From positions 3,995 to 67,994 of the forward strand of contig JAVJTC010000007.1 in assembly GCA_040219085.1 (NCBI GenBank): a stretch of 64,000 bases of DNA, written 5' to 3'. This document shows, one piece after another, positions 1 to 64,000 of the stretch; positions within the stretch are counted from its first letter, which is position 1, and every line of letters starts with the position of its first letter. A program made the translations under genes and the position numbers. The notes under the pieces are model-generated. The model worked only from the letters and a program-made list of their open reading frames with translations, did not search any database and was not told where the DNA came from. The DNA comes from Acidimicrobiales bacterium (lineage in GTDB: Bacteria > Actinomycetota > Acidimicrobiia > Acidimicrobiales > JAVJTC01).

Positions 1-1
1 C

Positions 2-112
2 ACCTACATCGGCAGCGTCGAACGAGGCGAACGGAACCTGTCGCTGCGTTCGGTCGAGCGCCTCGCCGACCAACTCGATTGTGATCCGCTCGACTTGCTC
101 TCAGCTCCCTGA
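2..112 (+). CDS. XRE-family helix-turn-helix regulator, C-terminal fragment (5' end off-window)
   Basis: Frame 2 reads TYIGSVERGERNLSLRSVERLADQLDCDPLDLLSAP* with TGA at 110-112. The (Y)IGxxERGxRNxSLxSxxRLAxxL pattern is typical of HTH_3/XRE C-terminal helices. Confidence 0.6.
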   Translation, partial: TYIGSVERGERNLSLRSVERLADQLDCDPLDLLSAP

Positions 113-331
113 CCGCGCCGACGGGTTGGCCGTTATCCCCAGGTTGGCTGTGGATAGCCGCGGGGATTTCCACAACGAATTCCACATCGAATTCAAGGAT
201 CTGCCCTTTTCGTCCACAGGGGACCGTCCATACGCTCCTGGTCTCGCTACAAACCACGCTTGTCCACGGGAGCCTCAGGGTTACCGCCCTCGCACCCGTC
301 TCGGCAGGCCACCAACCCCCAAGGAGCGACC

Positions 332-550
332 ATGACCAACACCGCCGACAGCGAAACGCCATCAGCCGCTGACCTGTTGACCATCCCCGAGGCCGCCCAA
401 TACGCCCCCGCGTTCGGTCAGCGATTCATCCGCCGCCTCCTGGACATGCGGACCCTGCCCAAGGTCAAGATCGGCGGCCGGGTATTCGTCAGCCGCCGAG
501 ACCTCGACGCGCTCGTAGCCGCCCACCGGGACCCGCCTGCCCCAGACTGA
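332..550 (+). CDS. Excisionase-family (MerR-like HTH_17) DNA-binding protein
   Basis: MTNTADS...LLTIPEAAQYAPAFGQRFIRRLLDMRTLPKVKIGGRVFVSRRDLDALV. ATG at 332 is preceded by AAGGAG. It lies within the 260..550 ORF. Confidence 0.65.
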   Translation: MTNTADSETPSAADLLTIPEAAQYAPAFGQRFIRRLLDMRTLPKVKIGGRVFVSRRDLDALVAAHRDPPAPD

Positions 551-712
551 TGAAAATGCCGGTCCTCGAGGCTCCTTCAGTTGGCGGCATCGGCATCGCC
601 GAACAAGGCTCGCCCCAGCGTGTTGGCCCGCGCTATTGCACCCACAAGCTGGTCGCGGGCTCGTCGATGGGTCTCTCTCGAAGGCCGCCACTCCTAACAG
701 GTGACCCGCGGT

Positions 713-892
713 TCAGCCTGGTTCCGGCCGATCCTCGTCGCAGACGGCGAGGAAGTCGCCGGGCGGCTCTCCGAAGTCCTGGAAGTCGATAGCCACCGCC
801 GGGTGGGCGCGCCATCGTCTCTGCCGTCCATCTGATGGCTCGACGCGGTCCCAGGTAGGCCTGGCGTCCCAGAGTCCTTCACTGGCGGACAT
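713..892 (-). CDS. Possible small hypothetical protein (island cargo)
   Basis: Internal ATG of the 713..994 ORF. The C-terminal half has GC3-rich codons (..IDFQDFGEPPGDFLAVCDEDRPEPG*). I recognise no family, so this is weak. Confidence 0.2.
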   Translation of the reverse strand: MSASEGLWDARPTWDRVEPSDGRQRRWRAHPAVAIDFQDFGEPPGDFLAVCDEDRPEPG

Positions 893-1050
893 GCGGCAAC
901 GGGTGAAGGGGATTGCTTGTGCGCGCGCGAGCTGATATATTCGTAGTCGGCGTAGAGAGGACTGCATGCCGGTTCCCGACAAGGACCCCACCAAGACTGC
1001 GTCGCGGTGCTTGAGCTGAGGGTCCCTGCGCTACCAGTAATGATCTGAGA

Positions 1051-1078
1051 GCGAACGCCGCCTTCGGGCGGCGTTCGC
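1051..1078. terminator. Perfect 12-bp stem / UUCG-loop hairpin (gcgaacgccgcc-ttcg-ggcggcgttcgc), no U-tract
   Basis: The inverted repeat was read directly. It sits just upstream of the DUF3800 coding start. Confidence 0.35.
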
Positions 1079-1101
1079 CGCGTTCGGGTAGCCTTGGGTC
1101 T

Positions 1102-1926
1102 CTGTATCTTCTGTTCCTGGATGAGTCGGGCACGCACGGCGGGAGCCCAGCGCTGATCGTGGGCGGCCTCGCCGTCCACGAAGACGACGCGCTCCACCTT
1201 CAACGGAAACTCGAGTCGTTCCTCCAAGGCCGGATATCCGGTCCGCCTCATTCGCTGAACGCACTCAACCTCGAGCTCCACGCGACGGACATCAAGAACG
1301 GAAAACGGGACTGGGCGAAGGTCGACTACAACACGAGGCTCGACGTGTTGCACGGAGCGCTGGTCACCCTGGGCAGATATCAGGTGCGGTGGGCGAAGTT
1401 CCCACTGGCGTTCTTCGGAGCCGTCGTGGACGCGGCGAAGGTCAGCGATCGCCGAGAGCGGGAGCGGCTGGCCTACGAACTCGTGCTCAACAAGTTCGAT
1501 GCGATGTTGTCCAGGGTGAACAGCGCCCCTGCCCGCCAGCGTGGCCTCGTCATCCACGACCAGCGAGTCGTGGGAGGAGGCAAGCGTGTGTGGACCGAGG
1601 AGCGAGCGATCCAGGAATGGACGAGGGACTGGCGCGAATCCGCTGGGCGCGTCGGCCAGCTGCATCACCTCGCGGACATCCCGCTATTTGCAGATTCTCA
1701 GGCATCTCGGCTGATCCAAGGCGCTGACCTGGTGAGCTATGCACTCTGGCGATACTACGGCGCCAGAGACCGCGAGTACCTCGACATCTTGTTGGACCGC
1801 TTCGACAGTGACGGGGTCGCACTTCACGGGCTCATCCACTACTCGCGGGACTTCGCTACGGGCACTTGCGACTGCCCGCCCTGCGTGAACCGCCTTGAGC
1901 GCGGGATGGACCCCAGAACTCCCTGA
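1102..1926 (+). CDS. DUF3800 family protein (start uncertain)
   Basis: In frame, upstream of the tracked GTG (1159), the sequence reads LYLLFLDESGTHGG, the N-terminal DESG signature of DUF3800. No in-frame ATG, GTG or TTG precedes that motif. Only a CTG at 1102 is available after the hairpin. Confidence 0.6.
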   Translation: MYLLFLDESGTHGGSPALIVGGLAVHEDDALHLQRKLESFLQGRISGPPHSLNALNLELHATDIKNGKRDWAKVDYNTRLDVLHGALVTLGRYQVRWAKFPLAFFGAVVDAAKVSDRRERERLAYELVLNKFDAMLSRVNSAPARQRGLVIHDQRVVGGGKRVWTEERAIQEWTRDWRESAGRVGQLHHLADIPLFADSQASRLIQGADLVSYALWRYYGARDREYLDILLDRFDSDGVALHGLIHYSRDFATGTCDCPPCVNRLERGMDPRTP

Positions 1927-2019
1927 GGAACTCAGCTAGAGGCCGATGTCGCCGCCGGCCTTCGCTTCCCACATCGACGTCCGGCGCACCTAGCGGCGCA
2001 TCACCGGGTCTCCGTCGGC

Positions 2020-3126
2020 CTAGCGGCGGGCGGGACGGTCGCTGTTCATTCGCTGCTCGATGCGGTCTGCGATCTCGACGTCTCGGCGCTGCGAGGCTTG
2101 CAGGTAGCGCAGCGACGCGTCCGAGGAGGCGTGGCCCATTCTCGCCATGATCTCGCGTAGCGACGCTCCGGCGGTAGCCGCTGAGGTCCCGGCCAGGTGG
2201 CGCAGGTCATGGAAACGGGTGGCCTCGTCGATGCAGGCTTGTCGCAGAGCGCGTTTCCAGTGCGGTGCGAAGTAGCCGTTGAGCAGCGGGCCGTCCTTGA
2301 GCGAGGTGAACACGAGCGCATCAGGGCCGTCACTCACGAAGGCGCTCAGGTGCTCGTCGACCATGGCGGCTACAGCGGTGGGGATCACGACGCTGCGATG
2401 CGCCGCGGCGGACTTCGGCGGACCAAGAGTCGCGCCCTGTCCGCGGATGAATGTCAACGCCTGATCGACGCGCAGCGTCCGGGCGTCGATGTCGACGTGG
2501 CGGCGGGTGAGCCCGGTCAGCTCGCCGAAACGCAACCCTGAGGTGGCGGCGACCCACACCAGCGCGGCGAACCGGGGGAGGATCGCGTCCGCGATGGCTT
2601 CGATGTCGTCCCAGCCCAGGGGTGGCCGTTCGGTTGAGCGTTCCGAGGCGGCGCCTTTGATGTGGACCGGATTCACGCGGATGACCCCGTCGTCTACGGC
2701 GGTGTCGAGCATCGTGCGGAACAGTCGGTACACCTTGGCGACCGTATTGGGGTGCAGCCCGGACTGTGACAGGCGGCCGTGCCATGCCCGCACCGCCGAT
2801 GGCGTGATGCTGCGCAACTCGACCGACTCGAAGTCCGCCACGATGTGGGAGAGCTGAGAGGCATAGGTATCGCGGGTACGCGGACGAAGCTCGCGGCCCT
2901 CGAGCCAGCGAGTGGCGAAATCGCCGAAACGTTCCCGCCCACTCGATGGGTCGACATGGCGGCCCGCCACCAGATCGGTCTCTACTGAAGCCAGCCACGC
3001 ACGCGCTTCGGCTTTGGTCGCGAAAGTCGTATCGGCGGGCACCTGGTTCCCGAGATGCGAATACCGTGCCTGATAGCGCCCAGACGGGAGCTTACGGATG
3101 TTGCCGAAAGGCCTGCTCGTGCCCAT
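2020..3126 (-). CDS. int: Tyrosine-type site-specific integrase
   Basis: The N-terminus GNIRKLPSGRYQARY and SAM-like domain match actinophage/ICE integrases. The C-terminal catalytic region has ..GLRFGEL.., HDLRH.. and ..LGHAS....YL. Confidence 0.9.
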   Translation of the reverse strand: MGTSRPFGNIRKLPSGRYQARYSHLGNQVPADTTFATKAEARAWLASVETDLVAGRHVDPSSGRERFGDFATRWLEGRELRPRTRDTYASQLSHIVADFESVELRSITPSAVRAWHGRLSQSGLHPNTVAKVYRLFRTMLDTAVDDGVIRVNPVHIKGAASERSTERPPLGWDDIEAIADAILPRFAALVWVAATSGLRFGELTGLTRRHVDIDARTLRVDQALTFIRGQGATLGPPKSAAAHRSVVIPTAVAAMVDEHLSAFVSDGPDALVFTSLKDGPLLNGYFAPHWKRALRQACIDEATRFHDLRHLAGTSAATAGASLREIMARMGHASSDASLRYLQASQRRDVEIADRIEQRMNSDRPARR

Positions 3127-3233
3127 GCGCGCCTACTCTCGACCGACGTTCTAGGCGCACTCTAGGCACAAACGCCTCCGTCGCACCACGCTCAACCAGG
3201 CCAATAGGCCTTCTGACCTGCGATGTTACAGAG

Positions 3234-3304
3234 AGCGGGTGACGAGAATCGAACTCGCGTTCTCAGCTTGGGAAGCTGATGTTCTACCATTGAACTACAC
3301 CCGC
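3234..3304 (-). tRNA. tRNA-Gly (anticodon CCC)
   Basis: The reverse complement gcgggtgtagttcaatggtagaacatcagcttcccaagctgagaacgcgagttcgattctcgtcacccgct folds as a cloverleaf with anticodon loop ttCCCaa. Confidence 0.9.
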
Positions 3305-3474
3305 AGTGAGCAGCCAGCGTAGCTTCCGCGTTTCAGGGAGCCCCGTTCGTTGCGACACTGAGTTCATGGAAGCGTGCTCGACCCATACTCACCCGGCCCA
3401 CGCCGGGGACGACTGTGGCCCACCCGTGAGCATGCTGCCGTCCCTGTGAGACGTCGCTGCGTCACGCGGCTCCG

Positions 3475-4467
3475 ATGACGGCAATCGGAGGAATCGTTGC
3501 GGCAACCGGCCCGTCGGCCGAGGAGTTCGTGGACCTCGACGTCCCGTTGTGGGGCTGGGGAGCGCTTGTCGGAGCAATCGTGGTGCTGCTCGTCGGCGAC
3601 CTGCTCCTCGTCCACCGCACACCCCACGAGATCTCGTTTCGCGCCGCCGCGATCGAGTCGGCGGTGTGGATCGCGATCGGCCTGAGCTTCGTAGGAGTGC
3701 TGGCGTGGTGGCAGGGCGGTGCCGCTTCCGGTGAGTACCTCGCCGGCTACCTGATCGAGAAGAGCCTCTCGGTGGACAACGTGTTCGTCTGGGCGGTGAT
3801 CTTCAACTACTTCGCGGTGCCCAACCGCTACCAGTTCCGCGTCCTGTTCTGGGGAATCTTCGGAGCGCTCGTCCTGCGCGCTCTGTTCATCTTCGCCGGG
3901 GTGACGCTGCTCGAGACCTTCGACTGGATCCTCTACGTGTTCGGGGGGTTCCTGCTGTTCACGGCGTTCAAGATCTCCCGGAGCCACGGGACCGAGGTCC
4001 ATCCCGAGTCCAACCCCGTACTGCGGGTCGTGCAGCGCGTCGTGCCCTCCACGACCGAGTTCGACGGCCAGAAGCTGTTCACGCGCCGAACGGGACGGCT
4101 ACTCGCCACGCCGCTGTTCGCCGTACTCGTGCTGATCGAGACCACCGACGTCGTCTTCGCCGTCGACTCGATCCCCGCCATCCTCGCGGTGTCACGCGAG
4201 CCGTTCATCGTGTTCGCCTCCAACGCGTTCGCGATCCTCGGTCTGCGTGCCCTGTATTTCCTGCTCGCCGGCATGGCTGGGCGGTTCCGCTACCTCAACC
4301 GCGGTCTCGGGGTCATCCTCGCCTTCGTCGGTGTCAAGATGATCATCGTGGAGTGGTACCACTTCCCGACTGCCGTGAGCCTCGGGGTCATCGCGGGCGT
4401 CCTCGCCGTGACCATCTTCGCAAGCCTGCGGGCCGACGACGCCGACGCCGAAAGGGCGAATCGATGA
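3475..4467 (+). CDS. TerC/Alx-family integral membrane protein
   Basis: GYLIEKSLSVDNVFVWAVIF and AILAVSREPFIVFASNAFAILGLRALYF are the duplicated TerC motifs. The protein is polytopic. Confidence 0.85.
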   Translation: MTAIGGIVAATGPSAEEFVDLDVPLWGWGALVGAIVVLLVGDLLLVHRTPHEISFRAAAIESAVWIAIGLSFVGVLAWWQGGAASGEYLAGYLIEKSLSVDNVFVWAVIFNYFAVPNRYQFRVLFWGIFGALVLRALFIFAGVTLLETFDWILYVFGGFLLFTAFKISRSHGTEVHPESNPVLRVVQRVVPSTTEFDGQKLFTRRTGRLLATPLFAVLVLIETTDVVFAVDSIPAILAVSREPFIVFASNAFAILGLRALYFLLAGMAGRFRYLNRGLGVILAFVGVKMIIVEWYHFPTAVSLGVIAGVLAVTIFASLRADDADAERANR

Positions 4468-5231
4468 GCACCGAAGCGCCTCTACTGGTCTTCGGCGACG
4501 ACGGGTCACCCGAGGCCGACGTCGCCTGGCTCTGGATCAACAATCACCACTGGCCCGGTTGGCGCATCGAGGCCGTCACCGGGACGACGCCGGATCCCGC
4601 CGAGCACGCTCCGCCCCGACCCAGAGAGTGGACGCCGCCGTGGGACCGCTCGCCCACCGCGCCGGCCGACATCGCGTCGTTGTCCTTCCTCGTCGCGACG
4701 GGGGACCCGCGGGTACTGCTCGCCGAGCATCGTGACGCGGCGCTGATCGTCGTCGGGTCGCGGGGACTCGGCCATCTGCGAGCCATCTGGAAAGGGAGCA
4801 CCTCGGAGTGGCTGATGCATCAGCCGGCCGCTCCCGTCGCCGTGATCCGCTCGGCTCGACCGGCGCGTTCGGCACTGATCTGCGTCGACGGCTCGGAGCA
4901 CTCGTTGTCGGCCGTGCGCGCGATGGCACGCCTGCCCCTTGCGCCGGACGTCGAAGCGACGGTTCTCGCCGTGGTCGACGGAACGGTCGACGCCGGTGCG
5001 GCCACAGGATCCGCCGTCGGGCTCCTCGCCCACGAGGGAGTGGCAGCCAGCGAGCTCCACCTGAAAGGACGGCCGGCGAAGGTGATCCTCGATCGGCTCC
5101 GGGACGCTCCCGTCGACCTGGTCGTTCTGGGTACTCGGGGTCTCACCGGCGTCGACCGGATGAAGCTGGGTTCGACCGCGGCCAAGGTCGTGCGGGACGC
5201 GCCATGTTCCGCGCTCGTCGCCACGGTGTAG
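4464..5231 (+). CDS. Universal stress protein (tandem Usp domains)
   Basis: ATGA overlap with the terC stop. LIVVGSRGLGHLRAIWKGSTSEWLMHQPAAPVAVIR and DLVVLGTRGLTGVDRMKLGSTAAKVVRDAPCSALV are two UspA C-terminal motifs. Confidence 0.8.
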   Translation: MSTEAPLLVFGDDGSPEADVAWLWINNHHWPGWRIEAVTGTTPDPAEHAPPRPREWTPPWDRSPTAPADIASLSFLVATGDPRVLLAEHRDAALIVVGSRGLGHLRAIWKGSTSEWLMHQPAAPVAVIRSARPARSALICVDGSEHSLSAVRAMARLPLAPDVEATVLAVVDGTVDAGAATGSAVGLLAHEGVAASELHLKGRPAKVILDRLRDAPVDLVVLGTRGLTGVDRMKLGSTAAKVVRDAPCSALVATV

Positions 5232-5269
5232 TTGTACAGGACAGCCTCTGTCTGATGTACGTTACGGCC

Positions 5270-5533
5270 ATGGACGTCGCCGTTTCGGAGTTCCGGGCCC
5301 ATCTGAGTGAATGGCTTGCGCGGGCGCAACAGGGCGACGAGATCGTGGTCACCGACAGGGGTACGCCCGTCGCGCGCGTCGTCGGGATCGGTCGTTCGTC
5401 GACCCTCGACCAGTTGACCGAGCAGGGAGTGATCTCTCGACCGTCTGCGGCCGGCCGACCGGCCGCGGCAGGAGCGAAACGGCCTCGATCCAAGCGTCCG
5501 GTCGCCTCACGTGTGAGCGAGCAGCGCGGCTGA
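5270..5533 (+). CDS. Type II antitoxin, Phd/YefM family (an alternative ATG lies at 5255)
   Basis: MDVAVSEFRAHLSEWLARAQQGDEIVVTDRGTPVARVV. It ends 3 nt before the PIN toxin gene. Confidence 0.8.
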   Translation: MDVAVSEFRAHLSEWLARAQQGDEIVVTDRGTPVARVVGIGRSSTLDQLTEQGVISRPSAAGRPAAAGAKRPRSKRPVASRVSEQRG

Positions 5534-5536
5534 CCG

Positions 5537-5971
5537 ATGGCGCTGGTCTATTTCGACTCCAGTGCGCTCGTGAAGCTGGTGGTGGAGGAGGACGGCACCG
5601 AGACCGCAGCGGCCCTGTGGGACGGGTGCGACGCGGCGCTGTCCAGTCGGATCGCCTACCCGGAGGTCTGTGCGGCGCTCGCCGCGGCGGAGCGGAACGA
5701 CGATCTCGACAGCCGCAGCCACGCCGCCGCGCTCCGTGGATGGGAGACCTACTGGGCCGCGACGAGACCTGTCGAGCTCACCGTCGACGTCGAGCGCGCC
5801 GCCGGTGATCTGGCCCGCCGCCTTGCACTGCGCGGAGCCGACGCCATCCACCTGGCGAGTGCCCGTGCGCTCGGAGTGTCGGATCTCGTCGTCGCGGTGT
5901 GGGATCGGCGCCTCCACGCAGGAGCCATGGCCCTCGGCCTCGCGGTAGCGCCGGCGACGCTGGGGTCCTGA
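5537..5971 (+). CDS. vapC: PIN-domain toxin (VapC-like ribonuclease)
   Basis: MALVYFDSSALVKLVVEE... and ..LRGADAIHLASA.. carry the PIN acidic residues (D6, E, D). It is paired with the antitoxin. Confidence 0.8.
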   Translation: MALVYFDSSALVKLVVEEDGTETAAALWDGCDAALSSRIAYPEVCAALAAAERNDDLDSRSHAAALRGWETYWAATRPVELTVDVERAAGDLARRLALRGADAIHLASARALGVSDLVVAVWDRRLHAGAMALGLAVAPATLGS

Positions 5972-6002
5972 CCAGCGACCGGGACGTCGCGGGCGTCGAG
6001 CC

Positions 6003-7736
6003 TCAGATCGGTTGAGCGCCGGGCGTCCCCGCCACGACCCGCCAGGTGCTCAGCGTCTCGGCCTGCTGGTCCGGCACCGTCGCATCGGCGATCGCCCGGT
6101 ACGTCGTCGTCCAGGAATCGGGCGTGACCTCGCAGGTGCAGTAGCCCTTGCGAGCGTCGAAGAACCGGATCTGAGGGTTCGAGGCGGTCAGCAGAGGTGC
6201 GATCAGCCCGACGTTCTCACCGAGCGGGAACCGTGACGTGATCGACGAAGCCATGAACTCGGTCGCGACCACCGGCGAAGCGGCGTCGAAGGGATCGGGC
6301 TTCACGTCGCCGACCGTCGCCGAGTGGAAGTCGCCGGTGAGGACCACGACGTCGTCGACCCCGTCGGCCGCGATGGTCTCGAGGATCCGGCGCCGGTTCG
6401 CGAAGTAGCCGTCCCAGGTGTCGTTCACGACGACCGGTTCGTCGCCCAGCGGCAAGGTGGCGCCGTGCATCATCACCTGGTTGGCGAGCACCTTCCAGCG
6501 AGGGCCGGCCGCGCGCAGCCCGTCGAGCAGCCACGCCTCCTGGTCCGCTCCGAGCATCGAGTGATCGGGGTCCATGGCGGTCGGGCCGATCGTCGTGATC
6601 GGCAGGGCGTCGCCGAACCCGGGGATGGACACACGGTCGCCGTCGGTCGGCTGATCATCGCGGTACTGGCGGCCGTCCAGCATGAACAACGACGCCAGGT
6701 CACCCCAGTCGATGGTGCGGTGGATGTCCCAGCCGACGCCGTCGGGCGGGTCGAGCCGCACCGGCATGTGCTCGTACCAGGCGAGGTACCCCGCCGCACG
6801 GCGCTCGTCGAAGACCGCCCCGGTTGCGCCGTCGGGGCCGAACGGTCCCGCGTAGTCGTTGACCACCTCGTGGTCGTCCCAGGTGACGATCCACGGCCGG
6901 GCTGCGTGGCTCGCCTGCAGGTTCGGGTCCGTCTTGTAGAGCGCGTAGCGGTTCCGGTAGTCGGCGAGCGTGAAGCACTCACCGGCGGTGTGACTGCGGG
7001 CCGCCCCGCCCGGGATCTGGATCGGATCGCGGCCCGGCGCGGCCTCGTAGATGTAGTCCCCGAGCCAGACGAACAGATCGAGGTCCTCGAGGGCGAGGTT
7101 GGCGTGCGCCGCGTAGAAGCCGTGCTCGTAGTTCTGACACGACGAGAAGCCGAACCGCAGGGACTCCACCGTGGCCCCGACGGCCGGGAGGGTCCGGCAC
7201 CGTCCCACCGGGCTCGTCCATTCGCCGATGCGGAACCGGTAGAAGTACCAGGTGTCGGCCGCGAGGCCGGTGGCGTCCACGTGGACCGAGTGGGCGAGGC
7301 CCGGGATCGCCGGAGTTCTTCCGCTCGCAACCAGACCGACGAAGGAGACGTCGAGCGCGACCTCCCAGGTGACGTCCAGGTTCTCGTCAGGCATGCCGCC
7401 GCCGTCGAGAGGCGTCGGCGCCAGCCGCGTCCACAGGATCACCGACGTCGACGTCGGGTCCCCGGACGCGACGCCGAGGGTGAACGGGTCGCCGGGCAGG
7501 TCGACCGGCTCCAGGGGTTCGGGCGTGGTCCCGGGTATCGGCTCTGCGGAAGGCGTAGGCGTCGGCGTCGTATCAGCGGGCGCCTGCGTGGACGACGTCG
7601 TGGTGTCCGGGGCCGGGCCGGCGCTGTCGTCGCCCCCCGAACACGCCGCCGCGAGTGTGGCGGCGACGGAAGAGGCGAGGAAGGCGCGCCGGGTCGGTCG
7701 CCAGGGTCGGGGAGTCACGGTGCAATCATCCCCCAC
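6003..7736 (-). CDS. phoD: PhoD-like alkaline phosphatase/phosphodiesterase, Tat-exported lipoprotein
   Basis: The Tat motif TRRAFL is followed by the lipobox LAAAC. PhoD metallophosphatase blocks are WLGDYIYE, VTWDDHEVVND and LTGDFH. The start is GTG 7736, or GTG 7718. Confidence 0.85.
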   Translation of the reverse strand: MGDDCTVTPRPWRPTRRAFLASSVAATLAAACSGGDDSAGPAPDTTTSSTQAPADTTPTPTPSAEPIPGTTPEPLEPVDLPGDPFTLGVASGDPTSTSVILWTRLAPTPLDGGGMPDENLDVTWEVALDVSFVGLVASGRTPAIPGLAHSVHVDATGLAADTWYFYRFRIGEWTSPVGRCRTLPAVGATVESLRFGFSSCQNYEHGFYAAHANLALEDLDLFVWLGDYIYEAAPGRDPIQIPGGAARSHTAGECFTLADYRNRYALYKTDPNLQASHAARPWIVTWDDHEVVNDYAGPFGPDGATGAVFDERRAAGYLAWYEHMPVRLDPPDGVGWDIHRTIDWGDLASLFMLDGRQYRDDQPTDGDRVSIPGFGDALPITTIGPTAMDPDHSMLGADQEAWLLDGLRAAGPRWKVLANQVMMHGATLPLGDEPVVVNDTWDGYFANRRRILETIAADGVDDVVVLTGDFHSATVGDVKPDPFDAASPVVATEFMASSITSRFPLGENVGLIAPLLTASNPQIRFFDARKGYCTCEVTPDSWTTTYRAIADATVPDQQAETLSTWRVVAGTPGAQPI

Positions 7737-7783
7737 CGGCGGGCGCGCCGACGCCGCGCCCGCGGTTCCCGTACCATCCGGCC

Positions 7784-8350
7784 ATGACCGACGTGCACGA
7801 ACCCCGGGCCGGCTTCACGCGGATGGAGGACTCCACCGCCGCGGACTGGGACATCATCACGATGCACCACGCCCAGCTCGTCGCCGGGCTCCCCGGCCGG
7901 ATCATGGACCACCTGCGGCTCCTCGACGGCGACTTCGGCGGATTCGCGGTCGACCGTCTCACCCACAGTCTCCAGACGGCAGCGCTCGCCGAGGCCGACG
8001 GGCGCGACACCGAGTACGTCGTGTGCGCTCTCCTGCACGACGTCGGTGACACGCTCGGTCCTCTGGACCATCCCGGTGTCGCCGCGGCCATCCTCAAGCC
8101 GGTCGTGTCCGAGGCCAACCACTGGATGGTCGGCCACCACGGGATCTTCCAGGGCTACTACTTCTGGCACCACATCGGCCTGGACCGCAACGCCCGCGAC
8201 GGCTTCCGTGACCACGAGCACTACGGCCGCACCGAGGAGTTCTGCCGGCTCTACGACATGGTGGCCTTCGACCCGGAGCGGACGACCCCGCCTCTCGAGT
8301 ACTTCGCCGATGCCGTCGCCGAGGTGTTCGCGCCACCTTCGTTCGGGTGA
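7784..8350 (+). CDS. HD-domain metal-dependent hydrolase/oxygenase-like protein (PhnZ/MIOX-like His pattern)
   Basis: THSLQTA ... ALLHDVGD ... LDHPGV ... HWMVGHH ... AFDPE gives an H..HD..H..H..D ligand series. It is divergent from phoD. Confidence 0.6.
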   Translation: MTDVHEPRAGFTRMEDSTAADWDIITMHHAQLVAGLPGRIMDHLRLLDGDFGGFAVDRLTHSLQTAALAEADGRDTEYVVCALLHDVGDTLGPLDHPGVAAAILKPVVSEANHWMVGHHGIFQGYYFWHHIGLDRNARDGFRDHEHYGRTEEFCRLYDMVAFDPERTTPPLEYFADAVAEVFAPPSFG

Positions 8351-8398
8351 CCCGTCGTCGCCTGTCCCCCCGGCCGCGGCCCCAATAGGCTCGGCCCG

Positions 8399-8824
8399 AT
8401 GGGAGAACCAACGCCCGAAGAACGTTCGCTGTGCGAGTTGTGGGAGGCCGACGCCGCCATCGGCGTCGGCGCGCCGACCGCCGGGCTCGGGCACTTCGCC
8501 GCCGACGTCTGTGCCCTGTGGGTGGACGGCCGCCGCCTCGAAGGCGTCGACGAGATCCGTCGCGAGGCCGAGGCGCTCGGTGGTGCCTCGGGCACCCGTG
8601 AGCTCACCTACTCCGAGGTGACCTGCCGCATCGTCGGCGACACCGGTGTGATCCACGGCCGTTATCTGCTGTGTGAGGAGATCGCCGCCATCGGCCCGGT
8701 GGAGATGACCGGCAGGTTCACCGCCACCTTCAACCGTGGAGCCGACGGCTGGGAGTGCGTCCTCGCGCACTACGACGGTCCGATCACCGCTCCCCATGCC
8801 CACGAGATCGGTGACGACGCATGA
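8399..8824 (+). CDS. NTF2-fold (SnoaL-like/DUF4440) protein
   Basis: About 140 aa with ..GRYLL....[27 protein letters not shown], typical of the DUF4440 C-terminus. The family call is from memory only. Confidence 0.45.
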
Positions 8825-9387
8825 TCCTGTCCGACCGCACCATCCGCGAGTCCCTCGACGCCGGGCGTATCGAGATCGACCCGCTCGGCGACAACGCCGT
8901 GCAGCCCTCGTCGGTGGACCTGCGTCTCGACCGCTACTTCCGGGTCTTCCGCAACCACACGCTCGGCATGATCGACGTGAAGAAGAACCTCGAGGCGCTC
9001 ACCGAACCCGTCGAGATCACCGAGGAAGAGGCGTTCATACTCCACCCCGGGGAGTTCGTGCTCGGCTCGACGCTCGAACGTGTCCGCCTGCCCGACGATC
9101 TCGTCGCCCGCCTCGAGGGGAAGTCCAGCCTGGGGCGGCTCGGCCTGCTGATCCATTCCACCGCGGGCTTCGTGGACGCCGGCTGGAACGGCCAGCTCAC
9201 CCTCGAGTTGTCGAACGTCGCCAACCTGCCGATCACGCTGTACCCGACGATGAAGATCGGCCAGATCAGCTTCCTGCAGATGACCACCCCCGCCGACGTG
9301 CCCTACGGCGGGAAGTCGGTCGGCTCCAAGTACCAGGACCAGGTGGGTCCCGTACCGAGCCGTTACTGGGAGAACTTCGAGCGGTAG
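8821..9387 (+). CDS. dcd: dCTP deaminase
   Basis: [10 protein letters not shown]..., [42 protein letters not shown] overlap with the upstream gene. Confidence 0.9.
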
Positions 9388-9427
9388 CGCCCCGGTGCGA
9401 GACCAGCGAGGGCCGGCGCCCGGCGCC

Positions 9428-10060
9428 TCATGAGATGAGGCGCAGTCCGGAGTGACGGGTGGAGCGCAACCTCCCGACCCGCTCGCCGAGACGGTGGCGG
9501 CCCCCCGACAGCCACCAGAGGGCCACGATCCCGGCGAGCTCCAGCATGTGCGTCGTCTCGTCCAGCACCGTCGAGCTTCCCGTCGCGGCATCCACCACCC
9601 CGGTCACGAGGAACGTGACGCCCAGCGCCGACATCATCGGCACGAGTCCGATGGAGCGTTCCGGGCGCAACGCGGCGTAGCCGAATCCGATGGCAAGGGC
9701 CATGCCGAACGCCCCGAGATGACGCCCCACGTGGGGGGTCGCGCCCGCCTCGTCACCGGACACGAGCAGTGGGACGTTGAGCAGCACCAGGGTGGCCGCG
9801 ATCGAGCCGAGCGCAATCCGCACCCATTCGCCGCGCCCCGCGTCTGGAGCACCCGCTCGTCGCAGGACCGCGCTCGTGAGGTCGGGTATCTCGGCGACGG
9901 TGTTCATCACCGCTGCCCGGCGCAGAGCGTGGACCCGCTCCTCGAAATGGCGGCAGGTCGCGCACGAATCGAGGTGTTCGGTGAGGTGCAGGCCGTCGGC
10001 GGAGTCGACCTCCCCGTCGACCCTCGCGGAGATGAGCGCACGTGCGTCGGGACAGTCCAT
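9428..10060 (-). CDS. zf-HC2 anti-sigma factor with a multi-pass membrane C-terminal domain
   Basis: MDCPDARALISARVDGEV...HLDSCATCRHF carries the HxxxCxxC motif, followed by about four hydrophobic segments. The start was moved to ATG 10060 within the 9428..10288 ORF. Confidence 0.75.
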   Translation of the reverse strand: MDCPDARALISARVDGEVDSADGLHLTEHLDSCATCRHFEERVHALRRAAVMNTVAEIPDLTSAVLRRAGAPDAGRGEWVRIALGSIAATLVLLNVPLLVSGDEAGATPHVGRHLGAFGMALAIGFGYAALRPERSIGLVPMMSALGVTFLVTGVVDAATGSSTVLDETTHMLELAGIVALWWLSGGRHRLGERVGRLRSTRHSGLRLIS

Positions 10061-10116
10061 ATGGGAAAGGTCGTTCGGCGGTGGCGCCCGGTTCCCGACC
10101 GGGCAGAATCGATGTC

Positions 10117-10650
10117 GTGGATCGTGTAACCGAGCTGGCGCTCGCGGCGCGCGACGGGAACCGTCACGCGCTCGAGGAGTTCGTCCGTGTGACGCAGCGT
10201 TCCGTGTGGCTGCTGTGCCGCCACCTCGGGGATCCCGACACGGTCGAGGACCTCGTCCAGGACACGTATCTGAGGGCGCTGCGGTCACTGCCGCGATTCC
10301 GCAACGACGGTCCGGCCCGGGCCTGGCTCCTGCGCATCGCGCGCAACACGTGCGCCGACGCCACCCGCAGCCGTATCCGTCGCCGCCGGCGGATGGCGGA
10401 GGGGGAGGCGCCGGACACGCCCGTCGTCTCCGGCTCGTGGGAGGTCGTCGAGGACCTCCTGCGAGGCATCTCGGCGGAACGGCGGGAGGCGTTCGTACTC
10501 ACACAGTTCGTAGGCCTGTCCTACGCCGAAGCCGCTGCGGTCGCCGGTTGCGCCGTCGGGACCATTCGATCTCGAGTCTCGCGAGCGCGAGAGGACCTCC
10601 TGGCGCTTCTCGACGACGAGACCAGGGGAGCGACCGGCTCGTCCGGCTGA
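10117..10650 (+). CDS. ECF (sigma-70 group IV) RNA polymerase sigma factor
   Basis: Region 2 is DLVQDTYLRALRSLPRFR...ARAWLLRIARN. Region 4 is EAFVLTQFVGLSYAEAAAVAGCAVGTIRSRVSRARE. GTG start at 10117. Confidence 0.85.
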   Translation: MDRVTELALAARDGNRHALEEFVRVTQRSVWLLCRHLGDPDTVEDLVQDTYLRALRSLPRFRNDGPARAWLLRIARNTCADATRSRIRRRRRMAEGEAPDTPVVSGSWEVVEDLLRGISAERREAFVLTQFVGLSYAEAAAVAGCAVGTIRSRVSRAREDLLALLDDETRGATGSSG

Positions 10651-10739
10651 AGGTCCTTAGATCTCCGGGAACTCCTCCCGGCGTCCGGGCGACCTCTTCG
10701 TCGTGCGGCGACCGACGCCGTCGAAGGAGGAAGACCCCG

Positions 10740-11324
10740 ATGCGACGATTTCTCGTGCCACTGGTGCTCGTGGCACTGCTTGCCGCGGCCTGTGGCGACG
10801 ACGACTCGGAGACTTCGGCGGACCCGACCGCCACGCCGACGGCGACAGTCGCAACGAACGGGGACGGGTCACGGTCGGCGCTCGTGGTCACCGACGCCCG
10901 GTACCGCCGTGCCGGCGAGGGACTCGGCGCGGCGTACCTCGTCATCACGAACACCGGCGATGAGGCAGGCCGACTGTCCGCTGCTGCCTCGGGCGCAGCC
11001 GGGGAGGTCCAGTTGCACGAGACCGTCACCGATGACGACGGACTGATGGGGATGGTCGAAGTGCCCGAGGGATTCGAGATCCCGGGTGGCGGTGAGCTGA
11101 TCCTCGAACCCGGAGGCAAGCACCTCATGTTGATCGATCTCGCAGCGGACGCAGGAGGTCAGATCACGATCGAGTTGGTGATCGACGGTGACACGATCGC
11201 TGTCCCGTTCGCCTTCAGCGAGGAGCTCTCCGCGATGCCGGGCCACGACGGTGGCCAGTCGATGGAGGGCGGGTCTATGGACGATGGATCCATGGAGGAC
11301 GCGTCGATGGAGGACGGGCAGTGA
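10740..11324 (+). CDS. Copper chaperone PCu(A)C (DUF461), lipoprotein with a Met-rich tail
   Basis: Signal plus lipobox LLAAAC. LHETV...LMGMVEV...GGKHLMLIDL matches the H..M / HxM Cu(I) motif. The tail is SMEGGSMDDGSMEDASMEDGQ. RBS GAAGGAGG. Confidence 0.8.
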   Translation: MRRFLVPLVLVALLAAACGDDDSETSADPTATPTATVATNGDGSRSALVVTDARYRRAGEGLGAAYLVITNTGDEAGRLSAAASGAAGEVQLHETVTDDDGLMGMVEVPEGFEIPGGGELILEPGGKHLMLIDLAADAGGQITIELVIDGDTIAVPFAFSEELSAMPGHDGGQSMEGGSMDDGSMEDASMEDGQ

Positions 11325-12303
11325 CGGAGCGGCCGGTCCGCAGCAGCCCCGAGACGATGGCGATCACCCCCACGACGCCGGCCGCCGCTATGACGGCCCG
11401 GTCCAGTCCCGGGGGTGCGTCCGATGGGATGATCGCTCTCGAGAGGGCCTCGCGGCGCGTCCAGCTCCACAGGGCGAGCTCTGTCCCGGCCAGCGCGACG
11501 AACACTGCACTGACGCTGGGCGTCATTCGACCCCCGATGGTGAGTGCCACCAGGGCCGCTGCGAGGGCCGTTGCGGGCAGGGCCCAGAGCAGCAGCGATG
11601 GACTGGTCTCGGGGGGCACTGAGCGCACGGCCCACACGCCGGCCACGAGAGCGGCTGATGCGGTCACCGCCACCGTGGTGACGGTGCCTCTCCGCCCACC
11701 ACCCACCAGCACCGCCAAGGCCCCGAGGGCTAGGGCCGTTACTGCTCCCAGGACCGGAGGAACGATCGAAGGACCTGACAGAAGAGTCGAAATGACCGTC
11801 ACGCCCACGGCCCGGCCGTCGACCGTGAGCGGGACGACCGCCTCGAGGATCGTGTCGCCCGGTTCCGCTCCGGGGGGGCGGGCCGGGTTCATCCAGTGCG
11901 TGCGGTGATCGTGCCACGCGTAGCGGCCGTCAGAGGCGACGCGGCGCCACTCCGGCGCAGCATCAGGGTCGGCAGCAGGTGGGAGCTCGCGGTCGCCGAA
12001 ACGGTCCTCGTTCAGGTATATGCTCGGCGAACGCCGGTTCTCCTCGACGGTCCCGTCGGCGCCGAAACGCATGTAGGGCTCGCCTCGGTAGCCGACGACG
12101 ACGACCTCGGCTCCCGTCAGGTTGGTGAGTTCGAGGAAGCTGTCACCGCCGATGAACCTCAGCTCCAGCCCCTCGACTGCCGGCTCGACCGAGACGATCT
12201 CCGAGCGGTAGTCGGTCGGCCCGGCCGGGTCCGCAGCTGCTGGCCCGCCGATCGCCACGAGCGCCGCGCCGGCGATGAGCACGGCCACGGCGAACCGGGA
12301 CAT
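11275..12303 (-). CDS. Conserved membrane protein: secreted N-terminal domain plus about six TM helices (function unknown)
   Basis: Signal MSRFAVAVLIAGAALVAIGGPAAA, then DYRSEIVSVEP...YAWHDHRTHWM, then hydrophobic segments. It is the last gene of the overlapping operon. Confidence 0.6.
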   Translation of the reverse strand: MSRFAVAVLIAGAALVAIGGPAAADPAGPTDYRSEIVSVEPAVEGLELRFIGGDSFLELTNLTGAEVVVVGYRGEPYMRFGADGTVEENRRSPSIYLNEDRFGDRELPPAADPDAAPEWRRVASDGRYAWHDHRTHWMNPARPPGAEPGDTILEAVVPLTVDGRAVGVTVISTLLSGPSIVPPVLGAVTALALGALAVLVGGGRRGTVTTVAVTASAALVAGVWAVRSVPPETSPSLLLWALPATALAAALVALTIGGRMTPSVSAVFVALAGTELALWSWTRREALSRAIIPSDAPPGLDRAVIAAAGVVGVIAIVSGLLRTGRSVTARPPSTRPPWIHRP

Positions 12304-12304
12304 C

Positions 12305-12739
12305 TCAGCTGACCGTGACGACGATCTCACCACTCGGATGAACCGTGCAGATCCCGATGAACTCCCCGGCCGAACGGAAGCGTTGACGGAGTACCTCGCC
12401 CGCCCCGACGAAGAACGGGCCGATCAGATGGCCGCGGTCGTCCTCGTTCACGATCTCGATGACGTCGCCGACCGACATGTCGAGCTCCGCAGGGAGGATC
12501 TCGAGTGGCTCGCCGCGGTCGAAGGCTTCACCGGCCCCTTCGGGGATCACGTAGGACAACGTCGCAGCGTCCTCGGCGGCGGACTCGACGCCGAACGTGT
12601 CGGCCCCGCCGCCGCTACAGCCGACGAGTGCCACCGCGGCGACCATCACGGTCGCGAACGCGGCGGGTAGGACACGCCGTGGCGGTCCGGCGAGCCCCGA
12701 CCGCGGAGGTCCGCTGCCGAGGCGGTCAGGTGACGTCAC
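12305..12739 (-). CDS. Small lipoprotein, possibly cupredoxin-like (C-x2-H near the C-terminus)
   Basis: Lipobox ALVGCSG. ..DDRGHLIGPF.. and ..FIGICTVHPSGEIVV resemble a His...Cys-x2-His copper site. This is inference only. Confidence 0.5.
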   Translation of the reverse strand: MTSPDRLGSGPPRSGLAGPPRRVLPAAFATVMVAAVALVGCSGGGADTFGVESAAEDAATLSYVIPEGAGEAFDRGEPLEILPAELDMSVGDVIEIVNEDDRGHLIGPFFVGAGEVLRQRFRSAGEFIGICTVHPSGEIVVTVS

Positions 12740-13391
12740 CGAGGAGTGTCTCCATGTCGGTGGCGAGGTCTGCTCCCCGGGTGCCGAACGGCCAGGTCAC
12801 GACCAGTCGGCCCTCGTCGTCGACGGCGTACAGCGACCCGGTGTGGAGCACCTCGACGGCGCCGTCGGCGGTTGTGGCGACCTGGTAGTCGGCCCCGAAC
12901 CCGTCGGCCGCGGCACGCAGTGCCGCCTCGTCGGTGGTCCGCAGGGGATGCGCGTCGGGAATGAACGATCGTAGGTAGTCGGTGATGACGCGATCCGTGT
13001 CCCGATCCGGGTCGATGGTCGCCATTGCCACCTCGACCCGCTCGGCCAGCGACGCATCGAGCAGGGACAGGGCGTAGCGGATGTCTGCGAGCGTCGTGGG
13101 GCACACGTCGGGACACGACGTGTAGCCGAAGTAGACGAGTAGGAGCCCGTCCTCGTCCGCGCGGAACGGGAACGGCGCTGCTCGGGCGGTCACGTCGGGC
13201 AGGGAGAGTTCGCCGACGACGGGTGCCGGCGTCCGGACGAACCCGGTGAGTCCGCCGGTGTCGGCAGTGGTCGGCGAGTCGGCGGCGGAATCGGGTGGCG
13301 CGGCCCCGGTCGAGCGGGATTCCCCGCACGCGGCGACCGTTGTGAGGCCGAGAGCAACCACGGCCGGGGCGATGATCCGCAGCCCTCTCAT
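12726..13391 (-). CDS. SCO1/SenC family copper chaperone / thiol-disulfide oxidoreductase
   Basis: LLVYFGYTSCPDVCPTTL (CxxxCP motif), a downstream His (LHTGSLYAVD) and lipobox TVAAC. Confidence 0.85.
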   Translation of the reverse strand: MRGLRIIAPAVVALGLTTVAACGESRSTGAAPPDSAADSPTTADTGGLTGFVRTPAPVVGELSLPDVTARAAPFPFRADEDGLLLVYFGYTSCPDVCPTTLADIRYALSLLDASLAERVEVAMATIDPDRDTDRVITDYLRSFIPDAHPLRTTDEAALRAAADGFGADYQVATTADGAVEVLHTGSLYAVDDEGRLVVTWPFGTRGADLATDMETLLGDVT

Positions 13392-13792
13392 CTCAGCTCC
13401 AGGATGTAGGCCACCACCGCGTCCACCTCCCCGTCGGTGAGCACGTTCTCAGGCATCCGGACCGCGTACCCCTCGACGATGTCCGCGCCGGGTTCGGTGA
13501 TGGCCCGCCTCAGGTACGCCGGATCCGCCGCCGCCGTCGTGCCGTCCAACAGAGATACCTCTGACCCGGCAAGGCCGCGCCACGACGGGCCGACGCCGCC
13601 TTCGCCCGACTGGCCATGACACGACACACATCCCTGTGCCGCGGCGATCTGGCGTCCCTCCGCAGCGAGGGGACTGAGCGCGATGTCCTCGCCGGGGCCG
13701 CTTCCACAACCGAGGGCGACGGCGGCGAGGACGACGGCGAGGACGACGGCAGTACTGCGGAGGCGGGAGAGAGTCGGGCACCGGGAGGTCAC
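13388..13792 (-). CDS. Membrane-anchored/lipoprotein c-type cytochrome
   Basis: Single heme motif CVSCH. The distal Met region is VRMPEN. Lipobox-like ALGCGS. Confidence 0.8.
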   Translation of the reverse strand: MTSRCPTLSRLRSTAVVLAVVLAAVALGCGSGPGEDIALSPLAAEGRQIAAAQGCVSCHGQSGEGGVGPSWRGLAGSEVSLLDGTTAAADPAYLRRAITEPGADIVEGYAVRMPENVLTDGEVDAVVAYILELR

Positions 13793-15699
13793 TACGAAGT
13801 AGGTCGTCCCGCGCCGCTTCCCGGTTCCCGGCGCTGACGGTGCCGTTCGAGGCGGCGGGCCCCCGTCGCAACCAGGGGCCGGAAGTCGCCGTCGGTCATG
13901 ACCACGCCGTCGACGCAGTGGGTCTCGATCGTGCCGCCGCCGAACTGTTCGTCGTAGAGGCGGCGGTAGGCCCCGCCGGCCTCGACGAGCTCGTCGTGTG
14001 AGCCGGACTCGACGATCCGGCCGTCGTCCACGACGTGGATGACGTCGGCCGCACGGATGGTGGACAGCCTGTGCGCCACGGCGAGAGTCGTGCGACCCTC
14101 GACCAGTTCGGCCAGCGCCGCCTGGATGCGCCTCTCAGAGGCCGTGTCCAGCGCGGAGGTCGCCTCGTCGAGCACGAGGATGCGTGGGTCGTGCAACAGG
14201 ACGCGGGCGATGGCGATGCGTTGGCGTTCACCGCCCGAGAGTCGGAAGCCCCGCTCGCCGACGACGGTGTCGTAGCCGTCGTCGAACTCGACGATGCGGT
14301 CGTGAATCGCCGCGGCCCGCGCGGCCTTCTCCACGTCGGCGTCGGACGCGTCGGGTTGCGCGTAGGCGATGTTGGCCCGCAGCGTGTCGGCGAAGAGGTA
14401 GGACTCCTGGGTGACCACGCCGACGATGTCGGCCACCGACGCGAATGTGAGGTCCCGCAGGTCGACCCCGTCGATGGTGATGGCGCCGTCGGTCACGTCG
14501 TAGAGCCTCGGGACGAGGTTGAGGATCGTCGACTTGCCCGCGCCGGACGCACCGACGAACGCGACGAGTTCTCCCGGTCGGGCCTCGAAGTCGATCTCGT
14601 CGAGCGTCGGGACCGGCTCGCCCTCGCGGGTCTCGTAGTGGAACGACACGTTCTCGAAGGCCAGACGGCCGTGGACCTCGTCGCGCCGCAGCTCGGTGGC
14701 GCCGGGGCGCTCGACGACGTCGGGTTCGGTGTCGAGGTACTCGAAGACGCGTACGAACATCGCCTGCGAGGACTGGAGCTCGACGAAGGTCTCCAGCATC
14801 CGCGCCACGGGGAAGAACAGCCGGTTCTGAAGCGTGGTGACGGCGACGATCGTCCCCGCCGTCAGGTTCGTGCCGCCGTCGATGAGAAGCCCTGCGGCGA
14901 GATACACGGCCACCGGGGAGAGACCCAGGAACGCCTGGATGACCGTGAAGAACGCCTGGCCGATGACCTGTTGACGGGTGGCGACGTCGGCCACCTCGCG
15001 GTTGCGTGTCTCGAACCGGCGGATCTCACGGTCCGACCGGCCGAACAGCCGGGCGAGCGTGAACCCCGAGACCGACAACGTCTCGTTGGTCAGGACGTTC
15101 ATCTCGGCGATCGCGGCCTGGGACCGTCCTGTCAGCTCGCGGCGTCGCCGCCCCACCCAGCGCGTGGCCACCACGAACACCGGCACGGTCGCGAGGGAGA
15201 TGAGCGTCAGCTGCCACGAGAGGATCGTCAGTGCCGCGAGCGCTGCGAGGAAGGTGACGCCGTTGGACAGGATCGACGACATCGTCGTCGTCACCGCGGT
15301 CTGCACGCCCCCGACGTCGTTGGCTATCCGCGACTGGAGGTCACCGGTGCGCGACGTCGCATAGAACGACAGCGACAACGAGTGGAGGTGGGCGTACACG
15401 CGGTCACGCAGGTCACGCAGGACGTGTTGGCCGAGGACGTTGGTCACCCACGTCTGCCACACGCCCAGACCGGTCGACGCGATGGTGATCGCCACCATCG
15501 CCACGGTGAGGACCCACAGGAGGCCGATGTCGGGCCCGCCGGTGTCGGGGAACAGGGCGTCGTCGAACACGACGCGGATGAGCAGCGGATTGACGACGCC
15601 GAGCAGCGATGTCGTGAGGACCAGGCCGAGCACGAGTGCGACCTGCCCGCGGTGGACCGCGAACAGCCCGATGACGCGCTTCCAGCTGAATCCGCTCAT
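13792..15699 (-). CDS. ABC exporter, fused permease-ATPase (MsbA/CydDC-like half transporter)
   Basis: Six-TM N-terminal domain, Walker A GASGAGKST, signature LSGGERQR and Walker B ILVLDEATSALD. Confidence 0.9.
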   Translation of the reverse strand: MSGFSWKRVIGLFAVHRGQVALVLGLVLTTSLLGVVNPLLIRVVFDDALFPDTGGPDIGLLWVLTVAMVAITIASTGLGVWQTWVTNVLGQHVLRDLRDRVYAHLHSLSLSFYATSRTGDLQSRIANDVGGVQTAVTTTMSSILSNGVTFLAALAALTILSWQLTLISLATVPVFVVATRWVGRRRRELTGRSQAAIAEMNVLTNETLSVSGFTLARLFGRSDREIRRFETRNREVADVATRQQVIGQAFFTVIQAFLGLSPVAVYLAAGLLIDGGTNLTAGTIVAVTTLQNRLFFPVARMLETFVELQSSQAMFVRVFEYLDTEPDVVERPGATELRRDEVHGRLAFENVSFHYETREGEPVPTLDEIDFEARPGELVAFVGASGAGKSTILNLVPRLYDVTDGAITIDGVDLRDLTFASVADIVGVVTQESYLFADTLRANIAYAQPDASDADVEKAARAAAIHDRIVEFDDGYDTVVGERGFRLSGGERQRIAIARVLLHDPRILVLDEATSALDTASERRIQAALAELVEGRTTLAVAHRLSTIRAADVIHVVDDGRIVESGSHDELVEAGGAYRRLYDEQFGGGTIETHCVDGVVMTDGDFRPLVATGARRLERHRQRREPGSGAGRPTS

Positions 15700-15776
15700 C
15701 GGGCGACCCTACCCAGGGGTGCCCGATGAGGTGCCGTCGGAGGTGGTCCCGTCAGGGCGACGCGACCGGCCCGGGC

Positions 15777-18479
15777 TCAGTCCTCGTCGGTGTCGTCAGC
15801 GAGTTCGCGGGCCTGGATGACCCAGTTCCACTTCCGGATCCGCCCGGGCACGCCGAGGGTCTTCTCGAGTTCGATGACGGCGGCCTCGTCCATCGACGCG
15901 ATCTGTTCGAACGACGTGATACCCGTACCGGCGAGGGCCTTGAGGACGATCGGGTCGGTGCCCTTGATGCGGCTCAGGTCGTCGTGGTGTACCGGCGCAG
16001 CAGCGGGGGCGGCCTCGGCTTCCTCGGGCGCACCGGCGGCCTCGCCGGCGGAGGTGTCCGGCTCGTCGCCGCCGAGGGACACGTCGGTCGGCGGCGACCC
16101 CTCATGGTCCGGCTCGTCCTGGCCGTTGGAGGGCGCGGGGACGGCGGTGTCGGGCAGTGGGGCGACGGGGTCGGGTTCGAGGGTTGCGACCGGTGACGCC
16201 TGGCGCATGCCGAAGCCGAGGGGCCCCTCCAGTTCGGCCTCGGGCCGCACCCGGCTGGCGGCCGGCACGAGACGTTCCTCGTCGGCGGCCTTCTCGCCCT
16301 CCTCGATCGCCTCGAGGAGGTGCATGGCGATGTCGGCGACCTTGACCTGGTCGTCCTCGACGCCCTCACCCTTCACGCCGTCGTCGATCATCACGTAGCA
16401 GAACGGGCAGGCCGTGGCGATGCGCGACGCACCGGTTGCGAGCAGTTCCTGGGAGCGTTCGACGTTGACCGCCTTGCCGACGTGCTCCTCCATCCACATG
16501 CGTGCGCCGCCGGCGCCGCAACACATCCCCTCGGTCCCGTTGCGGCCGGCTTCGACGATCTCGAGCCCACCGATGGAGCCGACGACCTTGCGGGGCGCGA
16601 GGTAGACGTCGTTGTGGCGACCCAGGTAGCACGAGTCGTGGTAGACGAGGCGCTCGTCGAGGCGGGCTTCGGTCATGTCCAGGCGCCCGTCGGCGACGAG
16701 CCCCTCGAGGAACTGGCTGTGGTGGACCACTTCGTAGTGGCCACCGAGCTGCGGGTACTCGTTGGCGAGGGTGTTGAAGCAGTGCGGGCACTGGGTGACG
16801 ATCTTGCGGACGCCCATCGTGTTGAGCGTCTCGACGTTCTGCATCGCCAGCATCTGGAAGATGTACTCGTTACCGGAGCGTCGGGCGGGATCGCCGGTGC
16901 ACATCTCGGCGGGGCCGAGGATGGCGAAGTCCACGCCGGCGCGCTGCATCAGCTTGGCCATGGCCGTGGAGACCTTGCGGTTCTTGTCGTCGAAGCTGCC
17001 GGCGCAGCCCACCCAGTAGAGGTACTCGGCGTCGAAGGGGTCGCCGCCGTCGAGGACGCGGATGCCCTCGAGGTCGCCGACCCAGTCCGCCCGTTCGCCC
17101 TGGGACATCCCCCACGGGTTCCCCGAGTTCTCCATCGAGCGGTAGGCGGCGCCCAACTCGGTGGGGAAGTCGCTCTCCATGAGCGAGAGGTAGCGGCGCA
17201 TGTCGAGGATCTTGTCGAGGATCTCGATGTTGACCGGGCAGGCCTCGTCACATGCCTTGCACGACGTGCACGCCCACACCTCCTCGGAGGTGATCCGCTC
17301 GAACACGTTGTTCGCGCCGATCGTGATCTCCGGGTCGGTGCCGAGCGGCGGCGACGTCGGAGGGGTGCCGGTGGCGGCCATGACCTCGCCGGTCTTGAGG
17401 ACGATCTCGCGGGGGTCGAGGGACTTGCCGGTGGCGTGTGCAGGACACACGGCGGTGCACCGGCCACACATCGTGCACGAGTCCGTGTCGAGCAGTTGCT
17501 TCCAGGTGAAGTCCTCGATGGCGACCGCGCCGAACGATTCGAGTTCGGTCTCCATCAGGTTGCCCATAGGCCGCATCGCACCCTTGGGGCGCTCACGGTC
17601 CCGCAGATACATGTTCAGGGGCGAGGTGAACATGTGCCGCAGCATGGTGACGGGCAGGATCAACAGGAAGACGATGAACGAGACGACGTGGGCGATCCAC
17701 CAGGCCTGGTGCCAACCAGCCAGGTTGTCGAGGCCGTCGACGGTGGTGGCGAGCGGGTAGCCGATGACCGACCACTTCTCGAAGTCCGGCGTGCCGTTCT
17801 CGGCGATGCGGAAGACCTCGGCACCGAAGCCGGTGACGCCGATCAGAAGGAACGTGCCGAGGATGACGGCGTGTTCGGGCTTGGACTTGATGCGGATGCG
17901 GTACGGCCGCATGGGGCGGGGTCCGTAGCGCCGGCCGATCGCCCAGAGCACACCGATCAGGAAGATCGCCCCGGCGATGTCGCCGACAGCGGAGTAGCCC
18001 TGGTACACGCGACCGTGGAGGAACTTGGCTGAGTCGGGTAGCTGGTGGTCGATCTCGAGGGTCGTCGTCACGGCGAGCAGGACGAGGAACCCGAAGTAGA
18101 TCATCGAGTGCATGATCCCGGCGACGGGCTCACGCATGAGCGTCTGCATGTACACGCCGGCGCGGAAGTCGGCCAGGCGGCGCTTCACGTTGCGTGGCGT
18201 GGTGGACCGGTTGTCGGGCGCGCCGCGTTCCCAGTTGGCGACGCGGTTCGCGAACAGCACGGCGCCGACGACGATCAACACGGGGATCACCGTGTAGAAC
18301 GCGGCTTTGAGCGGACTCGGGATGTTCCCGAAGACCTTGCGCGTGATGTCGGAGTCGCTTTCGAATCCGAGGGCGGTGGAGACGATCCCCGAGGCCGCGG
18401 TGAACGCGGCGACGGCGACGCCGAAGGCGATGACGACGTGGCGGGGCTTGACCGCTCGTCCGGAGTTCTCTGTGGTCAT
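15777..18479 (-). CDS. Membrane-bound (Fe-S)-binding reductase (HdrD/GlpC-like, Rv0338c-like) with an acidic linker and a C-terminal helix-hairpin-helix-like domain
   Basis: N-terminal TM helices, CTMCGRCTAVCP and CTSCKACDEACP (2x[4Fe-4S]), and two CCG-type Cys-rich domains (CPHCFNTL, CCGAGG). The C-terminus reads DDLSRIKGTDPIVLKALAGTGITSFEQIA. The start was moved to ATG 18479. Confidence 0.8.
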   Translation of the reverse strand: MTTENSGRAVKPRHVVIAFGVAVAAFTAASGIVSTALGFESDSDITRKVFGNIPSPLKAAFYTVIPVLIVVGAVLFANRVANWERGAPDNRSTTPRNVKRRLADFRAGVYMQTLMREPVAGIMHSMIYFGFLVLLAVTTTLEIDHQLPDSAKFLHGRVYQGYSAVGDIAGAIFLIGVLWAIGRRYGPRPMRPYRIRIKSKPEHAVILGTFLLIGVTGFGAEVFRIAENGTPDFEKWSVIGYPLATTVDGLDNLAGWHQAWWIAHVVSFIVFLLILPVTMLRHMFTSPLNMYLRDRERPKGAMRPMGNLMETELESFGAVAIEDFTWKQLLDTDSCTMCGRCTAVCPAHATGKSLDPREIVLKTGEVMAATGTPPTSPPLGTDPEITIGANNVFERITSEEVWACTSCKACDEACPVNIEILDKILDMRRYLSLMESDFPTELGAAYRSMENSGNPWGMSQGERADWVGDLEGIRVLDGGDPFDAEYLYWVGCAGSFDDKNRKVSTAMAKLMQRAGVDFAILGPAEMCTGDPARRSGNEYIFQMLAMQNVETLNTMGVRKIVTQCPHCFNTLANEYPQLGGHYEVVHHSQFLEGLVADGRLDMTEARLDERLVYHDSCYLGRHNDVYLAPRKVVGSIGGLEIVEAGRNGTEGMCCGAGGARMWMEEHVGKAVNVERSQELLATGASRIATACPFCYVMIDDGVKGEGVEDDQVKVADIAMHLLEAIEEGEKAADEERLVPAASRVRPEAELEGPLGFGMRQASPVATLEPDPVAPLPDTAVPAPSNGQDEPDHEGSPPTDVSLGGDEPDTSAGEAAGAPEEAEAAPAAAPVHHDDLSRIKGTDPIVLKALAGTGITSFEQIASMDEAAVIELEKTLGVPGRIRKWNWVIQARELADDTDED

Positions 18480-18679
18480 GGCGTTGGCGAGGCTAGTTGC
18501 CGCGGGCGCCGTCGGCGGAATCGCGGCGCCTTGCTTGTAGGAACGCGCCGGCGACAACCGCTGACGCCCGGCCGGGGCGCAGCCCGGGCGGAGGATGTGC
18601 ACGGCGTACCGCGTGGGGTCCGAACGAGTTCACGATCCGGAAACACTCGCGAAAAACGGTCGTCCTACCTTCTGAGGCC

Positions 18680-19162
18680 GTGGATGTCGCTCTCGTGCAC
18701 TGGCCAGGGGACGAGGCGAGGCGGCACCGACTCCGCAACCGTGGAGTCGCCCGTCTCCTTCTCGTCGCGCCCGACGCGGAGCCCCCGGCGATCGACCATT
18801 CCCTCGAGGACTGGGTGCGGATGCCCGCGCCCGAGGTGGACGTGCGGGCCCGGGTCGAAGGTCTGCGCCAACGTTTCGCCGCCTTCGACACCCCTCACAT
18901 CGACGAGGACGGTGTCGTCCGGTTCGGCGACGACTGGGTTGCGGTTCCCCCGGTCGAGGCGCGCCTCGTCGGTGCGATGATCGACCGCTACGGCGCCTGC
19001 GTGGGCCGTGACGTGCTCGCCGCGGCGGCCTGGCCCGAGGGGAGTCCGGGTCGCAATGCCCTCGATGTGCACATGGCCCGGCTGCGCAAGCGCCTCGCCA
19101 CCGTGGAGCTGGCGATTCGAACCATCCGGTCCCGGGGCTACCTGCTCGAGTCCGCGGCCTGA
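18680..19162 (+). CDS. OmpR/PhoB-type winged-helix transcription regulator with a truncated (non-receiver) N-terminus
   Basis: The C-terminus EARLVGAMIDRYGACVGRDVLAAAAW....NALDVHMARLRKRL......IRTIRSRGYLLE matches Trans_reg_C. Only about 60 aa precede it. GTG 18680 is the only plausible start. Confidence 0.65.
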   Translation: MDVALVHWPGDEARRHRLRNRGVARLLLVAPDAEPPAIDHSLEDWVRMPAPEVDVRARVEGLRQRFAAFDTPHIDEDGVVRFGDDWVAVPPVEARLVGAMIDRYGACVGRDVLAAAAWPEGSPGRNALDVHMARLRKRLATVELAIRTIRSRGYLLESAA

Positions 19163-19165
19163 TCT

Positions 19166-19255
19166 GTCAGATTTCCGTCAGATAGCGGACGTACCTTCGT
19201 AACGGGCGGCGAATCGGAGCGAAACACGCCATACCTAGCGTCAGGTCGACGTCAG
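19166..19255 (+). promoter_or_regulatory. 11-bp-phased direct repeats upstream of amtB (GlnR-box-like / OmpR-family operator candidate)
   Basis: GTCAGAT at 19166 and 19177. The pentamers GACGT 19188, GTAAC 19199, CGAAT 19210 and GAAAC 19221 each fall 11 bp apart. A second pair, CGTCAG, lies at 19239 and 19250. Confidence 0.5.
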
Positions 19256-19283
19256 AGTTCGCATACCAAGGAGGGAAGGGCTC

Positions 19284-20684
19284 GTGAGACGCAAGCTTGC
19301 GATCGGTGCCACCGCATCGATTGTCACGATGTTCCTCCTGACGGTCCCCGCGGCCGCTCAGGAAGACGGAACAGACCTACAACCGATCATCGACAACATG
19401 TGGGTGTTCATCGCAGGGATCATGGTGTTCTTGATGCAGGCCGGTTTCGGCCTCGTCGAGGCCGGCATGACCAGGGCGAAGAACGTCGCCAACATCATGG
19501 CGAAGAACCTCGCTGACATGTCGATCGGTGTCATCGCCTTCTGGGCGGTGGGATTCGGTTTCGCGTACGGCGCGGACTCGGGCAACATCATCGGCACCGA
19601 CGGTTTCTTCCTCTCGGGAGCCCCGATCGGTATCGACGGTGGCCTGTCGATCTGGACCGACTTCTTCTTCCAGGTCGTGTTCGCCGCCACCGCCGTGACG
19701 ATCGCGTCGGGAGCCATGGCCGAGCGCACGAAGTTCAGCGGCTACCTGATCTTCTCCGCGCTGATGACGGCGTTCATCTACCCCGTCGTCGTCCACTGGT
19801 TCTGGGGCGGTGGTCTGATCGCCAAGATGGAGGTCGGCGACGCCGTCTTCAGTGACTTCGCCGGCTCCACGATCGTGCACTCGACCGGTGGCTGGGCGGC
19901 GCTCATGGGCGCCTACTTCCTCGGTCCACGTATCGGGAAGTACGACGAGAACGGCAACCCGCGGGCGATTCCGGGCCACAACATGGCCTACACCATCATC
20001 GGTGTGTTCATCCTCTGGTTCGGCTGGTTCGGGTTCAACCCCGGCTCTCAGCTGGGCATGGACGAGGTCGTCGCCCGTGCCGGTGTGACCACGCTGCTCG
20101 CGGCAGCCGCCGGTGGCCTCTCGGCCGGTGCGGTCGTGTGGTTGAAGACCGGACGTATGGAAGTCGGCATGGCCGGCAACGGCGTGCTCGCGGGCCTGGT
20201 GTCCATCACCGCCGGTACCGCGGCGATGAACACCATGGGAGCCTTCGTCACCGGTCTCATCGGTGGCGCGATCGTGGTGTTCGCCGTCCTGTTCATCGAC
20301 CGGATCGGCATCGACGATCCCGTCGGCGCCATCTCCGTGCACGGCATCTGCGGCGTGTGGGGAACCCTCGCCGTCGGTCTGTTCGCGGTCTACGACGACG
20401 GCTTCCTGGGACGGGCCGAGGCCGGCCTCTTCTATGGTGGCGGTATCGAGCAGCTGCTCGTGCAGCTCTTCGGTGCGCTGATCGTGTTCGCCTTCGTGGT
20501 GGTCGCAGCCGGCATCGTCTTCTTCACGCTGAAGAAGCTCAACCTCCTGCGGGTCACCCCGGAAGAGGAGATGCAGGGTCTCGACGTCATGGAGCACGGC
20601 TCGCCGGGCTACAACAACGACACGGTCACCGTGGGCAGCCACGGCATCCCGGAGACCGCCCCCAACACCAAGCTGCGGCTCTAG
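19284..20684 (+). CDS. amtB: Ammonium transporter AmtB (with signal peptide)
   Basis: AGFGLVEAGMTRAKN, FAATAVTIASGAMAER, DFAGSTIVHSTGGWAAL and ISVHGICGVWGTLAVGLF. GTG start after AAGGAGGGAAGG. Confidence 0.92.
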   Translation: MRRKLAIGATASIVTMFLLTVPAAAQEDGTDLQPIIDNMWVFIAGIMVFLMQAGFGLVEAGMTRAKNVANIMAKNLADMSIGVIAFWAVGFGFAYGADSGNIIGTDGFFLSGAPIGIDGGLSIWTDFFFQVVFAATAVTIASGAMAERTKFSGYLIFSALMTAFIYPVVVHWFWGGGLIAKMEVGDAVFSDFAGSTIVHSTGGWAALMGAYFLGPRIGKYDENGNPRAIPGHNMAYTIIGVFILWFGWFGFNPGSQLGMDEVVARAGVTTLLAAAAGGLSAGAVVWLKTGRMEVGMAGNGVLAGLVSITAGTAAMNTMGAFVTGLIGGAIVVFAVLFIDRIGIDDPVGAISVHGICGVWGTLAVGLFAVYDDGFLGRAEAGLFYGGGIEQLLVQLFGALIVFAFVVVAAGIVFFTLKKLNLLRVTPEEEMQGLDVMEHGSPGYNNDTVTVGSHGIPETAPNTKLRL

Positions 20685-20693
20685 GAGGACGAG

Positions 20694-21035
20694 ATGTTGC
20701 ACATGATCACAGCGATCATCAGACCCCACAATGTGGAGACCGTGAAGGACGCGCTGCGAGAGCAGGGAATCCAGGGCATGACGGTCACCGAGGTCAAGGG
20801 ATACGGCCGCCAGGGCGGTCACACCGAGACCTACCGTGGTGCCGAGTACACCGTGGACTTCATGCCGAAGGCCAAGATCGAGATCCTCGCGGAGAGCGAT
20901 CAGGCCGACCTGGTGGTCCAGACCATCTCCGACGCTGCCCGTTCAGGGAAGATCGGCGACGGAAAGATCTGGGTCACCTCCGTGGACCGCGCAGTGCGGA
21001 TCCGCACCGGCGAGATGGGTTCCGAAGCCGTCTAG
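20694..21035 (+). CDS. glnK: P-II nitrogen regulatory protein GlnK
   Basis: ITAIIRP...VKDAL...GMTVTEVKGYGRQGGHTETYRGAEY (T-loop Tyr) ...IGDGKIWV. Confidence 0.92.
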   Translation: MLHMITAIIRPHNVETVKDALREQGIQGMTVTEVKGYGRQGGHTETYRGAEYTVDFMPKAKIEILAESDQADLVVQTISDAARSGKIGDGKIWVTSVDRAVRIRTGEMGSEAV

Positions 21036-21068
21036 GTTCCGGATTCGATGCACAGCTGAACTGATGGT

Positions 21069-21098
21069 GTGGGGCGTCGCCTTCGGGCGGCGCCCCAC
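21069..21098. terminator. GC-rich UUCG-loop hairpin between convergent glnK and gpmA
   Basis: gtggggcgtcgcc-ttcg-ggcggcgccccac (one G-U pair). There is no clear U-tract. Confidence 0.4.
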
Positions 21099-21128
21099 CC
21101 GCGTCGAGGGAGGGGGTCCGGACCCGGG

Positions 21129-21887
21129 TCAGCCCTTCGCCTGGTTGGCGACGGCCGCCGCGGCCGCGGCGATCTCGTCGGGGTCGCCCAGGTACCGCTG
21201 CGTGATCGCCATCTCCGTGGCGGGGCGCATGTCGTCCCCGATCTCGTAGACGAGTGGCACGCCTGTCGGGATGTTCAGGTCCGCGATCTCGTCGTCGGCG
21301 ATCCCGTCGAGGTGCTTGACCAGCGCCCGGAGGCTGTTGCCGTGGGCCACGACGAGCGGGGTTCGGCCGGCGTAGAGGTCGGGGACGATCGCGTCGTACC
21401 AGTACGGCAACATCCGCTCGACCACATCGGCGAGGCACTCCGCAGCGGGGACCTGTTCGGGAGCGAGAGTCGCGTAGCGCACATCGTCGTTGGGGTTGTG
21501 GGGGTTGTCGGCGGTGATGGGCGGCGGCGGTGTGTCGTAGCTGCGCCGCCACACATGGACCTGGTCCTCGCCGTAGCGGCGGGTGGTCTCGGCCTTGTCG
21601 AGTCCGGTGAGGTCGCCGTAGTGGCGCTCGTTGAGGCGCCAGTGGCGGTGTACCGGCAGCCAGGAGCGTCCCATCTCCGACAGGGCACGGTCCGCGGTAC
21701 GGATCGCCCTGGTGAGCAGGGAGGTGTGGAGCACGCCGGGTTCGAGCCCCTCGGCGGCCATCAGGCGGCCCGCTTCGGCCGCCTCGGTGCGACCCTTGTC
21801 CGACAGGGGACAGTCGTACCAGCCGGTGAAGAGGTTCTGGAGGTTCCACGTGCTCTGGCCGTGGCGGAGCAGGACGAGTGTTGCCAT
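21129..21887 (-). CDS. gpmA: 2,3-bisphosphoglycerate-dependent phosphoglycerate mutase
   Basis: [29 protein letters not shown] and [10 protein letters not shown]. Confidence 0.92.
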
Positions 21888-21944
21888 GGCGCGAGAGTAC
21901 TGCGCCGCCCGCGACGGCCAGGCGTTTCCCGCGGCGACAGAGGA

Positions 21945-21965
21945 GTTGAGGGAATAGCACTCAGG
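21945..21965 (+). promoter_or_regulatory. HAIR (HspR-associated inverted repeat) operator upstream of dnaK
   Basis: gTTGAGg-gaatagc-ACTCAgG compared with consensus CTTGAGT-N7-ACTCAAG gives 11/14 matches. It lies about 135 nt upstream of the dnaK ATG, and hspR is the last gene of the operon. Confidence 0.7.
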
Positions 21966-22100
21966 TTTGCTTCGTTGGTATGACTACGAAGCGGAGGACC
22001 GGCCCGAGCCCGTGGCTAGCCTTCGACACGACCCCCAGCGACCGCGATCCGCCGAGCAGAGAGGCGGGATCGCTCCGCACGCACAAGGAGAAGAAGGCAC

Positions 22101-23950
<1,850 letters not shown>

Positions 23951-23954
<4 letters not shown>

Positions 23955-24508
23955 CCGACCCGGCCCATACCGACCCGCACCCGGGGACCATCCCCGGTGA
24001 GGAACCCCACGAGCCCGCACCCGAAGAGCTCGTGGAGGACCTCCCCCCTGCCGAACACCACGACGCCGGCCCCGTCAGCCGGGCGGACTACGACGCGCTC
24101 GAAGCCGACCGGGACCAGTACCTCGAGGCGGTCCAGCGGCTCAAGGCGGAGTTCGCCAATCACCGCCGCCGTACCGACGAGCAGCGCGGTGAGATGATCG
24201 AACGTGCCGCCGCCGGTCTGGTGGAGAAGCTGCTTCCGGTGCTCGACGCGTGCGACGCCGCGCTCGCGCAGGGGACCGAGGCCGTGCAACCGGTGGCGTC
24301 CCTGCTCGAGACCGTTCTCGCAGGCGACGGGTTGGAGCGCATCGCCGAACCGGGCGAGAGCTTCGACCCGGAGCGCCACGAGGCGGTCGTTCACAGTGCG
24401 GGTGAATCCGACGCCGACGGTGCGCCCGTGGTCGCCGAGGTGTTGCGCGCCGGCTTCGCCTGGAAGGGTCGGGTCGTCCGCCCGGCGATGGTGCGCGTGG
24501 AAGGCTAG
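23951..24508 (+). CDS. grpE: Nucleotide exchange factor GrpE
   Basis: GTGA overlap with dna[13 protein letters not shown] and FDPERHEAV...[14 protein letters not shown]. Confidence 0.9.
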
Positions 24509-24514
24509 GAGTCG

Positions 24515-25471
24515 ATGACCGAGGTCAAACGCGAGTGGCTCGAGACGGACTACTACGGCGTCCTCGGCGTGCCCGAGAGCGCCTCGGCCGCCGACATCAC
24601 CCGCGCCTACCGTGACCTCGCCCGCAAGCTGCACCCCGACCGCAACCCCGACGATCCCGCCGCCGAAGAACGCTTCAAGGAGGTGTCGGGTGCCTATGAC
24701 GTCCTCCACGACGCGGAGCGGCGCAAGGCCTACGACCAGGTCCGCAAGATGGGACCTGCGGCCGGTGGCTTCGGGCCGGGCCCCGGTGGCGCCGGCGGCT
24801 TCAGGCCGGGTCCCGGTGGCGCCGGCGGTTTCGACTTCAACTTCGAGGGTGGCGACCTCGGGGACCTCCTCGGCAGCGTCTTCGGTGGCGCCGGTGGCCG
24901 TAGCCGTGGCGGCGCCCGTCCGGGCCGCGATCAACAGGCCCAGATAAGTCTCGACTTCGACGAGGCCGTCCGCGGCGTGACCACGACCGTCGCACTCGGC
25001 GACGCGCGTGGGGGCGAACCGCGCCGCATCAAGGTGCGTATCCCTCCAGGGGTCACCGACGGTCAGCGGATCCGCCTACGCGGGAAGGGTGGACCCGGCA
25101 CCGGCGGCGGACCGGCCGGCGATCTCTACGTCGTGGTGCGGGTGGCCGACCACGAGCTGTTCGGTCGCGACGGCGCGAACCTCACTGTCACGCTGCCGGT
25201 CACGTTCAGCGAGGCGGCACTCGGCGCCACGGTCGCGGTGCCGACGTTCGACGGAGGAACCGTGTCGGTGAAGATCCCACCGGGTACCCAGTCGGGGAGG
25301 GTCCTGCGGGTGCGGGGACGTGGCGTCGAGACCGATGGGCGCCGCGGAGACCTGCTCGTGACGGTCACCGTCGCGGTCCCCCAGAAGCTGAACTCCCGTC
25401 AGCGGAAGGCCCTCGAGGCTTTCGCCGAGACCATCGACGAGTCCCCCCGTGACCATCTCGAGAGGAGCTGA
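24515..25471 (+). CDS. dnaJ: J-domain co-chaperone lacking the zinc-finger domain (class II, CbpA-like DnaJ)
   Basis: J domain DYYGVLGV...HPDRNP, a G/F region and C-terminal beta domains. The 318-aa product has no Cys at all, so no CxxCxGxG repeats. Confidence 0.85.
   Translation: MTEVKREWLETDYYGVLGVPESASAADITRAYRDLARKLHPDRNPDDPAAEERFKEVSGAYDVLHDAERRKAYDQVRKMGPAAGGFGPGPGGAGGFRPGPGGAGGFDFNFEGGDLGDLLGSVFGGAGGRSRGGARPGRDQQAQISLDFDEAVRGVTTTVALGDARGGEPRRIKVRIPPGVTDGQRIRLRGKGGPGTGGGPAGDLYVVVRVADHELFGRDGANLTVTLPVTFSEAALGATVAVPTFDGGTVSVKIPPGTQSGRVLRVRGRGVETDGRRGDLLVTVTVAVPQKLNSRQRKALEAFAETIDESPRDHLERS
24767..24832 (+). repeat. 30-bp coding tandem repeat (GFGPGPGGAG / GFRPGPGGAG) in the dnaJ G/F region
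   Basis: ggcttc(g/a)ggccgggKcccggtggcgccggc occurs twice, followed by ggtttc. Confidence 0.6.
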
Positions 25472-25475
25472 GCCG

Positions 25476-25865
25476 GTGGACGCACGAGACGAGAGGCCAG
25501 GCACCGCCGACCGCGCTGTCTACGTGATATCGGTCGCTGCGGAGCTGACCGGGGTCCACCCCCAGACCCTGCGCGTCTATGAACGGCGTGGTCTGGTGGA
25601 GCCCGCGCGCACCGACGGGATGAGCCGCCGCTACAGCGAGAGCGACATCGAGCGGGTCCGACGGATAACCGAGCTCACCGAGGAGGGACTCAACCTCGCG
25701 GGTGTGAAGCGCGTTCTGGAACTCGAGGCGGAGGTGACGGACCTGCGGGCCCGCCTGCGCGCCGCGGGCACTCCGGGCTCTTCCCGCCCGCCCACGTCGC
25801 CGACCGACCTGGTGCCGGTCGGCCAGGAGATCGTGGTCTGGCGACGCCGTCGGTCCAGCCGCTGA
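25476..25865 (+). CDS. hspR: Heat-shock repressor HspR (MerR family)
   Basis: YVISVAAELTGVHPQTLRVYERRGLVEPARTDGMSRRYSESDIERVRRI. GTG 25476 follows GAGAGGAG. Confidence 0.9.
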   Translation: MDARDERPGTADRAVYVISVAAELTGVHPQTLRVYERRGLVEPARTDGMSRRYSESDIERVRRITELTEEGLNLAGVKRVLELEAEVTDLRARLRAAGTPGSSRPPTSPTDLVPVGQEIVVWRRRRSSR

Positions 25866-26012
25866 GCCTCCGGGGCCCCGCCTGTACCCAATCCTGAGGA
25901 ATTGACGGCCGTTTCCTTGTGACGACGGCGTGCGCTGTGGACAATACAGACGAGACGCACCCACGGAACGGCGAGGCTGGACGGCGATGCGTGCCAGCGG
26001 GCGAGTTCAGGT

Positions 26013-28872
<2,860 letters not shown>

Positions 28873-28891
28873 TCGGCGTGCTGCCGACCGG

Positions 28892-29314
28892 TCAGCTTCC
28901 CCGGCGGATTCCGGCGTCCCGCAACGTCGCAGCCGGCACGCCCAGCTCCCGCCACGCGGCGTACGTGATGCCCTTGCGTTCGCTGTAGTTGGCGGCGGCG
29001 GAGATGAACCCGGCCTCGAGCTCGGAGAGATCCGGCTTGTTCTCGCTCGCCTCGAGTTCCTCGGTCAGATCCATCCGTTCCTGAATCAGGTTGAGCTTTG
29101 TCAGCTGGTCCGCATTGTCGATCTCCTCGGCGATCTTCGCGAGCCGTTTGTTGATCGATTCGGGCGTGCGGCGGCGTCCACGGCGGGGCTTGTGCGCCTC
29201 CAGAGCCTCGAGATAGGACCGTACGGCACGCCCTTCGGCGCGCCCCTGGGCCATTGCTGCCTTGTGTTCCGGGGTGAGCGAGGACGGGCCCCGCTTCGAC
29301 TTTGCTGCGTTCAT
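28892..29314 (-). CDS. Conserved actinobacterial hypothetical protein (basic N-terminus, coiled-coil middle)
   Basis: MNAAKSKRGPSSLTPEHKAAMAQGRAEGRAVRSYLEALEAHKPRRGRRRTPESI... The start is ATG 29314 or 29323. I can name no family. Confidence 0.5.
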   Translation of the reverse strand: MNAAKSKRGPSSLTPEHKAAMAQGRAEGRAVRSYLEALEAHKPRRGRRRTPESINKRLAKIAEEIDNADQLTKLNLIQERMDLTEELEASENKPDLSELEAGFISAAANYSERKGITYAAWRELGVPAATLRDAGIRRGS

Positions 29315-29446
29315 TGTGACCATCAAATCGCCGTTTGCCCGAAGATGCAACTCGCCAATTGGACCGGAAAGGACCGAGCTCATAGAAACCGTCGACGCCC
29401 GACCCATGACGGGTCGGGCGTCGACGACCATCAGGTCGGGAACAAC

Positions 29447-30163
29447 TCAGGAGACGCGGGTCAGCGTGAACATGGCGACGGGGAAATCGAAGCCCCAGAC
29501 ATCCGGAGAAAGGTCCGCCGAACCACTGATACCCGGATGCATCGTGATGCGACCGTTCTCGGCCAGAGCGCTGTTGGACATTCCGGTGCCGGTCTCGCCG
29601 CCCGAGCACGGCGGCACGAGGTCGTCGAGATCCTCGGTGTTGACCTCGGTCCCGGCGTCGTAGGCCATGGCGTAGACGGTGACCGGGCGGTTCTTCAGGA
29701 TGGGCAGCGGGATGTTGTCGATCCCGGTGAAGCCGTCGTTGGTGCACACGACCATCGCAACGGCCGAGAACTCACGGCCGAAGAAGCCGTCGGCATGGAA
29801 CGAAGCGGTACGGCTCTCGCCCGGGAAGACCGGACCCTCGCCGTCGGCGCCGACACCGGATGCGATTCCGGAGTCCTCGAGGCCGCGGTCCGCGGCGAGG
29901 TAGCCCGCGAGCGGGGCGAGGTTGCCGTTCTCGGCGATCTCGCGGAGCCCCGGCGACGCGAACTGATAGAGCCCGAACAGGTCGAGCGGTTCGTCGTCGA
30001 CAGCGAACACCGGTGGGGTCATGGGCTGACCCTCCGTGAGGTTGGTGAATGTCAGCTCGTAACGCGGGCCCGAGCCGAACAGTGCTCCCGCCGTGGGTAC
30101 CGACGTCGCGAACAATGCGACGACGCCTATGGCGGCGATGATCAGTGCGATGGATTTCTTCAT
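29447..30163 (-). CDS. Secreted spondin_N domain protein
   Basis: Signal MKKSIALIIAAIGVVALFA. YELTFTNLTEGQPMTPPVFAV...ASPGLREIAENGN...VCTNDGF resembles bacterial Spondin_N proteins. The family call is from memory. Confidence 0.55.
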   Translation of the reverse strand: MKKSIALIIAAIGVVALFATSVPTAGALFGSGPRYELTFTNLTEGQPMTPPVFAVDDEPLDLFGLYQFASPGLREIAENGNLAPLAGYLAADRGLEDSGIASGVGADGEGPVFPGESRTASFHADGFFGREFSAVAMVVCTNDGFTGIDNIPLPILKNRPVTVYAMAYDAGTEVNTEDLDDLVPPCSGGETGTGMSNSALAENGRITMHPGISGSADLSPDVWGFDFPVAMFTLTRVS

Positions 30164-30350
30164 GTGACCGAATCCCTTCCGATTCGTCGACTTCCCCTAC
30201 GCGAACGTTTCGTCCACGTAGCCGCCCCGAACGGCGACACCGTGGTCAACGACAGGAGTCCGGATCCGGTTCCAACGAATACCCGTGGCCGGTTCCCAAC
30301 CGGGTCAGGAGGGCCAACGGGTCGGGAGTTTCCGCGGGTAGTGGGACGCG

Positions 30351-30382
30351 CAACGGGTCAGGCCCGCGAGCCTGACCCGTTG
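30351..30382. terminator. 13-bp perfect hairpin just downstream of tRNA-Phe (tRNA operon terminator candidate)
   Basis: caacgggtcaggc-ccgcga-gcctgacccgttg. It is one of four copies of a CAAC(C)GGGTC(A/G)GG motif. Confidence 0.45.
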
Positions 30383-30393
30383 AAGATGATGTG

Positions 30394-30466
30394 TGGTCGG
30401 GACCGGCGTCGATCCGGTGACCTTCCGCTTTTCAGGCGGACGCTCTGCCAACTGAGCTACCCGACC
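30394..30466 (-). tRNA. tRNA-Phe (anticodon GAA)
   Basis: The reverse complement is ggtcgggtagctcagttggcagagcgtccgcctgaaaagcggaaggtcaccggatcgacgccggtcccgacca. Anticodon loop ctGAAaa. Confidence 0.9.
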
Positions 30467-30486
30467 GGGACCGGTACGGAACCGGT

Positions 30487-30564
30487 GTGGCGGTCCTGAC
30501 GGGATTTGAACCCGCGACCTCCGCCTTGACAGGGCGGCGTGCACTCCAGACTGCACTACAGGAC
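30487..30564 (-). tRNA. tRNA-Asp (anticodon GTC), CCA encoded
   Basis: The reverse complement is ggtcctgtagtgcagtctggagtgcacgccgccctgtcaaggcggaggtcgcgggttcaaatcccgtcaggaccgcca. Anticodon loop ctGTCaa. Confidence 0.9.
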
Positions 30565-30644
30565 CGTAGAGCCGTCACACTGTACCAACCGCGCGCCCGA
30601 CACCAATCTTCGAACTCGGCGAATCGCGCAGAAACCCCGGTGGT

Positions 30645-31148
30645 TCAGCCCGTGAAGCCGATTGCGGGGACCTGGACAGCTGCGGCGCCGACCCAGACGT
30701 ACTCCCATGCCTCGGGGTTGGGGCCCTGTTGCGCGACACCGGGCGGATACGACGGGACGAAGCCGAAGCGGCGGGCATTGGTGTAGTCGTCGGCGCTCAG
30801 CCACGCGAACGCGGCTGTCGACTCGAACTGGGCGAAGCGCTCCGTTCCCTCGGAGATGTCGACCGCGTAGTCGCGCCCGACCGCCATCGTCCGGAGCCGC
30901 TCGTCGGCGGTCGGATCGCCGGTGCTGGTCGGGGCGGCGGTCTGAGCCTCGGTCCCCGCGAGTGGCCCGTCGTCGAACAGCGACACGTAGCGGGCGTTGT
31001 CGACGGGCTCGATCGCCACGTCGCCGTCGATCAGTTCCTCGGTGGCGGCGATGAGCGGCGCGATCACCGCCGCCAGCATGGCCAGCACGATGATGACGGC
31101 GAATACGGCCGCCATCGCTCTGCGTCTGTCGCGTCGCATCGGGCCCAC
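30645..31148 (-). CDS. Membrane-anchored hypothetical protein located inside the tRNA cluster
   Basis: The N-terminus RRDRRRAMAAVFAVIIVLAMLAAVIAPLIAA is followed by a soluble domain. GC3-rich codons. No family recognised. Confidence 0.5.
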   Translation of the reverse strand: MGPMRRDRRRAMAAVFAVIIVLAMLAAVIAPLIAATEELIDGDVAIEPVDNARYVSLFDDGPLAGTEAQTAAPTSTGDPTADERLRTMAVGRDYAVDISEGTERFAQFESTAAFAWLSADDYTNARRFGFVPSYPPGVAQQGPNPEAWEYVWVGAAAVQVPAIGFTG

Positions 31149-31167
31149 CCCTGGCGTGTGTTCGGCG

Positions 31168-31240
31168 CACCCCCAACGGGATTCGAACCCGTGTTACCGC
31201 CTTGAAAGGGCGGCGTCCTAGGCCGCTGGACGATGGGGGC
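31168..31240 (-). tRNA. tRNA-Glu (anticodon TTC)
   Basis: The reverse complement is gcccccatcgtccagcggcctaggacgccgccctttcaaggcggtaacacgggttcgaatcccgttgggggtg. Anticodon loop ctTTCaa. Confidence 0.9.
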
Positions 31241-31293
31241 CGGGAGCACAGAGGTTACCAGCGACGACGCGCGGCGCCGTAGGGTTCGCCTCC

Positions 31294-32313
31294 GTGAGCC
31301 CACTGTTTCCCGGCTTCGGTGTCGCCCTTCCGATCCAGGAGGAGTTCCGGGTCGCCGACCTGGTCGCTCTGGCGGTCCGCGCCGAGGAGACGGGCTTCGC
31401 CACGGTGTGGACGGGCGAGATCGCGGGCCCGGAGATCTTCTCGCTGCTCGGCGCCGTGGCCGTCTCGACCGACAGCGTGCGTCTCGGTGCCGGAGTCGTG
31501 TCGGTGTTCACGCGGTCGGCTGCGCTCACGGGCATGGGCTTCGCCACCCTCGCCGGACTGGCCCCGGGTCGGGTGGTCGCGGGCATCGGCGTGGGAAGCC
31601 GCTTCATCGTGGAGCGCTGGCATGGCGGCGCGTTCACCGACACCGCCGAGACCCTGGTCGAGTACGCCGAGGTCCTGCGCTCCGTCGTCGCAGGCGAGCG
31701 GATCGCCCACCCCGGTCCCCGCGTGCACGTCGACGCCTTCCGGGTCACGGTTCCCGACGCGGCTCCGATGCCGGTGTTCTTCGGGGCGATGACCCCGCTC
31801 GGGCTCCGCCTGGCCGGCCGCCACGCCGACGGCGTCGTGCTCGCGTTCTGCCCACCCTCGGAGATCGCCCGCAGGGTGGGGATCGTCCGGGACGCCGCCG
31901 CCGCGGCGGGCCGGGACCCCGACGACGTGGAGATCGTCGCCTACCTCAACTGTGACGCCGGTGACCACACCGAGGCGGCCGTCGAGCGGATGCGACGCCT
32001 CATCGTCCAGTACGCCGTGCAACCCACCCATGCACCGTCGTTCGTCGGCGTGTTCGACCGGATCGAAGAGGCTCAGCGCCTGTGGGCCGCGCAGGATCGG
32101 GCGGCCGCGGCAGCGCTGGTGGACGACGACGTCGTCGCAGCCCTGACTCCCGTGGGCGAAGCCGCACTGGTGGTCGACCGTCTCAGCGAGATGCGCGCCG
32201 CGGGCGTCGACGAGGCCATCGTCTTCCCGCAGGTTCCGACCCCGGGAGACTCGGCTTCGGCTCTGGTCACCGTGGAGCGCGTGGCTGCCGAACTGGCCCG
32301 TCGCGCGAGCTGA
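31294..32313 (+). CDS. Luciferase-like monooxygenase (LLM) family oxidoreductase, flavin/F420-dependent
   Basis: FGVALPIQ..., AEETGFATVWTGE, RLGAGVVSVFTRS and GIGVGS are typical of the LLM TIM barrel. The cofactor cannot be determined from sequence by eye. Confidence 0.65.
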   Translation: MSPLFPGFGVALPIQEEFRVADLVALAVRAEETGFATVWTGEIAGPEIFSLLGAVAVSTDSVRLGAGVVSVFTRSAALTGMGFATLAGLAPGRVVAGIGVGSRFIVERWHGGAFTDTAETLVEYAEVLRSVVAGERIAHPGPRVHVDAFRVTVPDAAPMPVFFGAMTPLGLRLAGRHADGVVLAFCPPSEIARRVGIVRDAAAAAGRDPDDVEIVAYLNCDAGDHTEAAVERMRRLIVQYAVQPTHAPSFVGVFDRIEEAQRLWAAQDRAAAAALVDDDVVAALTPVGEAALVVDRLSEMRAAGVDEAIVFPQVPTPGDSASALVTVERVAAELARRAS

Positions 32314-32352
32314 ACGCGCCGGTCGTCGGCGGTGACCCTGACCCGGAACAGC

Positions 32353-32391
32353 GTTCACATGTCGTTCACAATCAGGCAACAAGAGCGAAAC
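32353..32391 (+). promoter_or_regulatory. GlnR-box-like phased repeats upstream of glnII
   Basis: TTCAC 32354, TTCAC 32365, GCAAC 32376 and GAAAC 32387 are exactly 11 bp apart. This fits gTnAc-n6-GaAAc-type GlnR boxes and shares the 9-mer GAGCGAAAC with the amtB upstream region. Confidence 0.55.
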
Positions 32392-32478
32392 GCGGTCTTG
32401 GAAGCCTGCCGGTCGTACCCCCAAACTGTCCGGGCCCACCACGTTCGCCCCCTGAGGGCGAAGGAGAAGAGACACGAC

Positions 32479-33495
32479 ATGGCCTACCGCGCTGAGTACC
32501 TGTGGATCGACGGCACCGAGCCGACCGCCGAGATCCGCTCCAAGACGAAGATCCTCGCCGACGGCGACGAGCCGGGAATCTGGGGCTTCGACGGCTCCAG
32601 CACCAACCAGGCGACGGGTGACAACTCCGACGTCGTCCTGCAGCCGGTCTTCCAGTGTCCCGATCCCATCCGCGGTGGGGACAACATCCTCGTGATGTGC
32701 GAGACGCTCCTCACCGCCGACCTGTCACCGCACCCCTCCAACACCCGTGCCAAAGCGCTCGCGGCCCTCGAGAAGTACGCCGACCAGGAACCGATCTTCG
32801 GCCTCGAGCAGGAATACACGCTCATCAACCCGGAGACCGGTTGGCCCGCGGGATTCCCGCCCAACGGTTTCCCCGCCCCCCAGGGTCCCTACTACTGCGG
32901 TGTCGGAGCGCTCAAGATCCACGGCCGCGACCTCATCGAGGACCACACCACGGCCTGCATCGAGGCCGGACTCGCGATCTCGGGCACCAACGCCGAGGTC
33001 ATGCCCGGGCAGTGGGAGTTCCAGATCGGCCCGGTCGACACCGTCACGGTCGGTGACCACCTCTGGGTCGCCCGGTACCTCCTCTACCGCCTCGCCGAGG
33101 ATCACGGGGTGGAGGTCAGCATCGAGGCCAAGCCCATGAAGGGCGACTGGAACGGTGCCGGCATGCACACCAACTTCTCCACGAAGGCGATGCGCGAGGG
33201 TCCCTACGAGAACATCACCAAGGCGTGCGAGGCCATGGGCGCCTTCGGCAAGCCCGAGGAGCACCTCACGGGCTACGGCGTCGGCATCGAGGATCGCCTG
33301 ACCGGCGCCCACGAGACCCAGCGCTTCGACCAGTTCAGCTACGGCGTCTCGGATCGCGGCGCCTCGATCCGCATCCCCTGGCAGGTCGCCAAGGACGGCA
33401 AGGGCTACATCGAGGATCGGCGTCCCAACGCCAACGCCGACCCGTACGTCGTGTCGGCCCTGCTGACCAACACGATCTGTGAGGCGCTCGCCTGA
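32479..33495 (+). CDS. glnII: Glutamine synthetase type II (eukaryote-like GSII)
   Basis: AEYLWIDG, WGFDGSSTNQA, PQGPYYCGVG, NAEVMPGQWEFQIGP and KPMKGDWNGAGMHTNFS. ATG 32479 follows GAAGGAGAAG. Confidence 0.92.
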   Translation: MAYRAEYLWIDGTEPTAEIRSKTKILADGDEPGIWGFDGSSTNQATGDNSDVVLQPVFQCPDPIRGGDNILVMCETLLTADLSPHPSNTRAKALAALEKYADQEPIFGLEQEYTLINPETGWPAGFPPNGFPAPQGPYYCGVGALKIHGRDLIEDHTTACIEAGLAISGTNAEVMPGQWEFQIGPVDTVTVGDHLWVARYLLYRLAEDHGVEVSIEAKPMKGDWNGAGMHTNFSTKAMREGPYENITKACEAMGAFGKPEEHLTGYGVGIEDRLTGAHETQRFDQFSYGVSDRGASIRIPWQVAKDGKGYIEDRRPNANADPYVVSALLTNTICEALA

Positions 33496-33525
33496 GCGTC
33501 GCTCGCATCTGAACCCGAACTGCAG

Positions 33526-33551
33526 GGAGGCGGCGCCACGGCGCCGCCTCC
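33526..33551. terminator. Hairpin between convergent glnII and the DUF2017 gene
   Basis: ggaggcggcgcc-ac-ggcgccgcctcc followed by ttcgcg. Confidence 0.4.
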
Positions 33552-33579
33552 TTCGCGTCCGGGCCTCGGACCCGCCGAG

Positions 33580-34062
33580 TCAGTCTTCGCCGAGTTCGCC
33601 GAGCGCGCGGATTCCCTCGGCGAGCATGTGGGTGAGGTAGTCGTACACGGCGAGTTGGATGTGATCGGGGCTCCCCTCGACGAAGTCGTCGGGATCGGTG
33701 TCGGCGTCCACGTCCAGGACGGTGCCGATCACGAGTCTCGTGGCGTTGATGGCCCGGACCCATTCGTCGAGGGTGTCGGCGTCGATCTCGTCGTCGTCGA
33801 GGGTCGACGTGATGGTCTCGATCGCCGCAAGGCGGTTGTCCCGCAGGTCGTCGCCCACGAGCTCACGGTGGCGCGCCTCCATGGCGGGGTCCTGCGGGTA
33901 GGTCTCGGGGAAGAGACGCCACGCTCGCTGGTCCTCACCGAGGATCATCATCCGGGTCTGGTCCATGAGGTTCCCGAGGAGGGCGCGTTCGTCGTCACTC
34001 AGGTCCAGGCGCGCCGTGCCCGAGCCCGTCGCGGTGAACCAGATGGGGTCGCGTCGACTCAC
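33580..34062 (-). CDS. DUF2017 domain protein (ClpS-associated)
   Basis: GTGA overlap with the clpS stop. The acidic approximately 160-aa protein in the clpS-downstream position is typical of DUF2017 in Actinobacteria. Confidence 0.6.
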
Positions 34063-34355
34063 GATTCGCGTTCCATGGACGCCCACAGGCCGTGTTCCTG
34101 GAGGCGCAGCACGTCCATCTCCGCCTTCTCCCGGGGGCCGTCGGAGACGACCGCGCGCCCCTCGGTGTGGACCTGCATCATGAGCTTCTGAGCCTTGGCC
34201 AGGCTGTATCCGAACAGCTTCTGGAAGACCCAGGTCACGTAGTCCATGAGGTTGATCGGGTCGTCCCAGACGATGACGATCCACGGTCGGTCGACGTCGA
34301 CCTCTTCGTCGAGGTCCGTCTCGGAGATGGTGCTGGGCGAGGGACCCGGACTCAT
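34059..34355 (-). CDS. clpS: ATP-dependent Clp protease adaptor ClpS
   Basis: [41 protein letters not shown]. Confidence 0.9.
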
Positions 34356-35320
34356 CGCAGCGCGGGGGCGGGTGTCGTGTCGGCGGTGTCGCCGTCTGCG
34401 TCACCGGGGTCGGGGCCGTCGACGTCACCGGGGTCGAAGCCGGCCACCGCGAGGTGAAGACGCAGGACCACCGTCACCAGTGCGACGGATCCGGCGACGT
34501 GGAAGCCGACGAGTAGCACGGGGACGTCGTTGAAGTACTGGACGTAGCCGATCGCAGCCTGGGCGACGATGACCGCGAGGACGGTGTTCGACCGCGTGAT
34601 CTGTTCGGCCGAGGCGCCCTCACGGCGCAACACGACGGCGAGGCCGATGGCGACCAGGCAGAGCGCGACGACCGTCGACCCGTGGATGCGCGCGACGTCG
34701 GGCACGTCGAACCCGAGCCGTTCCACGTCCTCGTCGCCCCCGTGGGGACCCGAGCCGGTGACGATCGTCCCCGTCACGACGGCCCCGAGCGTGAGCAGGC
34801 TCGTGAGTCGGACCAGGCGGACCTGCGCGGGACCGTGCCCGTCGCGGGGCCGGTGGGCGCCGTCGGCGAGATGGTCGGGGATCCCCGACCGGTGGTGCAG
34901 GACCACCGCGTTCCAGATCAGGACGATGGACAACAGGAAGTGTGAGATCACGAGCCACGGGGTCAGGTGGTAGATCACGACGAGTCCGCCCAGGACGATC
35001 TGGCCGAGCACCCCCGCGACCAGTCCGAGGCTCCACAGCGTCAGATCCCGGCGACGTGGCCGACGGGCGAGTGACCCGAGCACGGCGGCGATCACCGCGA
35101 TCGACACGATCCCGGTGATGAGCCGGTTCACGAACTCGATCAGCGCGTGGTACTCGAGATCCGCGTGGAACTGGTCCTCTTCGCACGACGGCCAGTCCGA
35201 ACAACCGAGTCCCGAACCGGTCAGGCGGACCGCCGCGCCGGTGACGATGATCACGGCGAGGGCGACGAGTGCCACCACGGTGATCGCGCGGTAGCGCTCA
35301 GGAGAAATGCGCCGGCGCAT
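34352..35320 (-). CDS. ctaA: Heme A synthase (COX15/CtaA)
   Basis: [25 protein letters not shown] and paired His in TM helices ([15 protein letters not shown]). The start was moved to ATG 35320. Divergent from ctaB. Confidence 0.85.
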
Positions 35321-35442
35321 GACGTCGATCCTACGGCCGCCCGCTCCGGTGGGGCACACCGGGGCGACGATCGTCGAAACTCTCGCGGTACCTGCCCGCG
35401 TGCTTTGGTCAACCGGCCCCGACGGTCGTACCCTGCACGGAC

Positions 35443-36351
35443 GTGGAGGCCGTCATCGGAGTCGAGTCGAACGTCGGTGTCCGCCGACGGGTTGCGGCAT
35501 ATGTCGCGCTGACGAAGCCGCGGATCATCGAGCTGCTGCTCGTCACCACCGTGCCGACGATGATCGTCGCCGAAGAGGGCGTCCCCTCGGTGTGGCTCAT
35601 GATCGCCACCGTCATCGGCGGCACGCTCGCCGCCGGCGGCGCCAACGCCATCAACATGGTGGTGGATCGCGACATCGACGCCGTGATGCACCGCACCCGC
35701 AACCGCCCGCTCGTCACGGGCGAGGTGACCCCGACCGCGGCGCTGGTGTTCGCCCTCGGCCTCGAGGCCGTCTCGTTCCTGTGGCTGTGGGGTTTCGTCA
35801 ACCTCCTCAGCGCGGTGCTCGCCGTGAGCGCGACCGCGTTCTACGTGTTCGTGTACACGTTGTGGCTGAAGCGCCGCTCCACGCAGAACATCGTCATCGG
35901 GGGAGCGGCCGGGGCGGTCCCCGTGCTCGTCGGGTGGGCCGCCGTGACCAACGATCTGTCCTGGGCGCCGCTGGTCCTGTTCGCCGTGATCTTCTTCTGG
36001 ACGCCGCCCCATTTCTGGGCGCTCGCCATCCGTTACCGCGACGACTACTCGGCGGCGTCGGTGCCGATGCTGCCGTCGGTCGCTCCCGAGCGCGCCGTCG
36101 GGATCAACATCGTCGTCTACAGCGTCATCGTCGTCGGGCTGTCCGTCGTGTTCGGTCCCGTGGCCGGCCTCGGCATCGGCTACCTCGTGGCGGCGCTGGT
36201 CAGCGGGGCCGTGTTCCTGGCCTACGCCGTGCTGGTTCTGCGCTCTCCGACCGAGGCGAACGCGATGCGCCTGTTCGGCTGGTCGATCACCTACGTGGTC
36301 GTCCTCTTCGCGGCGATGGCCGTCGACGAGGTCGCGAGATCCGGACTGTGA
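35443..36351 (+). CDS. ctaB: Protoheme IX farnesyltransferase (heme O synthase)
   Basis: YVALTKPRIIELLLVTT, GGANAINMVVDRDIDAVMHRTRNRP and FFWTPPHFWALA. Confidence 0.92.
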   Translation: MEAVIGVESNVGVRRRVAAYVALTKPRIIELLLVTTVPTMIVAEEGVPSVWLMIATVIGGTLAAGGANAINMVVDRDIDAVMHRTRNRPLVTGEVTPTAALVFALGLEAVSFLWLWGFVNLLSAVLAVSATAFYVFVYTLWLKRRSTQNIVIGGAAGAVPVLVGWAAVTNDLSWAPLVLFAVIFFWTPPHFWALAIRYRDDYSAASVPMLPSVAPERAVGINIVVYSVIVVGLSVVFGPVAGLGIGYLVAALVSGAVFLAYAVLVLRSPTEANAMRLFGWSITYVVVLFAAMAVDEVARSGL

Positions 36352-36492
36352 GACCGATGTCGGGCCCCGGGATTGCGGATCGGCCCGTGGCGTTGTGTAC
36401 TGTCCCCCGCCGGAGGGAGTCCCACGGCGACGCCCTCCGCCGCGTAGCATCTCCGAAGCAGCCGACCGCGTGGTCGCACAGAACGTGAACGC

Positions 36493-38229
36493 ATGACTGC
36501 CACCGACACCGCCACCTCTGAGACCACCGACCCGGCCACACGGCCGGACGATGAGGTCTCCCCTACCCGCAACCCGGTCGACGCCTTCGTGTCGGTCCTC
36601 ACGACGGGTGATCACAAGGTCGTCGGCCGGCTCTGGATCGTCATGTCGCTGCTGGTCGGGGGATTCACGCTCGTCCTCGGCGCCCTCGTCGGCATCGAGC
36701 GCACCGACACCGCGGGTGTCGACGTCTTCGCAGGGCTCGAGGCCTACCTCCAGTTCTCGACGCTCTACCGGGTTCTGCTCGTGTTCGGATTCGTCGTGCC
36801 GCTGTTCATCGGCCTGGCCACGTACCTCGTTCCGCTGCAGATCGGTTCGCCGTCGGTGGCGTTCCCCCGGGCGGCGGCGGCTGCGTTCTGGGCGTGGCTG
36901 GTCGGCCTCGGCACCCTGATCACCGCCTGGGCACTCGACGGGGGCCTCGTCCCCGGTGGCGAGCCCGAGGCGGTCGAACTCTCGCTGCTGGCCTTCGGCG
37001 CCACGGTGATCGCACTTCTGCTGGCGGCGGCCGTCATCGTGACCACGGTGTTCACCCAGCGGGCCGAGGGCATGACGATGGACCGGGTGCCCCTGTTCTC
37101 GTGGTCGATGGTGGTCGCCGGTGGCCTCTGGGTGCTCTCGCTGCCGGTACTTCTCGCCAATCTCGGCGTCGCCTGGATCGACATCCGGGGCGAGGGCCCC
37201 ACGCTCTACGGCAACGGCGAGAACCTGTGGGGTCAGGTCGAGTGGGCCTTCGACCAGCCGCAGGTGTTCGCCTACCTGATCCCGGCGCTGGGCGTCATCG
37301 GTGAGGTGTTCGTCTCGGCCTTCCGGGCCCGCCAGCCGCTGCACTTCGTGATGCAGGGAGCGATCGGTGCGGTGGGCGTGCTCAGCTTCGGCGCCTACGC
37401 GCAGACGTTCTTCAACCCCACCGCCGACACCACGCCGCCGTACGTCGTGGCCGGAGTCGCCATCGCTCTGCCGGTGCTCGTTCTCCTCGGCGGTTGGGCC
37501 ACGCTCGCCCGTGACGCGGGCGGCCGGCCCACCCCCTCGCCCCAACTCGGGTTCGCTGTCGCGACCGTCCTCGCCGTGCTGGCAGCGGTAGCGGTCGGTG
37601 TCGTGAAGGTGCTCGGCGGACTGCTGGGCTTCCTGCGGGAGTTCGGCGCCGACACACAGAGTTGGCAGGCCGATCTCGACGACTTCCTCGACCCGTTCGA
37701 GGACCTGCGGGGCTCGGCCATCGAGTCGGGGCTGCTGAACGTCGTCGTGCTCGCCGGGTTCATCGGTGCGGTCGCCGGCCTGTACCACTGGGCACCCAAA
37801 CTCTTCGGCCGCCGCCTCAACCCGCTCGTGGGCGGTCTCGCGGCGCTGCTGATCCTCGTGGGGACACTCGCACTCGTGGTGCCCGATGTGATCACCGGGT
37901 TCATGGACCAGCCCGATCCGCTCGCGGCGGGATTCCCGCTCCTCGGAGACTTCCGTGACGGCGTCGAGATCCTCAACGCGATCTCGATGATCGGCGCCTT
38001 CGTGGTGTTCGCCGGACTCGCCCTGGTCGCTCTCGACGTACTCGGTGCCATCGCCGTGCCCGGAGCGGGCGACGGCGACGATGCCGACGACCTCGGTGGT
38101 GTCACTCTCGAGTGGTCCACCACCAACCCGCCGCCGCCGGGCAACTTCGCAGCGGCTCCGGTGGTACGGAGCGAGGCGCCGCTTCTCGATCCGCCCGCCG
38201 GGGACGCGACCGACGGGGAGGACGCCTGA
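36493..38229 (+). CDS. Heme-copper oxidase subunit I-like protein lacking all canonical heme/CuB ligands
   Basis: Collinear similarity to the window's own CtaD: [16 protein letters not shown] vs [44 protein letters not shown] vs [39 protein letters not shown] vs GLYFWWPKMFG. Ligand positions are Y, Q, F, Q and T, and there is no HFH motif. Confidence 0.8.
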   Translation: [578 protein letters not shown]

Positions 38230-38867
38230 TGGCCACCGCCACGATGGACCCGGGCACGACCGCTCCGCCGCCGGGTCGATTCCTCGCCCCGATTCTGCCC
38301 CGTCGACGGACGCTGCTCGTCGCCACTGCGCTCGGTTCGGGCGCCACCATCATGTTCTTCGCGGGGATGCTGGGGGTCTACCTCTCCGAGCGGGCCGACT
38401 TCCTGCGTGACAATCCCGGAGGCAGCTGGATCCCGTCGTCGGTGACGGTGGAGCTCACCGCTCCGTCGGTCATCGCCTGGACGCTGCTGTTGTCGGTGGT
38501 GACGATGCAGTGGGCCGTGTACTCCGCAGCACGCGACGACCGACCCCACACGCTCATCGCAACCTCGGTGACGGCCCTGTTCGGCGTGGCCGTGATCAAC
38601 CAGTTCGTGTTCCTCTACAAGCAACTCGGACTCGAGATCGACGCAGGTGGCGTCAGCACCGCTCCGGTTCTCATCTACGCCGTGACAGGCACGTTCCTGT
38701 TGATCCTCGTGGTCGCACTCACCCTGCTCGCGACCATGTCGTTCCGGGCCCTGGCCGGTGGAGACCTCCGGTCCCACGTCGACGGCATGGCCGCGGCGTC
38801 GCTGTACTGGTACGTGATGGTCTTCGTCTACATGATCGTCTGGGTGGCGATCTTCATAACCAAGTAG
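38229..38867 (+). CDS. Cytochrome c oxidase subunit III-like membrane protein (divergent paralog)
   Basis: TGATG overlap with the upstream gene. Five TM helices. The C-terminus AAASLYWYVMVFVYMIVWVAIF compares with canonical CtaE VGLYWHFVDIVWIVIF. Confidence 0.65.
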   Translation: MATATMDPGTTAPPPGRFLAPILPRRRTLLVATALGSGATIMFFAGMLGVYLSERADFLRDNPGGSWIPSSVTVELTAPSVIAWTLLLSVVTMQWAVYSAARDDRPHTLIATSVTALFGVAVINQFVFLYKQLGLEIDAGGVSTAPVLIYAVTGTFLLILVVALTLLATMSFRALAGGDLRSHVDGMAAASLYWYVMVFVYMIVWVAIFITK

Positions 38868-38872
38868 CTGCC

Positions 38873-39745
38873 ATGTTGACTCACGGATTCAAACTCTTCT
38901 TCGGCTTCACGGCGATCGCCGTGGTCGCCGCCATCATCTACGGCGTCGCGAGCGGTGACACGACGGCGGGGAACTACCTCGGCGTGGTCGACCGCCAGGC
39001 GTGGAAGGGCGCCATCAGCCTCGGTTGGCAGGGCGGCGTCGGCGATCACACGGGCTACGTCATCCTCTGGCTCCTCGCCATCTCCGGCGGTGTCGTCGCG
39101 CTGGTCCTCGCCTACTGCCGTGACGCGGACCCCGACGCCGTCGCCGAGGTCATGCAGACCGACGGCGTACCTCCGGCCCAGGCCCCCACCCGCCCGGACG
39201 CCTGGCCCCTGATCGGCGCTCTCGCCGTCGGTGTCACGATCATCGGTCTCGTCACCCACGCGGCCATCTTCGTCATCGGTGTGATCCTGCTGGGCGTGGT
39301 CGCCCTGGAGTTGATCCTGTCCACCTGGGCCGACCGGGCCACCGGCGACCCCGCCACCAACGCCGAGATTCGGGGCCGCGTGGCCCGTCCGATCGAGGTC
39401 CCGGTGCTGGGGGCCGCTGCGATCGCCGTCGTCGTGCTGGGCGGATCGCAGGTCATGCTCGCCGTGAGCAAGGCCGCAGCCGTGTGGGTCCTGACGGGTG
39501 TCGCGACGGTCGTCTTCGTCGGTGCCATAGCGCTGGCGGCGATGCCCAAGCTCAGCCGGCCGATCATCGGCGGTGCGGTGGCCCTCATCGTCGTGGCCTC
39601 TGTCGTCGGCGGCATCGTCGGCGCAGTCGTGGGCATCCGCGACATCGAAGAGCACCACGACGAGGAGCATTCCGAGGAGATCGAAGAGGATGCGGCGGCC
39701 GTCGGGGTGGCCGATCTCGTCGGCACCGTGGAGGACGAGTCGTGA
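38873..39745 (+). CDS. Polytopic membrane protein of unknown family with an acidic C-terminal tail
   Basis: About seven hydrophobic segments. The tail is RDIEEHHDEEHSEEIEEDAAAV..VEDES. It starts 5 nt after the upstream stop, and its own stop overlaps the ctaC GTG (GTGA). Confidence 0.6.
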   Translation: MLTHGFKLFFGFTAIAVVAAIIYGVASGDTTAGNYLGVVDRQAWKGAISLGWQGGVGDHTGYVILWLLAISGGVVALVLAYCRDADPDAVAEVMQTDGVPPAQAPTRPDAWPLIGALAVGVTIIGLVTHAAIFVIGVILLGVVALELILSTWADRATGDPATNAEIRGRVARPIEVPVLGAAAIAVVVLGGSQVMLAVSKAAAVWVLTGVATVVFVGAIALAAMPKLSRPIIGGAVALIVVASVVGGIVGAVVGIRDIEEHHDEEHSEEIEEDAAAVGVADLVGTVEDES

Positions 39746-41061
39746 GCAACGCGTCCTCGCGTCATCGCGCGGCGTCTGCCGACTTGGCGCACCGGGTTGA
39801 CGAGGTCCACACTGCGGATGTGCCTCCCCGTCGACGTCCCATCGGCCGGACCGCTGCCCTCGTGGCGACCGTCGCCCTTCTGGCCACGGCCTGCGGCAAC
39901 AAGCCCCTCGACACCTTCGATGATCAGGGTCCGGCAGCCCGCGATATCAACAGCGTGATCCTGCCCGTGTTCGGCATCGCGATCATCGTCCTGATTCTGG
40001 TCTCCGGTGCGATCCTGTTCACGGCCTGGCGCAACCGGGTCTCCGCCAAGGACGCCGAGGCCGCTGCCCTGGCCAACGGCACCGATGCCGACCCGACGGG
40101 CCTCTACGGCGACGACGAGTTCCCCGAGCAGGTCCATGGCAACACCACGCTGGAGATCGGCTGGACGGTGATTCCCACGGTGATCCTCTCGGTCGTCGCC
40201 GTGTTCACGCTCATCGGGATCTTCAAACTGAACGACGTCAGCGCGGACGAAGGGGACCTGCGGGTGACCATCGTCGGCCAGCAGTGGTGGTGGGAGTACC
40301 AGTACCACCTCGACGGCGATACCGACACGCCGCCGGACTTCGTCAACGCGAACGAGCTCGTCATCCCCGCCGGCCAGCAGGTTCCGCTGGTGGTCACCAG
40401 CCGCGACGTCATCCACTCGTGGTGGATCCCCCAGCTCAACGGCAAGCGCGACGCGCTCCCCCTGGGGACCTCGCCCTGGACGATCGAGGCCGACGACCCG
40501 GGCCGCTACAAGGGCGTCTGCACCGAGTTCTGTGGACTCTCGCACGCGTACATGCGCATGTTCACCATCGCCCTCTCCCCCGAGGACTGGGACGCGTGGG
40601 CGGAGAACCAGATCCTGCCCGCCACCGTCCCCGAAGTCGGAACACCCGAGGACGCCGGTTGGCAGATCTACCAGGCCAACTGCGCCCAGTGCCACGTCAT
40701 CACCGGACTGACCGACACGAACCTCGACGGCGAGATCGACGACTGGGACATCTACGACGGGCCCAACCAGATCAGCCCGGCACTGCTCTCGGGCGCGGCG
40801 CCGAACCTCACCCACTTCGCCAGCCGGACCACCTACGCGGGATCGATCTTCGACCTCTACGTGGACCGGGCCGAGGGGAGCGACTACCTCGACGTGGCGG
40901 CCGAGGGCGACGTCGACGTCGGCCAGCTCACGGCGTGGTTGCGCAACGCTCCCGCCGAGAAGGCCAACCGTTGGCAGGACGGGCGCGGCATGCCGGCGTT
41001 CACCAACCTGACGCCCGACGACATCACCAACCTGATCGCCTTCCTCACGAGCCTCGACTGA
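39742..41061 (+). CDS. ctaC: Cytochrome c oxidase subunit II with fused cytochrome c domain (caa3-type)
   Basis: Lipobox LLATAC, the CuA site HSWWIP...CTEFCGLSHAYM, and C-terminal heme motif CAQCH with ..GMPAF. Confidence 0.9.
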   Translation: MSNASSRHRAASADLAHRVDEVHTADVPPRRRPIGRTAALVATVALLATACGNKPLDTFDDQGPAARDINSVILPVFGIAIIVLILVSGAILFTAWRNRVSAKDAEAAALANGTDADPTGLYGDDEFPEQVHGNTTLEIGWTVIPTVILSVVAVFTLIGIFKLNDVSADEGDLRVTIVGQQWWWEYQYHLDGDTDTPPDFVNANELVIPAGQQVPLVVTSRDVIHSWWIPQLNGKRDALPLGTSPWTIEADDPGRYKGVCTEFCGLSHAYMRMFTIALSPEDWDAWAENQILPATVPEVGTPEDAGWQIYQANCAQCHVITGLTDTNLDGEIDDWDIYDGPNQISPALLSGAAPNLTHFASRTTYAGSIFDLYVDRAEGSDYLDVAAEGDVDVGQLTAWLRNAPAEKANRWQDGRGMPAFTNLTPDDITNLIAFLTSLD

Positions 41062-41110
41062 CCATGAACTGGTACCTGGGAGCCCCGCAGATGCACCGGA
41101 GAGACGCCTG

Positions 41111-43138
41111 ATGGCGATCACCGAAGAACCCCTCCAGCTGACGACCGGCGACACGGTCGCCACGGTCGAACGCCCGATGGGCGCGCTCACCCGGCCCCAC
41201 GGGGACAAGGGTTGGCGCAGCTGGCTGTTCACCGTCGACCACAAGCGCATCGGCATCATGTACGGCGCCGTGTCGATCTTCTTCTTCGTCGTGGGCGGCA
41301 TCCAGGCCCTGATCATCCGCCTCCAGCTCGCCCGTCCCGAGGGTCGTATCGTCTCGGAGGACCTGTACAACCAGCTGTTCACCATGCACGGCGTCACGAT
41401 GCTGTTCCTTGTGGGCATCCCACTCGGTGCCGCCTTCGCCAACTACCTGTTGCCGTTGCAGATCGGTGCGCGTGACGTCGCCTTCCCGCGTCTCAACGCC
41501 TTCAGTTTCTGGTGCTTCCTGTTCGGCGCGCTGTTCCTCAACTCGTCGTGGTTCCTCGGCGGGGCGCCCGACGGTGGCTGGTTCGCGTACGCGCCGAACA
41601 CGGGCGTCGCGTTCTCGCCGAGCGACGGAATGACGTTCTACGCGCTGGGACTCCAGATCCTCGGTATCGCATCGCTCGTCTCGGCGGTCAACCTGATCAC
41701 GACGGTGCTCAACATGCGGGCGCCCGGCATGTCCATGTTCAAGATGCCGATCTTCACGTGGATGATGCTCGTCGTGCAGTTCCTGCTGCTGTTCGCCATG
41801 CCGGTCATCGCGGTGGCGCTGTTCTTCTTGACCTTCGACCGCCTCTACGACGCCAACTTCTTCAACGTCGCCGCCGGCGCCGATCCGCTGCTGTGGCAGC
41901 ACCTCTTCTGGATCTTCGGTCACCCCGAGGTCTACATCCTCATCCTTCCCGCCTTCGGCGTGATCTCCGAGATCATCCCGACCTTCAGCCGAAAGCCGAT
42001 CTTCGGTTACCCGTTCATGGTGTTCTCCGGCATCGTCATCGGCTTCATGGGCTGGGGCGTGTGGGCCCACCACATGTTCACGTCGGGCATCGGCCCGGTG
42101 TCGGTGGCCGCGTTCAGCCTCTCGACGATGTTCATCGCGGTGCCCACCGGCGTGAAGGTGCTCAACTGGGTCGCGACGATGTGGGGTGGTCGCCTCCGCT
42201 TCACCACGGCGATGCTGTTCGCTTCGTCTGTCGTGGCCATGTTCACGATCGGCGGCTTGTCGGGCGTGACCCACGCGGTCGCTCCGGCGGACACCCAGCA
42301 GACCGACACCTACTACATCGTCGCCCACTTCCATTACGTGATCTTCGGCGGCATCATCCTCGGGCTCTTCGGCGGCCTGTACTTCTGGTGGCCCAAGATG
42401 TTCGGCCACATGTTGAACGAGAAGCTCGGCAAGGCCAACTTCTGGACCATGCTGATCGGCTTCAACCTGACCTTCTTCCCGATGCACATCCTGGGCCTGC
42501 AGGGAATGGCGCGGCGCTACCACACATACTCGGCCGAGGATGGTTTCGGGGCGCTCAACCTGTTGGTCTCGATCGGGTCGTTCGTCATCGCCCTCAGCGT
42601 CGTCTTCTTCGTGATCAACATCCTCTACAGCCGCAAGAAGGCGAAGACGTCGCCGCCGCCGGGACCGGACCCATGGGACGCGCGCAGCCTCGAATGGAGC
42701 GTCGCGTCGCCGACCCCGGTCCACAACTTCGACACGATCCCGACGGTGGAGCACCAGGACGACTGGTGGCACCGCAAGTACGGGTACGACGAGAACGGCA
42801 AGGTCGTCCGCCTGGCCTCGGCGGCCGAGATCGCCCAGAAGGGTGACAGGACCGACGTTCATCTGCCGTCGCCGTCGTACTGGCCGCTCGTCCTCGCCGG
42901 AGCGCTCCCGGTTCTCGCGTACGCCCTGATGTACTCGCTGTGGCTGCTCGTCCCGGCGGGCCTGCTCATCGTCGCGTCGCTGTTCGGTTGGGCGCTCGAG
43001 CCCGTCGACGATCCGGATGTGCCCCATGGGGGCCACGGCGGCGATGGTCATGGTGGCCCCGACGGCGATCCCGACGGCGACGTGACGGCGGCGCTCGACG
43101 AGGCCTCGACCACCGAGGAGGGCGCTCCCGTTGGCTGA
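41111..43138 (+). CDS. ctaD: Cytochrome c oxidase subunit I (with an approximately 100-aa C-terminal extension: 2 TM plus a His/Asp-rich tail)
   Basis: All ligands are present: FTMHG, WIFGHPEVY, WAHHMF and VAHFHYV. The extension is SYWPLVLAGALPVLAYALMYSLWLLVPAGLLIVASLFGWALEP...HGGHGGDGHGG. Confidence 0.95.
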   Translation: MAITEEPLQLTTGDTVATVERPMGALTRPHGDKGWRSWLFTVDHKRIGIMYGAVSIFFFVVGGIQALIIRLQLARPEGRIVSEDLYNQLFTMHGVTMLFLVGIPLGAAFANYLLPLQIGARDVAFPRLNAFSFWCFLFGALFLNSSWFLGGAPDGGWFAYAPNTGVAFSPSDGMTFYALGLQILGIASLVSAVNLITTVLNMRAPGMSMFKMPIFTWMMLVVQFLLLFAMPVIAVALFFLTFDRLYDANFFNVAAGADPLLWQHLFWIFGHPEVYILILPAFGVISEIIPTFSRKPIFGYPFMVFSGIVIGFMGWGVWAHHMFTSGIGPVSVAAFSLSTMFIAVPTGVKVLNWVATMWGGRLRFTTAMLFASSVVAMFTIGGLSGVTHAVAPADTQQTDTYYIVAHFHYVIFGGIILGLFGGLYFWWPKMFGHMLNEKLGKANFWTMLIGFNLTFFPMHILGLQGMARRYHTYSAEDGFGALNLLVSIGSFVIALSVVFFVINILYSRKKAKTSPPPGPDPWDARSLEWSVASPTPVHNFDTIPTVEHQDDWWHRKYGYDENGKVVRLASAAEIAQKGDRTDVHLPSPSYWPLVLAGALPVLAYALMYSLWLLVPAGLLIVASLFGWALEPVDDPDVPHGGHGGDGHGGPDGDPDGDVTAALDEASTTEEGAPVG

Positions 43139-43754
43139 CGCGACGATCTCGGCGCCCGCAGCGGCGACCGATCACCACGACGATCATCCGCCCACGACCA
43201 CCGGCATGTCCAACACGAAGTTGGCCATGTGGTTGTTCCTCGGCTCGGAGTGCCTGCTCTTCGGCGCCCTGATTTCGACCTACATTCTCAACAAGTCCCG
43301 CCTACCCGAAGGTGAACTGGGACCCGAGGACGTCTTCGACATCCCGTTCACGTCGGTCTCGTCGTTCGTCCTGCTCATGAGTTCGCTCACGATGGTGCTG
43401 GCGGTGTCGAACATCACACGGGGCGACCTCGAGCGGTTCCGTATCTGGGTCGCCACCACCGCGATCCTCGGCGGGGCCTTCGTTGCCAGCCAGGTCTACG
43501 AGTTCACCGTCTTCTACGAAGAAGGCCTCGGCTACACCACCAACATCTTCAGCTCGAGCTTCTTCACCCTCACCGGGTTCCACGGCGCCCACGTGATCAT
43601 CGGCATCATCATGTTGATGTCGCTGCTCGTGCTGTCCAACCAGGGCCGACTCGGTCAGCAGAACGCCGAAACGGTCGAGATCGTCGGCTTGTACTGGCAC
43701 TTCGTCGACATCGTCTGGATCGTCATCTTCACGCTCATCTACCTGTTCCCCTGA
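43131..43754 (+). CDS. ctaE: Cytochrome c oxidase subunit III
   Basis: LAMWLFLGSECLLFGALI, FTLTGFHGAHVIIG and LYWHFVDIVW. The start is TTG 43131 or an internal ATG about 43206. Confidence 0.9.
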   Translation: MADATISAPAAATDHHDDHPPTTTGMSNTKLAMWLFLGSECLLFGALISTYILNKSRLPEGELGPEDVFDIPFTSVSSFVLLMSSLTMVLAVSNITRGDLERFRIWVATTAILGGAFVASQVYEFTVFYEEGLGYTTNIFSSSFFTLTGFHGAHVIIGIIMLMSLLVLSNQGRLGQQNAETVEIVGLYWHFVDIVWIVIFTLIYLFP

Positions 43755-43794
43755 TCCCGCCACCCAGTCCGAACACCACCAGGCAGGAAACGAA

Positions 43795-44127
43795 ATGACC
43801 GCCACCGACGTCGAGCACGCTGAAAGCCACGAGGACGGCCACGCGCATCCCTCGGACTGGGACTACGCGCGTATCGCACTGATCCTGGGTGTCCTCACGG
43901 CCATCGAGGTCTTCACGTACTTCGAGTCGGTTCACAATCTCGGCACGAACGCGCTGCGGGTGATCCTGGTCGTGTTGATGGTGCTGAAGTTCGTCTACGT
44001 CGGTGCATGGTTCATGCACCTCAAGTTCGACAAGCCGATCCTGCGCAACCTCTTCGTCATGGGGCTGAGTCTCTCGTTGCTCGTGTACCTGGGGATGTTG
44101 ACGGCGTTCCGGGTCTGGCCCACCTGA
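43795..44127 (+). CDS. ctaF: Cytochrome c oxidase subunit IV (prokaryotic COX4/CtaF type)
   Basis: About 110 aa with three TM helices. LVVLMVLKFVYVGAWFMHLKFD is typical of COX4_pro. Confidence 0.8.
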   Translation: MTATDVEHAESHEDGHAHPSDWDYARIALILGVLTAIEVFTYFESVHNLGTNALRVILVVLMVLKFVYVGAWFMHLKFDKPILRNLFVMGLSLSLLVYLGMLTAFRVWPT

Positions 44128-44128
44128 C

Positions 44129-45115
44129 GTGACCGCCCTGCTCGCTGCCGACGTCGACGTCTGGGAGTTCGAGCTCCACCCCGAGGTGTGGCTGATCGTC
44201 GCCGCCGCGATCGGGATCGGCTGGTATGTCGTGAAGGTGATCGCGCCCCACGCCGTGCCGGCGGGCACCCCGGCGGTCACCACCGCCCAGAAGCGCTACT
44301 TCGTCGCGGCCCTCGCGGCGCTCTACATCGCGTCCGCGTGGCCTGTCCACGACATCGCCGAGGAGTACCTCTACTCGGTGCACATGATCCAGCACCTGCT
44401 GATCACCTTCGTCGTGCCGCCCCTGTTCCTCCTCGCGACCCCGACGTGGCTGGCCCGCCTCGTCGTCAGCGAGGACGGTGAGTCCGGTGTCTGGGTCAGG
44501 CGGCTGGCGCACCCGGTCGTCGCGGGAGTCCTGTTCAACGCGGTGATCGCGCTCACGCACCTGCCGTGGGTGGTCAACACCTCCGTCGAGAACGGCCCTT
44601 TCCACTACTTCGTCCATCTCGCGGCGTTCGCTGTGGCCATGCTGATGTGGATCCCCGTGGCCGGGCCTCTACCGGAGCTCCGACTCAGCCTGCCCGGGCA
44701 GATGATCTTCCTGTTCACGATGTCGATCATCCCGACCGTGCCCGCAGGGTTCCTCACCTTCGCCGAGGGCGCTCTGTACGACTCCTATGATCACGACGTC
44801 CGCCTGTGGGGAGTGTCGATCCAGACAGACCAGCAGACCGCCGGGCTGATCATGAAGGTGGTCGGTGGGTTGTTCCTGTGGACCATCATCGCCATCTTGT
44901 TCTTCCGCTGGGCGAAGCAGCACGAAGCGCCGCGGCGACCGGGACGGACGGTCGCGTCCGGTGCGGCGGTGGGCGAGTCGGCGGACTCAACCGGGTCATC
45001 TCCGCCCCCAGAGCGGACCGGATCGGACGCGCTGACGTTCGACGAGGTGGAGCGGGCGTTCCGCGAGTCGGGCCCTGCGCCCGTCGAGCAGGGGCGGGCA
45101 ACCGGCGACGGGTGA
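44129..45115 (+). CDS. ctaG: Cytochrome c oxidase assembly factor CtaG (Bacillus type, Caa3_CtaG)
   Basis: YSVHMIQHLLITFVVPPLFLLATP, polytopic, in the terminal position of the cta operon. Confidence 0.8.
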   Translation: MTALLAADVDVWEFELHPEVWLIVAAAIGIGWYVVKVIAPHAVPAGTPAVTTAQKRYFVAALAALYIASAWPVHDIAEEYLYSVHMIQHLLITFVVPPLFLLATPTWLARLVVSEDGESGVWVRRLAHPVVAGVLFNAVIALTHLPWVVNTSVENGPFHYFVHLAAFAVAMLMWIPVAGPLPELRLSLPGQMIFLFTMSIIPTVPAGFLTFAEGALYDSYDHDVRLWGVSIQTDQQTAGLIMKVVGGLFLWTIIAILFFRWAKQHEAPRRPGRTVASGAAVGESADSTGSSPPPERTGSDALTFDEVERAFRESGPAPVEQGRATGDG

Positions 45116-45139
45116 TCGGCGAGGGTGCCGGTCGCCGGT
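45101..45139 (+). terminator. 9-bp inverted repeat spanning the ctaG stop codon (possible operon terminator)
   Basis: ACCGGCGAC-(21 nt)-GTCGCCGGT. The U-tract is weak. Confidence 0.3.
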
Positions 45140-45316
45140 CCTGTTCGATGCCATGTAGTCAGCTAGCTACGCTGCGTGGCAGTTCGTCCACGTCGGTGTT
45201 GTTCGTGTTGCTACTGGGGGAGCCGGGGGAATAGTGGGCCTTGCGGCTCATGTCGAACGACCTATATCGTCTCCCAGTGCTGTCGACCGGCAGCCCCTAC
45301 GTCACTCTGAGTAGGG

Positions 45317-46024
45317 ATGACCAGCGGGATGGGACCGATGAGGCCACCGGAACTCAGTGACGTCACGTTCCGTCCTGCAGCTGACGCGGCTGAACGCGAC
45401 CGTGGTCGCCGCCTGCAGGCCGCCGTCTACCGGTCGCGTGGTTTCGTCACGGGCATGGAGCCGGGGGCCATGCTCGTCGACGACTACGTCGAGATCGCCA
45501 CCTACTTCGTCGCGGTCACCGGCGGCGGTGAGATCATCGGCTCGGCGCGTCTCATTCCAGGCGAGTTGGTCGTCCCGCCGACCCTGAACACCTTCCACCT
45601 CGATCCGCCCTCGCGGGAGATGGTCCGTACGGTGGGCCTCGACCGGATCGCCGAGGTCGCCTCCCTCGCAACGGATCCCACCGCCCCCTATCCGTCGTTC
45701 GGCGTATCCGCCGGCTTGTACCGGGCGATGCTCCACCACTCATTGGGCTCCGGCCGCCGCCACGACGTCTGGGTCGCTGCGGTGGAACCGGCGCTCCTGC
45801 GCATCCTCCACCGGGTGATGCGCATCCCACTCGACGTCATCGGGGACCCGGGCCCCTACTTCGGCGCTGAGCGGACACCCATCCGCATCGACCTCGTTCC
45901 GGGAATGACCCACGTCCGCCGCCACGAACCGGAGGTGTGGGACTTCTTCCAGACGGGAATGGTCATCGACCTCACGAGGTCGGATGCGCCCGCTGCCGCC
46001 CGCGCCGACCGCACCGAGGGCTGA
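45317..46024 (+). CDS. GNAT-fold N-acyltransferase resembling N-acyl amino acid synthase (FeeM) / autoinducer-synthase-like proteins
   Basis: About 235 aa. AAERDRGRRLQAAVYRSRGFV..., ..YFVAV..GEIIGSARLI.. and ..IAEVASLA.. match my memory of the FeeM / exosortase-associated acyltransferase layout. This has not been verified by HMM. Confidence 0.4.
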   Translation: MTSGMGPMRPPELSDVTFRPAADAAERDRGRRLQAAVYRSRGFVTGMEPGAMLVDDYVEIATYFVAVTGGGEIIGSARLIPGELVVPPTLNTFHLDPPSREMVRTVGLDRIAEVASLATDPTAPYPSFGVSAGLYRAMLHHSLGSGRRHDVWVAAVEPALLRILHRVMRIPLDVIGDPGPYFGAERTPIRIDLVPGMTHVRRHEPEVWDFFQTGMVIDLTRSDAPAAARADRTEG

Positions 46025-46070
46025 CGGAGTCCGGGGTCGGCTGTGGCACAGTCACGCAACCGCCATCCTC

Positions 46071-49000
46071 ATGATCGGACCCGCGCGTGCCGATCCTGAC
46101 ACGGTCGTGAAGACAACTACCTGGCGCTGGGTGCTCGCAGGGGGCACGGCCGCCGCGCTCATCGGCGTGGCGGGAGGAGTGTTCGCCGCGCTCGCACGAG
46201 GTCTCGTGGTGGTCGGCTTCGTCGTCGTGATCGTGACGGCGCTGCGCCGCACCGCGGCACTCCAGACCCGCCCGTGGATGGTCGTCGCTGCCGGCGGCCT
46301 CGTCACCACCCTGTCCGCGCTCATCCGCGTCGTCCACGGTGCCATCGTCGACGAGAGGTACCCCTACCCGTCTCCCGCGGACCCCGTCGTCTTCGTGGGT
46401 TACGGTCTCATCGCCGCCGGTGGGGTGTGTTTCCTGAGGGCGCGTACGAAGACGCCCAGCATCGACGCCGGCGTCGATGCCGCACTGGTCACCGGGCTCG
46501 CTCTGTTCCCGCTCGCGACCGTCGTGATGCCCCAGTACTTCACCGACTCGTCGGTGGTGATCTACGAACGCGCGGGCACCGCCTTCTACCTCCTGCTCGT
46601 CGGCGTCCTCGTCTTCGTCACGGCCCGGTTGTCCTTCGGGCCGGGCGAACGTAACCAGTCGTACTACCTCCTCGCCGTCGCCGGAGCGATCCTGATCTCC
46701 AACGACGTCTTCCTGCGCCTCGACGCGGCGGGCTACGACCAGGCCCTCGACGCAGCGTTCACCATCGCCCCGTTCGCCTTCGTTTTCGCCGCGGCGGCGA
46801 TCACGCACCCGGGAGCGGCGCGCCTCACCTCCGAACCGGACTTCAGGCCGCGCCGCCTCACGTCGCGACGCATCGTCTTGTTCTCCGCTGTTCTCGTGAG
46901 CGGCCCTCTCATGCTCGTGGCCGCGGCGCTGGACTGGACCGACGCCAACGAGATCGTCGTGGCCGTCTGGTCGGGTTTGCTCTTCGTGCTCGTCGTCGTC
47001 CGCACGATCGGCCTCGTGCGCGGCCAGCAGAACATGGCCGATCGTGAGCGGGTCCTGCGAGATGCCAGCGCCGCCCTGGTGAACGTGAACACCCCGGCTG
47101 AAGCCGATGACGTACTGTGCCGGGCCGCGCTCGGCCTCGTTCCCGCGCGGCCGGTGGCGAGCGTCGCCATCATCGACAACGACCGACCTGACGGCACGTT
47201 CACCACCCTCGTACGGGACCGGCGATCCGCCATCGTCAGGTCCGAGCAGAGTCGCCCCGCGTCCCTGCCCGCCGAAGTCCGCGAGTCGGTCCACTTCGAA
47301 GAGGTCGGGCCCGCCGCGAACGAGGACGTCCTCGCCGCGCCACTCGACGGCGAGGGCCACCGGCTCCTCGTTGTGAGTACCACCTCGCTCCCGCCGATGT
47401 CGCGGGACGCACTGTTCTCACTCGCCGAGGTCGGCCGCCTCGCCCTCGAGTCGCTGTCGACCCGCGAGGAGCGGCACCGGCGACGCAGTGACCGACGACT
47501 CCGTGCGCTCGTGGAGCAGTCATCCGACGTCTTGATGGTCCTCGACGGGGACCACCGGATCTCGTTCATCTCGCCATCGTGTCGGCGCCTCATCGGCCGC
47601 CCGGACAACGAGATCATCGGGCGGGTCGTCCTGGATCTGGTTCACCCGGAGGAACGACGCGCGGTCGAACGCCTGCTGGCGCGGCACCGCGACCAGGAGA
47701 TGGTCGAAGCCCGCCTGCGCACGGATGCCACATCCGACGACCGCTGGTTCGAGGTGACGTGTCGGGACCGCAGTGCGACCGCCGATGTCGGCGGCGTCGT
47801 CGTCACGGCTCGGGACGTGACTGAGCAACGGCGCGCGGAGCAGCAGATCGAACGCAGCGAGGCCCGGTTCCGGTCGCTCGTCCAGCACACCGGTGACGTC
47901 GTCTGCGTGACCGATACCCAGGGCGTCATCACCTATGTCAGCCCGGCCATCGAGGAGGTCCTCGGCTACAGCGCCGCCGACGTGACCGGCGCAGACCTCT
48001 TCGACGTTCTCGACGAGGGTCCGGCCACCCACCGCCTCTCCAACGCCGTCCGCCTCGGGTTGACCGGTCGCCTCGACGTCGAGGTGCAGACGACGGCGCG
48101 CGACGGCCTCGTACGGATCCTCGACGTGACGGTGACCGACCTGCGCAACGACCCCGCGGTCGACGGGGTCGTGCTCAACATCCGCGACGTGACCGTGCGC
48201 CGCCAACTCGAACAGGACCTGCGCCACAAGGCCCACCACGACGAGCTCACCGGCCTCGCCAACAGGACACTGTTCACCGAGCGACTGGAAGAGGCCCTGC
48301 GCAACGAGGCCTACTCGGGTCTCGTCGCTGCCCTCTTCATCGACCTCGACGAGTTCAAGGACGTCAACGACAGCCTCGGCCACGTCGTCGGTGACGTGGT
48401 GCTGGGGAGCATCGCAGCCCGACTCCAGTCGAGCCTGCGTCTCGGTGACATGGCGGCGCGATTCGGTGGCGACGAGTTCGCGGTCCTTCTGACCGGCGTG
48501 TACGGCGAGTCCGAGATCGATGCCATCGCCGACCGCCTCCTCGCGAGGATCTCCGAGCCGCTAGCCGTCGATGGACGGTCCCTCGACATCACGGCATCCA
48601 TCGGGATCGCCGTCGACGAGGACCGCACGTCGGAGGCGTCCGACCTCCTGCGTGCCGCTGACGTCGCGATGTACCGGGCCAAGGAGGCGGGCAAGGGTCG
48701 TCACGAGATCTTCGAGCAGCACATGCAGGACCGGGCCCTCGAACGCCTCGAGCTGCGCACCGCGCTCGGCCGGGCCATCGACGCGGACCAACTCGAGCTG
48801 CACTACCAACCGATCGTCGACCTCAAGTCCACAGCGGTGTGCGGTGTCGAGGCGCTGCTGCGCTGGCAGCACCCCACCCGCGGTTGGATAAGTCCGGGTG
48901 CGTTCATCCCCCTCGCCGAGGAGACGGGTCTCATCGTCCCGATCGGCCTGTGGGTCCTGGAGAGAGCCTGTCGCGACGTCGCTCGTTGGCACGCAGAGGG

Positions 49001-49559
49001 GCACACCCCCTACCTCTCGGTCAACGTCTCGGGCCGTCAGCTGGTGGAACCCGACGTCGTCAACGCGATGTCGCGGATCGTCGTGGAGTCGGGCCTGGAT
49101 CCCAAGGCGATCGTTCTCGAGGTGACCGAGACGGTCCTGCTACCCGACGAGCCCCGCACCCGCCAACACATCGCCGAGTTCCGACGCCGTGGGTTCCGCG
49201 TGGCCATCGACGACTTCGGGACGGGCTACTCGTCGCTGCAGTACCTGCACCGCTTCACGCCTGAGATCATCAAGATCGACCGTTCGCTGGTCGGTCCCCT
49301 GGAGCACGGCGACGACGGAGCGATGGCCGAGGCCGTCATTGACCTGTCCCGCCGGGTGGGCGCCGAGGTGGTCGCGGAGGGGATCGAGACGCCCCGCCAG
49401 GTCGATCAGCTGCGGATACTCGGCGCACGGTACGGCCAGGGCTTCCTGTTCGGTCGCCCGGCTCCGATCTCCGATGGCTTCCCGGTCATCTCCTATGGCG
49501 ACCCGCAGATCCCGCAGACCCCCGGCTTCGAGCGTCGCAAGTCGACAGAGTCCCACTGA
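46071..49559 (+). CDS. Membrane sensor protein: polytopic N-terminal domain, PAS repeats, GGDEF, EAL
   Basis: About nine TM helices. PAS-like blocks lie around 47.5-48.2 kb. The GGDEF domain carries an I-site (RLGDMAARFGGDEF). The EAL domain has EALLRW, EVTET, DDFGTGYSSL and QGFLFGRP. Confidence 0.9.
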   Translation: MIGPARADPDTVVKTTTWRWVLAGGTAAALIGVAGGVFAALARGLVVVGFVVVIVTALRRTAALQTRPWMVVAAGGLVTTLSALIRVVHGAIVDERYPYPSPADPVVFVGYGLIAAGGVCFLRARTKTPSIDAGVDAALVTGLALFPLATVVMPQYFTDSSVVIYERAGTAFYLLLVGVLVFVTARLSFGPGERNQSYYLLAVAGAILISNDVFLRLDAAGYDQALDAAFTIAPFAFVFAAAAITHPGAARLTSEPDFRPRRLTSRRIVLFSAVLVSGPLMLVAAALDWTDANEIVVAVWSGLLFVLVVVRTIGLVRGQQNMADRERVLRDASAALVNVNTPAEADDVLCRAALGLVPARPVASVAIIDNDRPDGTFTTLVRDRRSAIVRSEQSRPASLPAEVRESVHFEEVGPAANEDVLAAPLDGEGHRLLVVSTTSLPPMSRDALFSLAEVGRLALESLSTREERHRRRSDRRLRALVEQSSDVLMVLDGDHRISFISPSCRRLIGRPDNEIIGRVVLDLVHPEERRAVERLLARHRDQEMVEARLRTDATSDDRWFEVTCRDRSATADVGGVVVTARDVTEQRRAEQQIERSEARFRSLVQHTGDVVCVTDTQGVITYVSPAIEEVLGYSAADVTGADLFDVLDEGPATHRLSNAVRLGLTGRLDVEVQTTARDGLVRILDVTVTDLRNDPAVDGVVLNIRDVTVRRQLEQDLRHKAHHDELTGLANRTLFTERLEEALRNEAYSGLVAALFIDLDEFKDVNDSLGHVVGDVVLGSIAARLQSSLRLGDMAARFGGDEFAVLLTGVYGESEIDAIADRLLARISEPLAVDGRSLDITASIGIAVDEDRTSEASDLLRAADVAMYRAKEAGKGRHEIFEQHMQDRALERLELRTALGRAIDADQLELHYQPIVDLKSTAVCGVEALLRWQHPTRGWISPGAFIPLAEETGLIVPIGLWVLERACRDVARWHAEGHTPYLSVNVSGRQLVEPDVVNAMSRIVVESGLDPKAIVLEVTETVLLPDEPRTRQHIAEFRRRGFRVAIDDFGTGYSSLQYLHRFTPEIIKIDRSLVGPLEHGDDGAMAEAVIDLSRRVGAEVVAEGIETPRQVDQLRILGARYGQGFLFGRPAPISDGFPVISYGDPQIPQTPGFERRKSTESH

Positions 49560-49607
49560 CCTGGTCCGGTGTCGGCGGCGGGTTCACCGCCGCTACGGTC
49601 CTCCCTC

Positions 49608-50903
49608 ATGCTCGACGTGAGACTTCTGCGCAGTGACCTCGACGGCGTGAAGGCGGCCATCGCCAGTCGCGGTGAGGACACTTCGGCCCTCGACGAGATC
49701 GCCGAACTCGACGAGAACCGGAGGCGTGTCGCCGCCGAGCGTGACGACCTCCGCAGTCGCGTCAAGGCACTGTCGAAGCAGATCGGGGGCCTGCACCGCG
49801 ACGGTCGTGGGGATGAGGCGGCCACTCTGACCGAGCAGAGTCGCGAACTCGGTGAGAGGGAGAAGGCGCTCGACGCGGAGGCCGAGAGGATCGACGCCAT
49901 CGTGCGCGATGCCCTGCTGCGGGTCGGCAACATCCCGTCGGCGGACTGCCCGATGGGGACGTCGGCCGAGGACAACGTGATCCTCCGCACGGAGGGGTTC
50001 GACCCGGCCGGCTACGGAGAACATCAGAAGGTCCCACACTGGGACTTCGCCGTCGCCGGTGGACTGCTCGACGTCGAGCGTGCGACGAAGATGTCCGGCG
50101 CGATGTTCGTCATGTACCGGGGTCTGGGCGCCCGGTTGGCGCGGGCCCTCGTCCAGCTCGCGCTGGATCGCAACGGTGACGTCTTCGAGGAGATCCGCCC
50201 ACCGACGCTCGTGCGTACCGAGACGATGGTGTCCACCGGGCACCTTCCCAAGTTCGCCGATGACGCCTACCACGCGGAGCGCGACGACCTGTGGGCCATC
50301 CCGACGGCCGAGGTCCCGCTCACCTCGCTCGCCGGCGATGAGATCCTCGCCGAGGCCGACCTGCCGACGCGCCTGATGGCGCACACCTCCTGTTTCCGAC
50401 GCGAGGCCGGGTCCGCCGGTCGTGACACCCGGGGTCTGTTGCGCGTCCACGAGTTCGACAAGGTGGAGATCCTCGCCTACACGACTCCCGACCAGGCCGC
50501 CGATGTGCATGCCGACCTCCTGGCCCGGGCGGAGTCGCTCATCGCCGATCTCGGGCTCGCGTACCGCATCGTCGACATCTGCACCGGCGATCTCGGGAAC
50601 TCGGCGGCACGCACCTGGGACGTGGAGGTCTTCGCCCCCGGGGCTGACCGCTGGCTCGAAGTCTCCTCGGTGTCGTGGTTCAGCGACTACCAGGCCCGTC
50701 GGGCCAACATCCGCTACCGGCCGACGGAAGGCTCCGGGACGGCCATCGTGCACACCTTGAACGGCTCGGCTCTCGCCGTGCCGCGTGTGTGGGCGGCGCT
50801 GACCGAGACACACCGTCGTAGCGACGGCTCCATCGCTGTTCCCGAGTGCCTGCATCCCTACATGGGCGGCATCGAGGTCATCGAGGTCGCTGCCGCAGGC
50901 TGA
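49608..50903 (+). CDS. serS: Seryl-tRNA synthetase
   Basis: MLDVRLLR.., TGHLPKFADDAY, CFRREAGSAGRDTRGL.RVHEF.KVE and TLNGSALA. Confidence 0.95.
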   Translation: MLDVRLLRSDLDGVKAAIASRGEDTSALDEIAELDENRRRVAAERDDLRSRVKALSKQIGGLHRDGRGDEAATLTEQSRELGEREKALDAEAERIDAIVRDALLRVGNIPSADCPMGTSAEDNVILRTEGFDPAGYGEHQKVPHWDFAVAGGLLDVERATKMSGAMFVMYRGLGARLARALVQLALDRNGDVFEEIRPPTLVRTETMVSTGHLPKFADDAYHAERDDLWAIPTAEVPLTSLAGDEILAEADLPTRLMAHTSCFRREAGSAGRDTRGLLRVHEFDKVEILAYTTPDQAADVHADLLARAESLIADLGLAYRIVDICTGDLGNSAARTWDVEVFAPGADRWLEVSSVSWFSDYQARRANIRYRPTEGSGTAIVHTLNGSALAVPRVWAALTETHRRSDGSIAVPECLHPYMGGIEVIEVAAAG

Positions 50904-50935
50904 CGCCCCGGTTCCGGGCCCGTCGCCGGGTGGGC

Positions 50936-51268
50936 TCAGGCGATCTCCAGGCCGAGGACAGCGGCCGCCGTGCCGGCTACGAGTGTGACGCAGCCGTAGA
51001 GAATCCCACGTACCACCCTGCCGGTGCGCGCCATCACGGCGATCTCCTGCGCGACCGTCGAGAACGTGGTGAACGCGCCCAGGCCGCCAACCCCGACGGC
51101 GGTCATCGTGGCGCTCGACGTCGCGGCGAGGGTACCGAGGAGACCGGCCCCGAGCGTGTTCACGAGCAGCGTCCCGGTGGGCCACGTCGGTCGGTTCAGC
51201 GAGTGGACCGCGCCCGCCCGTGCGAGCGTCCCGACGATCGCGAGGGCCACGAATCCGATGGCGGTCAT
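50936..51268 (-). CDS. crcB: Fluoride channel CrcB/FluC subunit (second of pair)
   Basis: GTLLVNTLGAGLLG and GGLGAFTTFST. 110 aa. The ATG overlaps the upstream crcB stop. Confidence 0.85.
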   Translation of the reverse strand: MTAIGFVALAIVGTLARAGAVHSLNRPTWPTGTLLVNTLGAGLLGTLAATSSATMTAVGVGGLGAFTTFSTVAQEIAVMARTGRVVRGILYGCVTLVAGTAAAVLGLEIA

Positions 51269-51690
51269 GTCGCCGGTCCCGCCGTGGCGGGCGGTTCGCG
51301 CCGCAACGCGGGCACGGCGCGAGTCGCGGCTGCCCCGACGATCGCGGCCGCAACCCCGGCAGCGATCGATCCGAGCCCCCAGATCAGCGCGGTTCCCCAT
51401 TCGTCGGACCGGATGCGGTCGGCGAGGTCTACAGCGAGGGTCGAGAACGTCGTCAGGGCCCCACAGAAGCCTGTGGTCACGGCGAGTCTCAGATGGGGCC
51501 CCTCGCCGGTGGGTCGGGCCACCCACGCGGCGATGACAGCACCGAGTAGGAGGCTCCCCGCGAGGTTGACGGCGAGCACCGCCCAGGGCATCTCACTGTC
51601 CGGGGCCGCTTCGACGATCACCCAGCGCGTCCCCGCTCCGGCCAGTCCGCCCAGAGCGATCCATGCGGGAGCCGTGGACCTCGCGACCAT
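51265..51690 (-). CDS. crcB: Fluoride channel CrcB/FluC subunit (first of pair)
   Basis: LAVNLAGSLLLG and GFCGALTTFST. The start was moved to ATG 51690. Confidence 0.8.
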   Translation of the reverse strand: MVARSTAPAWIALGGLAGAGTRWVIVEAAPDSEMPWAVLAVNLAGSLLLGAVIAAWVARPTGEGPHLRLAVTTGFCGALTTFSTLAVDLADRIRSDEWGTALIWGLGSIAAGVAAAIVGAAATRAVPALRREPPATAGPAT

Positions 51691-51811
51691 GGCGCCGACC
51701 TCCCGTCTGCTGCCCGACGCGCCACCTGCCACGGCGCCCGACCGTACCCGGACCTCGGCAGGCGCACGGCCATCGCCTCGTCGCACACACACGGGCACCA
51801 CACTGGTGGGG

Positions 51812-52447
51812 ATGGAACTCGACGCGTTCCGGGACCTCAACATGCGCCAGGGCCTCGATGAGGCTGACGCGGCGGGTGATCCCGTGACCCAGTTCGGTCG
51901 TTGGTACGACGATCTCGCCCGGATCGGCTATCCCGACCGTGAGGCGGTGGTGGTCGCGGTAGCCGACGCCGAGGCGACGCCGTCTGCCCGGCTCGTCCTG
52001 CTGCGGGACTTCGACGAGCGCGGTTTCGTCTTCCACACGAACTACCGCAGTCCCAAGGTCGTCGCCGTCGAGGCGAATCCCCGGGCGGAACTGCTCTTCG
52101 CCTGGGTGTCGATTCGTCGCCAGGTGAGGGTGGGTGGAATCGTCAGCCGCCTGGACCCGACGGAGTCCGACGCCTACTGGGTGACACGTCCGCGAGGGAG
52201 TCAGATCGGCGCCTGGGCGTCGGACCAGAGCGAGGTCATCGGCGGACGCACCCATCTCGAGAGCCGGGTGGCGGAGATGAAGCGGCACTTTGCAGGTGGT
52301 GCCGTGCCCCGGCCGCCGTGGTGGGGCGGACTCCGGGTGGCTCCGAGCGTCGTCGAGTTCTGGCAGGGGCGACCCGACAGGCTCCATGACCGTCTGCGCT
52401 ACCGGTTGGTGGACGGCTCCTGGGTGCTCGAGCGGCTCGCACCCTGA
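51812..52447 (+). CDS. pdxH: Pyridoxamine 5'-phosphate oxidase
   Basis: ARLVLLRDFDERGFVFHTNYRS, RQVRVGG, IGAWASDQS and EFWQGRPDRLHDR. Confidence 0.9.
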   Translation: MELDAFRDLNMRQGLDEADAAGDPVTQFGRWYDDLARIGYPDREAVVVAVADAEATPSARLVLLRDFDERGFVFHTNYRSPKVVAVEANPRAELLFAWVSIRRQVRVGGIVSRLDPTESDAYWVTRPRGSQIGAWASDQSEVIGGRTHLESRVAEMKRHFAGGAVPRPPWWGGLRVAPSVVEFWQGRPDRLHDRLRYRLVDGSWVLERLAP

Positions 52448-53571
52448 GGCGTGACCGGCGGGCGGTACCGCCGGGCACCGAGTCTGCGTCGGGCACGGAA
52501 CGTGACGAACACCGCCACGATCACCGCCGCGAGCACCTCGAAGAGCGCGGGCCAGCGCAACGGGTCGGTGAACCAGTTCCCCATCCGCTCGGGGACGTCG
52601 ACAGCGGTGCGGGCGACCGGCAGGATGAACAGCTCGAACCGGTAGTTCACGGACTCGACGAGCGCCCACAGTGCGAAGACGCCCCAGCTCACGACGCGAC
52701 CCTGGAGAGGATCGAGGATCGGGCGGACGGCCCATACGACGAAGCCGGCGAGGATGAACGACGCTGCCACGGCGATCTTCGTCGGGCCGACGTCGCTGGC
52801 CCAGTTCTGAAGTGTCGACTGGAACTCGAGCGACTCGCGCACCAGGGGATTCGTCGAGATGTTCCCGCGTAGTGTCTGGATCTCCCACCAGCCGAAGACC
52901 ACCAGGAAGACACCGGCGAGGACGAGGAAACCCCCCGACACGCGGTTCACGTACGGAAGGAATCTGCGCAGGAACGTGGCGATCTCGGTGCGGGCCATCG
53001 ACATGCCCAGGGTGAGCACCATGATGACGAGGCTCATCCCGGCCCCGTAGGCCAGGAAGACGAGTGTCCCGTCCACCACGCTGCGGCTGGTGAAGGAGGT
53101 GACGACCGTCCCGAAGAAGATCGCGGCCGTACATCCCAGGGAGACCACCGCATAGGACACGCCGAACAGGAACACCGAAGGCAGGTCGCGGGTACGGCCG
53201 CCCTTGTCCAGCCGGGGCAACATGAGCTTCGGCTCGTAGCCCGCCAACATCGAGATGCCGAGCGGCACCATCGCAGCGCCGAGTACGAGGGTCGCCCAGG
53301 CGATCCTGCTCTCGATCGCGGAACGGCTGACGATCGTGGACGCGACCACACCGATGGAACCGAAGAACACGAGGAATCCCGCGGTCAGTGTCAGCCCGAC
53401 GACCAGACCACGGATGATGTTGCGAGCCGGGTTCGTCTCGTCGTCGGACTCGAGGCCGAGGAAGTACGAGAGGTAGGCCGGCAACATCGCGAACCCGCAG
53501 GGGTTGAACGCCGCCACGACGCCCTGGGAGATGGCGAGGGACAGCAGGGTCGCGAGCCCGATCTGCTCCAT
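52399..53571 (-). CDS. ccdA: Cytochrome c biogenesis CcdA/DsbD-family thiol-disulfide transporter with an extra C-terminal membrane domain
   Basis: AAFNPCGFAMLPAYL and FGVSYAVVSLGCTAAIF hold the two conserved Cys. An additional ~150 aa at the C-terminus includes TM helices. Confidence 0.8.
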   Translation of the reverse strand: MEQIGLATLLSLAISQGVVAAFNPCGFAMLPAYLSYFLGLESDDETNPARNIIRGLVVGLTLTAGFLVFFGSIGVVASTIVSRSAIESRIAWATLVLGAAMVPLGISMLAGYEPKLMLPRLDKGGRTRDLPSVFLFGVSYAVVSLGCTAAIFFGTVVTSFTSRSVVDGTLVFLAYGAGMSLVIMVLTLGMSMARTEIATFLRRFLPYVNRVSGGFLVLAGVFLVVFGWWEIQTLRGNISTNPLVRESLEFQSTLQNWASDVGPTKIAVAASFILAGFVVWAVRPILDPLQGRVVSWGVFALWALVESVNYRFELFILPVARTAVDVPERMGNWFTDPLRWPALFEVLAAVIVAVFVTFRARRRLGARRYRPPVTPQGASRSSTQEPSTNR

Positions 53572-53608
53572 CAGCGAACACCCGGTGCGGCGAAGGGACC
53601 GGCGGACT

Positions 53609-54256
53609 TCACACGCCGAACTCCTCGGCGATCAGCTCACGGAGCTGGTCCGCGGTGAGTGGTCCGGCCCACCGTGTGGCGATGGTGCCGTCGGCGTCGA
53701 CGAGGACCGTCGTCGGCATGGCGAAGCCGCGGAAGGCCTGAAAGATGCCCTGCGTGTCGTCGCGCGCGAGGGCGTAGCGCACGCCCGTTCGTTCGACCAG
53801 GGCGTCGGCGTCGGCCGGATCGTCCAGGACGTTGAAGCCGATGAACGGCACCTCGGCACCGACCTCCTCGAAGACCGCCTGGAAGTCCGGCATCTCCGCG
53901 ACGCAGGGTGCGCACCACGACGCGAAGAAGTTGACCACGAGTGGCTGTCCGGCGAAGTCGTCGAGGGTTCCGGCGGTCCCGTCGAAGTAGGTGAACTCGA
54001 TCCGGGGCGCGGGTGGATCGTCGCTCGTGTCCTCGGCGCCGACATCGGGTGCCGCGTCCGGGTCGTCGGGGGTGATCGTGAGGCCGCCGTCGTCCCGGTC
54101 GCCCGGTGAGTCCGCGCCAGCCGATGTCGCCGAATCGTCACCGCCGCAGGCGGCGGCGATCAGAGCCATCGCCAGGGCGGCGATGAGCAGGCGGGGGCCG
54201 CGCGCGCGACCCGGGTTCGTCGAGGATGGTTCACGGCGGCTGCGTCGGCGGGTCAT
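53609..54256 (-). CDS. TlpA/ResA-like thioredoxin-fold lipoprotein
   Basis: Lipobox LIAAAC and PLVVNFFASWCAPCVAEMP (WCxxC). The start was moved to ATG 54256. Confidence 0.85.
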   Translation of the reverse strand: MTRRRSRREPSSTNPGRARGPRLLIAALAMALIAAACGGDDSATSAGADSPGDRDDGGLTITPDDPDAAPDVGAEDTSDDPPAPRIEFTYFDGTAGTLDDFAGQPLVVNFFASWCAPCVAEMPDFQAVFEEVGAEVPFIGFNVLDDPADADALVERTGVRYALARDDTQGIFQAFRGFAMPTTVLVDADGTIATRWAGPLTADQLRELIAEEFGV

Positions 54257-54543
54257 CGGGCTCGTCTCACGGTTCGGGGGTCGGACCGTCGCCTGAACCC
54301 TAGGGCCGACGTGGGGGCCGGCGGCAGTCGGGCTCGCTGAAGTCGGCGACGTGGGGTGAACCCTGAACCGGTGATGGCGTATTCCGCCCTGTTCGGACCG
54401 CGCCGGGCGGATTCCGCCGCCGGGCCGGGGCTCGACGAGACGTCGCCCCGGCCCGGGATGTCGGCGGAGACCGTCCGGGGCCACGGGTCATCGGGGCGGG
54501 TGGCCCGACGGGGGTCGGTCGGGCCACCCGCCCACCCTCTGGC

Positions 54544-54972
54544 TCAGGCGGTGAGCAGGTACTCCAGGTGATCGGGGACCGGGAGCATCGTGTAGATGTC
54601 GTCGGCACGGGGGTTCTTGGAGGGCCGTCCACGCCGTCGCTTGACGGTCACGATCCGGCCGTCTTCGAAGAGCTGCCCGCCCCACACGCCGGCCGCTTCG
54701 CCGCGGGCGACCGCGCCCTCGAGGCAGGGCACCATCACCGGGCAGCCGGCGCAGATGCGCTTTGCCGCCGCGATCGAGGGCAGGTCTTCGGAGAAGAAGA
54801 GGTCCCGTGTCGTGGGGTCGGCGTCGCGGCATGCCGCAGCGAGCCTCCATGTCTCGTCGACCGTCCGGGCCGCCAGGTTGGCGGCGGGGCCTTCGTCGAT
54901 CGTCATCTCGAGATCGAGAGTGGAGAGGTCGGTGAGGGTCTCGTCTGGGTGTCGGGTTGCCGGGGCGAACAT
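54544..54972 (-). CDS. whiB7: WhiB-family [4Fe-4S] transcription factor with C-terminal AT-hook (WhiB7-like)
   Basis: Cys pattern AACR...ICAGCPVMVPC, the GVWGG turn, then VKRRRGRPSKNPR (RGRP AT-hook). RBS GGAGGA lies before ATG 54972. Confidence 0.8.
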   Translation of the reverse strand: MFAPATRHPDETLTDLSTLDLEMTIDEGPAANLAARTVDETWRLAAACRDADPTTRDLFFSEDLPSIAAAKRICAGCPVMVPCLEGAVARGEAAGVWGGQLFEDGRIVTVKRRRGRPSKNPRADDIYTMLPVPDHLEYLLTA

Positions 54973-55002
54973 CGGATGTTTCCTCCAGGTTCGGTTCGCG
55001 GG

Positions 55003-55040
55003 CGAAAATGCAAGAAGGCCGCCGGATTTCCGGCGGCCTT
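55003..55040 (-). terminator. Intrinsic terminator/attenuator in the whiB7-like leader
   Basis: On the minus strand, AAGGCCGCCGG-AAAT-CCGGCGGCCTT is followed by CTTGCATTTTCG. It lies 30 nt after the uORF stop and about 30 nt before the whiB7-like ATG. Confidence 0.7.
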
Positions 55041-55070
55041 CGGAGTCGTTGTCGTTCTGTCAGCGGGTGC

Positions 55071-55238
55071 TCACAGGGGCGACTCCTCAGGCCACGGGTC
55101 GATCGTGATGGCGTAGCCGGTACGGAAAAAACCGGCAGGGGCCACGACGAGACCCTCGAGATGCGCGCCGTTCCAACGCAGGACGCGCGCGGCGGACCGG
55201 GCGGTCCGCTCATTCGTCACGTGGAGTTCCTGCTTCAT
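55071..55238 (-). CDS. Leader uORF of the whiB7-like gene (55 codons)
   Basis: ATG 55238 follows AGGAAG. The product is MKQELHVTNERTARSAARVLRWNGAHLEGLVVAPAGFFRTGYAITIDPWPEESPL*. Its position between the promoter-like element and the attenuator matches known whiB7 leaders. Confidence 0.45.
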   Translation of the reverse strand: MKQELHVTNERTARSAARVLRWNGAHLEGLVVAPAGFFRTGYAITIDPWPEESPL

Positions 55239-55298
55239 CGAATCGGCTTCCTGGGGGGCTGTTCGTCCGGGGACAAGGTGAACACGCCTGCCTGCGGG

Positions 55299-55316
55299 CG
55301 TCAACCGAATAATCGG
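55299..55316 (-). promoter_or_regulatory. AT-rich element abutting a TTGACG -35 hexamer (candidate WhiB7 autoregulated promoter)
   Basis: The minus strand reads CCGATTATTCGG-TTGACG. It is a locally AT-rich patch in a GC-rich genome, immediately after the upstream gene's stop. I could not identify a clean -10. Confidence 0.45.
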
Positions 55317-55324
55317 AAGAGTTC

Positions 55325-56404
55325 TCAGCCGGCGTCTCGCGGGCCGGAATCGGCCGGATCCGACGAGGTCGCGTCGTAGACGAGGACGCCGTCACGGTCG
55401 GAGACGGTGACGTGTCCGTGCAGTCGCAGATGCTCGAGGTGCGTGTACGTCTCGCTGTCGGCCAGGTCACCCCACACCGCCGGCCGGAAGATCTCCTTGG
55501 ACAGTTCCCGGACGGTGGCGGAGCCATGGCCGACGGCCGCCTCGCGGAGGCGGTTCAGACGCTCGCGATGGTGATCGGCGATCTCGTCGGCCCTCCCCGC
55601 CAGATCGCTGAACGGGTGCCCGTGGGCGGGTGCCACGACCGACACGTCGCTGAAGTCGTGCATGCGCCCCAGCGAGTCGAAGAAGGCGTCGAGGGGATCG
55701 GGCTGGCTGTTGAACCCACCGATGTGGGGGGTGATCGTCGGAAGGACGTGATCGCCCGAGAGCATCACGCCCTCGACGGGGTCATACAGGCACAGGTGGT
55801 CGTGGGTGTGCCCGGGCGTGTGGACCGCGACCCAGTCGCGCCCTGCGAGGGAGATGACGTCGGCCTCGACCAGGCCGACGTCGCGCGTCGGTGTGCGGTA
55901 CCACCGCTTGTCCACCCCGAGCGCGTTCCACCGGTCGACCTGTTCGGGCCTGGGCTCGCGGCGTGAGCCCCACGGAGTGACGACCGATCGCGCCCAGGGC
56001 GGGACCACCTCGGGCTCCTCCGGATCGACATCGTCGATGTCGAGCATCTCCGCCGCCTCTGAGGAATCCCAGAAGGAACGGAACGAGGCATGCGCGACCA
56101 CCCGCGCCCCGGACTCGTCGCGCAGCCGCGCCGCGCCACCGAAGTGGTCGTAGTGGGAGTGGGTGACGATGATCGTGTGCACCCGCTGCACGGATTCGCC
56201 CGCCTGACCGAGACGGTCGACCAGCGCCTGCCACGACTCCTCGCCGGGAAGTCCGGGGTCCACGACGGCGACGCCGTCAGCGTCCGGGAGGATGTAGCAG
56301 TTCACGTGGCCCAGTCCCGGTAGCTCCACCGGCAGCTGACTGCGAATCACGCCGGGAGCGAGTTCGGTGAGTTCCGCCGTGGCCGGTTCGGCCTCCTGCT
56401 TCAC
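55325..56404 (-). CDS. MBL-fold metallo-hydrolase
   Basis: VNCYILPD..VAVVDPG and IIVTHSHYDHFGGA (HxHxDH). GTGA overlap with the orn stop. Confidence 0.85.
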   Translation of the reverse strand: MKQEAEPATAELTELAPGVIRSQLPVELPGLGHVNCYILPDADGVAVVDPGLPGEESWQALVDRLGQAGESVQRVHTIIVTHSHYDHFGGAARLRDESGARVVAHASFRSFWDSSEAAEMLDIDDVDPEEPEVVPPWARSVVTPWGSRREPRPEQVDRWNALGVDKRWYRTPTRDVGLVEADVISLAGRDWVAVHTPGHTHDHLCLYDPVEGVMLSGDHVLPTITPHIGGFNSQPDPLDAFFDSLGRMHDFSDVSVVAPAHGHPFSDLAGRADEIADHHRERLNRLREAAVGHGSATVRELSKEIFRPAVWGDLADSETYTHLEHLRLHGHVTVSDRDGVLVYDATSSDPADSGPRDAG

Positions 56405-57027
56405 GGCGTCTGCGCCGCTTCGGGCGCGGGGTCGTCTGCCGGCTGGAAGATCGTCGAGCGGTAGTACCGGAGTTCCTCGATGCTCTCGCGGATGTCGTCG
56501 AGGGCGCGGTGGCCGGTGGCCTTGCGCGGGGCGCCCGACATCGCTTCGGGATACCAGCGGCGGCCGAGTTCCTTGATGGTCGAGACGTCGACCGAGCGGT
56601 AGTGGAGGAACTCCTCGATCTCGGGCAGCCACGCGGTGAGGAAACGTCGGTCGGTTCCGATCGAGTTACCGCACAGCGGCACCGAGCGCTCCTCGCTGAT
56701 GTGCTCACGCAGGAACGACATGGTGGCGTCGCCGGCGGTCGTGAGATCGACGGTCGATTCGCGGATCGCCGCCAGCAGGCCACTGCGCTGGTGCATGTCC
56801 CGGACGAAGTCGCCCATGGTGGCGAGAACCTCGTCGGGTTGGTGGATCACGAGGTCGGGCCCCTCGGCGATCACGTTCAGATCGTCGTCGGTCACGATCG
56901 TGGCGATCTCGACGATGTGGTCCTTCGTGGCGTCGAGGCCCGTCATCTCGAGGTCCATCCAGGCCAGCACGGCTGCCGAGGGTACCCCGCCGGTCGCGTC
57001 GCCGCCCGGAGTCACTCTGCGGCTCAC
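56401..57027 (-). CDS. orn: Oligoribonuclease (start uncertain: 57063, 57027, 57015 or 56970)
   Basis: [31 protein letters not shown] and [18 protein letters not shown]. Confidence 0.85.
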
Positions 57028-57061
57028 CGTGGAGCCGGGCGCGACGGGTACTCTCGCCGAC

Positions 57062-57502
57062 ATGTCCGAGATCCCCATCACCCGCCTCGACCCGGATCTA
57101 CCACTCCCCGGCTACGCGAAGCCCGGCGACGCGGGCGTCGACCTGCGCTCCACAGCGGACGTGGTTCTGAGCGCCGGCGGCGGCCGATCGCTCGTGCCCA
57201 CCGGCGTCGCGATCGCGATTCCGGAGGGGTACGCCGGCTTCGTGCAGCCCCGCAGCGGCCTCGCCCTGAAGCACGGGGTCACCTGCCTGAACACCCCCGG
57301 CCTCATCGACAGCGGCTATCGCGGTGAGCTGAAGGTTCTGCTGGTCAACACCGACCCGACAGCGGACTTCACGGTCACGCGGGGCGAACGCATCGCGCAA
57401 CTGGTGATCCAGGCCGTCGAGCACGCCCGGTTCGTCGAGGTGGACGAGCTACCTGACTCGGAACGGGGCGCAGACGGATTCGGATCGAGCGGAAAGCACT
57501 GA
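57062..57502 (+). CDS. dut: dUTP diphosphatase
   Basis: [32 protein letters not shown] and RIAQLV, with the C-terminal motif RG..GFGSSG. Confidence 0.93.
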
Positions 57503-57532
57503 GGTCGGTCCGTCGGCGCCCGCCGAGCCCGT

Positions 57533-57916
57533 TCAGTCCCCGTCGTCCTCGTGGTCGTCCCGTGCCTTGACCAGCAGGATCTTCGGCCTCTCCCGGTCGA
57601 TCTCGTAGAAGTCGACCAGGCCGCCGGCGATCTCCGCGAAACGTGCGGCCCTTTCGGCAGGGATGTCCCCCCCGTCGAGCACGGCGAGCTCGACCGTCAC
57701 CCTTGCCGGTTCGGCATCGAAGGCGACCGACATTGCCGTGTCCTGCGCGGCGGGCCCGAGCAACGCGATCACGGCTTCGTCCATGGCGAGGCGGAGGTCG
57801 TCGATCTCGGTGAGGGTGTAGCCCCGACGCAGCGCGAGGTTCGCGGCCGCAGCGCGGGCGACCCGGCCGTACTCGGCTCGTGCCGGGAGCTCCATCGAGA
57901 TGCGGTCACCGCTCAT
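57533..57916 (-). CDS. Small acidic protein resembling the N-terminal part of RsbW/SpoIIAB-type anti-sigma regulatory factors
   Basis: ELPARAEYGRVARAAAANLALRRGYTLTEIDDLRLAMDEAVIAL. No obvious ATP-lid motifs. The family call is tentative. Confidence 0.35.
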   Translation of the reverse strand: MSGDRISMELPARAEYGRVARAAAANLALRRGYTLTEIDDLRLAMDEAVIALLGPAAQDTAMSVAFDAEPARVTVELAVLDGGDIPAERAARFAEIAGGLVDFYEIDRERPKILLVKARDDHEDDGD

Positions 57917-57983
57917 CGGGACCAGCTTGCCATGACATGGTCGTGCGCGCCGTGAGCATCCATCGAGTTCCCGGCCTCCAGCC

Positions 57984-58577
57984 GTGACCGTCTACGTCGA
58001 TGCCGCCCGCTGGGAGTGGAGCGGTCACCTGTGGGCGCACCTCGTGAGCGACGAGGACCTCGATGAGCTCCACGCCTTCGCCCGCGAGGTGGGGCTGCGG
58101 TACCTGTCCTTCGGGCTGGACCACTACGACATCCCCGAGTTCGCGTTGGATGTCGCGATCGGCCTCGGGGCCGAGGCCGTTTCTTCGCGCGAGCTCGCCC
58201 GTCGACTCGTGAGCTCGGGGCTGCGTCGCCGCGTCGGCCATGGGGCGCGCCGTTGGCGACTGGCCGCCGGTGGTGCCGCCCCGTTCGACCCGAAGGTCTT
58301 CGCATCCGTGGAGGTTCCCGGTGGTGGGGTCACAGCGGGGTCGATCGTGCGCGCCGTCGATGCGGGGCTCGCCCACGTTCCCGGTGGCGAATGGCGTCTG
58401 CTGTGGCGCCCCTCCGAAACCGTCGTGATGTTGCAGTGGGATCCCTCCTCGGTCGACGCGGCTGATCACGCCGACGTGGCAGGCGTCGTCGCCGAGCTGG
58501 CCGGCGACACCGCCGACCGTGTCGTGACGGCGCGCGACCCGCGTGGGGCGACGGTGGAACTCGTCGTCGTGGCGTGA
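57984..58577 (+). CDS. DUF4031 domain protein with a C-terminal extension
   Basis: MTVYVDAARWEWSGHLWAHLVSDEDLDELHAFAREVGL....HYDIP matches the N-terminal DUF4031 signature. Confidence 0.6.
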   Translation: MTVYVDAARWEWSGHLWAHLVSDEDLDELHAFAREVGLRYLSFGLDHYDIPEFALDVAIGLGAEAVSSRELARRLVSSGLRRRVGHGARRWRLAAGGAAPFDPKVFASVEVPGGGVTAGSIVRAVDAGLAHVPGGEWRLLWRPSETVVMLQWDPSSVDAADHADVAGVVAELAGDTADRVVTARDPRGATVELVVVA

Positions 58578-59395
58578 GCGCCTCCGGTACCGTCCGCTCC
58601 ATGGACGAACCTGCCATCCGGGTCGGGCTCATCGGACACGGTGCGATCGGTTCGGTGATCGCCGACGGGCTGGTTTCCGGCACGGTCGACGGTGCGGTGC
58701 TGGGCGGGGTCCTGGACCCGGTGGCGCCGCGCGTGGGCCACGTCGTCGCCTCGGTCGATGAGCTTCTCGAGACCGCTGATCTCGTGGTCGAGGCAGCCGG
58801 CCACTCCGCTCTCGCGACCTACGCACCGACCGTGCGTTCCGCGGGGGCCGACCTGCTCGTCGTCAGTGTCGGCGCGCTCGCCGATGACGAGCTCCGGGCG
58901 GTCGTGACGGCCCCCGCTCCGGGGCGGGTGTTGCTCACGACGGGAGCGATCGGAGGGTTCGACACGCTCCGCGCGGCCATGTTGCTGGGCCGTCTGGACA
59001 CGGTCTCCATCACCTCGACCAAGCCCGCCCGCAACCTCGTCCGGGACTGGATGGCGCCTGGGACGGTCGACGCGCTGACAGCGGGCAGTGAGCGCGTCGT
59101 CGCCTTCGAGGGCACGGCCCGGGAGGCGGCCCGACGGTTCCCGGAGTCGGCCAATGTGTGTGCGACTCTCGCCCTGGCCACCGTCGGGCTCGATGCGACG
59201 GTGGCGCGCCTCGTGGGTGATCCCACGGCGACCACCGTGCGCCATGTCGTGGCTGCCGAAGGCGCCGCCGGTCGCTACGAGTTCTCCTTCGAGAACCATC
59301 CGTCGCAGGCCAACCCCAAGACCTCCGCCATCACGCCGTATTCGGTCCTGCGCGCCCTGGGGGATCTGACGAACCTCACGTGGAGCTTCGTGTAG
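58574..59395 (+). CDS. Aspartate dehydrogenase-domain protein (NadX-like)
   Basis: Rossmann motif VGLIGHGAIG, TTGAIGGFDTL, STKPA and NPKTSAIT. The start is GTG 58574 (GTGA overlap) or ATG 58601. Confidence 0.7.
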   Translation: MSASGTVRSMDEPAIRVGLIGHGAIGSVIADGLVSGTVDGAVLGGVLDPVAPRVGHVVASVDELLETADLVVEAAGHSALATYAPTVRSAGADLLVVSVGALADDELRAVVTAPAPGRVLLTTGAIGGFDTLRAAMLLGRLDTVSITSTKPARNLVRDWMAPGTVDALTAGSERVVAFEGTAREAARRFPESANVCATLALATVGLDATVARLVGDPTATTVRHVVAAEGAAGRYEFSFENHPSQANPKTSAITPYSVLRALGDLTNLTWSFV

Positions 59396-59472
59396 CACCC
59401 ACGGGTTACGCCGTGTACATCTCTGGCGCAGCTCTGCTGCGCGAGGACGTCACTGGTGACGAACGGGGCCTG

Positions 59473-60360
59473 CTACTCGGAGTCCTCTTGCTCCTCTTGT
59501 TCTTCTCGGGGGAGGGCCGGGGGGTCGAGGGTGGCGCACTCGTCGGGAGCGAAGTCGATGTAGAGGTCCCGGCCGCTGCGGAACGAGACCACCTCGCCGA
59601 GTTCCACTTCGAACACGATGCGGAAGTCCGCGTCCGTCTCGTCGGTCGGGACGAACGTGGCGGTGACGCCGTCCTCGCCGTCGCTCACCGTCTCGAGCGC
59701 AGAACCGAGGCCGGATTCGAGTTCGTCGAGCGTCGTGCCCACGCCGTACCCCGACCTCGTGCGGATGTCGGGGTTCGTGATGTCCACCCGCTCGATCGTG
59801 TTGCGGATCACGTAGAAGGTCACACCATCGGGCCCCTGGCTGGGCGTCACCGGGACGCAGGGCGGGAACGGCGGATCCGGTAGCCCGTCCCAGGTGGTCG
59901 CCGCGGCCACGGCCGCCTCGTCGGGGGTCATTCCGAAGATGATCTCGTCGAGGCCGACCGTCGACACCGCCGAGTCCTCGGTGAAGGCCTCGTCGGCGAG
60001 CTCGTAGGTCGTGGTGGTGGTCGGACCGGGGTCGGTCCCGTCGTCGTCTCCGGCGTCGTCACCGTCATCGGTCGACCCGCTGGCATCATCGGTCCCGTCG
60101 TCGCCGTCTCCGGTGGACCCGTCGCCGTCTGTCGAGGCGCCGTCGTCGGCCGTGTCGTCGCCTCCTGCAACGGGGGGAGTGGTCGTCGTGGTGGTGGAGT
60201 CGCCGGTCGCCGTGTCACCGTCGGTGGCGTCGGCCGTGTCGTCGCCGGCGGCCGACGTGTCGTCGTCGCCACCCCCGCAGCCCGCGGCGAGTACCGAGAC
60301 GGTCGCGATGACCGCGAGAAGGGCGAGGATCGGTCGGGCGGGGCGGTGGCGGCCGGTCAC
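59473..60360 (-). CDS. Lipoprotein with a long Asp/Thr/Gly-rich low-complexity linker and a C-terminal globular domain
   Basis: Lipobox LAAGCGG, followed by about 110 aa of D/T/G-rich sequence. No family recognised. Confidence 0.55.
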   Translation of the reverse strand: MTGRHRPARPILALLAVIATVSVLAAGCGGGDDDTSAAGDDTADATDGDTATGDSTTTTTTPPVAGGDDTADDGASTDGDGSTGDGDDGTDDASGSTDDGDDAGDDDGTDPGPTTTTTYELADEAFTEDSAVSTVGLDEIIFGMTPDEAAVAAATTWDGLPDPPFPPCVPVTPSQGPDGVTFYVIRNTIERVDITNPDIRTRSGYGVGTTLDELESGLGSALETVSDGEDGVTATFVPTDETDADFRIVFEVELGEVVSFRSGRDLYIDFAPDECATLDPPALPREEQEEQEDSE

Positions 60361-60427
60361 GCTTCCAAACTACGTGAGCGTGACGGGCGCGTAGCGTCAC
60401 CCGGCTGCGCTCCTACAGTGGCGCTCC

Positions 60428-61654
60428 GTGTTCCGCCGAACCCCGTGCATCGTCGCGATGGCCATGTTCGTCGCGGTCGCCCTGGTCGGTGGTGCCTGCG
60501 GTGGCACCGACGAAGCGTCCTCGCCTGCGCCGACGACGGTCCTGCCGACGACGACGCTTCCGCCCACCACGACGGTCCCGCCGACGACGACGCCTCCGCC
60601 CACCACGACGGTCCCGCCGACGACCACGACGGTCCAGCCCACTCCGACGGAGTGCGCGGCCGCACTGCCCCTGCGGGTCCGGCTCGGTCAACTGCTGGTG
60701 CCCCTCGCCACCGAGGCCGATCTCGCCGACGCGACCGTCGCGGCAGCCGGTGGCGAACTCGGCGGGGTGGCCCTGCTCGGCACACCGGGGCCCGGTCTGG
60801 CCGACGCACTGGCCGCGCTGCGCGCCGCCGCGCCCTACGACCTGCTCGTGGCTTCCGACGAGGAGGGTGGCACCGTCCAACGCCTCGACGGGCTGCTCGG
60901 ACGACTGCCGTCAGCGGCGACCGTGGCCGCCACCGTCGATCCGGATGCCGCCCGCGAGCAGGCACGCGTATACGGAGAGGGGATGGTCGCGCTCGGTGTG
61001 AACGTCGTATTCGCACCCGTCCTCGACGTCGGTGGGGGCCCCGGCATCGGCACGCGGTCCTACTCCGCCGACCCACAGGTGGTGGCGGACTACGGCACAG
61101 CGGTGGCGGCTGGTTTCGCCGACGCCGGCGTGGTGCCGGTCCTCAAGCACTTCCCGGGCCACGGTCGCGCGTCGGCCGACTCGCACGTCTCCCTTCCCAC
61201 GGCGCCGCCCGTCGACGAGTTGCGCGCCGTTGACCTCGTGCCCTATGAGCGGGCCTTCGCGGAGCTCTCAGAGCCCGTCGCCGTCATGGTCGCCCACCTC
61301 GACGTGCCGGGACTGACCGACGGGACGGCGACGAGCCTCTCCCCGGCGGCCATCGACGGGCTGTTGAGAACCGAGCTCGGGTTCGACGGCCTCGTCTTCA
61401 CGGATTCGCTGACGATGGGGGCGGTGGCGTCCCTGGGCATCGTCGAGGCCACCCGGCTGGCGCTGGTCGCGGGTGCCGATGTCGCCATCGTCTCCAGGGT
61501 GGCCGACGTACCACCGCTGATCGACGGCCTCGTCGCGGCGGTCGATGCCGGCAGCCTCGACGGCGCGGTGATCGACGACTCCGTGGCCCGGGTGTTCGCC
61601 GCGAAGGGTCTGGATCCCTGCGACGTCGCACCCGGGGTGTTCACAGGTGGGTGA
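60428..61654 (+). CDS. Glycoside hydrolase family 3 (NagZ-like beta-N-acetylhexosaminidase) lipoprotein
   Basis: Lipobox LVGGACGG, a PT-rich linker, SDEEGGTVQRL, NVVFAPVLDV and KHFPGHG. Confidence 0.85.
   Translation: MFRRTPCIVAMAMFVAVALVGGACGGTDEASSPAPTTVLPTTTLPPTTTVPPTTTPPPTTTVPPTTTTVQPTPTECAAALPLRVRLGQLLVPLATEADLADATVAAAGGELGGVALLGTPGPGLADALAALRAAAPYDLLVASDEEGGTVQRLDGLLGRLPSAATVAATVDPDAAREQARVYGEGMVALGVNVVFAPVLDVGGGPGIGTRSYSADPQVVADYGTAVAAGFADAGVVPVLKHFPGHGRASADSHVSLPTAPPVDELRAVDLVPYERAFAELSEPVAVMVAHLDVPGLTDGTATSLSPAAIDGLLRTELGFDGLVFTDSLTMGAVASLGIVEATRLALVAGADVAIVSRVADVPPLIDGLVAAVDAGSLDGAVIDDSVARVFAAKGLDPCDVAPGVFTGG
60541..60633 (+). repeat. 36-bp coding tandem repeat (about 2.6 copies) encoding the (L/V)PPTTT linker of the GH3 lipoprotein
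   Basis: cc(t/c)gccgacgacgacgc(t/c)tccgcccaccacgacggt occurs twice, followed by a partial copy. Confidence 0.7.
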
Positions 61655-61655
61655 G

Positions 61656-61728
61656 TGGGCCGCCTGGGGCTCGAACCCAGCACCTTGAGATTAAAAGTCT
61701 CCTGCTCTACCCGATGAGCTAGCGGCCC
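61656..61728 (-). tRNA. tRNA-Lys (anticodon TTT)
   Basis: The reverse complement is gggccgctagctcatcgggtagagcaggagacttttaatctcaaggtgctgggttcgagccccaggcggccca. Anticodon loop ctTTTaa. Confidence 0.9.
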
Positions 61729-61811
61729 GGCGTAAGGGTAGTGCCGCCCGCCTCGCACACTCCGGCCCGCCGGGCTCCACCAGCGTCCCCGGCGCCCAAT
61801 ATGGTGTCGCG

Positions 61812-63257
61812 GTGCCAACCGCCCGTCGAAGCGTCACCGCAGGAGTCGCCGTCGTCGCTGCCGGAGCGGGTGCGGTGGTCGCGGCGCTCTCGGACCCGAC
61901 CCGCAAGGCCCAGGCACAGCGCTGGATGCGGATCTCCCGGCTGTCCGCACGCCGGGCGGTCACCTACGCGTCGACCAGGGTCCGCGGCCGCAACGCCGAC
62001 GAGGAACGCCGCCGGGAGTTGGATTCGCAGTTCGTCATCCGCACCGCCGAGGACGTCACCCGTGAGCTCGGCCAGATGAAGGGCGCGGTCATGAAGGTCG
62101 GGCAGCTCATGTCCTTCATCGTCGAGGGGCTCCCGGAGGCTGCCAAGGAGTCGCTCGCCAGCCTCCAGGCGGACGTTCCGCCGATGGCGCCGTCTCTGGC
62201 CGCTGAGGTCATCGCCACCGAACTCGGCGATCTGCCCGAGAAGATCTTCCTCGACTGGGAGCCCGTCCCACGCGCGGCCGCCTCCATCGGTCAGGTCCAC
62301 AAGGCGGTGCTGCGCGACGGTCGTGAGGTCGCCGTCAAGGTCCAGTACCCCGGTGCCGGCGATGCCATCCGGGGTGACCTCGCGAACGCGAAGGTCCTCA
62401 CGCGGGCGTTCTCGATGTTCGCCTTCAAGTCGCTCGACGTCGAGACCATGGTCACCGAGTTGCAGGCCCGCATGGGCGAGGAGCTCGACTACGAGCTCGA
62501 AGCCTCGCGCCAGGACCGGTTCCACCACCGCTACCGCGACCACCCGTTCCTGGCGGTACCACGGGTCATCGACGAGTTCACCACCGGCAGGGTCCTGACC
62601 TCCGAGTGGGTCGACGGCATGTCCTGGTCCGAGTTCGAGGCCTACGCCGGCCACGACCTCCGCCAACGCACCGGCGAGGCCCTGTTCCGGTTCCAGCAGG
62701 GCGCCATCTACCGGGCCCACGAGTTCAACGCCGACCCACATCCCGGCAACTACCGTTTCTGGCCCGACGGCCGGATCACGCTGCTCGACTTCGGGTTGGT
62801 CAAGCAGTGGACCGAGGAGGAGCGGGCCTCGCTGTGGCCGATCATCGATCCGCTGCTGGACCGTGACGTCGAGGCCACCGTGAGCTGCCTCGTGGCGGCC
62901 GGCTTCCTGGTACCCGACCACGGTCTCGACCCCCAGCACGTCTTCGAGTACGTGTCGACGCCCTACGAGCCGTTCCTGGTCGAGGAGTTCACCTTCACGC
63001 GTGAGTTCACGAAGGCGGCGCTGAGTCGCATCGCGGACCTCAACGGCCCGTACGCGGACGTGATCAACTCGATGACCCTCCCGTCGTCGTTCGTGCTGCT
63101 CGACCGGGTGGTCTGGGGAATCGCGGCGATACTCGGCCGCCTCGAGGCGACCAACCGCTGGCGCGGCATCCTCGCGGAGTACCGCGCTGAGGCGGAGCCG
63201 TGTACGGAGTTGGGCCGGTTGGAAGCGGCCTGGTTGGCTGACCGTCGCGGCTGGTGA
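61812..63257 (+). CDS. ABC1/UbiB (AarF) atypical kinase family protein
   Basis: KVGQLMS, PRAAASIGQVHKAVLRDGREVAVKVQYPG, HEFNADPHPGNY and LLDFGLV. Confidence 0.85.
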   Translation: MPTARRSVTAGVAVVAAGAGAVVAALSDPTRKAQAQRWMRISRLSARRAVTYASTRVRGRNADEERRRELDSQFVIRTAEDVTRELGQMKGAVMKVGQLMSFIVEGLPEAAKESLASLQADVPPMAPSLAAEVIATELGDLPEKIFLDWEPVPRAAASIGQVHKAVLRDGREVAVKVQYPGAGDAIRGDLANAKVLTRAFSMFAFKSLDVETMVTELQARMGEELDYELEASRQDRFHHRYRDHPFLAVPRVIDEFTTGRVLTSEWVDGMSWSEFEAYAGHDLRQRTGEALFRFQQGAIYRAHEFNADPHPGNYRFWPDGRITLLDFGLVKQWTEEERASLWPIIDPLLDRDVEATVSCLVAAGFLVPDHGLDPQHVFEYVSTPYEPFLVEEFTFTREFTKAALSRIADLNGPYADVINSMTLPSSFVLLDRVVWGIAAILGRLEATNRWRGILAEYRAEAEPCTELGRLEAAWLADRRGW

Positions 63258-63284
63258 CAGGGGCGGTTGCGGGAGACGCAGCCG

Positions 63285-63887
63285 TCAGATCTGGGCCGGC
63301 GTGGTGGCGCGTCGGTCGTTCTCGTCGATGAGCTCCACCCGTTCGCCCAACTCGACAGCGTCCGCGGTCACCATGACCCACCGGCCCGCCAGGTTCGGGA
63401 CGCGTACCCAGCTGTGGCCGTCCCGGCGTTCCAGTGCGTTGATGACCCCGCCGTGGGTGACGACGAGCATCGGCCCGGGGGCGCCCGAGGCGATGTCGCG
63501 CAGCGCCGTCGTGACGCGCCCGACGAGGTGGGCGTCGTGTTCGTAGCCGGGGGGGCGTCGTCCCTCGTGGAGGTAGCGGGGCCACCGGACTTCGATCTCG
63601 CGGCGGGTGAGTCCCTCCCACGGGCCGGCGGTCCGTTCTCGTAGCCCTTCTTCCACCCGTACCAGATCCTGGCCGGTCTCGGCAGCGACGATCCGCGCGG
63701 TCGTGTGGGCCCGGTCGAGATCGCTGGATGCGATGCCGACGAGATCGCCCATCCTCGCGACCTGTGTCGCGGCGAGCGCGGCCTGTCGTTCCCCCAGTTC
63801 CGTCAACGGAGGGTCGGCCTGACCCTGCCAGCGGCCGACGGCATTCCACGTACTCTGGGCGTGGCGGATGAGAAGCAACCGTGTCAC
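63285..63887 (-). CDS. Histidine phosphatase family protein (phosphoglycerate mutase-like)
   Basis: LLLIRHAQSTWN, SSDLDRAHTTA, ERTAGPWEG and VVTHGGVI. Confidence 0.85.
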   Translation of the reverse strand: MTRLLLIRHAQSTWNAVGRWQGQADPPLTELGERQAALAATQVARMGDLVGIASSDLDRAHTTARIVAAETGQDLVRVEEGLRERTAGPWEGLTRREIEVRWPRYLHEGRRPPGYEHDAHLVGRVTTALRDIASGAPGPMLVVTHGGVINALERRDGHSWVRVPNLAGRWVMVTADAVELGERVELIDENDRRATTPAQI

Positions 63888-63955
63888 GGGGCGACACGCT
63901 ACCGGCCGCGTCGTGAGCAGTTCGTCGCCGCCCTGCGGAGCCGTAGGATCTGGTC

Positions 63956-64000
63956 ATGGCCACGCTGCGACTCTTCGCGTCGATCCGGGAAGCCGCCGGC
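63956..64000 (+). CDS. 5' fragment of a MoaD/ThiS-like sulfur-carrier gene (runs off-window)
   Basis: MATLRLFASIREAAG resembles the MoaD N-terminus (M.V.LFA.LRE.AG). Only 15 codons are visible. Confidence 0.35.
   Translation, partial: MATLRLFASIREAAG

Follow-up and report, generated by a model that had tools for sequence, protein, structure and literature searches.

The ABC exporter gene of this window (the whole 64,000-nt stretch of DNA analyzed) and the genes that follow it on the minus strand are probably two chance neighbors, the second being an inserted, self-contained ECF regulon predicted to deliver copper to an oxidase. By comparison of related loci, the cassette is conserved in Acidimicrobiia, and it contains two protein families without previous characterization, a cupredoxin lipoprotein and a membrane protein. 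Functions were assigned from gene association and motifs. The features are listed below.

9380-13837, unstranded: cassette of 4.46 kb with the cytochrome c promoter and the genes for anti-sigma, sigma, PCuAC, membrane protein, cupredoxin, Sco and cytochrome c; two close relatives lack it at this site
9428-10060, minus: ZAS-type anti-sigma factor (PF13490, 5e-7), H29-x3-C33-x2-C36, four-TM C-terminal domain
10042-10650, plus: SigC-like ECF sigma factor (PF04542/PF08281), likely true start GTG 10117
10070-10095, minus: ECF (sigma-C-type) promoter, upstream of anti-sigma
10668-10693, plus: ECF (sigma-C-type) promoter, upstream of PCuAC
10740-11324, plus: PCuAC copper chaperone lipoprotein (PF04314, 4.5e-25), Met/Asp-rich C-terminal tail
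11275-12303, minus: uncharacterized membrane protein, signal peptide, extracytoplasmic beta-sandwich (residues 25-175), five TM helices
12305-12739, minus: cupredoxin-fold lipoprotein, conserved H104, C131 and H134, with G137-E/Q138 where the axial Met is expected
12726-13391, minus: Sco/SenC copper chaperone lipoprotein (PF02630, SCO1-SenC, 4e-24), CPDVC ... LHTG
13388-13792, minus: small class I c-type cytochrome, probable lipoprotein (PF00034, Cytochrom_C, 8e-10), heme motif CVSCH, distal Met
13803-13828, minus: ECF (sigma-C-type) promoter, GGAAC-N17-CGAC, within the ABC ORF, 10 nt upstream of the cytochrome c GTG
13792-15699, minus: MsbA-like ABC half-transporter (PF00664 and PF00005), outside the module

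Gene junctions and insertion of the cassette

The original prediction had described five coupled minus-strand genes, from the ABC gene to the membrane protein gene, and an ORF check of the window found all five at exactly its coordinates, with every junction as given: the TAG of the ABC gene and the GTG of cytochrome c have 1 nt in common, cytochrome c and Sco overlap by 4 nt (ATGA), Sco and the small lipoprotein overlap by 14 nt, and a 1-nt gap precedes the membrane protein gene. The NCBI calls for the lipoprotein (P0001, 144 aa) and the membrane protein (P0121, 342 aa) have identical starts. Missing from that prediction were the convergent PCuAC gene (10740-11324, plus strand), which shares 50 nt with the membrane gene at the latter's 3′ end, and the ECF sigma/anti-sigma pair (9428-10650). 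These junctions support a single translationally coupled operon for cytochrome c, Sco, cupredoxin and membrane protein, and the last four genes are equally tight in the closest module relative, L081 (4-nt overlap, 4-nt overlap, 11-nt gap). The 1-nt overlap of ABC with cytochrome c is conserved in none of the related loci.

In two close relatives, in which ABC is 96% and 83% identical, the ABC gene is directly convergent with dcd and the whole cassette is absent. When one of these loci (L083) was compared with the window by blastn, two blocks of 92% identity were obtained, one ending at 13838 and the other resuming at 9379; the other locus (L087) has the same ABC-dcd junction, both being short metagenomic contigs. 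Since ABC adjoins dcd in both, 9380-13837 is an insertion between these two genes that carries its own promoter. No flanking repeats of at least 9 nt were found. The ABC C-terminal tail departs from that of L083 beyond GARRLER, and its final ~15 codons are cassette DNA, the cytochrome c promoter included; the ORF crosses this promoter and ends at the first stop it meets.

The ABC protein matches ABC_membrane (8.6e-40) and ABC_tran (1e-29) and shares the type I exporter architecture of MsbA and CydDC, a six-TM ABC_membrane domain with an NBD, but scores below every NCBIfam equivalog cutoff (MsbA, 430 vs 602 bits; CydD, 253 vs 435; CydC, 250 vs 329) and is encoded singly, without the partner gene of a CydDC pair. 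Its orthologues (65%-96% identity) are common throughout Acidimicrobiia, with variable, unrelated neighbors. When nine window proteins were searched by tblastn in 80 related loci, none of the 80 had an MsbA-like ABC gene beside the module, and in L081 a methyltransferase takes its place.

These results bear on the earlier view of an MsbA/CydDC-like exporter hard-wired into the unit, and on a five-gene functional operon in which the exporter would provide the envelope proteins with a thiol, heme or copper ligand. No terminator consensus was found between ABC and cytochrome c, so read-through co-transcription across their 1-nt overlap is likely in this genome, and the genes that sigma-C switches on in Corynebacterium, cydABDC, also encode an ABC exporter (PMC7337898). 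On the other side, the junction was made by insertion, the promoter separates the body of the ABC gene from cytochrome c, ABC has no ECF motif ahead of it, and the linkage, whose absence from related genomes the original prediction had said would count against it, is not conserved. Synteny thus largely refutes the five-gene operon model, which we regard as very improbable; the ABC exporter is judged not to be part of the unit and to adjoin it by chance.

Conservation of the module

Module genes were counted in the 71 related loci whose flanks are long enough. The membrane gene is accompanied by cupredoxin in 65/71, Sco in 64/71 and cytochrome c, upstream of Sco, in 52/71, and an ECF sigma gene lies within 4.5 kb of it in 60/71. 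Cytochrome c is missing from about a quarter of the modules, whereas Sco, cupredoxin and membrane protein remain. PCuAC homologues occupy the same position in other loci and have long Met/Asp-rich inserts or tails; a TlpA-like redoxin is additionally encoded in L004 and L034. A caa3 operon with Caa3_CtaG lies 26 kb away in the window, with subunit II, which has its own fused cytochrome c, at 39484-41061. The proposal that Sco and cytochrome c belong to a copper-delivery system for oxidase CuA is thus strengthened by the co-encoded PCuAC, by the redoxin at some loci and by this operon.

Sigma factor, anti-sigma factor and promoters

The top NCBIfam match of the sigma factor was PRK12535, an unnamed sigma-factor equivalog (3.3e-45, below cutoff); the second, and the best among models naming a sigma factor, was SigC (PRK09649, 1.6e-41, 142 bits against a 219-bit cutoff). 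In a 60-sequence alignment, H110, R113, H114, D157, E168, H171 and E174 are conserved in the four-TM domain of the anti-sigma factor.

The motif GGGAAC-N17-CGAC matches five times in the window, three of these being at the starts of anti-sigma, PCuAC and cytochrome c. Across related loci it occurs upstream of the first core gene in 57/71, before cytochrome c in 47/57, before PCuAC in 18/21 and before anti-sigma in 57/60, mostly 7-8 nt ahead of the start; it was found upstream of none of 79 membrane genes and of 2 of 63 sigma genes, and the spacer is 17 nt in 135 of 139 sites. Because 9 nt separate the promoter here from the ATG of the anti-sigma gene downstream of it, a leaderless anti-sigma transcript is implied.

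The consensus of the cassette sites equals that of Corynebacterium glutamicum sigma-C (-35 GGGAACT, -10 CGACTA; PMC5483222), whose regulon is tied to copper status and that of the respiratory chain (PMC5483222, PMC7337898) and reacts to aa3 defects as well as to copper deprivation (PMC7337898). The targets differ, being Sco, PCuAC, cytochrome c, cupredoxin and membrane protein in the cassette and cydABDC/ctaA for sigma-C. The cassette sigma factor also falls below the SigC equivalog cutoff and has an adjacent membrane ZAS anti-sigma factor, whereas no anti-sigma factor is known for Corynebacterium sigma-C.

Cupredoxin lipoprotein

The small lipoprotein has no Pfam match, and 17 of 30 family members match PF00127 weakly, below threshold. 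The structure prediction that had been suggested for it gave AF2 pLDDT >90 over residues 60-144 (block means 92-97), and Foldseek returned 5fc9 (Nmar_1307, a purple cupredoxin) and amicyanin at 1e-6 with probability 1.0. The family profile aligns with the type 1 site of 9cck, placing H104, C131 and H134 on the copper ligands. In the model the protein is thus a cupredoxin with His/Cys/His ligands, as its Cys/His spacing had hinted. It shares the fold and the His...Cys-x2-His pattern of the amicyanin/plastocyanin-type cupredoxins and Nmar_1307, but Gly-Glu/Gln replaces the axial Met, which is missing from every aligned member, its sequence is only sub-threshold to PF00127, and it is lipid-anchored and always paired with the membrane protein.

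An alternative respiratory branch, with cytochrome c and cupredoxin as mobile carriers to a terminal oxidase, Sco as an accessory and the membrane protein as an anchor, would fit a fold whose nearest matches, amicyanin and plastocyanin, carry electrons, the co-translation of a class I cytochrome c, and the lipo-cupredoxin known in Streptomyces, as cited in PMC3603459. We consider it improbable, since the axial Met of electron-transfer type 1 sites is absent, cytochrome c is dispensable while its partners are retained, L093 has a cupredoxin-membrane protein pair after CopC without a cytochrome, and caa3 subunit II already carries a cytochrome c.

Membrane protein and its copper-linked family

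AF2 (pLDDT 89.9, pTM 0.84) gave a cleavable signal peptide and five TM helices for the membrane protein, in place of the six originally predicted. Family alignments show an invariant W-H-D-H-R-x-H-W-M at residues 130-138 of the beta-sandwich. As the TM helices lack conserved His, Met or Cys in the alignment, a transport role is not indicated. No relatives were found in Pfam, NCBIfam or PDB, and hhalign gave probabilities below 2% against DUF1775, PCuAC and cupredoxin. The family comprises 2,659 clusters at 50% identity and is recurrently linked to copper genes: in other Actinomycetota, members lie in CopCD/YcnI copper-uptake operons (within CopC-CopD and DUF1775 operons in L089, L090/L091 and L092), in L093 the member comes after CopC and a homologue of the cupredoxin, and one member is directly behind an ECF sigma/anti-sigma pair.

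A copper-stress defense was also considered, in which an excess of copper in the envelope is sensed by the ECF pair and the cassette sequesters, oxidizes or buffers copper outside the membrane, with the cupredoxin as a CopI-like protein, PCuAC and Sco as buffers, and no oxidase supplied. Every product is a predicted outward-facing copper binder, the conserved His/Asp/Glu of the anti-sigma membrane domain could bind metal, and long Met/Asp-rich inserts or tails like those of the PCuAC homologues are typically seen in proteins that scavenge copper or confer resistance to it. ECF sigma factors that respond to copper are known, CorE of Myxococcus among them. This reading is nevertheless unlikely: no CopA, CsoR, CopZ or multicopper oxidase gene was found beside the module (tblastn with nine window proteins, 80 loci; Pfam, eleven loci, L081-L086, L088-L090, L092 and L093, L087 and L091 adding no domain-called flanking gene), the partners are Sco/PCuAC/TlpA, the canonical trio of CuA assembly, and CopCD/YcnI, which serve copper uptake, and the promoter fits sigma-C, which has a regulon induced when copper is lacking and not when it is in excess (PMC7337898).

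Comparison with known copper operons and proposed function

The Streptomyces sco operon encodes Sco, the PCuAC-like ECuC and a CopCD-type protein, and was compared together with the C. glutamicum copC/PCuAC copper-deprivation genes (PMC3603459, PMC9145763). Shared with the cassette is the grouping, in one actinobacterial operon, of Sco and/or PCuAC, a copper-binding protein outside the cytoplasm and a polytopic protein of the membrane, and the aa3/caa3 oxidase maturation served by those genes would be its role also. The cassette differs in having the cupredoxin lipoprotein and the non-homologous beta-sandwich/5-TM protein instead of CopC/CopD, in including a c-type cytochrome, and in being under a dedicated, cassette-encoded ECF sigma/anti-sigma pair. 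PCuAC, part of the cassette, is also among the genes of the copper-acquisition operons represented by Bacillus subtilis ycnKJI and Bradyrhizobium pcuABCDE (CopC-CopD, YcnI/DUF1775, PCuAC; PMC8424229), and distant membrane family members lie within operons of this type (L089, L090, L092), but the Acidimicrobiia cassette lacks CopC, CopD and DUF1775 genes and its membrane protein is homologous to none of them.

Most likely, the cassette serves to acquire copper and to metallate CuA of the caa3 oxidase. The SigC-like sigma factor would be held by the membrane ZAS anti-sigma factor and, once freed, would fire the three promoters, that of anti-sigma providing negative feedback and the other two driving PCuAC and the coupled operon. 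All products would lie on the outer face of the membrane and together form a copper relay, in which the membrane protein, through its His/Met-rich beta-sandwich, and the cupredoxin paired with it may capture copper, in the place held by CopC/CopD/YcnI in other actinobacterial operons; the Cu(II)/Cu(I) state may be set by the c-type cytochrome and cupredoxin, and CuA of caa3 subunit II would be metallated by Sco and PCuAC. By analogy with Corynebacterium sigma-C, the inducer is probably a failure of the copper supply or of the oxidase.

Gene content of the locus

The locus lies in a contig of ~69% GC from an Acidimicrobiales MAG, and locus tags RIE08_0268x were retrieved via exact protein matches. 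Five minus-strand ORFs had been predicted here, and their coordinates, overlaps and gap were all reproduced; the last three genes listed had been missed.

ORFs and neighboring genes
15699-13792, minus strand, ABC, the first of the five ORFs
13792-13388, minus strand, cytochrome c; one base is common to the ABC TAG and the cytochrome c GTG
13391-12726, minus strand, Sco; 4-nt overlap with cytochrome c (ATGA)
12739-12305, minus strand, small lipoprotein; overlaps Sco by 14 nt
12303-11275, minus strand, membrane protein; gap of 1 nt after the small lipoprotein
10740-11324, plus strand, PCuAC copper chaperone; convergent with the membrane protein gene and overlapping it
10042/10117-10650, plus strand, ECF sigma factor; just past PCuAC
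9428-10060, minus strand, zf-HC2 anti-sigma factor; divergent from the ECF sigma gene

Pfam confirmed ABC_membrane and ABC_tran, Cytochrom_C and SCO1-SenC for the first three ORFs and gave zero matches for the small lipoprotein and the membrane protein. Sco scored 85.5 bits for PF02630 (cutoff 22.8, E 4e-24), and its translation contains CPDVC and a distal His in 'LHTG', corresponding to the defining CxxxC and distal His copper ligand (PMC9145763). The window PCuAC scored 88.1 bits for PF04314 (gathering score 29.4) and its homologues in other loci 86-97 bits (n = 8). Candidate ligands H93, M103, M105, H128 and M130 are invariant in nine sequences, with spacings (H-x9/x11-M, M-x22-H) 1-2 residues off the canonical H(M)X10MX21HXM, and the Met-rich stretch of the window protein is its C-terminal tail (SMEGGSMDDGSMEDASMEDGQ). 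Several homologues in related loci (L004 11625-12254, minus strand; L007 9481-10089, minus strand; others) have the domain split by long Met/Asp/Glu-rich inserts, that of L004 carrying 'MADTGE' in nine tandem repeats. An Rfam scan returned tRNAs only; tRNA-Phe, tRNA-Asp and tRNA-Glu form a cluster at 30393-31240 (minus strand).

Insertion of the cassette beside the ABC gene

Synteny was sampled in 80 loci from different GTDB species, each encoding a relative of the membrane protein, onto which nine local window proteins were mapped. An MsbA-like ABC gene stood beside the module in 0/80 loci, and the only ABC matches were five NBD-only hits at 26-35% identity. The closest relative of the module (L081, cupredoxin 75% identical) has cytochrome c-Sco-cupredoxin-membrane protein, a convergent PCuAC-sigma pair and then the anti-sigma gene, and its upstream neighbor is a methyltransferase. 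ABC orthologues were plentiful (65-96% identity), with unrelated neighbors. In one close relative (L083, ABC with 96% amino acid identity), 92% nucleotide identity to window positions 16079-13838 was followed directly by the equivalent of 9379-7586, and in another (L087, ABC with 83% amino acid identity) the ABC stop leads directly into the 3′ end of dcd. Because both join the ABC gene directly to the dcd side, the 4,458 bp at 9380-13837 are an insertion in the window genome.

The window ABC C-terminus agrees with that of L083 through 'GARRLER' and diverges beyond; the final ~15 codons are cassette DNA, and the 1-nt overlap with cytochrome c is the chance position of the first in-frame stop. 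The ABC gene is a bystander outside the module, and the cytochrome c, Sco, cupredoxin and membrane protein genes are one translationally coupled four-gene operon. The original prediction, which had hard-wired the ABC exporter to the module and had named synteny in related genomes as its own check, is refuted by the survey and by the cassette-free junctions of the two close relatives; a functional operon of all five genes, proposed from their overlaps, is now hardly credible. A stop/start overlap that is a product of insertion, not of functional coupling, is a cautionary example.

The ABC protein reached none of the equivalog cutoffs (MsbA, 429.8 vs 602; CydD, 253 vs 435; CydC, 250 vs 329). CydDC is defined by two adjacent half-transporter genes beside cydAB; here the ABC gene is single, cydAB is absent next to it, and its upstream neighbor encodes a CCG/Fe-S protein. 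In this 941-aa fusion protein (15777-18602, minus strand), separated from the ABC gene by a 77-nt gap, a NarI-like membrane domain is joined to 4Fe-4S dicluster domains, a pair of CCG (HdrD/DsrK-like) domains and a C-terminal tail similar to those, rich in Ala/Pro/Glu, of certain L21 and phasin proteins; its gene may be the true operon partner of the ABC gene. Beyond it, an ammonium transporter gene and, after it, a PII-like gene were read at 19284-21035 (plus strand) from translation only.

Neither direct or inverted repeats of ≥9 nt nor an adjacent integrase were found at the cassette ends, which were searched for mobile-element signatures. Near the window's left edge, tRNA-Gly(ccc) (3233-3304) has a phage-type integrase gene (2020-3126, minus strand) as its neighbor, a typical integration-site arrangement that suggests an integrated element there.

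Conservation of the module

Module genes were counted in the 71 of 80 loci whose upstream sequence was long enough. The cupredoxin gene lay directly upstream of the membrane protein gene in 65/71, Sco was present in 64/71 and cytochrome c in 52/71, and an ECF sigma gene was found ≤4.5 kb away in 60/71. ORFs between the membrane protein and sigma genes that tblastn had missed encoded PCuAC with Met/Asp-rich inserts in all eight tested (Acidimicrobiia), and by HMM count PCuAC occurred within ~4 kb in 31/63 loci.

Several variants were observed. Two loci (L004 11132-11668 and L034 5154-5672, both minus strand) carry an extra TlpA-like thioredoxin/redoxin lipoprotein gene with a WCxPC motif between the membrane protein and PCuAC genes, and HMMs picked up redoxin-like ORFs at distances up to ~4 kb in 18/63 loci, some of these ORFs perhaps being unrelated. 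An Ilumatobacter-type variant (L011, L030, L035, L041, L044, L056, L065, L076) lacks cytochrome c and is ordered sigma-Sco-cupredoxin-membrane protein-PCuAC, with PCuAC behind the membrane protein gene in the same orientation. In MAG MFD09779.bin.2.202, the cytochrome c-containing module occurs twice, on separate contigs (L015 and L023).

Promoters and regulators

Upstream of the module's first gene, related loci repeatedly show GGGAAC...CGAC. In 57/71 loci, GGAAC-N16-18-CGAC was present between -250 and +60 relative to the first core gene. By gene, it preceded cytochrome c in 47/57 loci, PCuAC in 18/21, the anti-sigma gene in 57/60, and Sco in 17/70, where Sco is the first gene; it was rare ahead of cupredoxin (3/71) and the sigma gene (2/63) and absent ahead of the membrane protein gene (0/79). 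Since the motif ahead of the anti-sigma gene is mostly 7-8 nt from the start codon, anti-sigma mRNAs would be leaderless. The spacer was 17 nt in 135/139 sites, the search having allowed 16-18, and the extended consensus of these sites is CGGGAACC-N-CGACC. N17 matches in the window numbered 5, with 1.9 expected, and three of the five are at the cassette locus:

ECF-type promoters of the cassette
13828-13803, minus strand, 10 nt ahead of the cytochrome c GTG; lies within the insertion, 9 nt from its boundary
10668-10693, plus strand, ahead of PCuAC
10095-10070, minus strand, 9 nt ahead of the anti-sigma ATG

Other GGAAC-N15-19-CGAC matches in the window were not ahead of gene starts and occurred at about chance frequency, and the window scan gave no match upstream of the ABC gene. 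Scanning 9300-16100 for sigma-70 promoters and for terminators returned nothing, which is uninformative at 70% GC.

This consensus is identical to the one published for Corynebacterium glutamicum sigma-C (-35 GGGAACT, -10 CGACTA; PMC5483222), which is activated by copper deprivation or a defective aa3 oxidase (PMC7337898). The consensus has the -35 GGGAAC/-10 CGAC specificity, which we infer to be recognized by the cassette sigma factor. Among NCBIfam models naming a sigma factor, the best match was mycobacterial SigC (1.6e-41), with 142 bits against an equivalog cutoff of 219; the unnamed equivalog PRK12535 scored 154 bits, above the SigC score and below its own cutoff of 290.

The anti-sigma factor scored 30.1 bits for PF13490 (vs 22.2), and its N-terminus carries a ZAS motif, H29-x3-C33-x2-C36, conserved in 60 sequences. 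A four-TM domain makes up the C-terminal half, with H110, R113, H114, D157, E168, H171 and E174 conserved in the same number of sequences, and this domain could plausibly act as a metal- or redox-sensing module.

The cupredoxin lipoprotein

A cupredoxin-type site had been suggested for the 144-aa lipoprotein, and the fold and the His/Cys/His ligands bear this out, but the site is not a canonical blue one. Its AF2 model has pLDDT >90 over residues 60-144 (block means 92-97). Foldseek hits, the best at E 1e-6, included 5fc9 (the N. maritimus purple cupredoxin), amicyanin and plastocyanin, each with probability 1.0, and also CuA domains. Homologues numbered 851, some labeled 'plastocyanin' by their sources. 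Among 30 sequences, H104 and C131 do not vary and H134 is kept in 29; C-T-V-H-P-S-G-E/Q occurs in 30/30. In the family profile, the His, Cys and His coincide with type-1 ligands in 9cck and amicyanin. Type-1 blue copper proteins share the β-sandwich fold and equatorial ligands with this family and differ in the axial Met, which is absent after the second His in all 30 members; Gly-Glu/Gln occupies its position in the profile alignment. PF00127 and PF13473 gave no match above threshold, with sub-threshold matches in 17/30 (best E 0.0012) and 8/30 members, respectively.

The membrane protein family

The 342-aa membrane protein has a signal peptide, a conserved mature N-terminus (A-D-P-A-G-P-T-D-Y), a β-sandwich (residues 25-175) with an invariant W130-H-D-H-R-x-H-W-M138, and five predicted TM helices, not the six proposed earlier; two outward loops, SVPxETGPS and IPxDxPxxLDR, are conserved (AF2 pLDDT 89.9, pTM 0.84). 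The family comprises 2,659 clusters at 50% identity (E ≤ 1e-3) and extends beyond Acidimicrobiia, for example to Nitriliruptor.

No relative was found in Pfam, NCBIfam or the PDB by sequence, profile or fold, and a Pfam scan of 47 family members gave no significant family. Pentameric ligand-gated channels share a superficial 'β-sandwich plus helices' likeness and were rejected (Foldseek TM ~0.2, E >0.01, full AF2 model), as were CcmH (weak recurrent matches in 11/47 members, best E 0.027) and NCBIfam SURF1_Mycobac (E 0.045), both insufficient. The matches to these two cytochrome-biogenesis families, over residues 106-166, are below significance but recur and fit the overall theme. Comparison with CopC, CopD and YcnI (DUF1775) gave no profile homology, CopC and CopD being compared via Pfam alone; hhalign of the N-domain with DUF1775, PCuAC and cupredoxin gave probabilities <2% each (DUF1775, 1.5%). 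Because the TM helices have no conserved metal ligands, a membrane-anchored binding and hand-off platform is favored over a transporter.

Apparent Rosetta-stone fusions of cupredoxin or Sco to the membrane protein (P0220, P0311, P0329) were frame-shifted or merged ORFs with Arg-rich junk and were discarded as gene-calling artefacts. Two distant family members, P0358 (613 aa, L089 6001-7842) and P0337 (522 aa, Nitriliruptor sp.), have a C-terminal extension with several extra TM helices, and P0358 an additional extracytoplasmic domain.

Copper contexts and the caa3 oxidase

Distant members, which have a 'PTNY' N-terminus, are recurrently linked to copper genes. In L089, a CopC-CopD fusion is followed by DUF1775 (YcnI-like) and the family member, with a divergent Sco-DsbA-VKOR; L090 and L091 have CopC-CopD, the member and DUF1775, and L092 has DUF1775 and the member. 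In L093, a CopC protein precedes a 114-aa cupredoxin homologue (hhalign probability 99.8%) and the member, and one distant context has overlapping ECF sigma/zf-HC2 anti-sigma and member genes. Sco, PCuAC and TlpA are established CuA-assembly proteins (PMC9145763), and CopCD and YcnI serve copper acquisition (PMC8424229). The window also encodes an oxidase:

caa3 operon
39484-41061, plus strand, COX2 fused to cytochrome c
41111-43138, plus strand, COX1
43131-43754, plus strand, COX3
43795-44127, plus strand, COX4 (COX4_pro)
44129-45115, plus strand, Caa3_CtaG assembly factor

The Sco/PCuAC cassette probably serves this operon. Copper delivery for oxidase CuA, as originally suggested, is supported by the Sco, PCuAC and TlpA-like partners, the CopCD/YcnI contexts and the caa3 operon. 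Two rival readings are a module for defense against excess copper, which we consider unlikely, and an alternative electron-carrier branch, which is distinctly improbable. The region has a further, divergent COX1-like gene at 36493-38229 (plus strand).

Proposed function

The cassette is bounded by the insertion junctions, has three conserved sigma-C-type promoters and encodes Sco, PCuAC, cytochrome c and cupredoxin. It is a variant among the known Sco/PCuAC copper-delivery operons, taking the form of a portable sigma-C-like regulon with two uncharacterized families. For copper delivery to the oxidase, failing copper supply or oxidase function would cause the anti-sigma factor to let go of the sigma factor, which would then induce PCuAC and the four-gene operon and, in a feedback loop, also the anti-sigma gene. 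The His/Met-rich ectodomain of the membrane protein and its partner cupredoxin would capture copper, cytochrome c and cupredoxin would set its redox state, and Sco and PCuAC would load CuA.

A broader proposal is possible, on balance doubtful: that the cupredoxin and the WHDHRxHWM β-sandwich/5-TM protein are the two components of an as yet unrecognized copper capture and hand-off machine of Actinomycetota, a counterpart of CopC/CopD-YcnI without homology to it, and that the four-TM ZAS anti-sigma factor is the long-missing sensor of failing oxidase copper supply for a sigma-C-type factor. Literature searches found no description of the module or of its two uncharacterized families. Copper delivery to the external side of the membrane and CuA/CuB loading in actinobacteria and Gram-positives are only partly understood, with parts that vary by phylum (PMC9145763).

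The signal for Corynebacterium sigma-C is still speculative, and the anti-sigma factor is a candidate for the sensing partner of a sigma-C-like factor. As a regulon, the cassette is compact and portable, and its regulator, promoters and effectors can all be read from sequence. It includes two widespread families that lack relatives in Pfam and the PDB and whose genomic ties to copper handling are strong and independent.

Follow-up and report, generated by a model that had tools for sequence, protein, structure and literature searches.

The locus analyzed here raises two questions: whether a heme-copper oxidase subunit I relative (COX1') with no canonical metal ligand is a selected protein, and what such a protein would do next to an active oxidase. 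The original prediction regarded COX1' as a cofactor-less scaffold with 12 transmembrane (TM) helices that is kept by selection. The genes in question reside in the window, namely the whole 64,000-nucleotide stretch, at the following positions.

34352 to 35359, minus strand: ctaA, heme A synthase, divergent from the other genes (PF02628, COX15-CtaA, E=2e-21)
35443 to 36351, plus strand: ctaB, heme O synthase of the UbiA family (the 98% identical ortholog in locus L083 is PF01040, UbiA)
36493 to 38229, plus strand: COX1' (pCOX1), 578-aa, 12-TM paralog of COX1, intact and with an ATG start
38229 to 38867, plus strand: COX3' (pCOX3), 212-aa COX3-like protein (PF00510, E=1.2e-7)
38873 to 39745, plus strand: memX, 290-aa, 7-TM protein, in which a hairpin (residues 106-152) probably shares ancestry with the subunit-IV-like C-terminus of CtaD
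39820 to 41061, plus strand: ctaC, caa3-type subunit II bearing a CuA motif, with a cytochrome c domain fused to it (PF00116, PF00034, PF02790)
41111 to 43138, plus strand: ctaD, real subunit I with all ligands (PF00115, E=6.7e-158; above the TIGR02891 cut-off)
43131 to 43754, plus strand: ctaE, real subunit III (PF00510, E=3.9e-19)
43795 to 44127, plus strand: ctaF, caa3 subunit IV, COX4_pro (PF03626, E=1.7e-9)
44129 to 45115, plus strand: ctaG, caa3 assembly factor and the final gene of the cluster (PF09678, E=1.6e-42)

Homology, fold and residue positions of COX1'

COX1' is a true COX1 homologue with the heme-copper oxidase superfamily's subunit I fold. The HMM search with Pfam COX1 (PF00115) gave 129.8 bits (E=1.6e-37) against a cut-off of 34.8, and BLASTP aligned COX1' collinearly with the window CtaD (28% identity over 569 columns, E=3e-39), returning all of the conserved blocks from which the paralogy had been proposed. 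CtaD begins 2.9 kb past the end of COX1', agreeing with the distance of about 3 kb originally given. The best sequence matches in PDB, to A1-type subunit I, had E-values of around 1e-38. The AlphaFold (AF2) model was confident (pLDDT 90.5, pTM 0.93) with 12 TM helices, and Foldseek placed actinobacterial CtaD on top (TM 0.77-0.79 to Corynebacterium glutamicum CtaD). COX1' scored 186.7 bits with the CtaD/CoxA equivalog model TIGR02891, below the cut-off of 670.75, while the window CtaD scored 695.3; no curated family for COX1' was found. The codon usage of COX1', originally described as GC3-rich, had a GC3 of 0.88, which is the norm for coding sequences in the window. CtaD and COX1' ranked their PDB relatives alike, actinobacterial CtaD being followed by QoxB, and thus the data do not separate a remnant of an ancestral actinobacterial aa3 oxidase from a local duplicate.

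The ligand columns were read from a family alignment anchored on the window CtaD, which bears the ligand motifs TMHG, GHPEVY, WAHHMF and HFHYV, and contained 118 relatives of COX1'. All six ligand His and the cross-linked Tyr were substituted, as had been claimed from the single sequence. The helix II heme a His is Y92 in COX1', and this position varies across the family (Y/H/S/Q/G/F/W/A), with Tyr in 47 of the 118 relatives. The helix X heme a His is replaced by Asn (...SGLLNVVV...) and by D/E/N/Q across the family; none of the 118 relatives has the full heme a His pair. In place of the heme a3 His stands Leu in COX1' (within the same SGLLNVVV segment) and L/V/M in the family. Of the three CuB His, the first is Q255 (Gln in 114/118 relatives), the second Q304 (Gln in 115/118) and the third T305 (R/P/T/S across the family), while the cross-linked Tyr is F259 (Phe in 115/118). 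The alignment therefore restored no ligand His, giving conserved replacements instead. COX1' has exactly three His (positions 41, 284 and 432), all of which fall outside the ligand columns, in line with the original count.

The proton-channel residues, the persistence of which had been left as a point to check, are gone as well. In R. sphaeroides numbering, the D-channel columns of the COX1' family read S/G/A for D132, T/M for N121, A for N139 and Q/M for E286 (Q257 in COX1' itself), and the K-channel columns read L/F for K362 and V/I/L for T359. The Arg pair binding the heme propionates (Arg481/482) is replaced by D/E plus a variable residue. With all ligands for heme and copper and all proton-channel residues lost, COX1' cannot be an oxidase and, as judged from its residues, is redox-dead and no proton pump.

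Polar residues that the family conserves stand in the emptied sites: R93 adjoins the former heme a His, the helix X heme a position holds D/E/N/Q, and the former CuB/Glu286 site holds Q255, Q257 and Q304. A family-specific set of conserved polar residues (E69, R70, Q87, R93, D230, Q248, Q255, Q304 and E492) lies in the periplasmic half of the membrane.

A three-gene module within the caa3 operon

In all of the Acidimicrobiales genomes examined, a Bacillus-type caa3 operon carries COX1', COX3' and memX in the interval from ctaB to ctaC. The order ctaA (minus strand)/ctaB-COX1'-COX3'-memX-ctaC-ctaD-ctaE-ctaF-ctaG is invariant in L001, L002 and L083, and in essentially all of the 82 loci, among which the COX1' module was never found apart from ctaCDE. 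The original prediction missed both this module and the intermediate stages of ligand loss in the wider relatives described below. No second subunit II gene accompanies COX1', COX3' and memX in these loci, the sole COX2 gene being ctaC of the real oxidase. The ctaC translation carries the motifs CTEFCGLSHAYM and CAQCH, and ctaC may instead begin at a GTG (39742) that overlaps the stop codon of memX.

The translational coupling proposed for COX1' held downstream but not upstream. The TGA of COX1' overlaps the ATG of COX3' by 1 nt, and an overlap is conserved in 66 loci (4 nt in 32 and 1 nt in 34). On the upstream side, ctaB, the first gene of the plus-strand cluster, ends 141 nt before the COX1' ATG. 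The partner originally assumed there was a spurious 393-aa ORF (35307-36488) ending 4 nt before that ATG, an Arg-rich out-of-frame artefact over ctaB. Intergenic spacing is tight from COX1' through ctaC, and COX1', COX3' and memX are probably co-translated.

COX3' exceeded the gathering cut-off of PF00510 (32.3 against 23.8 bits), matched the window ctaE product with 22% identity (E=1e-8) and hit COX3 entries in PDB at about 3e-8. For memX, no match was found in Pfam, NCBIfam or PDB, and all of the source-given names among its 130 homologs were 'hypothetical protein', the labelled ones being of Acidimicrobiales/Acidimicrobiia. CtaD has a subunit-IV-like C-terminal extension (PF12270), and hhalign matched residues 106-152 of memX to the family of this extension (probability 94.3%, E=1e-7, over 47 residues only); the control families of ctaF (COX4_pro), COX3', ctaE and ctaB all stayed below 2%. 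PF12270 itself matched 5 of the 58 memX family members weakly (best E=0.0012) and did not match the window memX. The memX model (AF2; pLDDT 80, pTM 0.61) comprised 7 helices and found no significant fold match in PDB.

As for the rest of the region, ctaF scored 32.3 bits with TIGR02229, under the cut-off of 37.25. The genes surrounding the operon were ordinary housekeeping genes, and no qcr (bcc complex) gene was seen among the 20 largest predicted genes scanned in the window. Promoter and terminator counts in the operon were no better than chance, and Rfam and tRNA scans returned nothing within it.

COX1' has relatives in more than 120 clusters (39-96% identity) and in 249 species-level genomes. 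The 80 COX1'-carrying genomes examined were all of Acidimicrobiales/Acidimicrobiia or unclassified MAGs, and the cluster look-up returned MAG entries only; MAGs of Candidatus Microthrix are among the carriers. Thus, the survey suggested with the original prediction found ligand-less COX1 orthologs to be widespread in Acidimicrobiales with fixed synteny. In the closest ortholog pair, dN/dS was 0.054 for COX1' and 0.057 for ctaD; the medians were 0.135 for COX1' (35 close pairs) and 0.069, 0.109 and 0.064 for COX3', memX and ctaD, respectively (34-40 close pairs per gene). These values are far from the value of about 1 named at the outset as the mark of a pseudogene. On the other hand, protein distances were 0.92 for COX1' and 0.31 for ctaD, COX1' evolving about three times faster. 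Altogether, homology, fold, ligand, channel, distribution and selection tests all agree with a selected, cofactor-less 12-TM scaffold.

Candidate roles of the module

We tentatively prefer, as a reading less than even in probability, that the redox-dead membrane module I'-III'-IV' is a non-catalytic structural partner of the caa3 oxidase. The three products would form a stoichiometric I'-III'-IV' 'ghost oxidase' with neither subunit II nor cofactors, and, purely by inference, this module might dock on or beside the active CtaCDEF. By analogy with the cofactor-poor paralogous subunits of other respiratory enzymes, it could be the pseudo-enzyme half of a hetero-oligomeric complex, in which the conserved polar residues at the former metal sites would fill and stabilize the empty core and not build a new active site.

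The COX1 homology and fold, together with the consistent replacement of ligands in 118 relatives, are in favor of a structural partner, as are the purifying selection on the module genes, their invariant order and tight spacing, the conserved overlap between COX1' and COX3', and the lack of a subunit II copy. So is the pattern of conservation in COX1', which is highest in TM2-TM6 and in the cytoplasmic loops and lowest in TM7-TM12 and in the periplasmic loops 9-10 and 11-12. In known oxidases, helices III-V of subunit I form the packing surface for subunit III, and the region that has diverged in COX1' is where subunit II with its CuA domain sits. Rate covariation is a further, weak point in favor: in the mirror-tree analysis, for which the shared phylogenetic signal was removed, partial r was 0.37 for both COX1'-ctaC and COX1'-ctaD, 0.50 for COX3'-ctaE, 0.51 for memX-ctaD and only 0.13 for COX1'-ctaB.

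Several observations weaken this reading. The covariation signal is weak, its pairwise distances are non-independent, and paralogs may covary through a common membrane environment alone. COX1' evolves faster than ctaD, and we found no precedent for whole pseudo-complexes as structural partners of heme-copper oxidases. Finally, the position after ctaB and the degenerate COX1 genes adjacent to UbiA genes elsewhere suit heme handling or assembly equally or better.

The last point leads to an unlikely but serious alternative, in which I'-III'-IV' would serve as a scaffold that, by analogy with NifEN, holds heme O/A from CtaB/CtaA, or partner subunits, before the hand-off to CtaD. The module directly follows ctaB and lies opposite ctaA, although this link could be no more than a relic of the insertion of the genes at the ancestral ctaB-ctaC junction. 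A divergent relative (L087) lies 10 nt past a UbiA gene, and an independent, degenerate COX1 of Gaiellaceae (L088) overlaps a UbiA gene. Across the wider relatives of COX1' the loss of ligands is graded, and some members of the wider family (for example those of the P0271 or P0285 type) retain the bis-His low-spin heme site without the binuclear center, which makes an ancestral heme-binding, non-catalytic state plausible. The covariation of COX1' with ctaG (partial r 0.36) points in the same direction. However, no conserved heme-ligating residue is left in the clade of the window sequence, where the helix II position is variable, and the known assembly factors of oxidases (Surf1, CtaG, Sco and PCuAC) are small proteins and not three-subunit pseudo-complexes.

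A degenerate CtaD paralog of Gaiellaceae (the P0405/P0415 clade) offers a comparison. Like COX1', it is found in Actinomycetota, has lost CuB ligands and is linked to the UbiA family. Unlike COX1', it still has the two heme a His, that of heme a3, a single CuB His and the Tyr, and it adjoins an Rrf2 regulator and has neither a COX3-like gene nor memX beside it. It is nearer to CtaD than to COX1', and its identity to true CtaD is approximately 53%, against 28% for COX1'.

It is less probable still that the emptied scaffold has become a non-redox device, such as a channel for ions, protons or gases, a transporter or a sensor, which is merely co-expressed with the oxidase. Such a new function would account for the strong purifying selection on COX1', COX3' and memX, and for the family-specific polar set in the periplasmic half (E69 to E492), but this cluster is equally explained as structural fill of the former cofactor pockets. 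Furthermore, the D and K pathways are now lined with hydrophobic or small residues, and the module always accompanies ctaCDE in the 82 loci.

We consider it very improbable that COX1' is still a redox protein holding heme or metal through non-canonical ligands, for instance Tyr92 or the Gln cluster. The replacement of the helix II His by Tyr in 47/118 relatives and that of two CuB His by Gln in more than 96% of them, conserved and not random, could be taken as hints of such ligands. Nevertheless, the helix II position is not conserved, the heme a3 His has become L/V/M, the propionate Arg pair has been lost, Gln is a poor ligand for Cu or Fe, and the module lacks a subunit II and any other partner for electron entry. 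Judging from the ligand columns, we reject non-canonical heme binding in the clade of the window sequence. Likewise, a variant of nitric oxide reductase (cNOR/qNOR or the newer NOR families) was rejected: these enzymes have His ligands for hemes b and b3 and a FeB/CuB site of three His, with or without Glu/Asp (PMC11214002), and the ligand columns of COX1' are empty of His.

The total loss of catalytic residues is what a dead gene would show, but a decaying pseudogene or an assembly/frameshift artefact has next to no chance given the intact ORFs, the relatives in 249 species-level genomes, the dN/dS of 0.05-0.14, the conserved replacements, the confident fold and the conserved overlap with the next gene; a sequencing error or frameshift is excluded by the same substitutions occurring family-wide.

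Relation to known systems and significance

COX1' shares the 12-TM fold with A1-type subunit I, the CtaD of aa3 oxidases in actinobacteria and of Bacillus-type caa3 oxidases (PDB 7q21_D, 6adq_F and 6kob_A), together with the motifs DHK-G, PLQIG-AFPR, PLF-W, W-PK-FG and LEW-PPP, and its gene lies, as that of A1-type CtaD does, in a cta operon beside the gene of a subunit-III-like partner. It differs from A1-type CtaD in having no ligands for heme a, heme a3 and CuB, no cross-linked Tyr, no Glu286, no D/K channel, no propionate Arg pair and no subunit II of its own, and in a new, helix-containing periplasmic loop from TM9 to TM10. CydB of cytochrome bd, the non-catalytic alpha subunit of F1-ATPase and NifEN are cofactor-poor paralogous subunits used as scaffolds. 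They resemble COX1' as selected paralogs without catalytic cofactors, and each works beside its active paralog. However, their roles are experimentally established, within or feeding the same complex, whereas COX1' is retained within a whole three-subunit shadow module.

The eNOR, bNOR, sNOR, gNOR and nNOR families have no active-site Tyr and at most single active-site ligands changed, as in gNOR, where Asp replaces one His, and their proposed role is thus still that of enzymes (Murali et al., 2024; PMC11214002). These families and COX1' are divergent members of one superfamily with altered sites and no O2 reduction, but the COX1' family has lost the ligands of every metal center. Superfamily surveys have kept sequences with altered sites only if the hemes and a metal site remain, and at least one study of COX1 phylogeny states the removal of long-branch subclades. 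In our full-text literature search, no account of a COX1 family devoid of ligands was found.

Metal centers are what defines heme-copper oxidases, and yet a large, strongly selected clade keeps the scaffold and the III/IV-like partners with no cofactor, which shows that the scaffold is useful apart from catalysis. At present, COX1' genes carry the name 'cbb3-type cytochrome c oxidase subunit I' or the name 'cytochrome c oxidase subunit 1', so metabolic reconstructions of abundant Acidimicrobiia of marine, sponge-associated and wastewater origin will count a non-oxidase as an oxidase. If the module is an assembly platform, it would be a new type of oxidase biogenesis factor; if it is part of the caa3 complex, it would represent a new architecture of respiratory complexes. 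Somewhat more cautiously than the structural partnership itself, we suggest that Acidimicrobiales might respire with a hetero-oligomer, in which the active caa3 oxidase (CtaCDEF) would have as its permanent partner a cofactor-free I'-III'-IV' that descends from a duplicated oxidase. If so, it would be the first case of a heme-copper oxidase scaffold kept purely as a non-redox structural or organizing element, and its graded relatives, losing the binuclear center before the low-spin heme, would document the conversion of a respiratory enzyme into a pseudo-enzyme.

COX1' as a ligand-less homolog of subunit I

COX1', the paralog of oxidase subunit I, is encoded in the window together with COX3' and memX:

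36493-38229 (+), COX1', intact ORF of 578 amino acids, COX1 homolog
38229-38867 (+), COX3', COX3-like protein of 212 amino acids, directly 3' of COX1'
38873-39745 (+), memX, 7-TM membrane protein of 290 amino acids, 5 nt beyond COX3'

COX1' matched PF00115, the Pfam model of COX1, significantly (E=1.6e-37; 129.8 bits against a gathering score of 34.8), and aligned collinearly with CtaD of the window (41111-43138, +) at 28% identity (E=3e-39). All of the conserved blocks quoted in the original prediction were present in this alignment. Among solved structures, the actinobacterial CtaD chains 7q21_D and 6adq_F (E of ~1e-38) and QoxB of B. subtilis were the top matches. The AlphaFold2 model, with the family alignment as input, comprised twelve TM helices in a CtaD-like fold (pLDDT 90.5; pTM 0.93), and Foldseek superposed it on CtaD of Corynebacterium glutamicum and mycobacteria with TM scores of 0.77-0.79. 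No NCBIfam model accepted COX1', the best score being 186.7 bits against a cut-off of 670.75.

The ligand and channel columns were read from an alignment of COX1' and 117 relatives, anchored on CtaD of the window.

Residues of COX1' at the ligand and related positions of CtaD
Position in CtaD: residue in COX1'
Helix II heme a His: Y92
CuB His1: Q255
Glu286 equivalent: Q257
Cross-linked Tyr: F259
CuB His2 and His3: Q304 and T305
Heme a3 His: Leu (in ...SGLLNVVV...)
Helix X heme a His: Asn (in ...SGLLNVVV...)

Every cofactor ligand is replaced, as originally predicted, and the three His residues counted in COX1' (positions 41, 284, and 432) are indeed the total. The CuB His1 and His2 columns were Q in 114 and 115 of the 118 sequences, respectively, the cross-linked Tyr column was F in 115, and the heme a3 His column was occupied by L/V/M. 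The two heme a His were retained together in none of these close relatives. The D- and K-channel residues were also replaced family-wide (D132 by S/G/A, N139 by A, N121 by T/M, E286 by Q/M, K362 by L/F, and T359 by V/I/L), as was the heme-propionate Arg pair (by D/E and a variable residue). By fold and descent, COX1' is a member of the superfamily, yet by every functional criterion it is not a subunit I of either an oxidase or an NO reductase.

Conservation within the family was highest in TM2-TM6, in cytoplasmic loops 2-3 and 10-11, and in the LEW-PPP tail at the C terminus, and lowest in TM7-TM12 and in periplasmic loops 9-10 (with a new helix) and 11-12. Level with the former cofactors, the periplasmic half of the membrane contains a cluster of polar residues whose conservation is specific to the family: E69/R70, Q87, D230, Q248, and E492, R93 adjoining the former helix II His, Q255 and Q304 at the former CuB site, and D/E/N/Q at the former helix X His position. 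In our reading, these residues fill and stabilise the emptied cofactor pockets. In oxidase structures, helices III-V of subunit I form the packing surface for subunit III, and subunit II with its CuA domain sits on the region that diverged in COX1'. The regional pattern agrees with a retained subunit III-like partner and a missing subunit II.

Partner genes and the cta operon

COX3' matched PF00510 (32.3 bits against a cut-off of 23.8), ctaE of the window (22% identity; E=1e-8), and COX3 structures in PDB. The memX sequence had no match in Pfam, NCBIfam, or PDB, and a fold search with its predicted structure (seven helices; pLDDT 80) found no match. Its 130 homologs, of which one from an Acidimicrobiales MAG is 100% identical, were named 'hypothetical protein' wherever a source gave a name, and the labelled ones belong to Acidimicrobiales/Acidimicrobiia. 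In a profile-profile comparison, memX residues 106-152 matched the C-terminal extension of CtaD (the part matching PF12270) with a probability of 94.3% (E=1e-7), while all four control families remained below 2%; PF12270, actinobacterial subunit IV, also gave weak matches in 5 of 58 memX family members. The apparent relatedness of memX to the subunit IV-like tail of CtaD is limited to this 47-residue hairpin of memX. The trio comprises paralogs of subunits I and III and a probable partial paralog of a IV-like element, with no copy of subunit II.

The gene order is ctaA (34352-35359, on the opposite strand), ctaB, COX1', COX3', memX, ctaC, ctaD (with the IV-like tail), ctaE, ctaF, and ctaG. This order was found in the window, in L083 (the locus of the closest ortholog), L001, and L002, and in essentially all of the 82 fetched loci, in most of which memX lay between COX3' and ctaC; departures are attributable to contig ends or tblastn sensitivity. 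In the B. subtilis-type cta operon, a divergent ctaA is followed by ctaBCDEFG, and we take the operon of the window to be of this type with three genes inserted at the ctaB/ctaC junction. Such an arrangement would be expected if ctaC-D-E(-F) had been duplicated in tandem and the first ctaC then lost.

The proposed translational coupling of COX1' to its neighbours stood on the downstream side, where its TGA overlaps the COX3' ATG by 1 nt (overlaps of 4 nt and 1 nt were found in 32 and 34 loci, respectively), but not upstream. The candidate coupled gene at 35307-36488 (+), ending 4 nt 5' of the COX1' start, was rejected as an Arg-rich, out-of-frame ORF of 393 amino acids over ctaB (35443-36351), of a kind typical of high-GC DNA; ctaB itself ends at 36351, 141 nt before the COX1' ATG. 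Candidate starts of ctaC are GTG at 39742, overlapping the memX stop (GTGA), and GTG at 39820, the latter implied by the 413-aa gene call of the L083 ortholog. If ctaC starts at 39742, translational coupling would extend to memX and ctaC.

The active oxidase is complete, CtaD bearing all ligand motifs (TIGR02891, 695 bits against 670.75) and CtaC the CuA and CxxCH heme c motifs. CtaD residues ~572-630 form the extension matching PF12270, and a Bacillus-type subunit IV is encoded in the operon as well (COX4_pro, 43795-44127); the active oxidase thus mixes features of two types. No qcr gene was found among the 20 largest predicted genes scanned in the window. A study on heme A synthase evolution (PMC8239418) assigns CtaA of Acidimicrobiaceae to type 1.3, an unusual type carrying an H60N substitution. 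This could have a bearing on how heme a is handled in the lineage.

Outside the operon, the window is ordinary chromosomal DNA (dnaK, purA, purB, amt, serS, and comparable genes) and includes:

3233-3304, tRNA-Gly
15777-18602 (-), HdrD/GlpC-like protein of 941 amino acids bearing two cysteine-rich CCG domains and 4Fe-4S dicluster motifs, adjoining an ABC exporter gene
30393-31240 (-), cluster of tRNA-Phe, tRNA-Asp, and tRNA-Glu
45984-49559 (+), 1191-aa PAS-PAS-GGDEF-EAL signalling protein shortly 3' of the cta operon, separated from it by a 235-aa FeeM-like gene and also found at L083
61655-61728, tRNA-Lys

Distribution, selection, and graded ligand loss

A search of 5.8 billion proteins yielded 372 matches to COX1' at E<=1e-10. 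The best 120 of the 372 were 39-96% identical, nearly all full length, and labelled, where the source names an organism, as Acidimicrobiia, Acidimicrobiaceae, Actinomycetota, or unclassified bacterium. With each species represented by one genome, a scan identified 249 genomes containing relatives. The top 80 of the 249 were MAGs of Acidimicrobiales/Acidimicrobiia or those labelled just 'bacterium', Actinobacteria, or Actinomycetota, and included Candidatus Microthrix, Candidatus Poriferisocius, and the marine Sva0996 group. With the 96%-identical ortholog as the comparison, COX1' had a dN/dS of 0.054 and ctaD one of 0.057.

Median dN/dS over 34-40 close pairs per gene
COX1': 0.135
COX3': 0.069
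memX: 0.109
ctaD: 0.064
ctaE: 0.077
ctaB: 0.065

These values, the intact ORF, and the conserved replacements bear out the original view of a selected gene rather than a decaying pseudogene.

At E<=1e-30, a profile search of 1.84 billion representatives recovered 685 proteins, of which the top 150 each scored above 270 bits. Among 132 full-length wider relatives, the six ligand columns contained no His in 78, one in 26, two in 24, three in three, and four in one. Both low-spin heme His (helices II and X) were retained, with the CuB and heme a3 ligands gone, in 22 of 250 relatives, including P0271, P0274, P0285, P0290, and P0401. The last (L087, 1001-2659) is preceded, at a distance of 10 nt, by a UbiA gene and overlaps a COX3 gene. 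These bis-His relatives could be heme-binding, non-catalytic intermediates.

In BLAST, the wider relatives formed a continuum between COX1' and true CtaD. At the CtaD end was a Gaiellaceae clade of CtaD paralogs (P0405/P0415; also P0413-P0428), ~53% identical to true CtaD, in which CuB His1 and His3 are Arg, while all three heme His ligands (two of heme a, one of heme a3) and Tyr are retained. P0415 (L088, 10001-12764) shares 11 nt with a UbiA-family gene and adjoins a divergent Rrf2 regulator, with no COX2 or COX3 gene nearby in L088. The alignments of the wider relatives were made with the keep-length option and need checking. Taken at face value, they point to a loss of the binuclear centre before that of the low-spin heme, and to the clade of the window as the end point. 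Alternatively, subunit I may have degenerated independently several times.

Possible roles of the module

We tentatively favour a reading in which the products of COX1', COX3', and memX would form a cofactor-free I'-III'-IV' module that would associate with CtaCDEF as a structural partner, because linkage is fixed, the genes lie close together, the conservation pattern fits, and rates covary weakly. The partial correlations, all weak, were 0.37 for COX1' with both ctaC and ctaD, 0.13 for COX1'-ctaB, 0.50 for COX3'-ctaE, and 0.51 for memX-ctaD. The main rival, an assembly or heme-handling platform, suggested by the position right after ctaB, the UbiA linkage recurring in other lineages (P0401 and P0415), and the heme-ligand pair retained in some relatives, is less probable, as the clade of the window is without any conserved ligand. 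An independent, non-redox function appears unlikely, and residual, non-canonical cofactor binding by COX1' very improbable. A pseudogene or artefact can practically be dismissed given the low dN/dS, wide spread, conserved replacements, and confident fold.

A survey of new superfamily members (PMC11214002) covered families without the active-site Tyr and reported Asp for one His (gNOR) as the sole ligand change, and a COX1 phylogeny paper had, by its own statement, removed long-branch subclades. Our full-text literature searches found no description of a ligand-less COX1 family, and source names for COX1' relatives were 'cbb3-type cytochrome c oxidase subunit I', 'cytochrome c oxidase subunit 1', or 'hypothetical protein'. 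On these grounds, and as no NCBIfam model accepts COX1', we classed the trio as a pseudo-enzyme module that descends from an A-type oxidase. Altogether, COX1' is a non-catalytic paralog of subunit I, maintained under purifying selection and co-encoded with III'- and IV-like partners in the oxidase operon.

Follow-up and report, generated by a model that had tools for sequence, protein, structure and literature searches.

The window analysed here is a 64,000-nucleotide stretch of an Acidimicrobiales contig, in which a locus for a caa3-type cytochrome c oxidase carries three additional genes. What do these genes encode, and why do they stand between the genes for heme A synthesis and those for the structural subunits of the oxidase?

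Layout and junctions of the cta locus

Domain searches recovered all the domains of a Bacillus-type caa3 cta locus, in Bacillus order, the well-established gene order of Bacillus subtilis (ctaA / ctaB-ctaCDEFG) being used for comparison. Gene by gene they agreed with a first-pass annotation of the sequence, which had described a Bacillus-style order with three extra genes between ctaB and ctaC. The heme A synthase gene ctaA (34352–35359, reverse strand; PF02628 COX15-CtaA, E = 2e-21) is divergent from ctaB, a position that is unchanged in related loci. All the other genes lie on the forward strand. The heme O synthase gene ctaB (35443–36351; NCBIfam heme o synthase, 412 bits, above cutoff) is followed by the three-gene block, namely C1L (36493–38229, 578 aa), C3L (38229–38867, 212 aa) and X290 (38873–39745, 290 aa). 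The structural genes come next. They comprise ctaC (39742–41061), which encodes subunit II with a lipobox (LLATAC) and a fused cytochrome c (COX2_TM, COX2 and Cytochrom_C; CoxB 183 bits), ctaD (41111–43138; PF00115 526 bits; CtaD_CoxA 695 bits, above cutoff), ctaE for subunit III (43131–43754; PF00510 70 bits) and ctaF for a Bacillus-type subunit IV (43795–44127; PF03626 COX4_pro 38 bits). Every ligand motif is present in CtaD, the functional subunit I, which ends in a two-helix extension and a His/Gly/Asp-rich tail. The cluster closes with ctaG (44129–45115; PF09678 Caa3_CtaG 146 bits), the caa3-type copper insertion factor. The likeness to B. subtilis therefore covers the divergent ctaA, the lipobox and cytochrome c of CtaC, the extended CtaD, CtaE, the COX4_pro CtaF and the Caa3_CtaG protein, and the difference is the three additional paralogous genes between ctaB and ctaC. 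A terminator-like hairpin found by consensus scan directly 3' of ctaG (45174–45193, forward strand) possibly marks the end of the operon; terminator-like sites are no commoner in the region than expected by chance, and this one is suggestive by position only.

The block is tightly packed, and direct reading of the sequence gave its junctions exactly as the first-pass annotation had claimed. C1L and C3L meet at TGATG (38227–38231), where the C3L ATG overlaps the C1L stop codon, C3L and X290 are separated by 5 nt (ctgcc, 38868–38872), and X290 and ctaC meet at GTGA (39742–39745), where the GTG of ctaC shares bases with the stop codon of X290. Across 31 related loci the median gaps were −1 nt (C1L/C3L), 14 nt (C3L and the third gene, X), −4 nt (X/ctaC) and 177 nt (ctaB/C1L), and by these medians the tight junctions exceed chance. 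The C1L/C3L overlap is kept at −1 or −4 nt, that of X and ctaC is kept as ATGA or GTGA in most loci, and the 8-nt overlap of ctaD and ctaE is also retained (−8 nt). In many loci the start of ctaC falls at the ATG overlapping the X stop because an in-frame stop lies just upstream. In the window an alternative downstream GTG start at ~39818 is possible, which would leave a 72-nt gap to X290.

The sole large gap in the cluster is the 141-nt spacer between ctaB and C1L (36352–36492, forward strand), which is likely the site of the promoter of the structural operon. A sigma-70 consensus scan and an Rfam search of this spacer returned no match, and a consensus scan found no terminator-like site between the block and ctaC. 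The length of the spacer (median 177 nt elsewhere) suggests that the structural operon begins with the block, which would then not be coupled to ctaB.

Homology of the three block proteins

C1L matched COX1 (PF00115) at 130 bits against a cutoff of 34.8, the true CtaD scoring 526 bits, and a profile comparison with 6adq_F gave 250 bits. An AF2 model (pLDDT 82, pTM 0.88) was matched by Foldseek to the CtaD of C. glutamicum (TM 0.78, E = 6e-21). Together with Pfam and NCBIfam, the predicted structure and its Foldseek match establish C1L as a COX1 homolog. The 12-TM fold is common to C1L and A-family CtaD/CoxA proteins (PF00115), such as CtaD of the mycobacterial and Corynebacterium bcc-aa3 supercomplexes (6adq_F, 7q21_D), and C1L keeps the CtaD structural motifs PLQIG..AFPR, PLFxW and TLEW as well as the helix VI Trp.

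Functional A-family subunit I has six invariant histidines, of which two bind the low-spin heme, one the high-spin heme and three CuB. In the window C1L they are replaced by Y, Q, Q, T, L and N. Unlike CtaD/CoxA, it also lacks the E286-like Glu, the residues of the D and K channels, the cross-link Tyr and the Arg pair of the heme propionates, and it has gained an Arg in helix II. The same pattern was found in 118 close C1L homologs. CuB histidines are absent throughout, with Gln at the first position in 114 and at the second in 115, and the cross-link Tyr is Phe in 115. Q or M stands at the E286-like position and L, V or M in place of the heme a3 His; the D132-like site holds S, G or A, the N139-like site A, and the K362-like site L or F. 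None of the 118 has both low-spin heme histidines together; the helix II position varies within the window subfamily (Y, H, S, Q or G), and the former helix X His is Asp, Glu, Gln or Asn. The family-specific new Arg beside the former helix II His is invariant (117 of 118), and a Q-P-Q motif in helix VI and a Gln in helix VII are near-invariant.

On the evidence of its sequence C1L, lacking the canonical ligands of heme a, heme a3 and CuB and a D or K pathway, can neither reduce O2 nor pump protons by the known mechanism. A “proton-path” role, one of those proposed for the block in the first-pass annotation, looks unlikely, since no canonical residue of the D or K channel is left. The cNOR, qNOR, eNOR, sNOR, gNOR and nNOR families share with C1L a place in the heme-copper superfamily, an altered active site and the absence of the cross-link Tyr, but they are enzymes that keep both hemes and a FeB or CuB site (PMC11214002); C1L retains no cofactor ligand.

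C3L exceeded the PF00510 gathering threshold (32.3 bits against 23.8, residues 41–210), matched COX3 structures in the PDB (best E = 3e-8) and is 23% identical to the local CtaE, making it a divergent paralog of subunit III. C3L is a 5-TM subunit and C1L a 12-TM subunit.

X290, with ~7 TM helices, has no Pfam or NCBIfam match in the window, and it appears related to the actinobacterial subunit IV, CtaF (PF12270), transitively through the X290 profile. Among 30 orthologs there were two weak matches to PF12270 (best E = 0.0015). The homolog P0281 passes this model (31.1 bits against a cutoff of 26.9), its N-terminal ~125 residues spanning profile positions 5–124 of 132, and a second homolog, P0302, scored 25.4 bits. 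The top Foldseek match of X290, weak at E = 0.61, was 7q21_F, the C. glutamicum CtaF (“Cytochrome c oxidase polypeptide 4”), and relatives such as P0281 also match it in the PDB. The X290 family comprises 1200 clusters at 50% identity, at least 699 of them at E ≤ 1e-10. The N-terminal region of X290 relatives matches nearly the whole CtaF profile (PF12270; 7q21_F, 8hcr_H), whereas X290 itself is double the length; its loop 1 is enlarged by an insertion, and two motifs, SLGWKGGVGDHxGY and AWADRATGDP, are conserved. At the C-terminus, where relatives have a cupredoxin, X290 has an acidic, His-rich tail of 37 residues; tails rich in His, Asp and Glu are found in X290 and its orthologs. The block consists of oxidase-subunit paralogs throughout (subunits I, III and, probably, actinobacterial-type IV), in keeping with the earlier claim that it is not an unrelated insertion.

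Spread, selection and relatives with partial cofactor sites

The same gene order was found in ~42 of ~42 Acidimicrobiia C1L loci, as far as each contig reaches, including those of Aquihabitans sp. G128, Iamia, Rhabdothermincola, Ilumatobacteraceae and Ca. Poriferisocius, and also in L081 and L083; in the same scan the block was absent from caa3 operons of other phyla. The first-pass annotation had called for such a comparison, and its outcome is affirmative: in every Acidimicrobiia locus examined that holds the block its position is fixed and the overlaps are conserved. Its term “insertion” holds relative to Bacillus only, as within the class Acidimicrobiia the block is ancestral. Synteny and the start/stop overlaps with ctaC persist class-wide even where C1L identity is ~30%. 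The link between the block and ctaC is nevertheless not strict: on one metagenomic contig (L084) a convergent SURF1-like gene, and not ctaC, comes after the block, so that its co-operonic linkage with the structural genes has at least one exception.

The ORFs of the block are intact across hundreds of lineages. Five pairs gave dN/dS values of 0.09–0.18 for C1L, 0.06–0.13 for C3L and 0.08–0.12 for X290, and a sixth pair gave 0.27–0.33. Judged by these ratios, the block is under purifying selection, comparable to ctaC and ctaG. It evolves ~3× faster than ctaD and ctaE.

A second C1L subfamily keeps both low-spin heme histidines in 67 of 120 members, the CuB site being gone. In these distant bis-His relatives a cupredoxin forms the C-terminus of the third gene product, and its type-1 copper ligands are sometimes intact. 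Such a domain occurs in approximately a third of X-family representatives, and the C-x2-H-x3-4-M motif is intact in 6–7 of these; P0281, P0332 and P0382 have a cupredoxin with His...Cys-x2-His-x2-4-Met ligands, which the window X290 lacks. Membrane-anchored blue-copper proteins are also encoded beside oxidases in other systems, such as sulfocyanin SoxE in the SoxM complex, auracyanin, and rusticyanin in the rus-cox operon, and the amicyanin-like type-1 copper domain of X290 relatives is likewise membrane-anchored and oxidase-adjacent. The comparison with these proteins draws in part on published work (PMC8239418). The X290 relatives differ in that their anchor is a 7-TM CtaF-like protein; most members have lost the copper ligands, and the window X290 has lost the whole domain. 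Because relatives retain a bis-His low-spin heme site together with a type-1 copper cupredoxin on the third protein, the window probably represents the last stage, or end-point, of a graded loss of cofactors.

Possible roles of the block

Since heme, copper and proton-channel residues are all lost, the block is most likely a non-catalytic partner of the real oxidase. With slightly better than even confidence, we read the three genes as a selected, catalytically dead oxidase membrane core that would be made with the caa3 oxidase and associate with it. The dead copy would consist of subunit I (C1L), subunit III (C3L) and an actinobacterial-type subunit IV (X290). Transcription of C1L-C3L-X290-ctaCDEFG probably starts from a promoter in the ctaB/C1L spacer, with the block first, and the conserved stop/start overlaps would tie synthesis of the block proteins to one another and to CtaC. 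The proteins may then fold into a subcomplex that has the shape of an oxidase but no cofactors and lies next to the active caa3 enzyme, either as its pseudo-dimer partner or as a scaffold for a supercomplex, and the periplasmic acidic, His-rich tail of X290 may serve as a docking or metal-binding arm. Against such a partner role, the strictly conserved Gln cluster at the former binuclear centre and the invariant Arg could signal a specific activity beyond scaffolding. A wider proposal, which we advance tentatively and at somewhat less than even confidence, is a class-wide Acidimicrobiia “ghost oxidase”, in which a complete set of paralogs of the membrane subunits I, III and IV turned stepwise from a redox protein into a cofactor-free structural partner, obligatorily in or next to caa3. 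A literature search found no published description of such a cofactor-less oxidase-subunit block.

It is conceivable, if rather unlikely, that C1L, C3L and X290 are not permanent subunits and act transiently as a template or chaperone in oxidase biogenesis, for instance keeping CtaC or CtaE in place or delivering heme A or copper. The block does have ctaA and ctaB, for heme A synthesis, on one side and the structural genes on the other, it adjoins the gene for a SURF1-like heme-a insertion factor in L084, and heme and copper sites survive in some relatives; however, the window-type C1L has no canonical heme ligand, so that a heme-carrier role lacks a binding site, and a dedicated CtaG is already encoded. 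His/Asp/Glu-rich tails of the X290 type are typical of metal-binding arms, but they vary in sequence and could be mere low-complexity regions, and selected 12-TM and 5-TM subunits seem excessive for a chaperone. We consider it improbable that the proteins have taken on a new and independent membrane function (as a transporter, a sensor, or a channel for ions or small molecules), their place in the genome being a relic of their history. Buried polar residues are conserved (Q-P-Q in helix VI, Gln in helix VII, Arg in helix II and D/E/Q/N in helix X), more tightly than a passive scaffold might need, yet polar clusters filling former cofactor pockets would be conserved for folding alone. Furthermore, the canonical proton pathways are abolished, and the class-wide persistence of ctaC synteny and overlaps, down to ~30% C1L identity, argues against a function unconnected with the oxidase.

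Retained redox activity, in which window-type proteins would bind a cofactor non-canonically and pass electrons to caa3, is very improbable. The bis-His and type-1 copper relatives suggest an ancestral electron-transfer role and the Gln residues at the CuB positions are conserved, but the paired low-spin histidines are missing from all 118 homologs, the helix II residue is variable, the heme-propionate Arg pair is lost and X290 has no cupredoxin domain. Hardly credible is decay of a dead duplicate into pseudogenes that are being lost. The disappearance of all catalytic residues and the ~3× faster evolution of the block would fit, but the ORFs are intact across hundreds of lineages with dN/dS of ~0.1, the substitutions are conserved rather than random, and the overlapping junctions are conserved as well; synteny, conserved junctions and dN/dS effectively refute it.

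Invariant metal ligands are what defines the heme-copper oxidase superfamily, and a large, selected branch without any metal ligand widens the known uses of the heme-copper fold. The block is also a natural experiment in how a 12-helix cofactor protein folds with side chains filling its cofactor pockets. If the preferred reading is correct and the module is part of the caa3 complex, Acidimicrobiia, which are abundant in oceans, soils, sponges and wastewater, would have a previously undescribed oxidase architecture. Cultured carriers (Aquihabitans, Iamia and Ilumatobacteraceae) make the association with caa3 directly testable. Annotation pipelines label C1L “cbb3-type cytochrome c oxidase subunit I” or “cytochrome c oxidase subunit 1”, which may wrongly imply a high-affinity cbb3 oxidase in Acidimicrobiia, and as a result of this mislabelling metabolic reconstructions of the class over-count terminal oxidases.

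Position and conservation of the three-gene block

ORF listing together with Pfam and NCBIfam scans agreed with the first-pass annotation, which had read this region (window G+C ~68%) as a Bacillus-style cta locus with three additional genes. The heme A synthase gene ctaA (34352-35359, reverse strand) is followed on the forward strand by the heme O synthase gene ctaB (35443-36351), then by the block, consisting of a COX1-like gene (C1L, 36493-38229), a COX3-like gene (C3L, 38229-38867) and a gene for a 290-residue membrane protein without annotation (X290, 38873-39745). The functional caa3 oxidase genes come next, also on the forward strand: ctaC (39742-41061; COX2 plus cytochrome c, lipobox LLATAC), ctaD (41111-43138; subunit I), ctaE (43131-43754; subunit III), ctaF (43795-44127; COX4_pro) and ctaG (44129-45115; Caa3_CtaG). 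The tight junctions reported earlier are also present in the sequence, namely TGATG (38227-38231), a 5-nt gap (38868-38872) and GTGA (39742-39745). Promoter, terminator and Rfam scans inside the cta cluster returned nothing exceeding chance. On the strand opposite the cta genes there are very long ORFs of up to 845 aa, for example at 35251-37788 (reverse strand); these lack homology support and are typical of DNA with 68% G+C, hence they should not be called genes.

A comparative scan using one genome per species, in which each of the ten window proteins was then searched by tblastn, detected ~42 C1L loci, including the complete genome of Aquihabitans sp. G128 and MAGs assigned to Iamia, Rhabdothermincola, Ilumatobacteraceae and Ca. 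Poriferisocius. All showed the order ctaA (reverse strand), ctaB, C1L, C3L, X (the X290 homolog), ctaC, ctaD, ctaE, ctaF and ctaG as far as the contigs reach, which answers positively the earlier question of whether the block always accompanies caa3 operons in relatives. This order was found even where C1L identity to the window fell to ~30%, in loci with CtaD at 58-75%. In the caa3 operons of Gemmatimonadota, Chloroflexota and Proteobacteria recovered by the same scan, ctaB adjoins ctaC and the block is absent.

Junction lengths are conserved between loci, with median gaps of 177 nt (ctaB/C1L), -1 nt (C1L/C3L), 14 nt (C3L/X) and -4 nt (X/ctaC), and in many loci an in-frame stop lies upstream, so that ctaC must begin at the overlapping ATG. 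In the window, the CtaC N-terminus (39742-39900) has its lipoprotein signal RRRPIGRTAALVATVALLATAC after ~25 non-conserved residues, and translation could alternatively start at a downstream GTG near 39818, in which case this genome alone would lose the GTGA overlap.

Across six moderately diverged pairs, dN/dS was 0.09-0.18 for C1L, 0.06-0.13 for C3L and 0.08-0.12 for X, with one pair at 0.27-0.33. These values are similar to those of ctaC and ctaG, while the block evolves ~3x faster than ctaD and ctaE; it is nonetheless clearly under purifying selection. Rate covariation over 18 loci gave high raw correlations (X290-ctaD 0.90), weak or mixed residuals and saturated C1L distances. In Aquihabitans sp. 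G128 (NZ_CP077604.1), ctaA (6717-7692) and ctaD (13218-15195) were each recovered as two adjacent tblastn pieces, suggesting that the functional oxidase genes of this cultured block carrier contain frameshifts or sequencing errors.

Oxidase-like folds and missing ligands

C1L aligns over its full length with the neighbouring CtaD (31% identity) and has a confident AF2 model (pLDDT 82, pTM 0.88) that superposes on solved subunit I structures with TM ~0.78. C3L exceeds the COX3 Pfam threshold (32.3 bits vs 23.8) and shares 23% identity with the local CtaE. Judged by sequence, C1L and C3L are paralogs of oxidase subunits I and III.

The cofactor ligands of subunit I have been replaced in C1L. In the window protein, Tyr replaces the helix II heme-a His, DQPQVF takes the place of GHPEVY and AQTFF that of AHHMF, and the HFH region of helix X reads LLN and is preceded by an insertion. 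Residue states counted over 118 homologs indicate that this replacement is not an accident of a single genome. Gln stands in for CuB His1 in 114 sequences and for CuB His2 in 115, and Phe for the cross-link Tyr in 115; Gln or Met occupies the E286-equivalent position, and the heme a3 His position holds Leu, Val or Met. None of the homologs keeps both low-spin heme histidines. Asp and Asn of the D channel, Lys and Thr of the K channel and the two heme-propionate Arg residues have likewise disappeared, and 117 homologs share a new invariant Arg adjoining the former helix II His. Lacking, at sequence level, canonical heme a, heme a3 and CuB ligation as well as the known proton pathways, C1L can be neither an oxygen reductase nor a proton pump of known kind. 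Furthermore, the former CuB His3 and helix X heme His positions co-vary, most commonly as R/D (22 sequences), P/E (18) and T/Q (14), which suggests compensating polar contacts filling an empty cofactor pocket.

X290 has no Pfam or NCBIfam match, and its model (pLDDT 75) has approximately seven transmembrane helices. An exhaustive profile search placed it in a family of 1200 50%-identity clusters. One member, P0281, matches PF12270, the family of the actinobacterial oxidase subunit IV (CtaF), over nearly its full length (31.1 bits vs a threshold of 26.9). The same protein also matches the C. glutamicum chain "Cytochrome c oxidase polypeptide 4" in PDB, which is the top Foldseek match of the X290 model, albeit weak (E 0.61). 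Through these transitive matches, X290 is probably a paralog of subunit IV; a direct PDB profile search with X290 returned solely low-complexity matches to acidic ribosomal P1 tails. The acidic, His-rich C-terminal tail of X290 (EEHHDEEHSEEIEED) would be periplasmic, as we infer from helix count and the positive-inside rule. A similar His/Gly/Asp-rich tail (HGGHGGDGHGGPDGDPDGD) ends the functional CtaD, whose C-terminal extension (42750-43138) adds ~120 residues with two more predicted helices and a weak PF12270 match at residues 572-630.

Graded cofactor loss and origin

Approximately one third of the best X-family representatives are longer (330-410 aa) and carry a C-terminal cupredoxin-like domain. 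The type-1 copper motif C-x2-H-x3-4-M survives in six or seven of them, which score on Pfam Cupredoxin_1 and Copper-bind and align with the amicyanin copper loop. Two cupredoxin-bearing loci, L081 and L083, share the gene neighbourhood of the window. In the C1L ortholog of L083 the helix II His and the two helix X histidines are still present, and in that of a third locus, L084, the two low-spin ligands remain; neither ortholog has CuB ligands. A search seeded with the L083 protein found both low-spin heme histidines in 67 of 120 members and all three heme histidines in three. The CuB site was lost in all 120, with a stray His at one of its three positions in three members. Taken together, ligand and cupredoxin states place these relatives in putative stages of graded loss: heme with type-1 copper; heme with a degenerate cupredoxin; heme ligands gone and cupredoxin degenerate (for example L050 and L060); and, as in the window, neither ligands nor cupredoxin. 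On the metagenomic contig of L084, the block (ctaB-C1L-C3L-X-cupredoxin) is followed not by ctaC but by a convergent gene (4169-4816, reverse strand) whose C-terminus NHLSYAVQWFLFA looks like SURF1/Shy1, a heme-a insertion factor.

We also considered X as a CtaF-CtaC fusion, with its C-terminal three helices and cupredoxin derived from subunit II, which was unsupported beyond the shared fold: when 40 long X proteins were compared with CtaC by hhalign, the cupredoxin cores fell in register, yet with a probability of 0.55% and E 0.1.

A recent tandem duplication of the neighbouring ctaD is an unlikely source of C1L. The C1L HMM scored co-located CtaDs at 222-256 bits, slightly below those of a second, ctaC-ctaD-type Acidimicrobiia oxidase (~260-290 bits). 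The functional operon encodes a Bacillus-type COX4_pro CtaF, but the third block gene belongs to the actinobacterial CtaF type. The HMM ranking and this contrast hint at an actinobacterial aa3-type oxidase as the ancestor of the block. In PDB, however, C1L and the real CtaD have the same best targets, with mycobacterial CtaD at the top for each.

Possible roles and surroundings of the block

The NOR families, which are the branches of the superfamily known not to reduce oxygen, retain hemes and a metal site (PMC11214002), whereas the canonical heme and CuB ligands are gone from C1L; we would classify the block as a branch of pseudoenzymes within the heme-copper oxidase system. In the full-text literature covered, largely outside subscription journals and including work on how these oxidases evolved, a subunit I family without ligands was not described, and public names of these proteins are "cbb3-type cytochrome c oxidase subunit I", "cytochrome c oxidase subunit 1" or "hypothetical protein".

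We lean towards the block being a structural partner of the oxidase. It would head an operon starting in the ctaB/C1L spacer and ending at a hairpin after ctaG (45174-45193), and overlapping stops and starts would couple C1L synthesis to C3L and X290 synthesis to CtaC. C1L, C3L and X290 would then come together, in the manner of subunits I, III and IV, as an oxidase-shaped body without cofactors that associates with the active caa3 complex. A block acting instead as assembly factor or template is conceivable, though we think it unlikely; its adjacency to ctaA/ctaB, the SURF1 neighbour in L084 and the His-rich tail of X290 would all fit. The conserved buried Gln/Arg cluster could indicate an independent new membrane function, which we hold to be improbable, and residual non-canonical redox activity seems very improbable. 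Decay is effectively excluded. For an Acidimicrobiia isolate, PMC11697166 gives transcript values at KO level only, which makes C1L inseparable from coxA.

Directly upstream of ctaA lie genes for ClpS (34059-34355, reverse strand, PF02617) and a DUF2017 protein (33580-34062, reverse strand). In the distant L081 and L083 this pair is directly upstream of ctaB, with no ctaA between, hence the neighbourhood is conserved well past the cta genes. An apparently type II glutamine synthetase, short at 338 aa, with Gln-synt_N and Gln-synt_C, is encoded at 32479-33495 (forward strand). Directly 3' of the cta operon is a 235-aa FeeM-like N-acyl amino acid synthase (45317-46024, forward strand; PF21926, 32 bits). 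The 1191-aa membrane protein at 45984-49559 (forward strand) has PAS-like repeats, GGDEF (RFGGDEFAVLL) and EAL-type motifs, read from the translation, and looks like a cyclic-di-GMP signalling protein.
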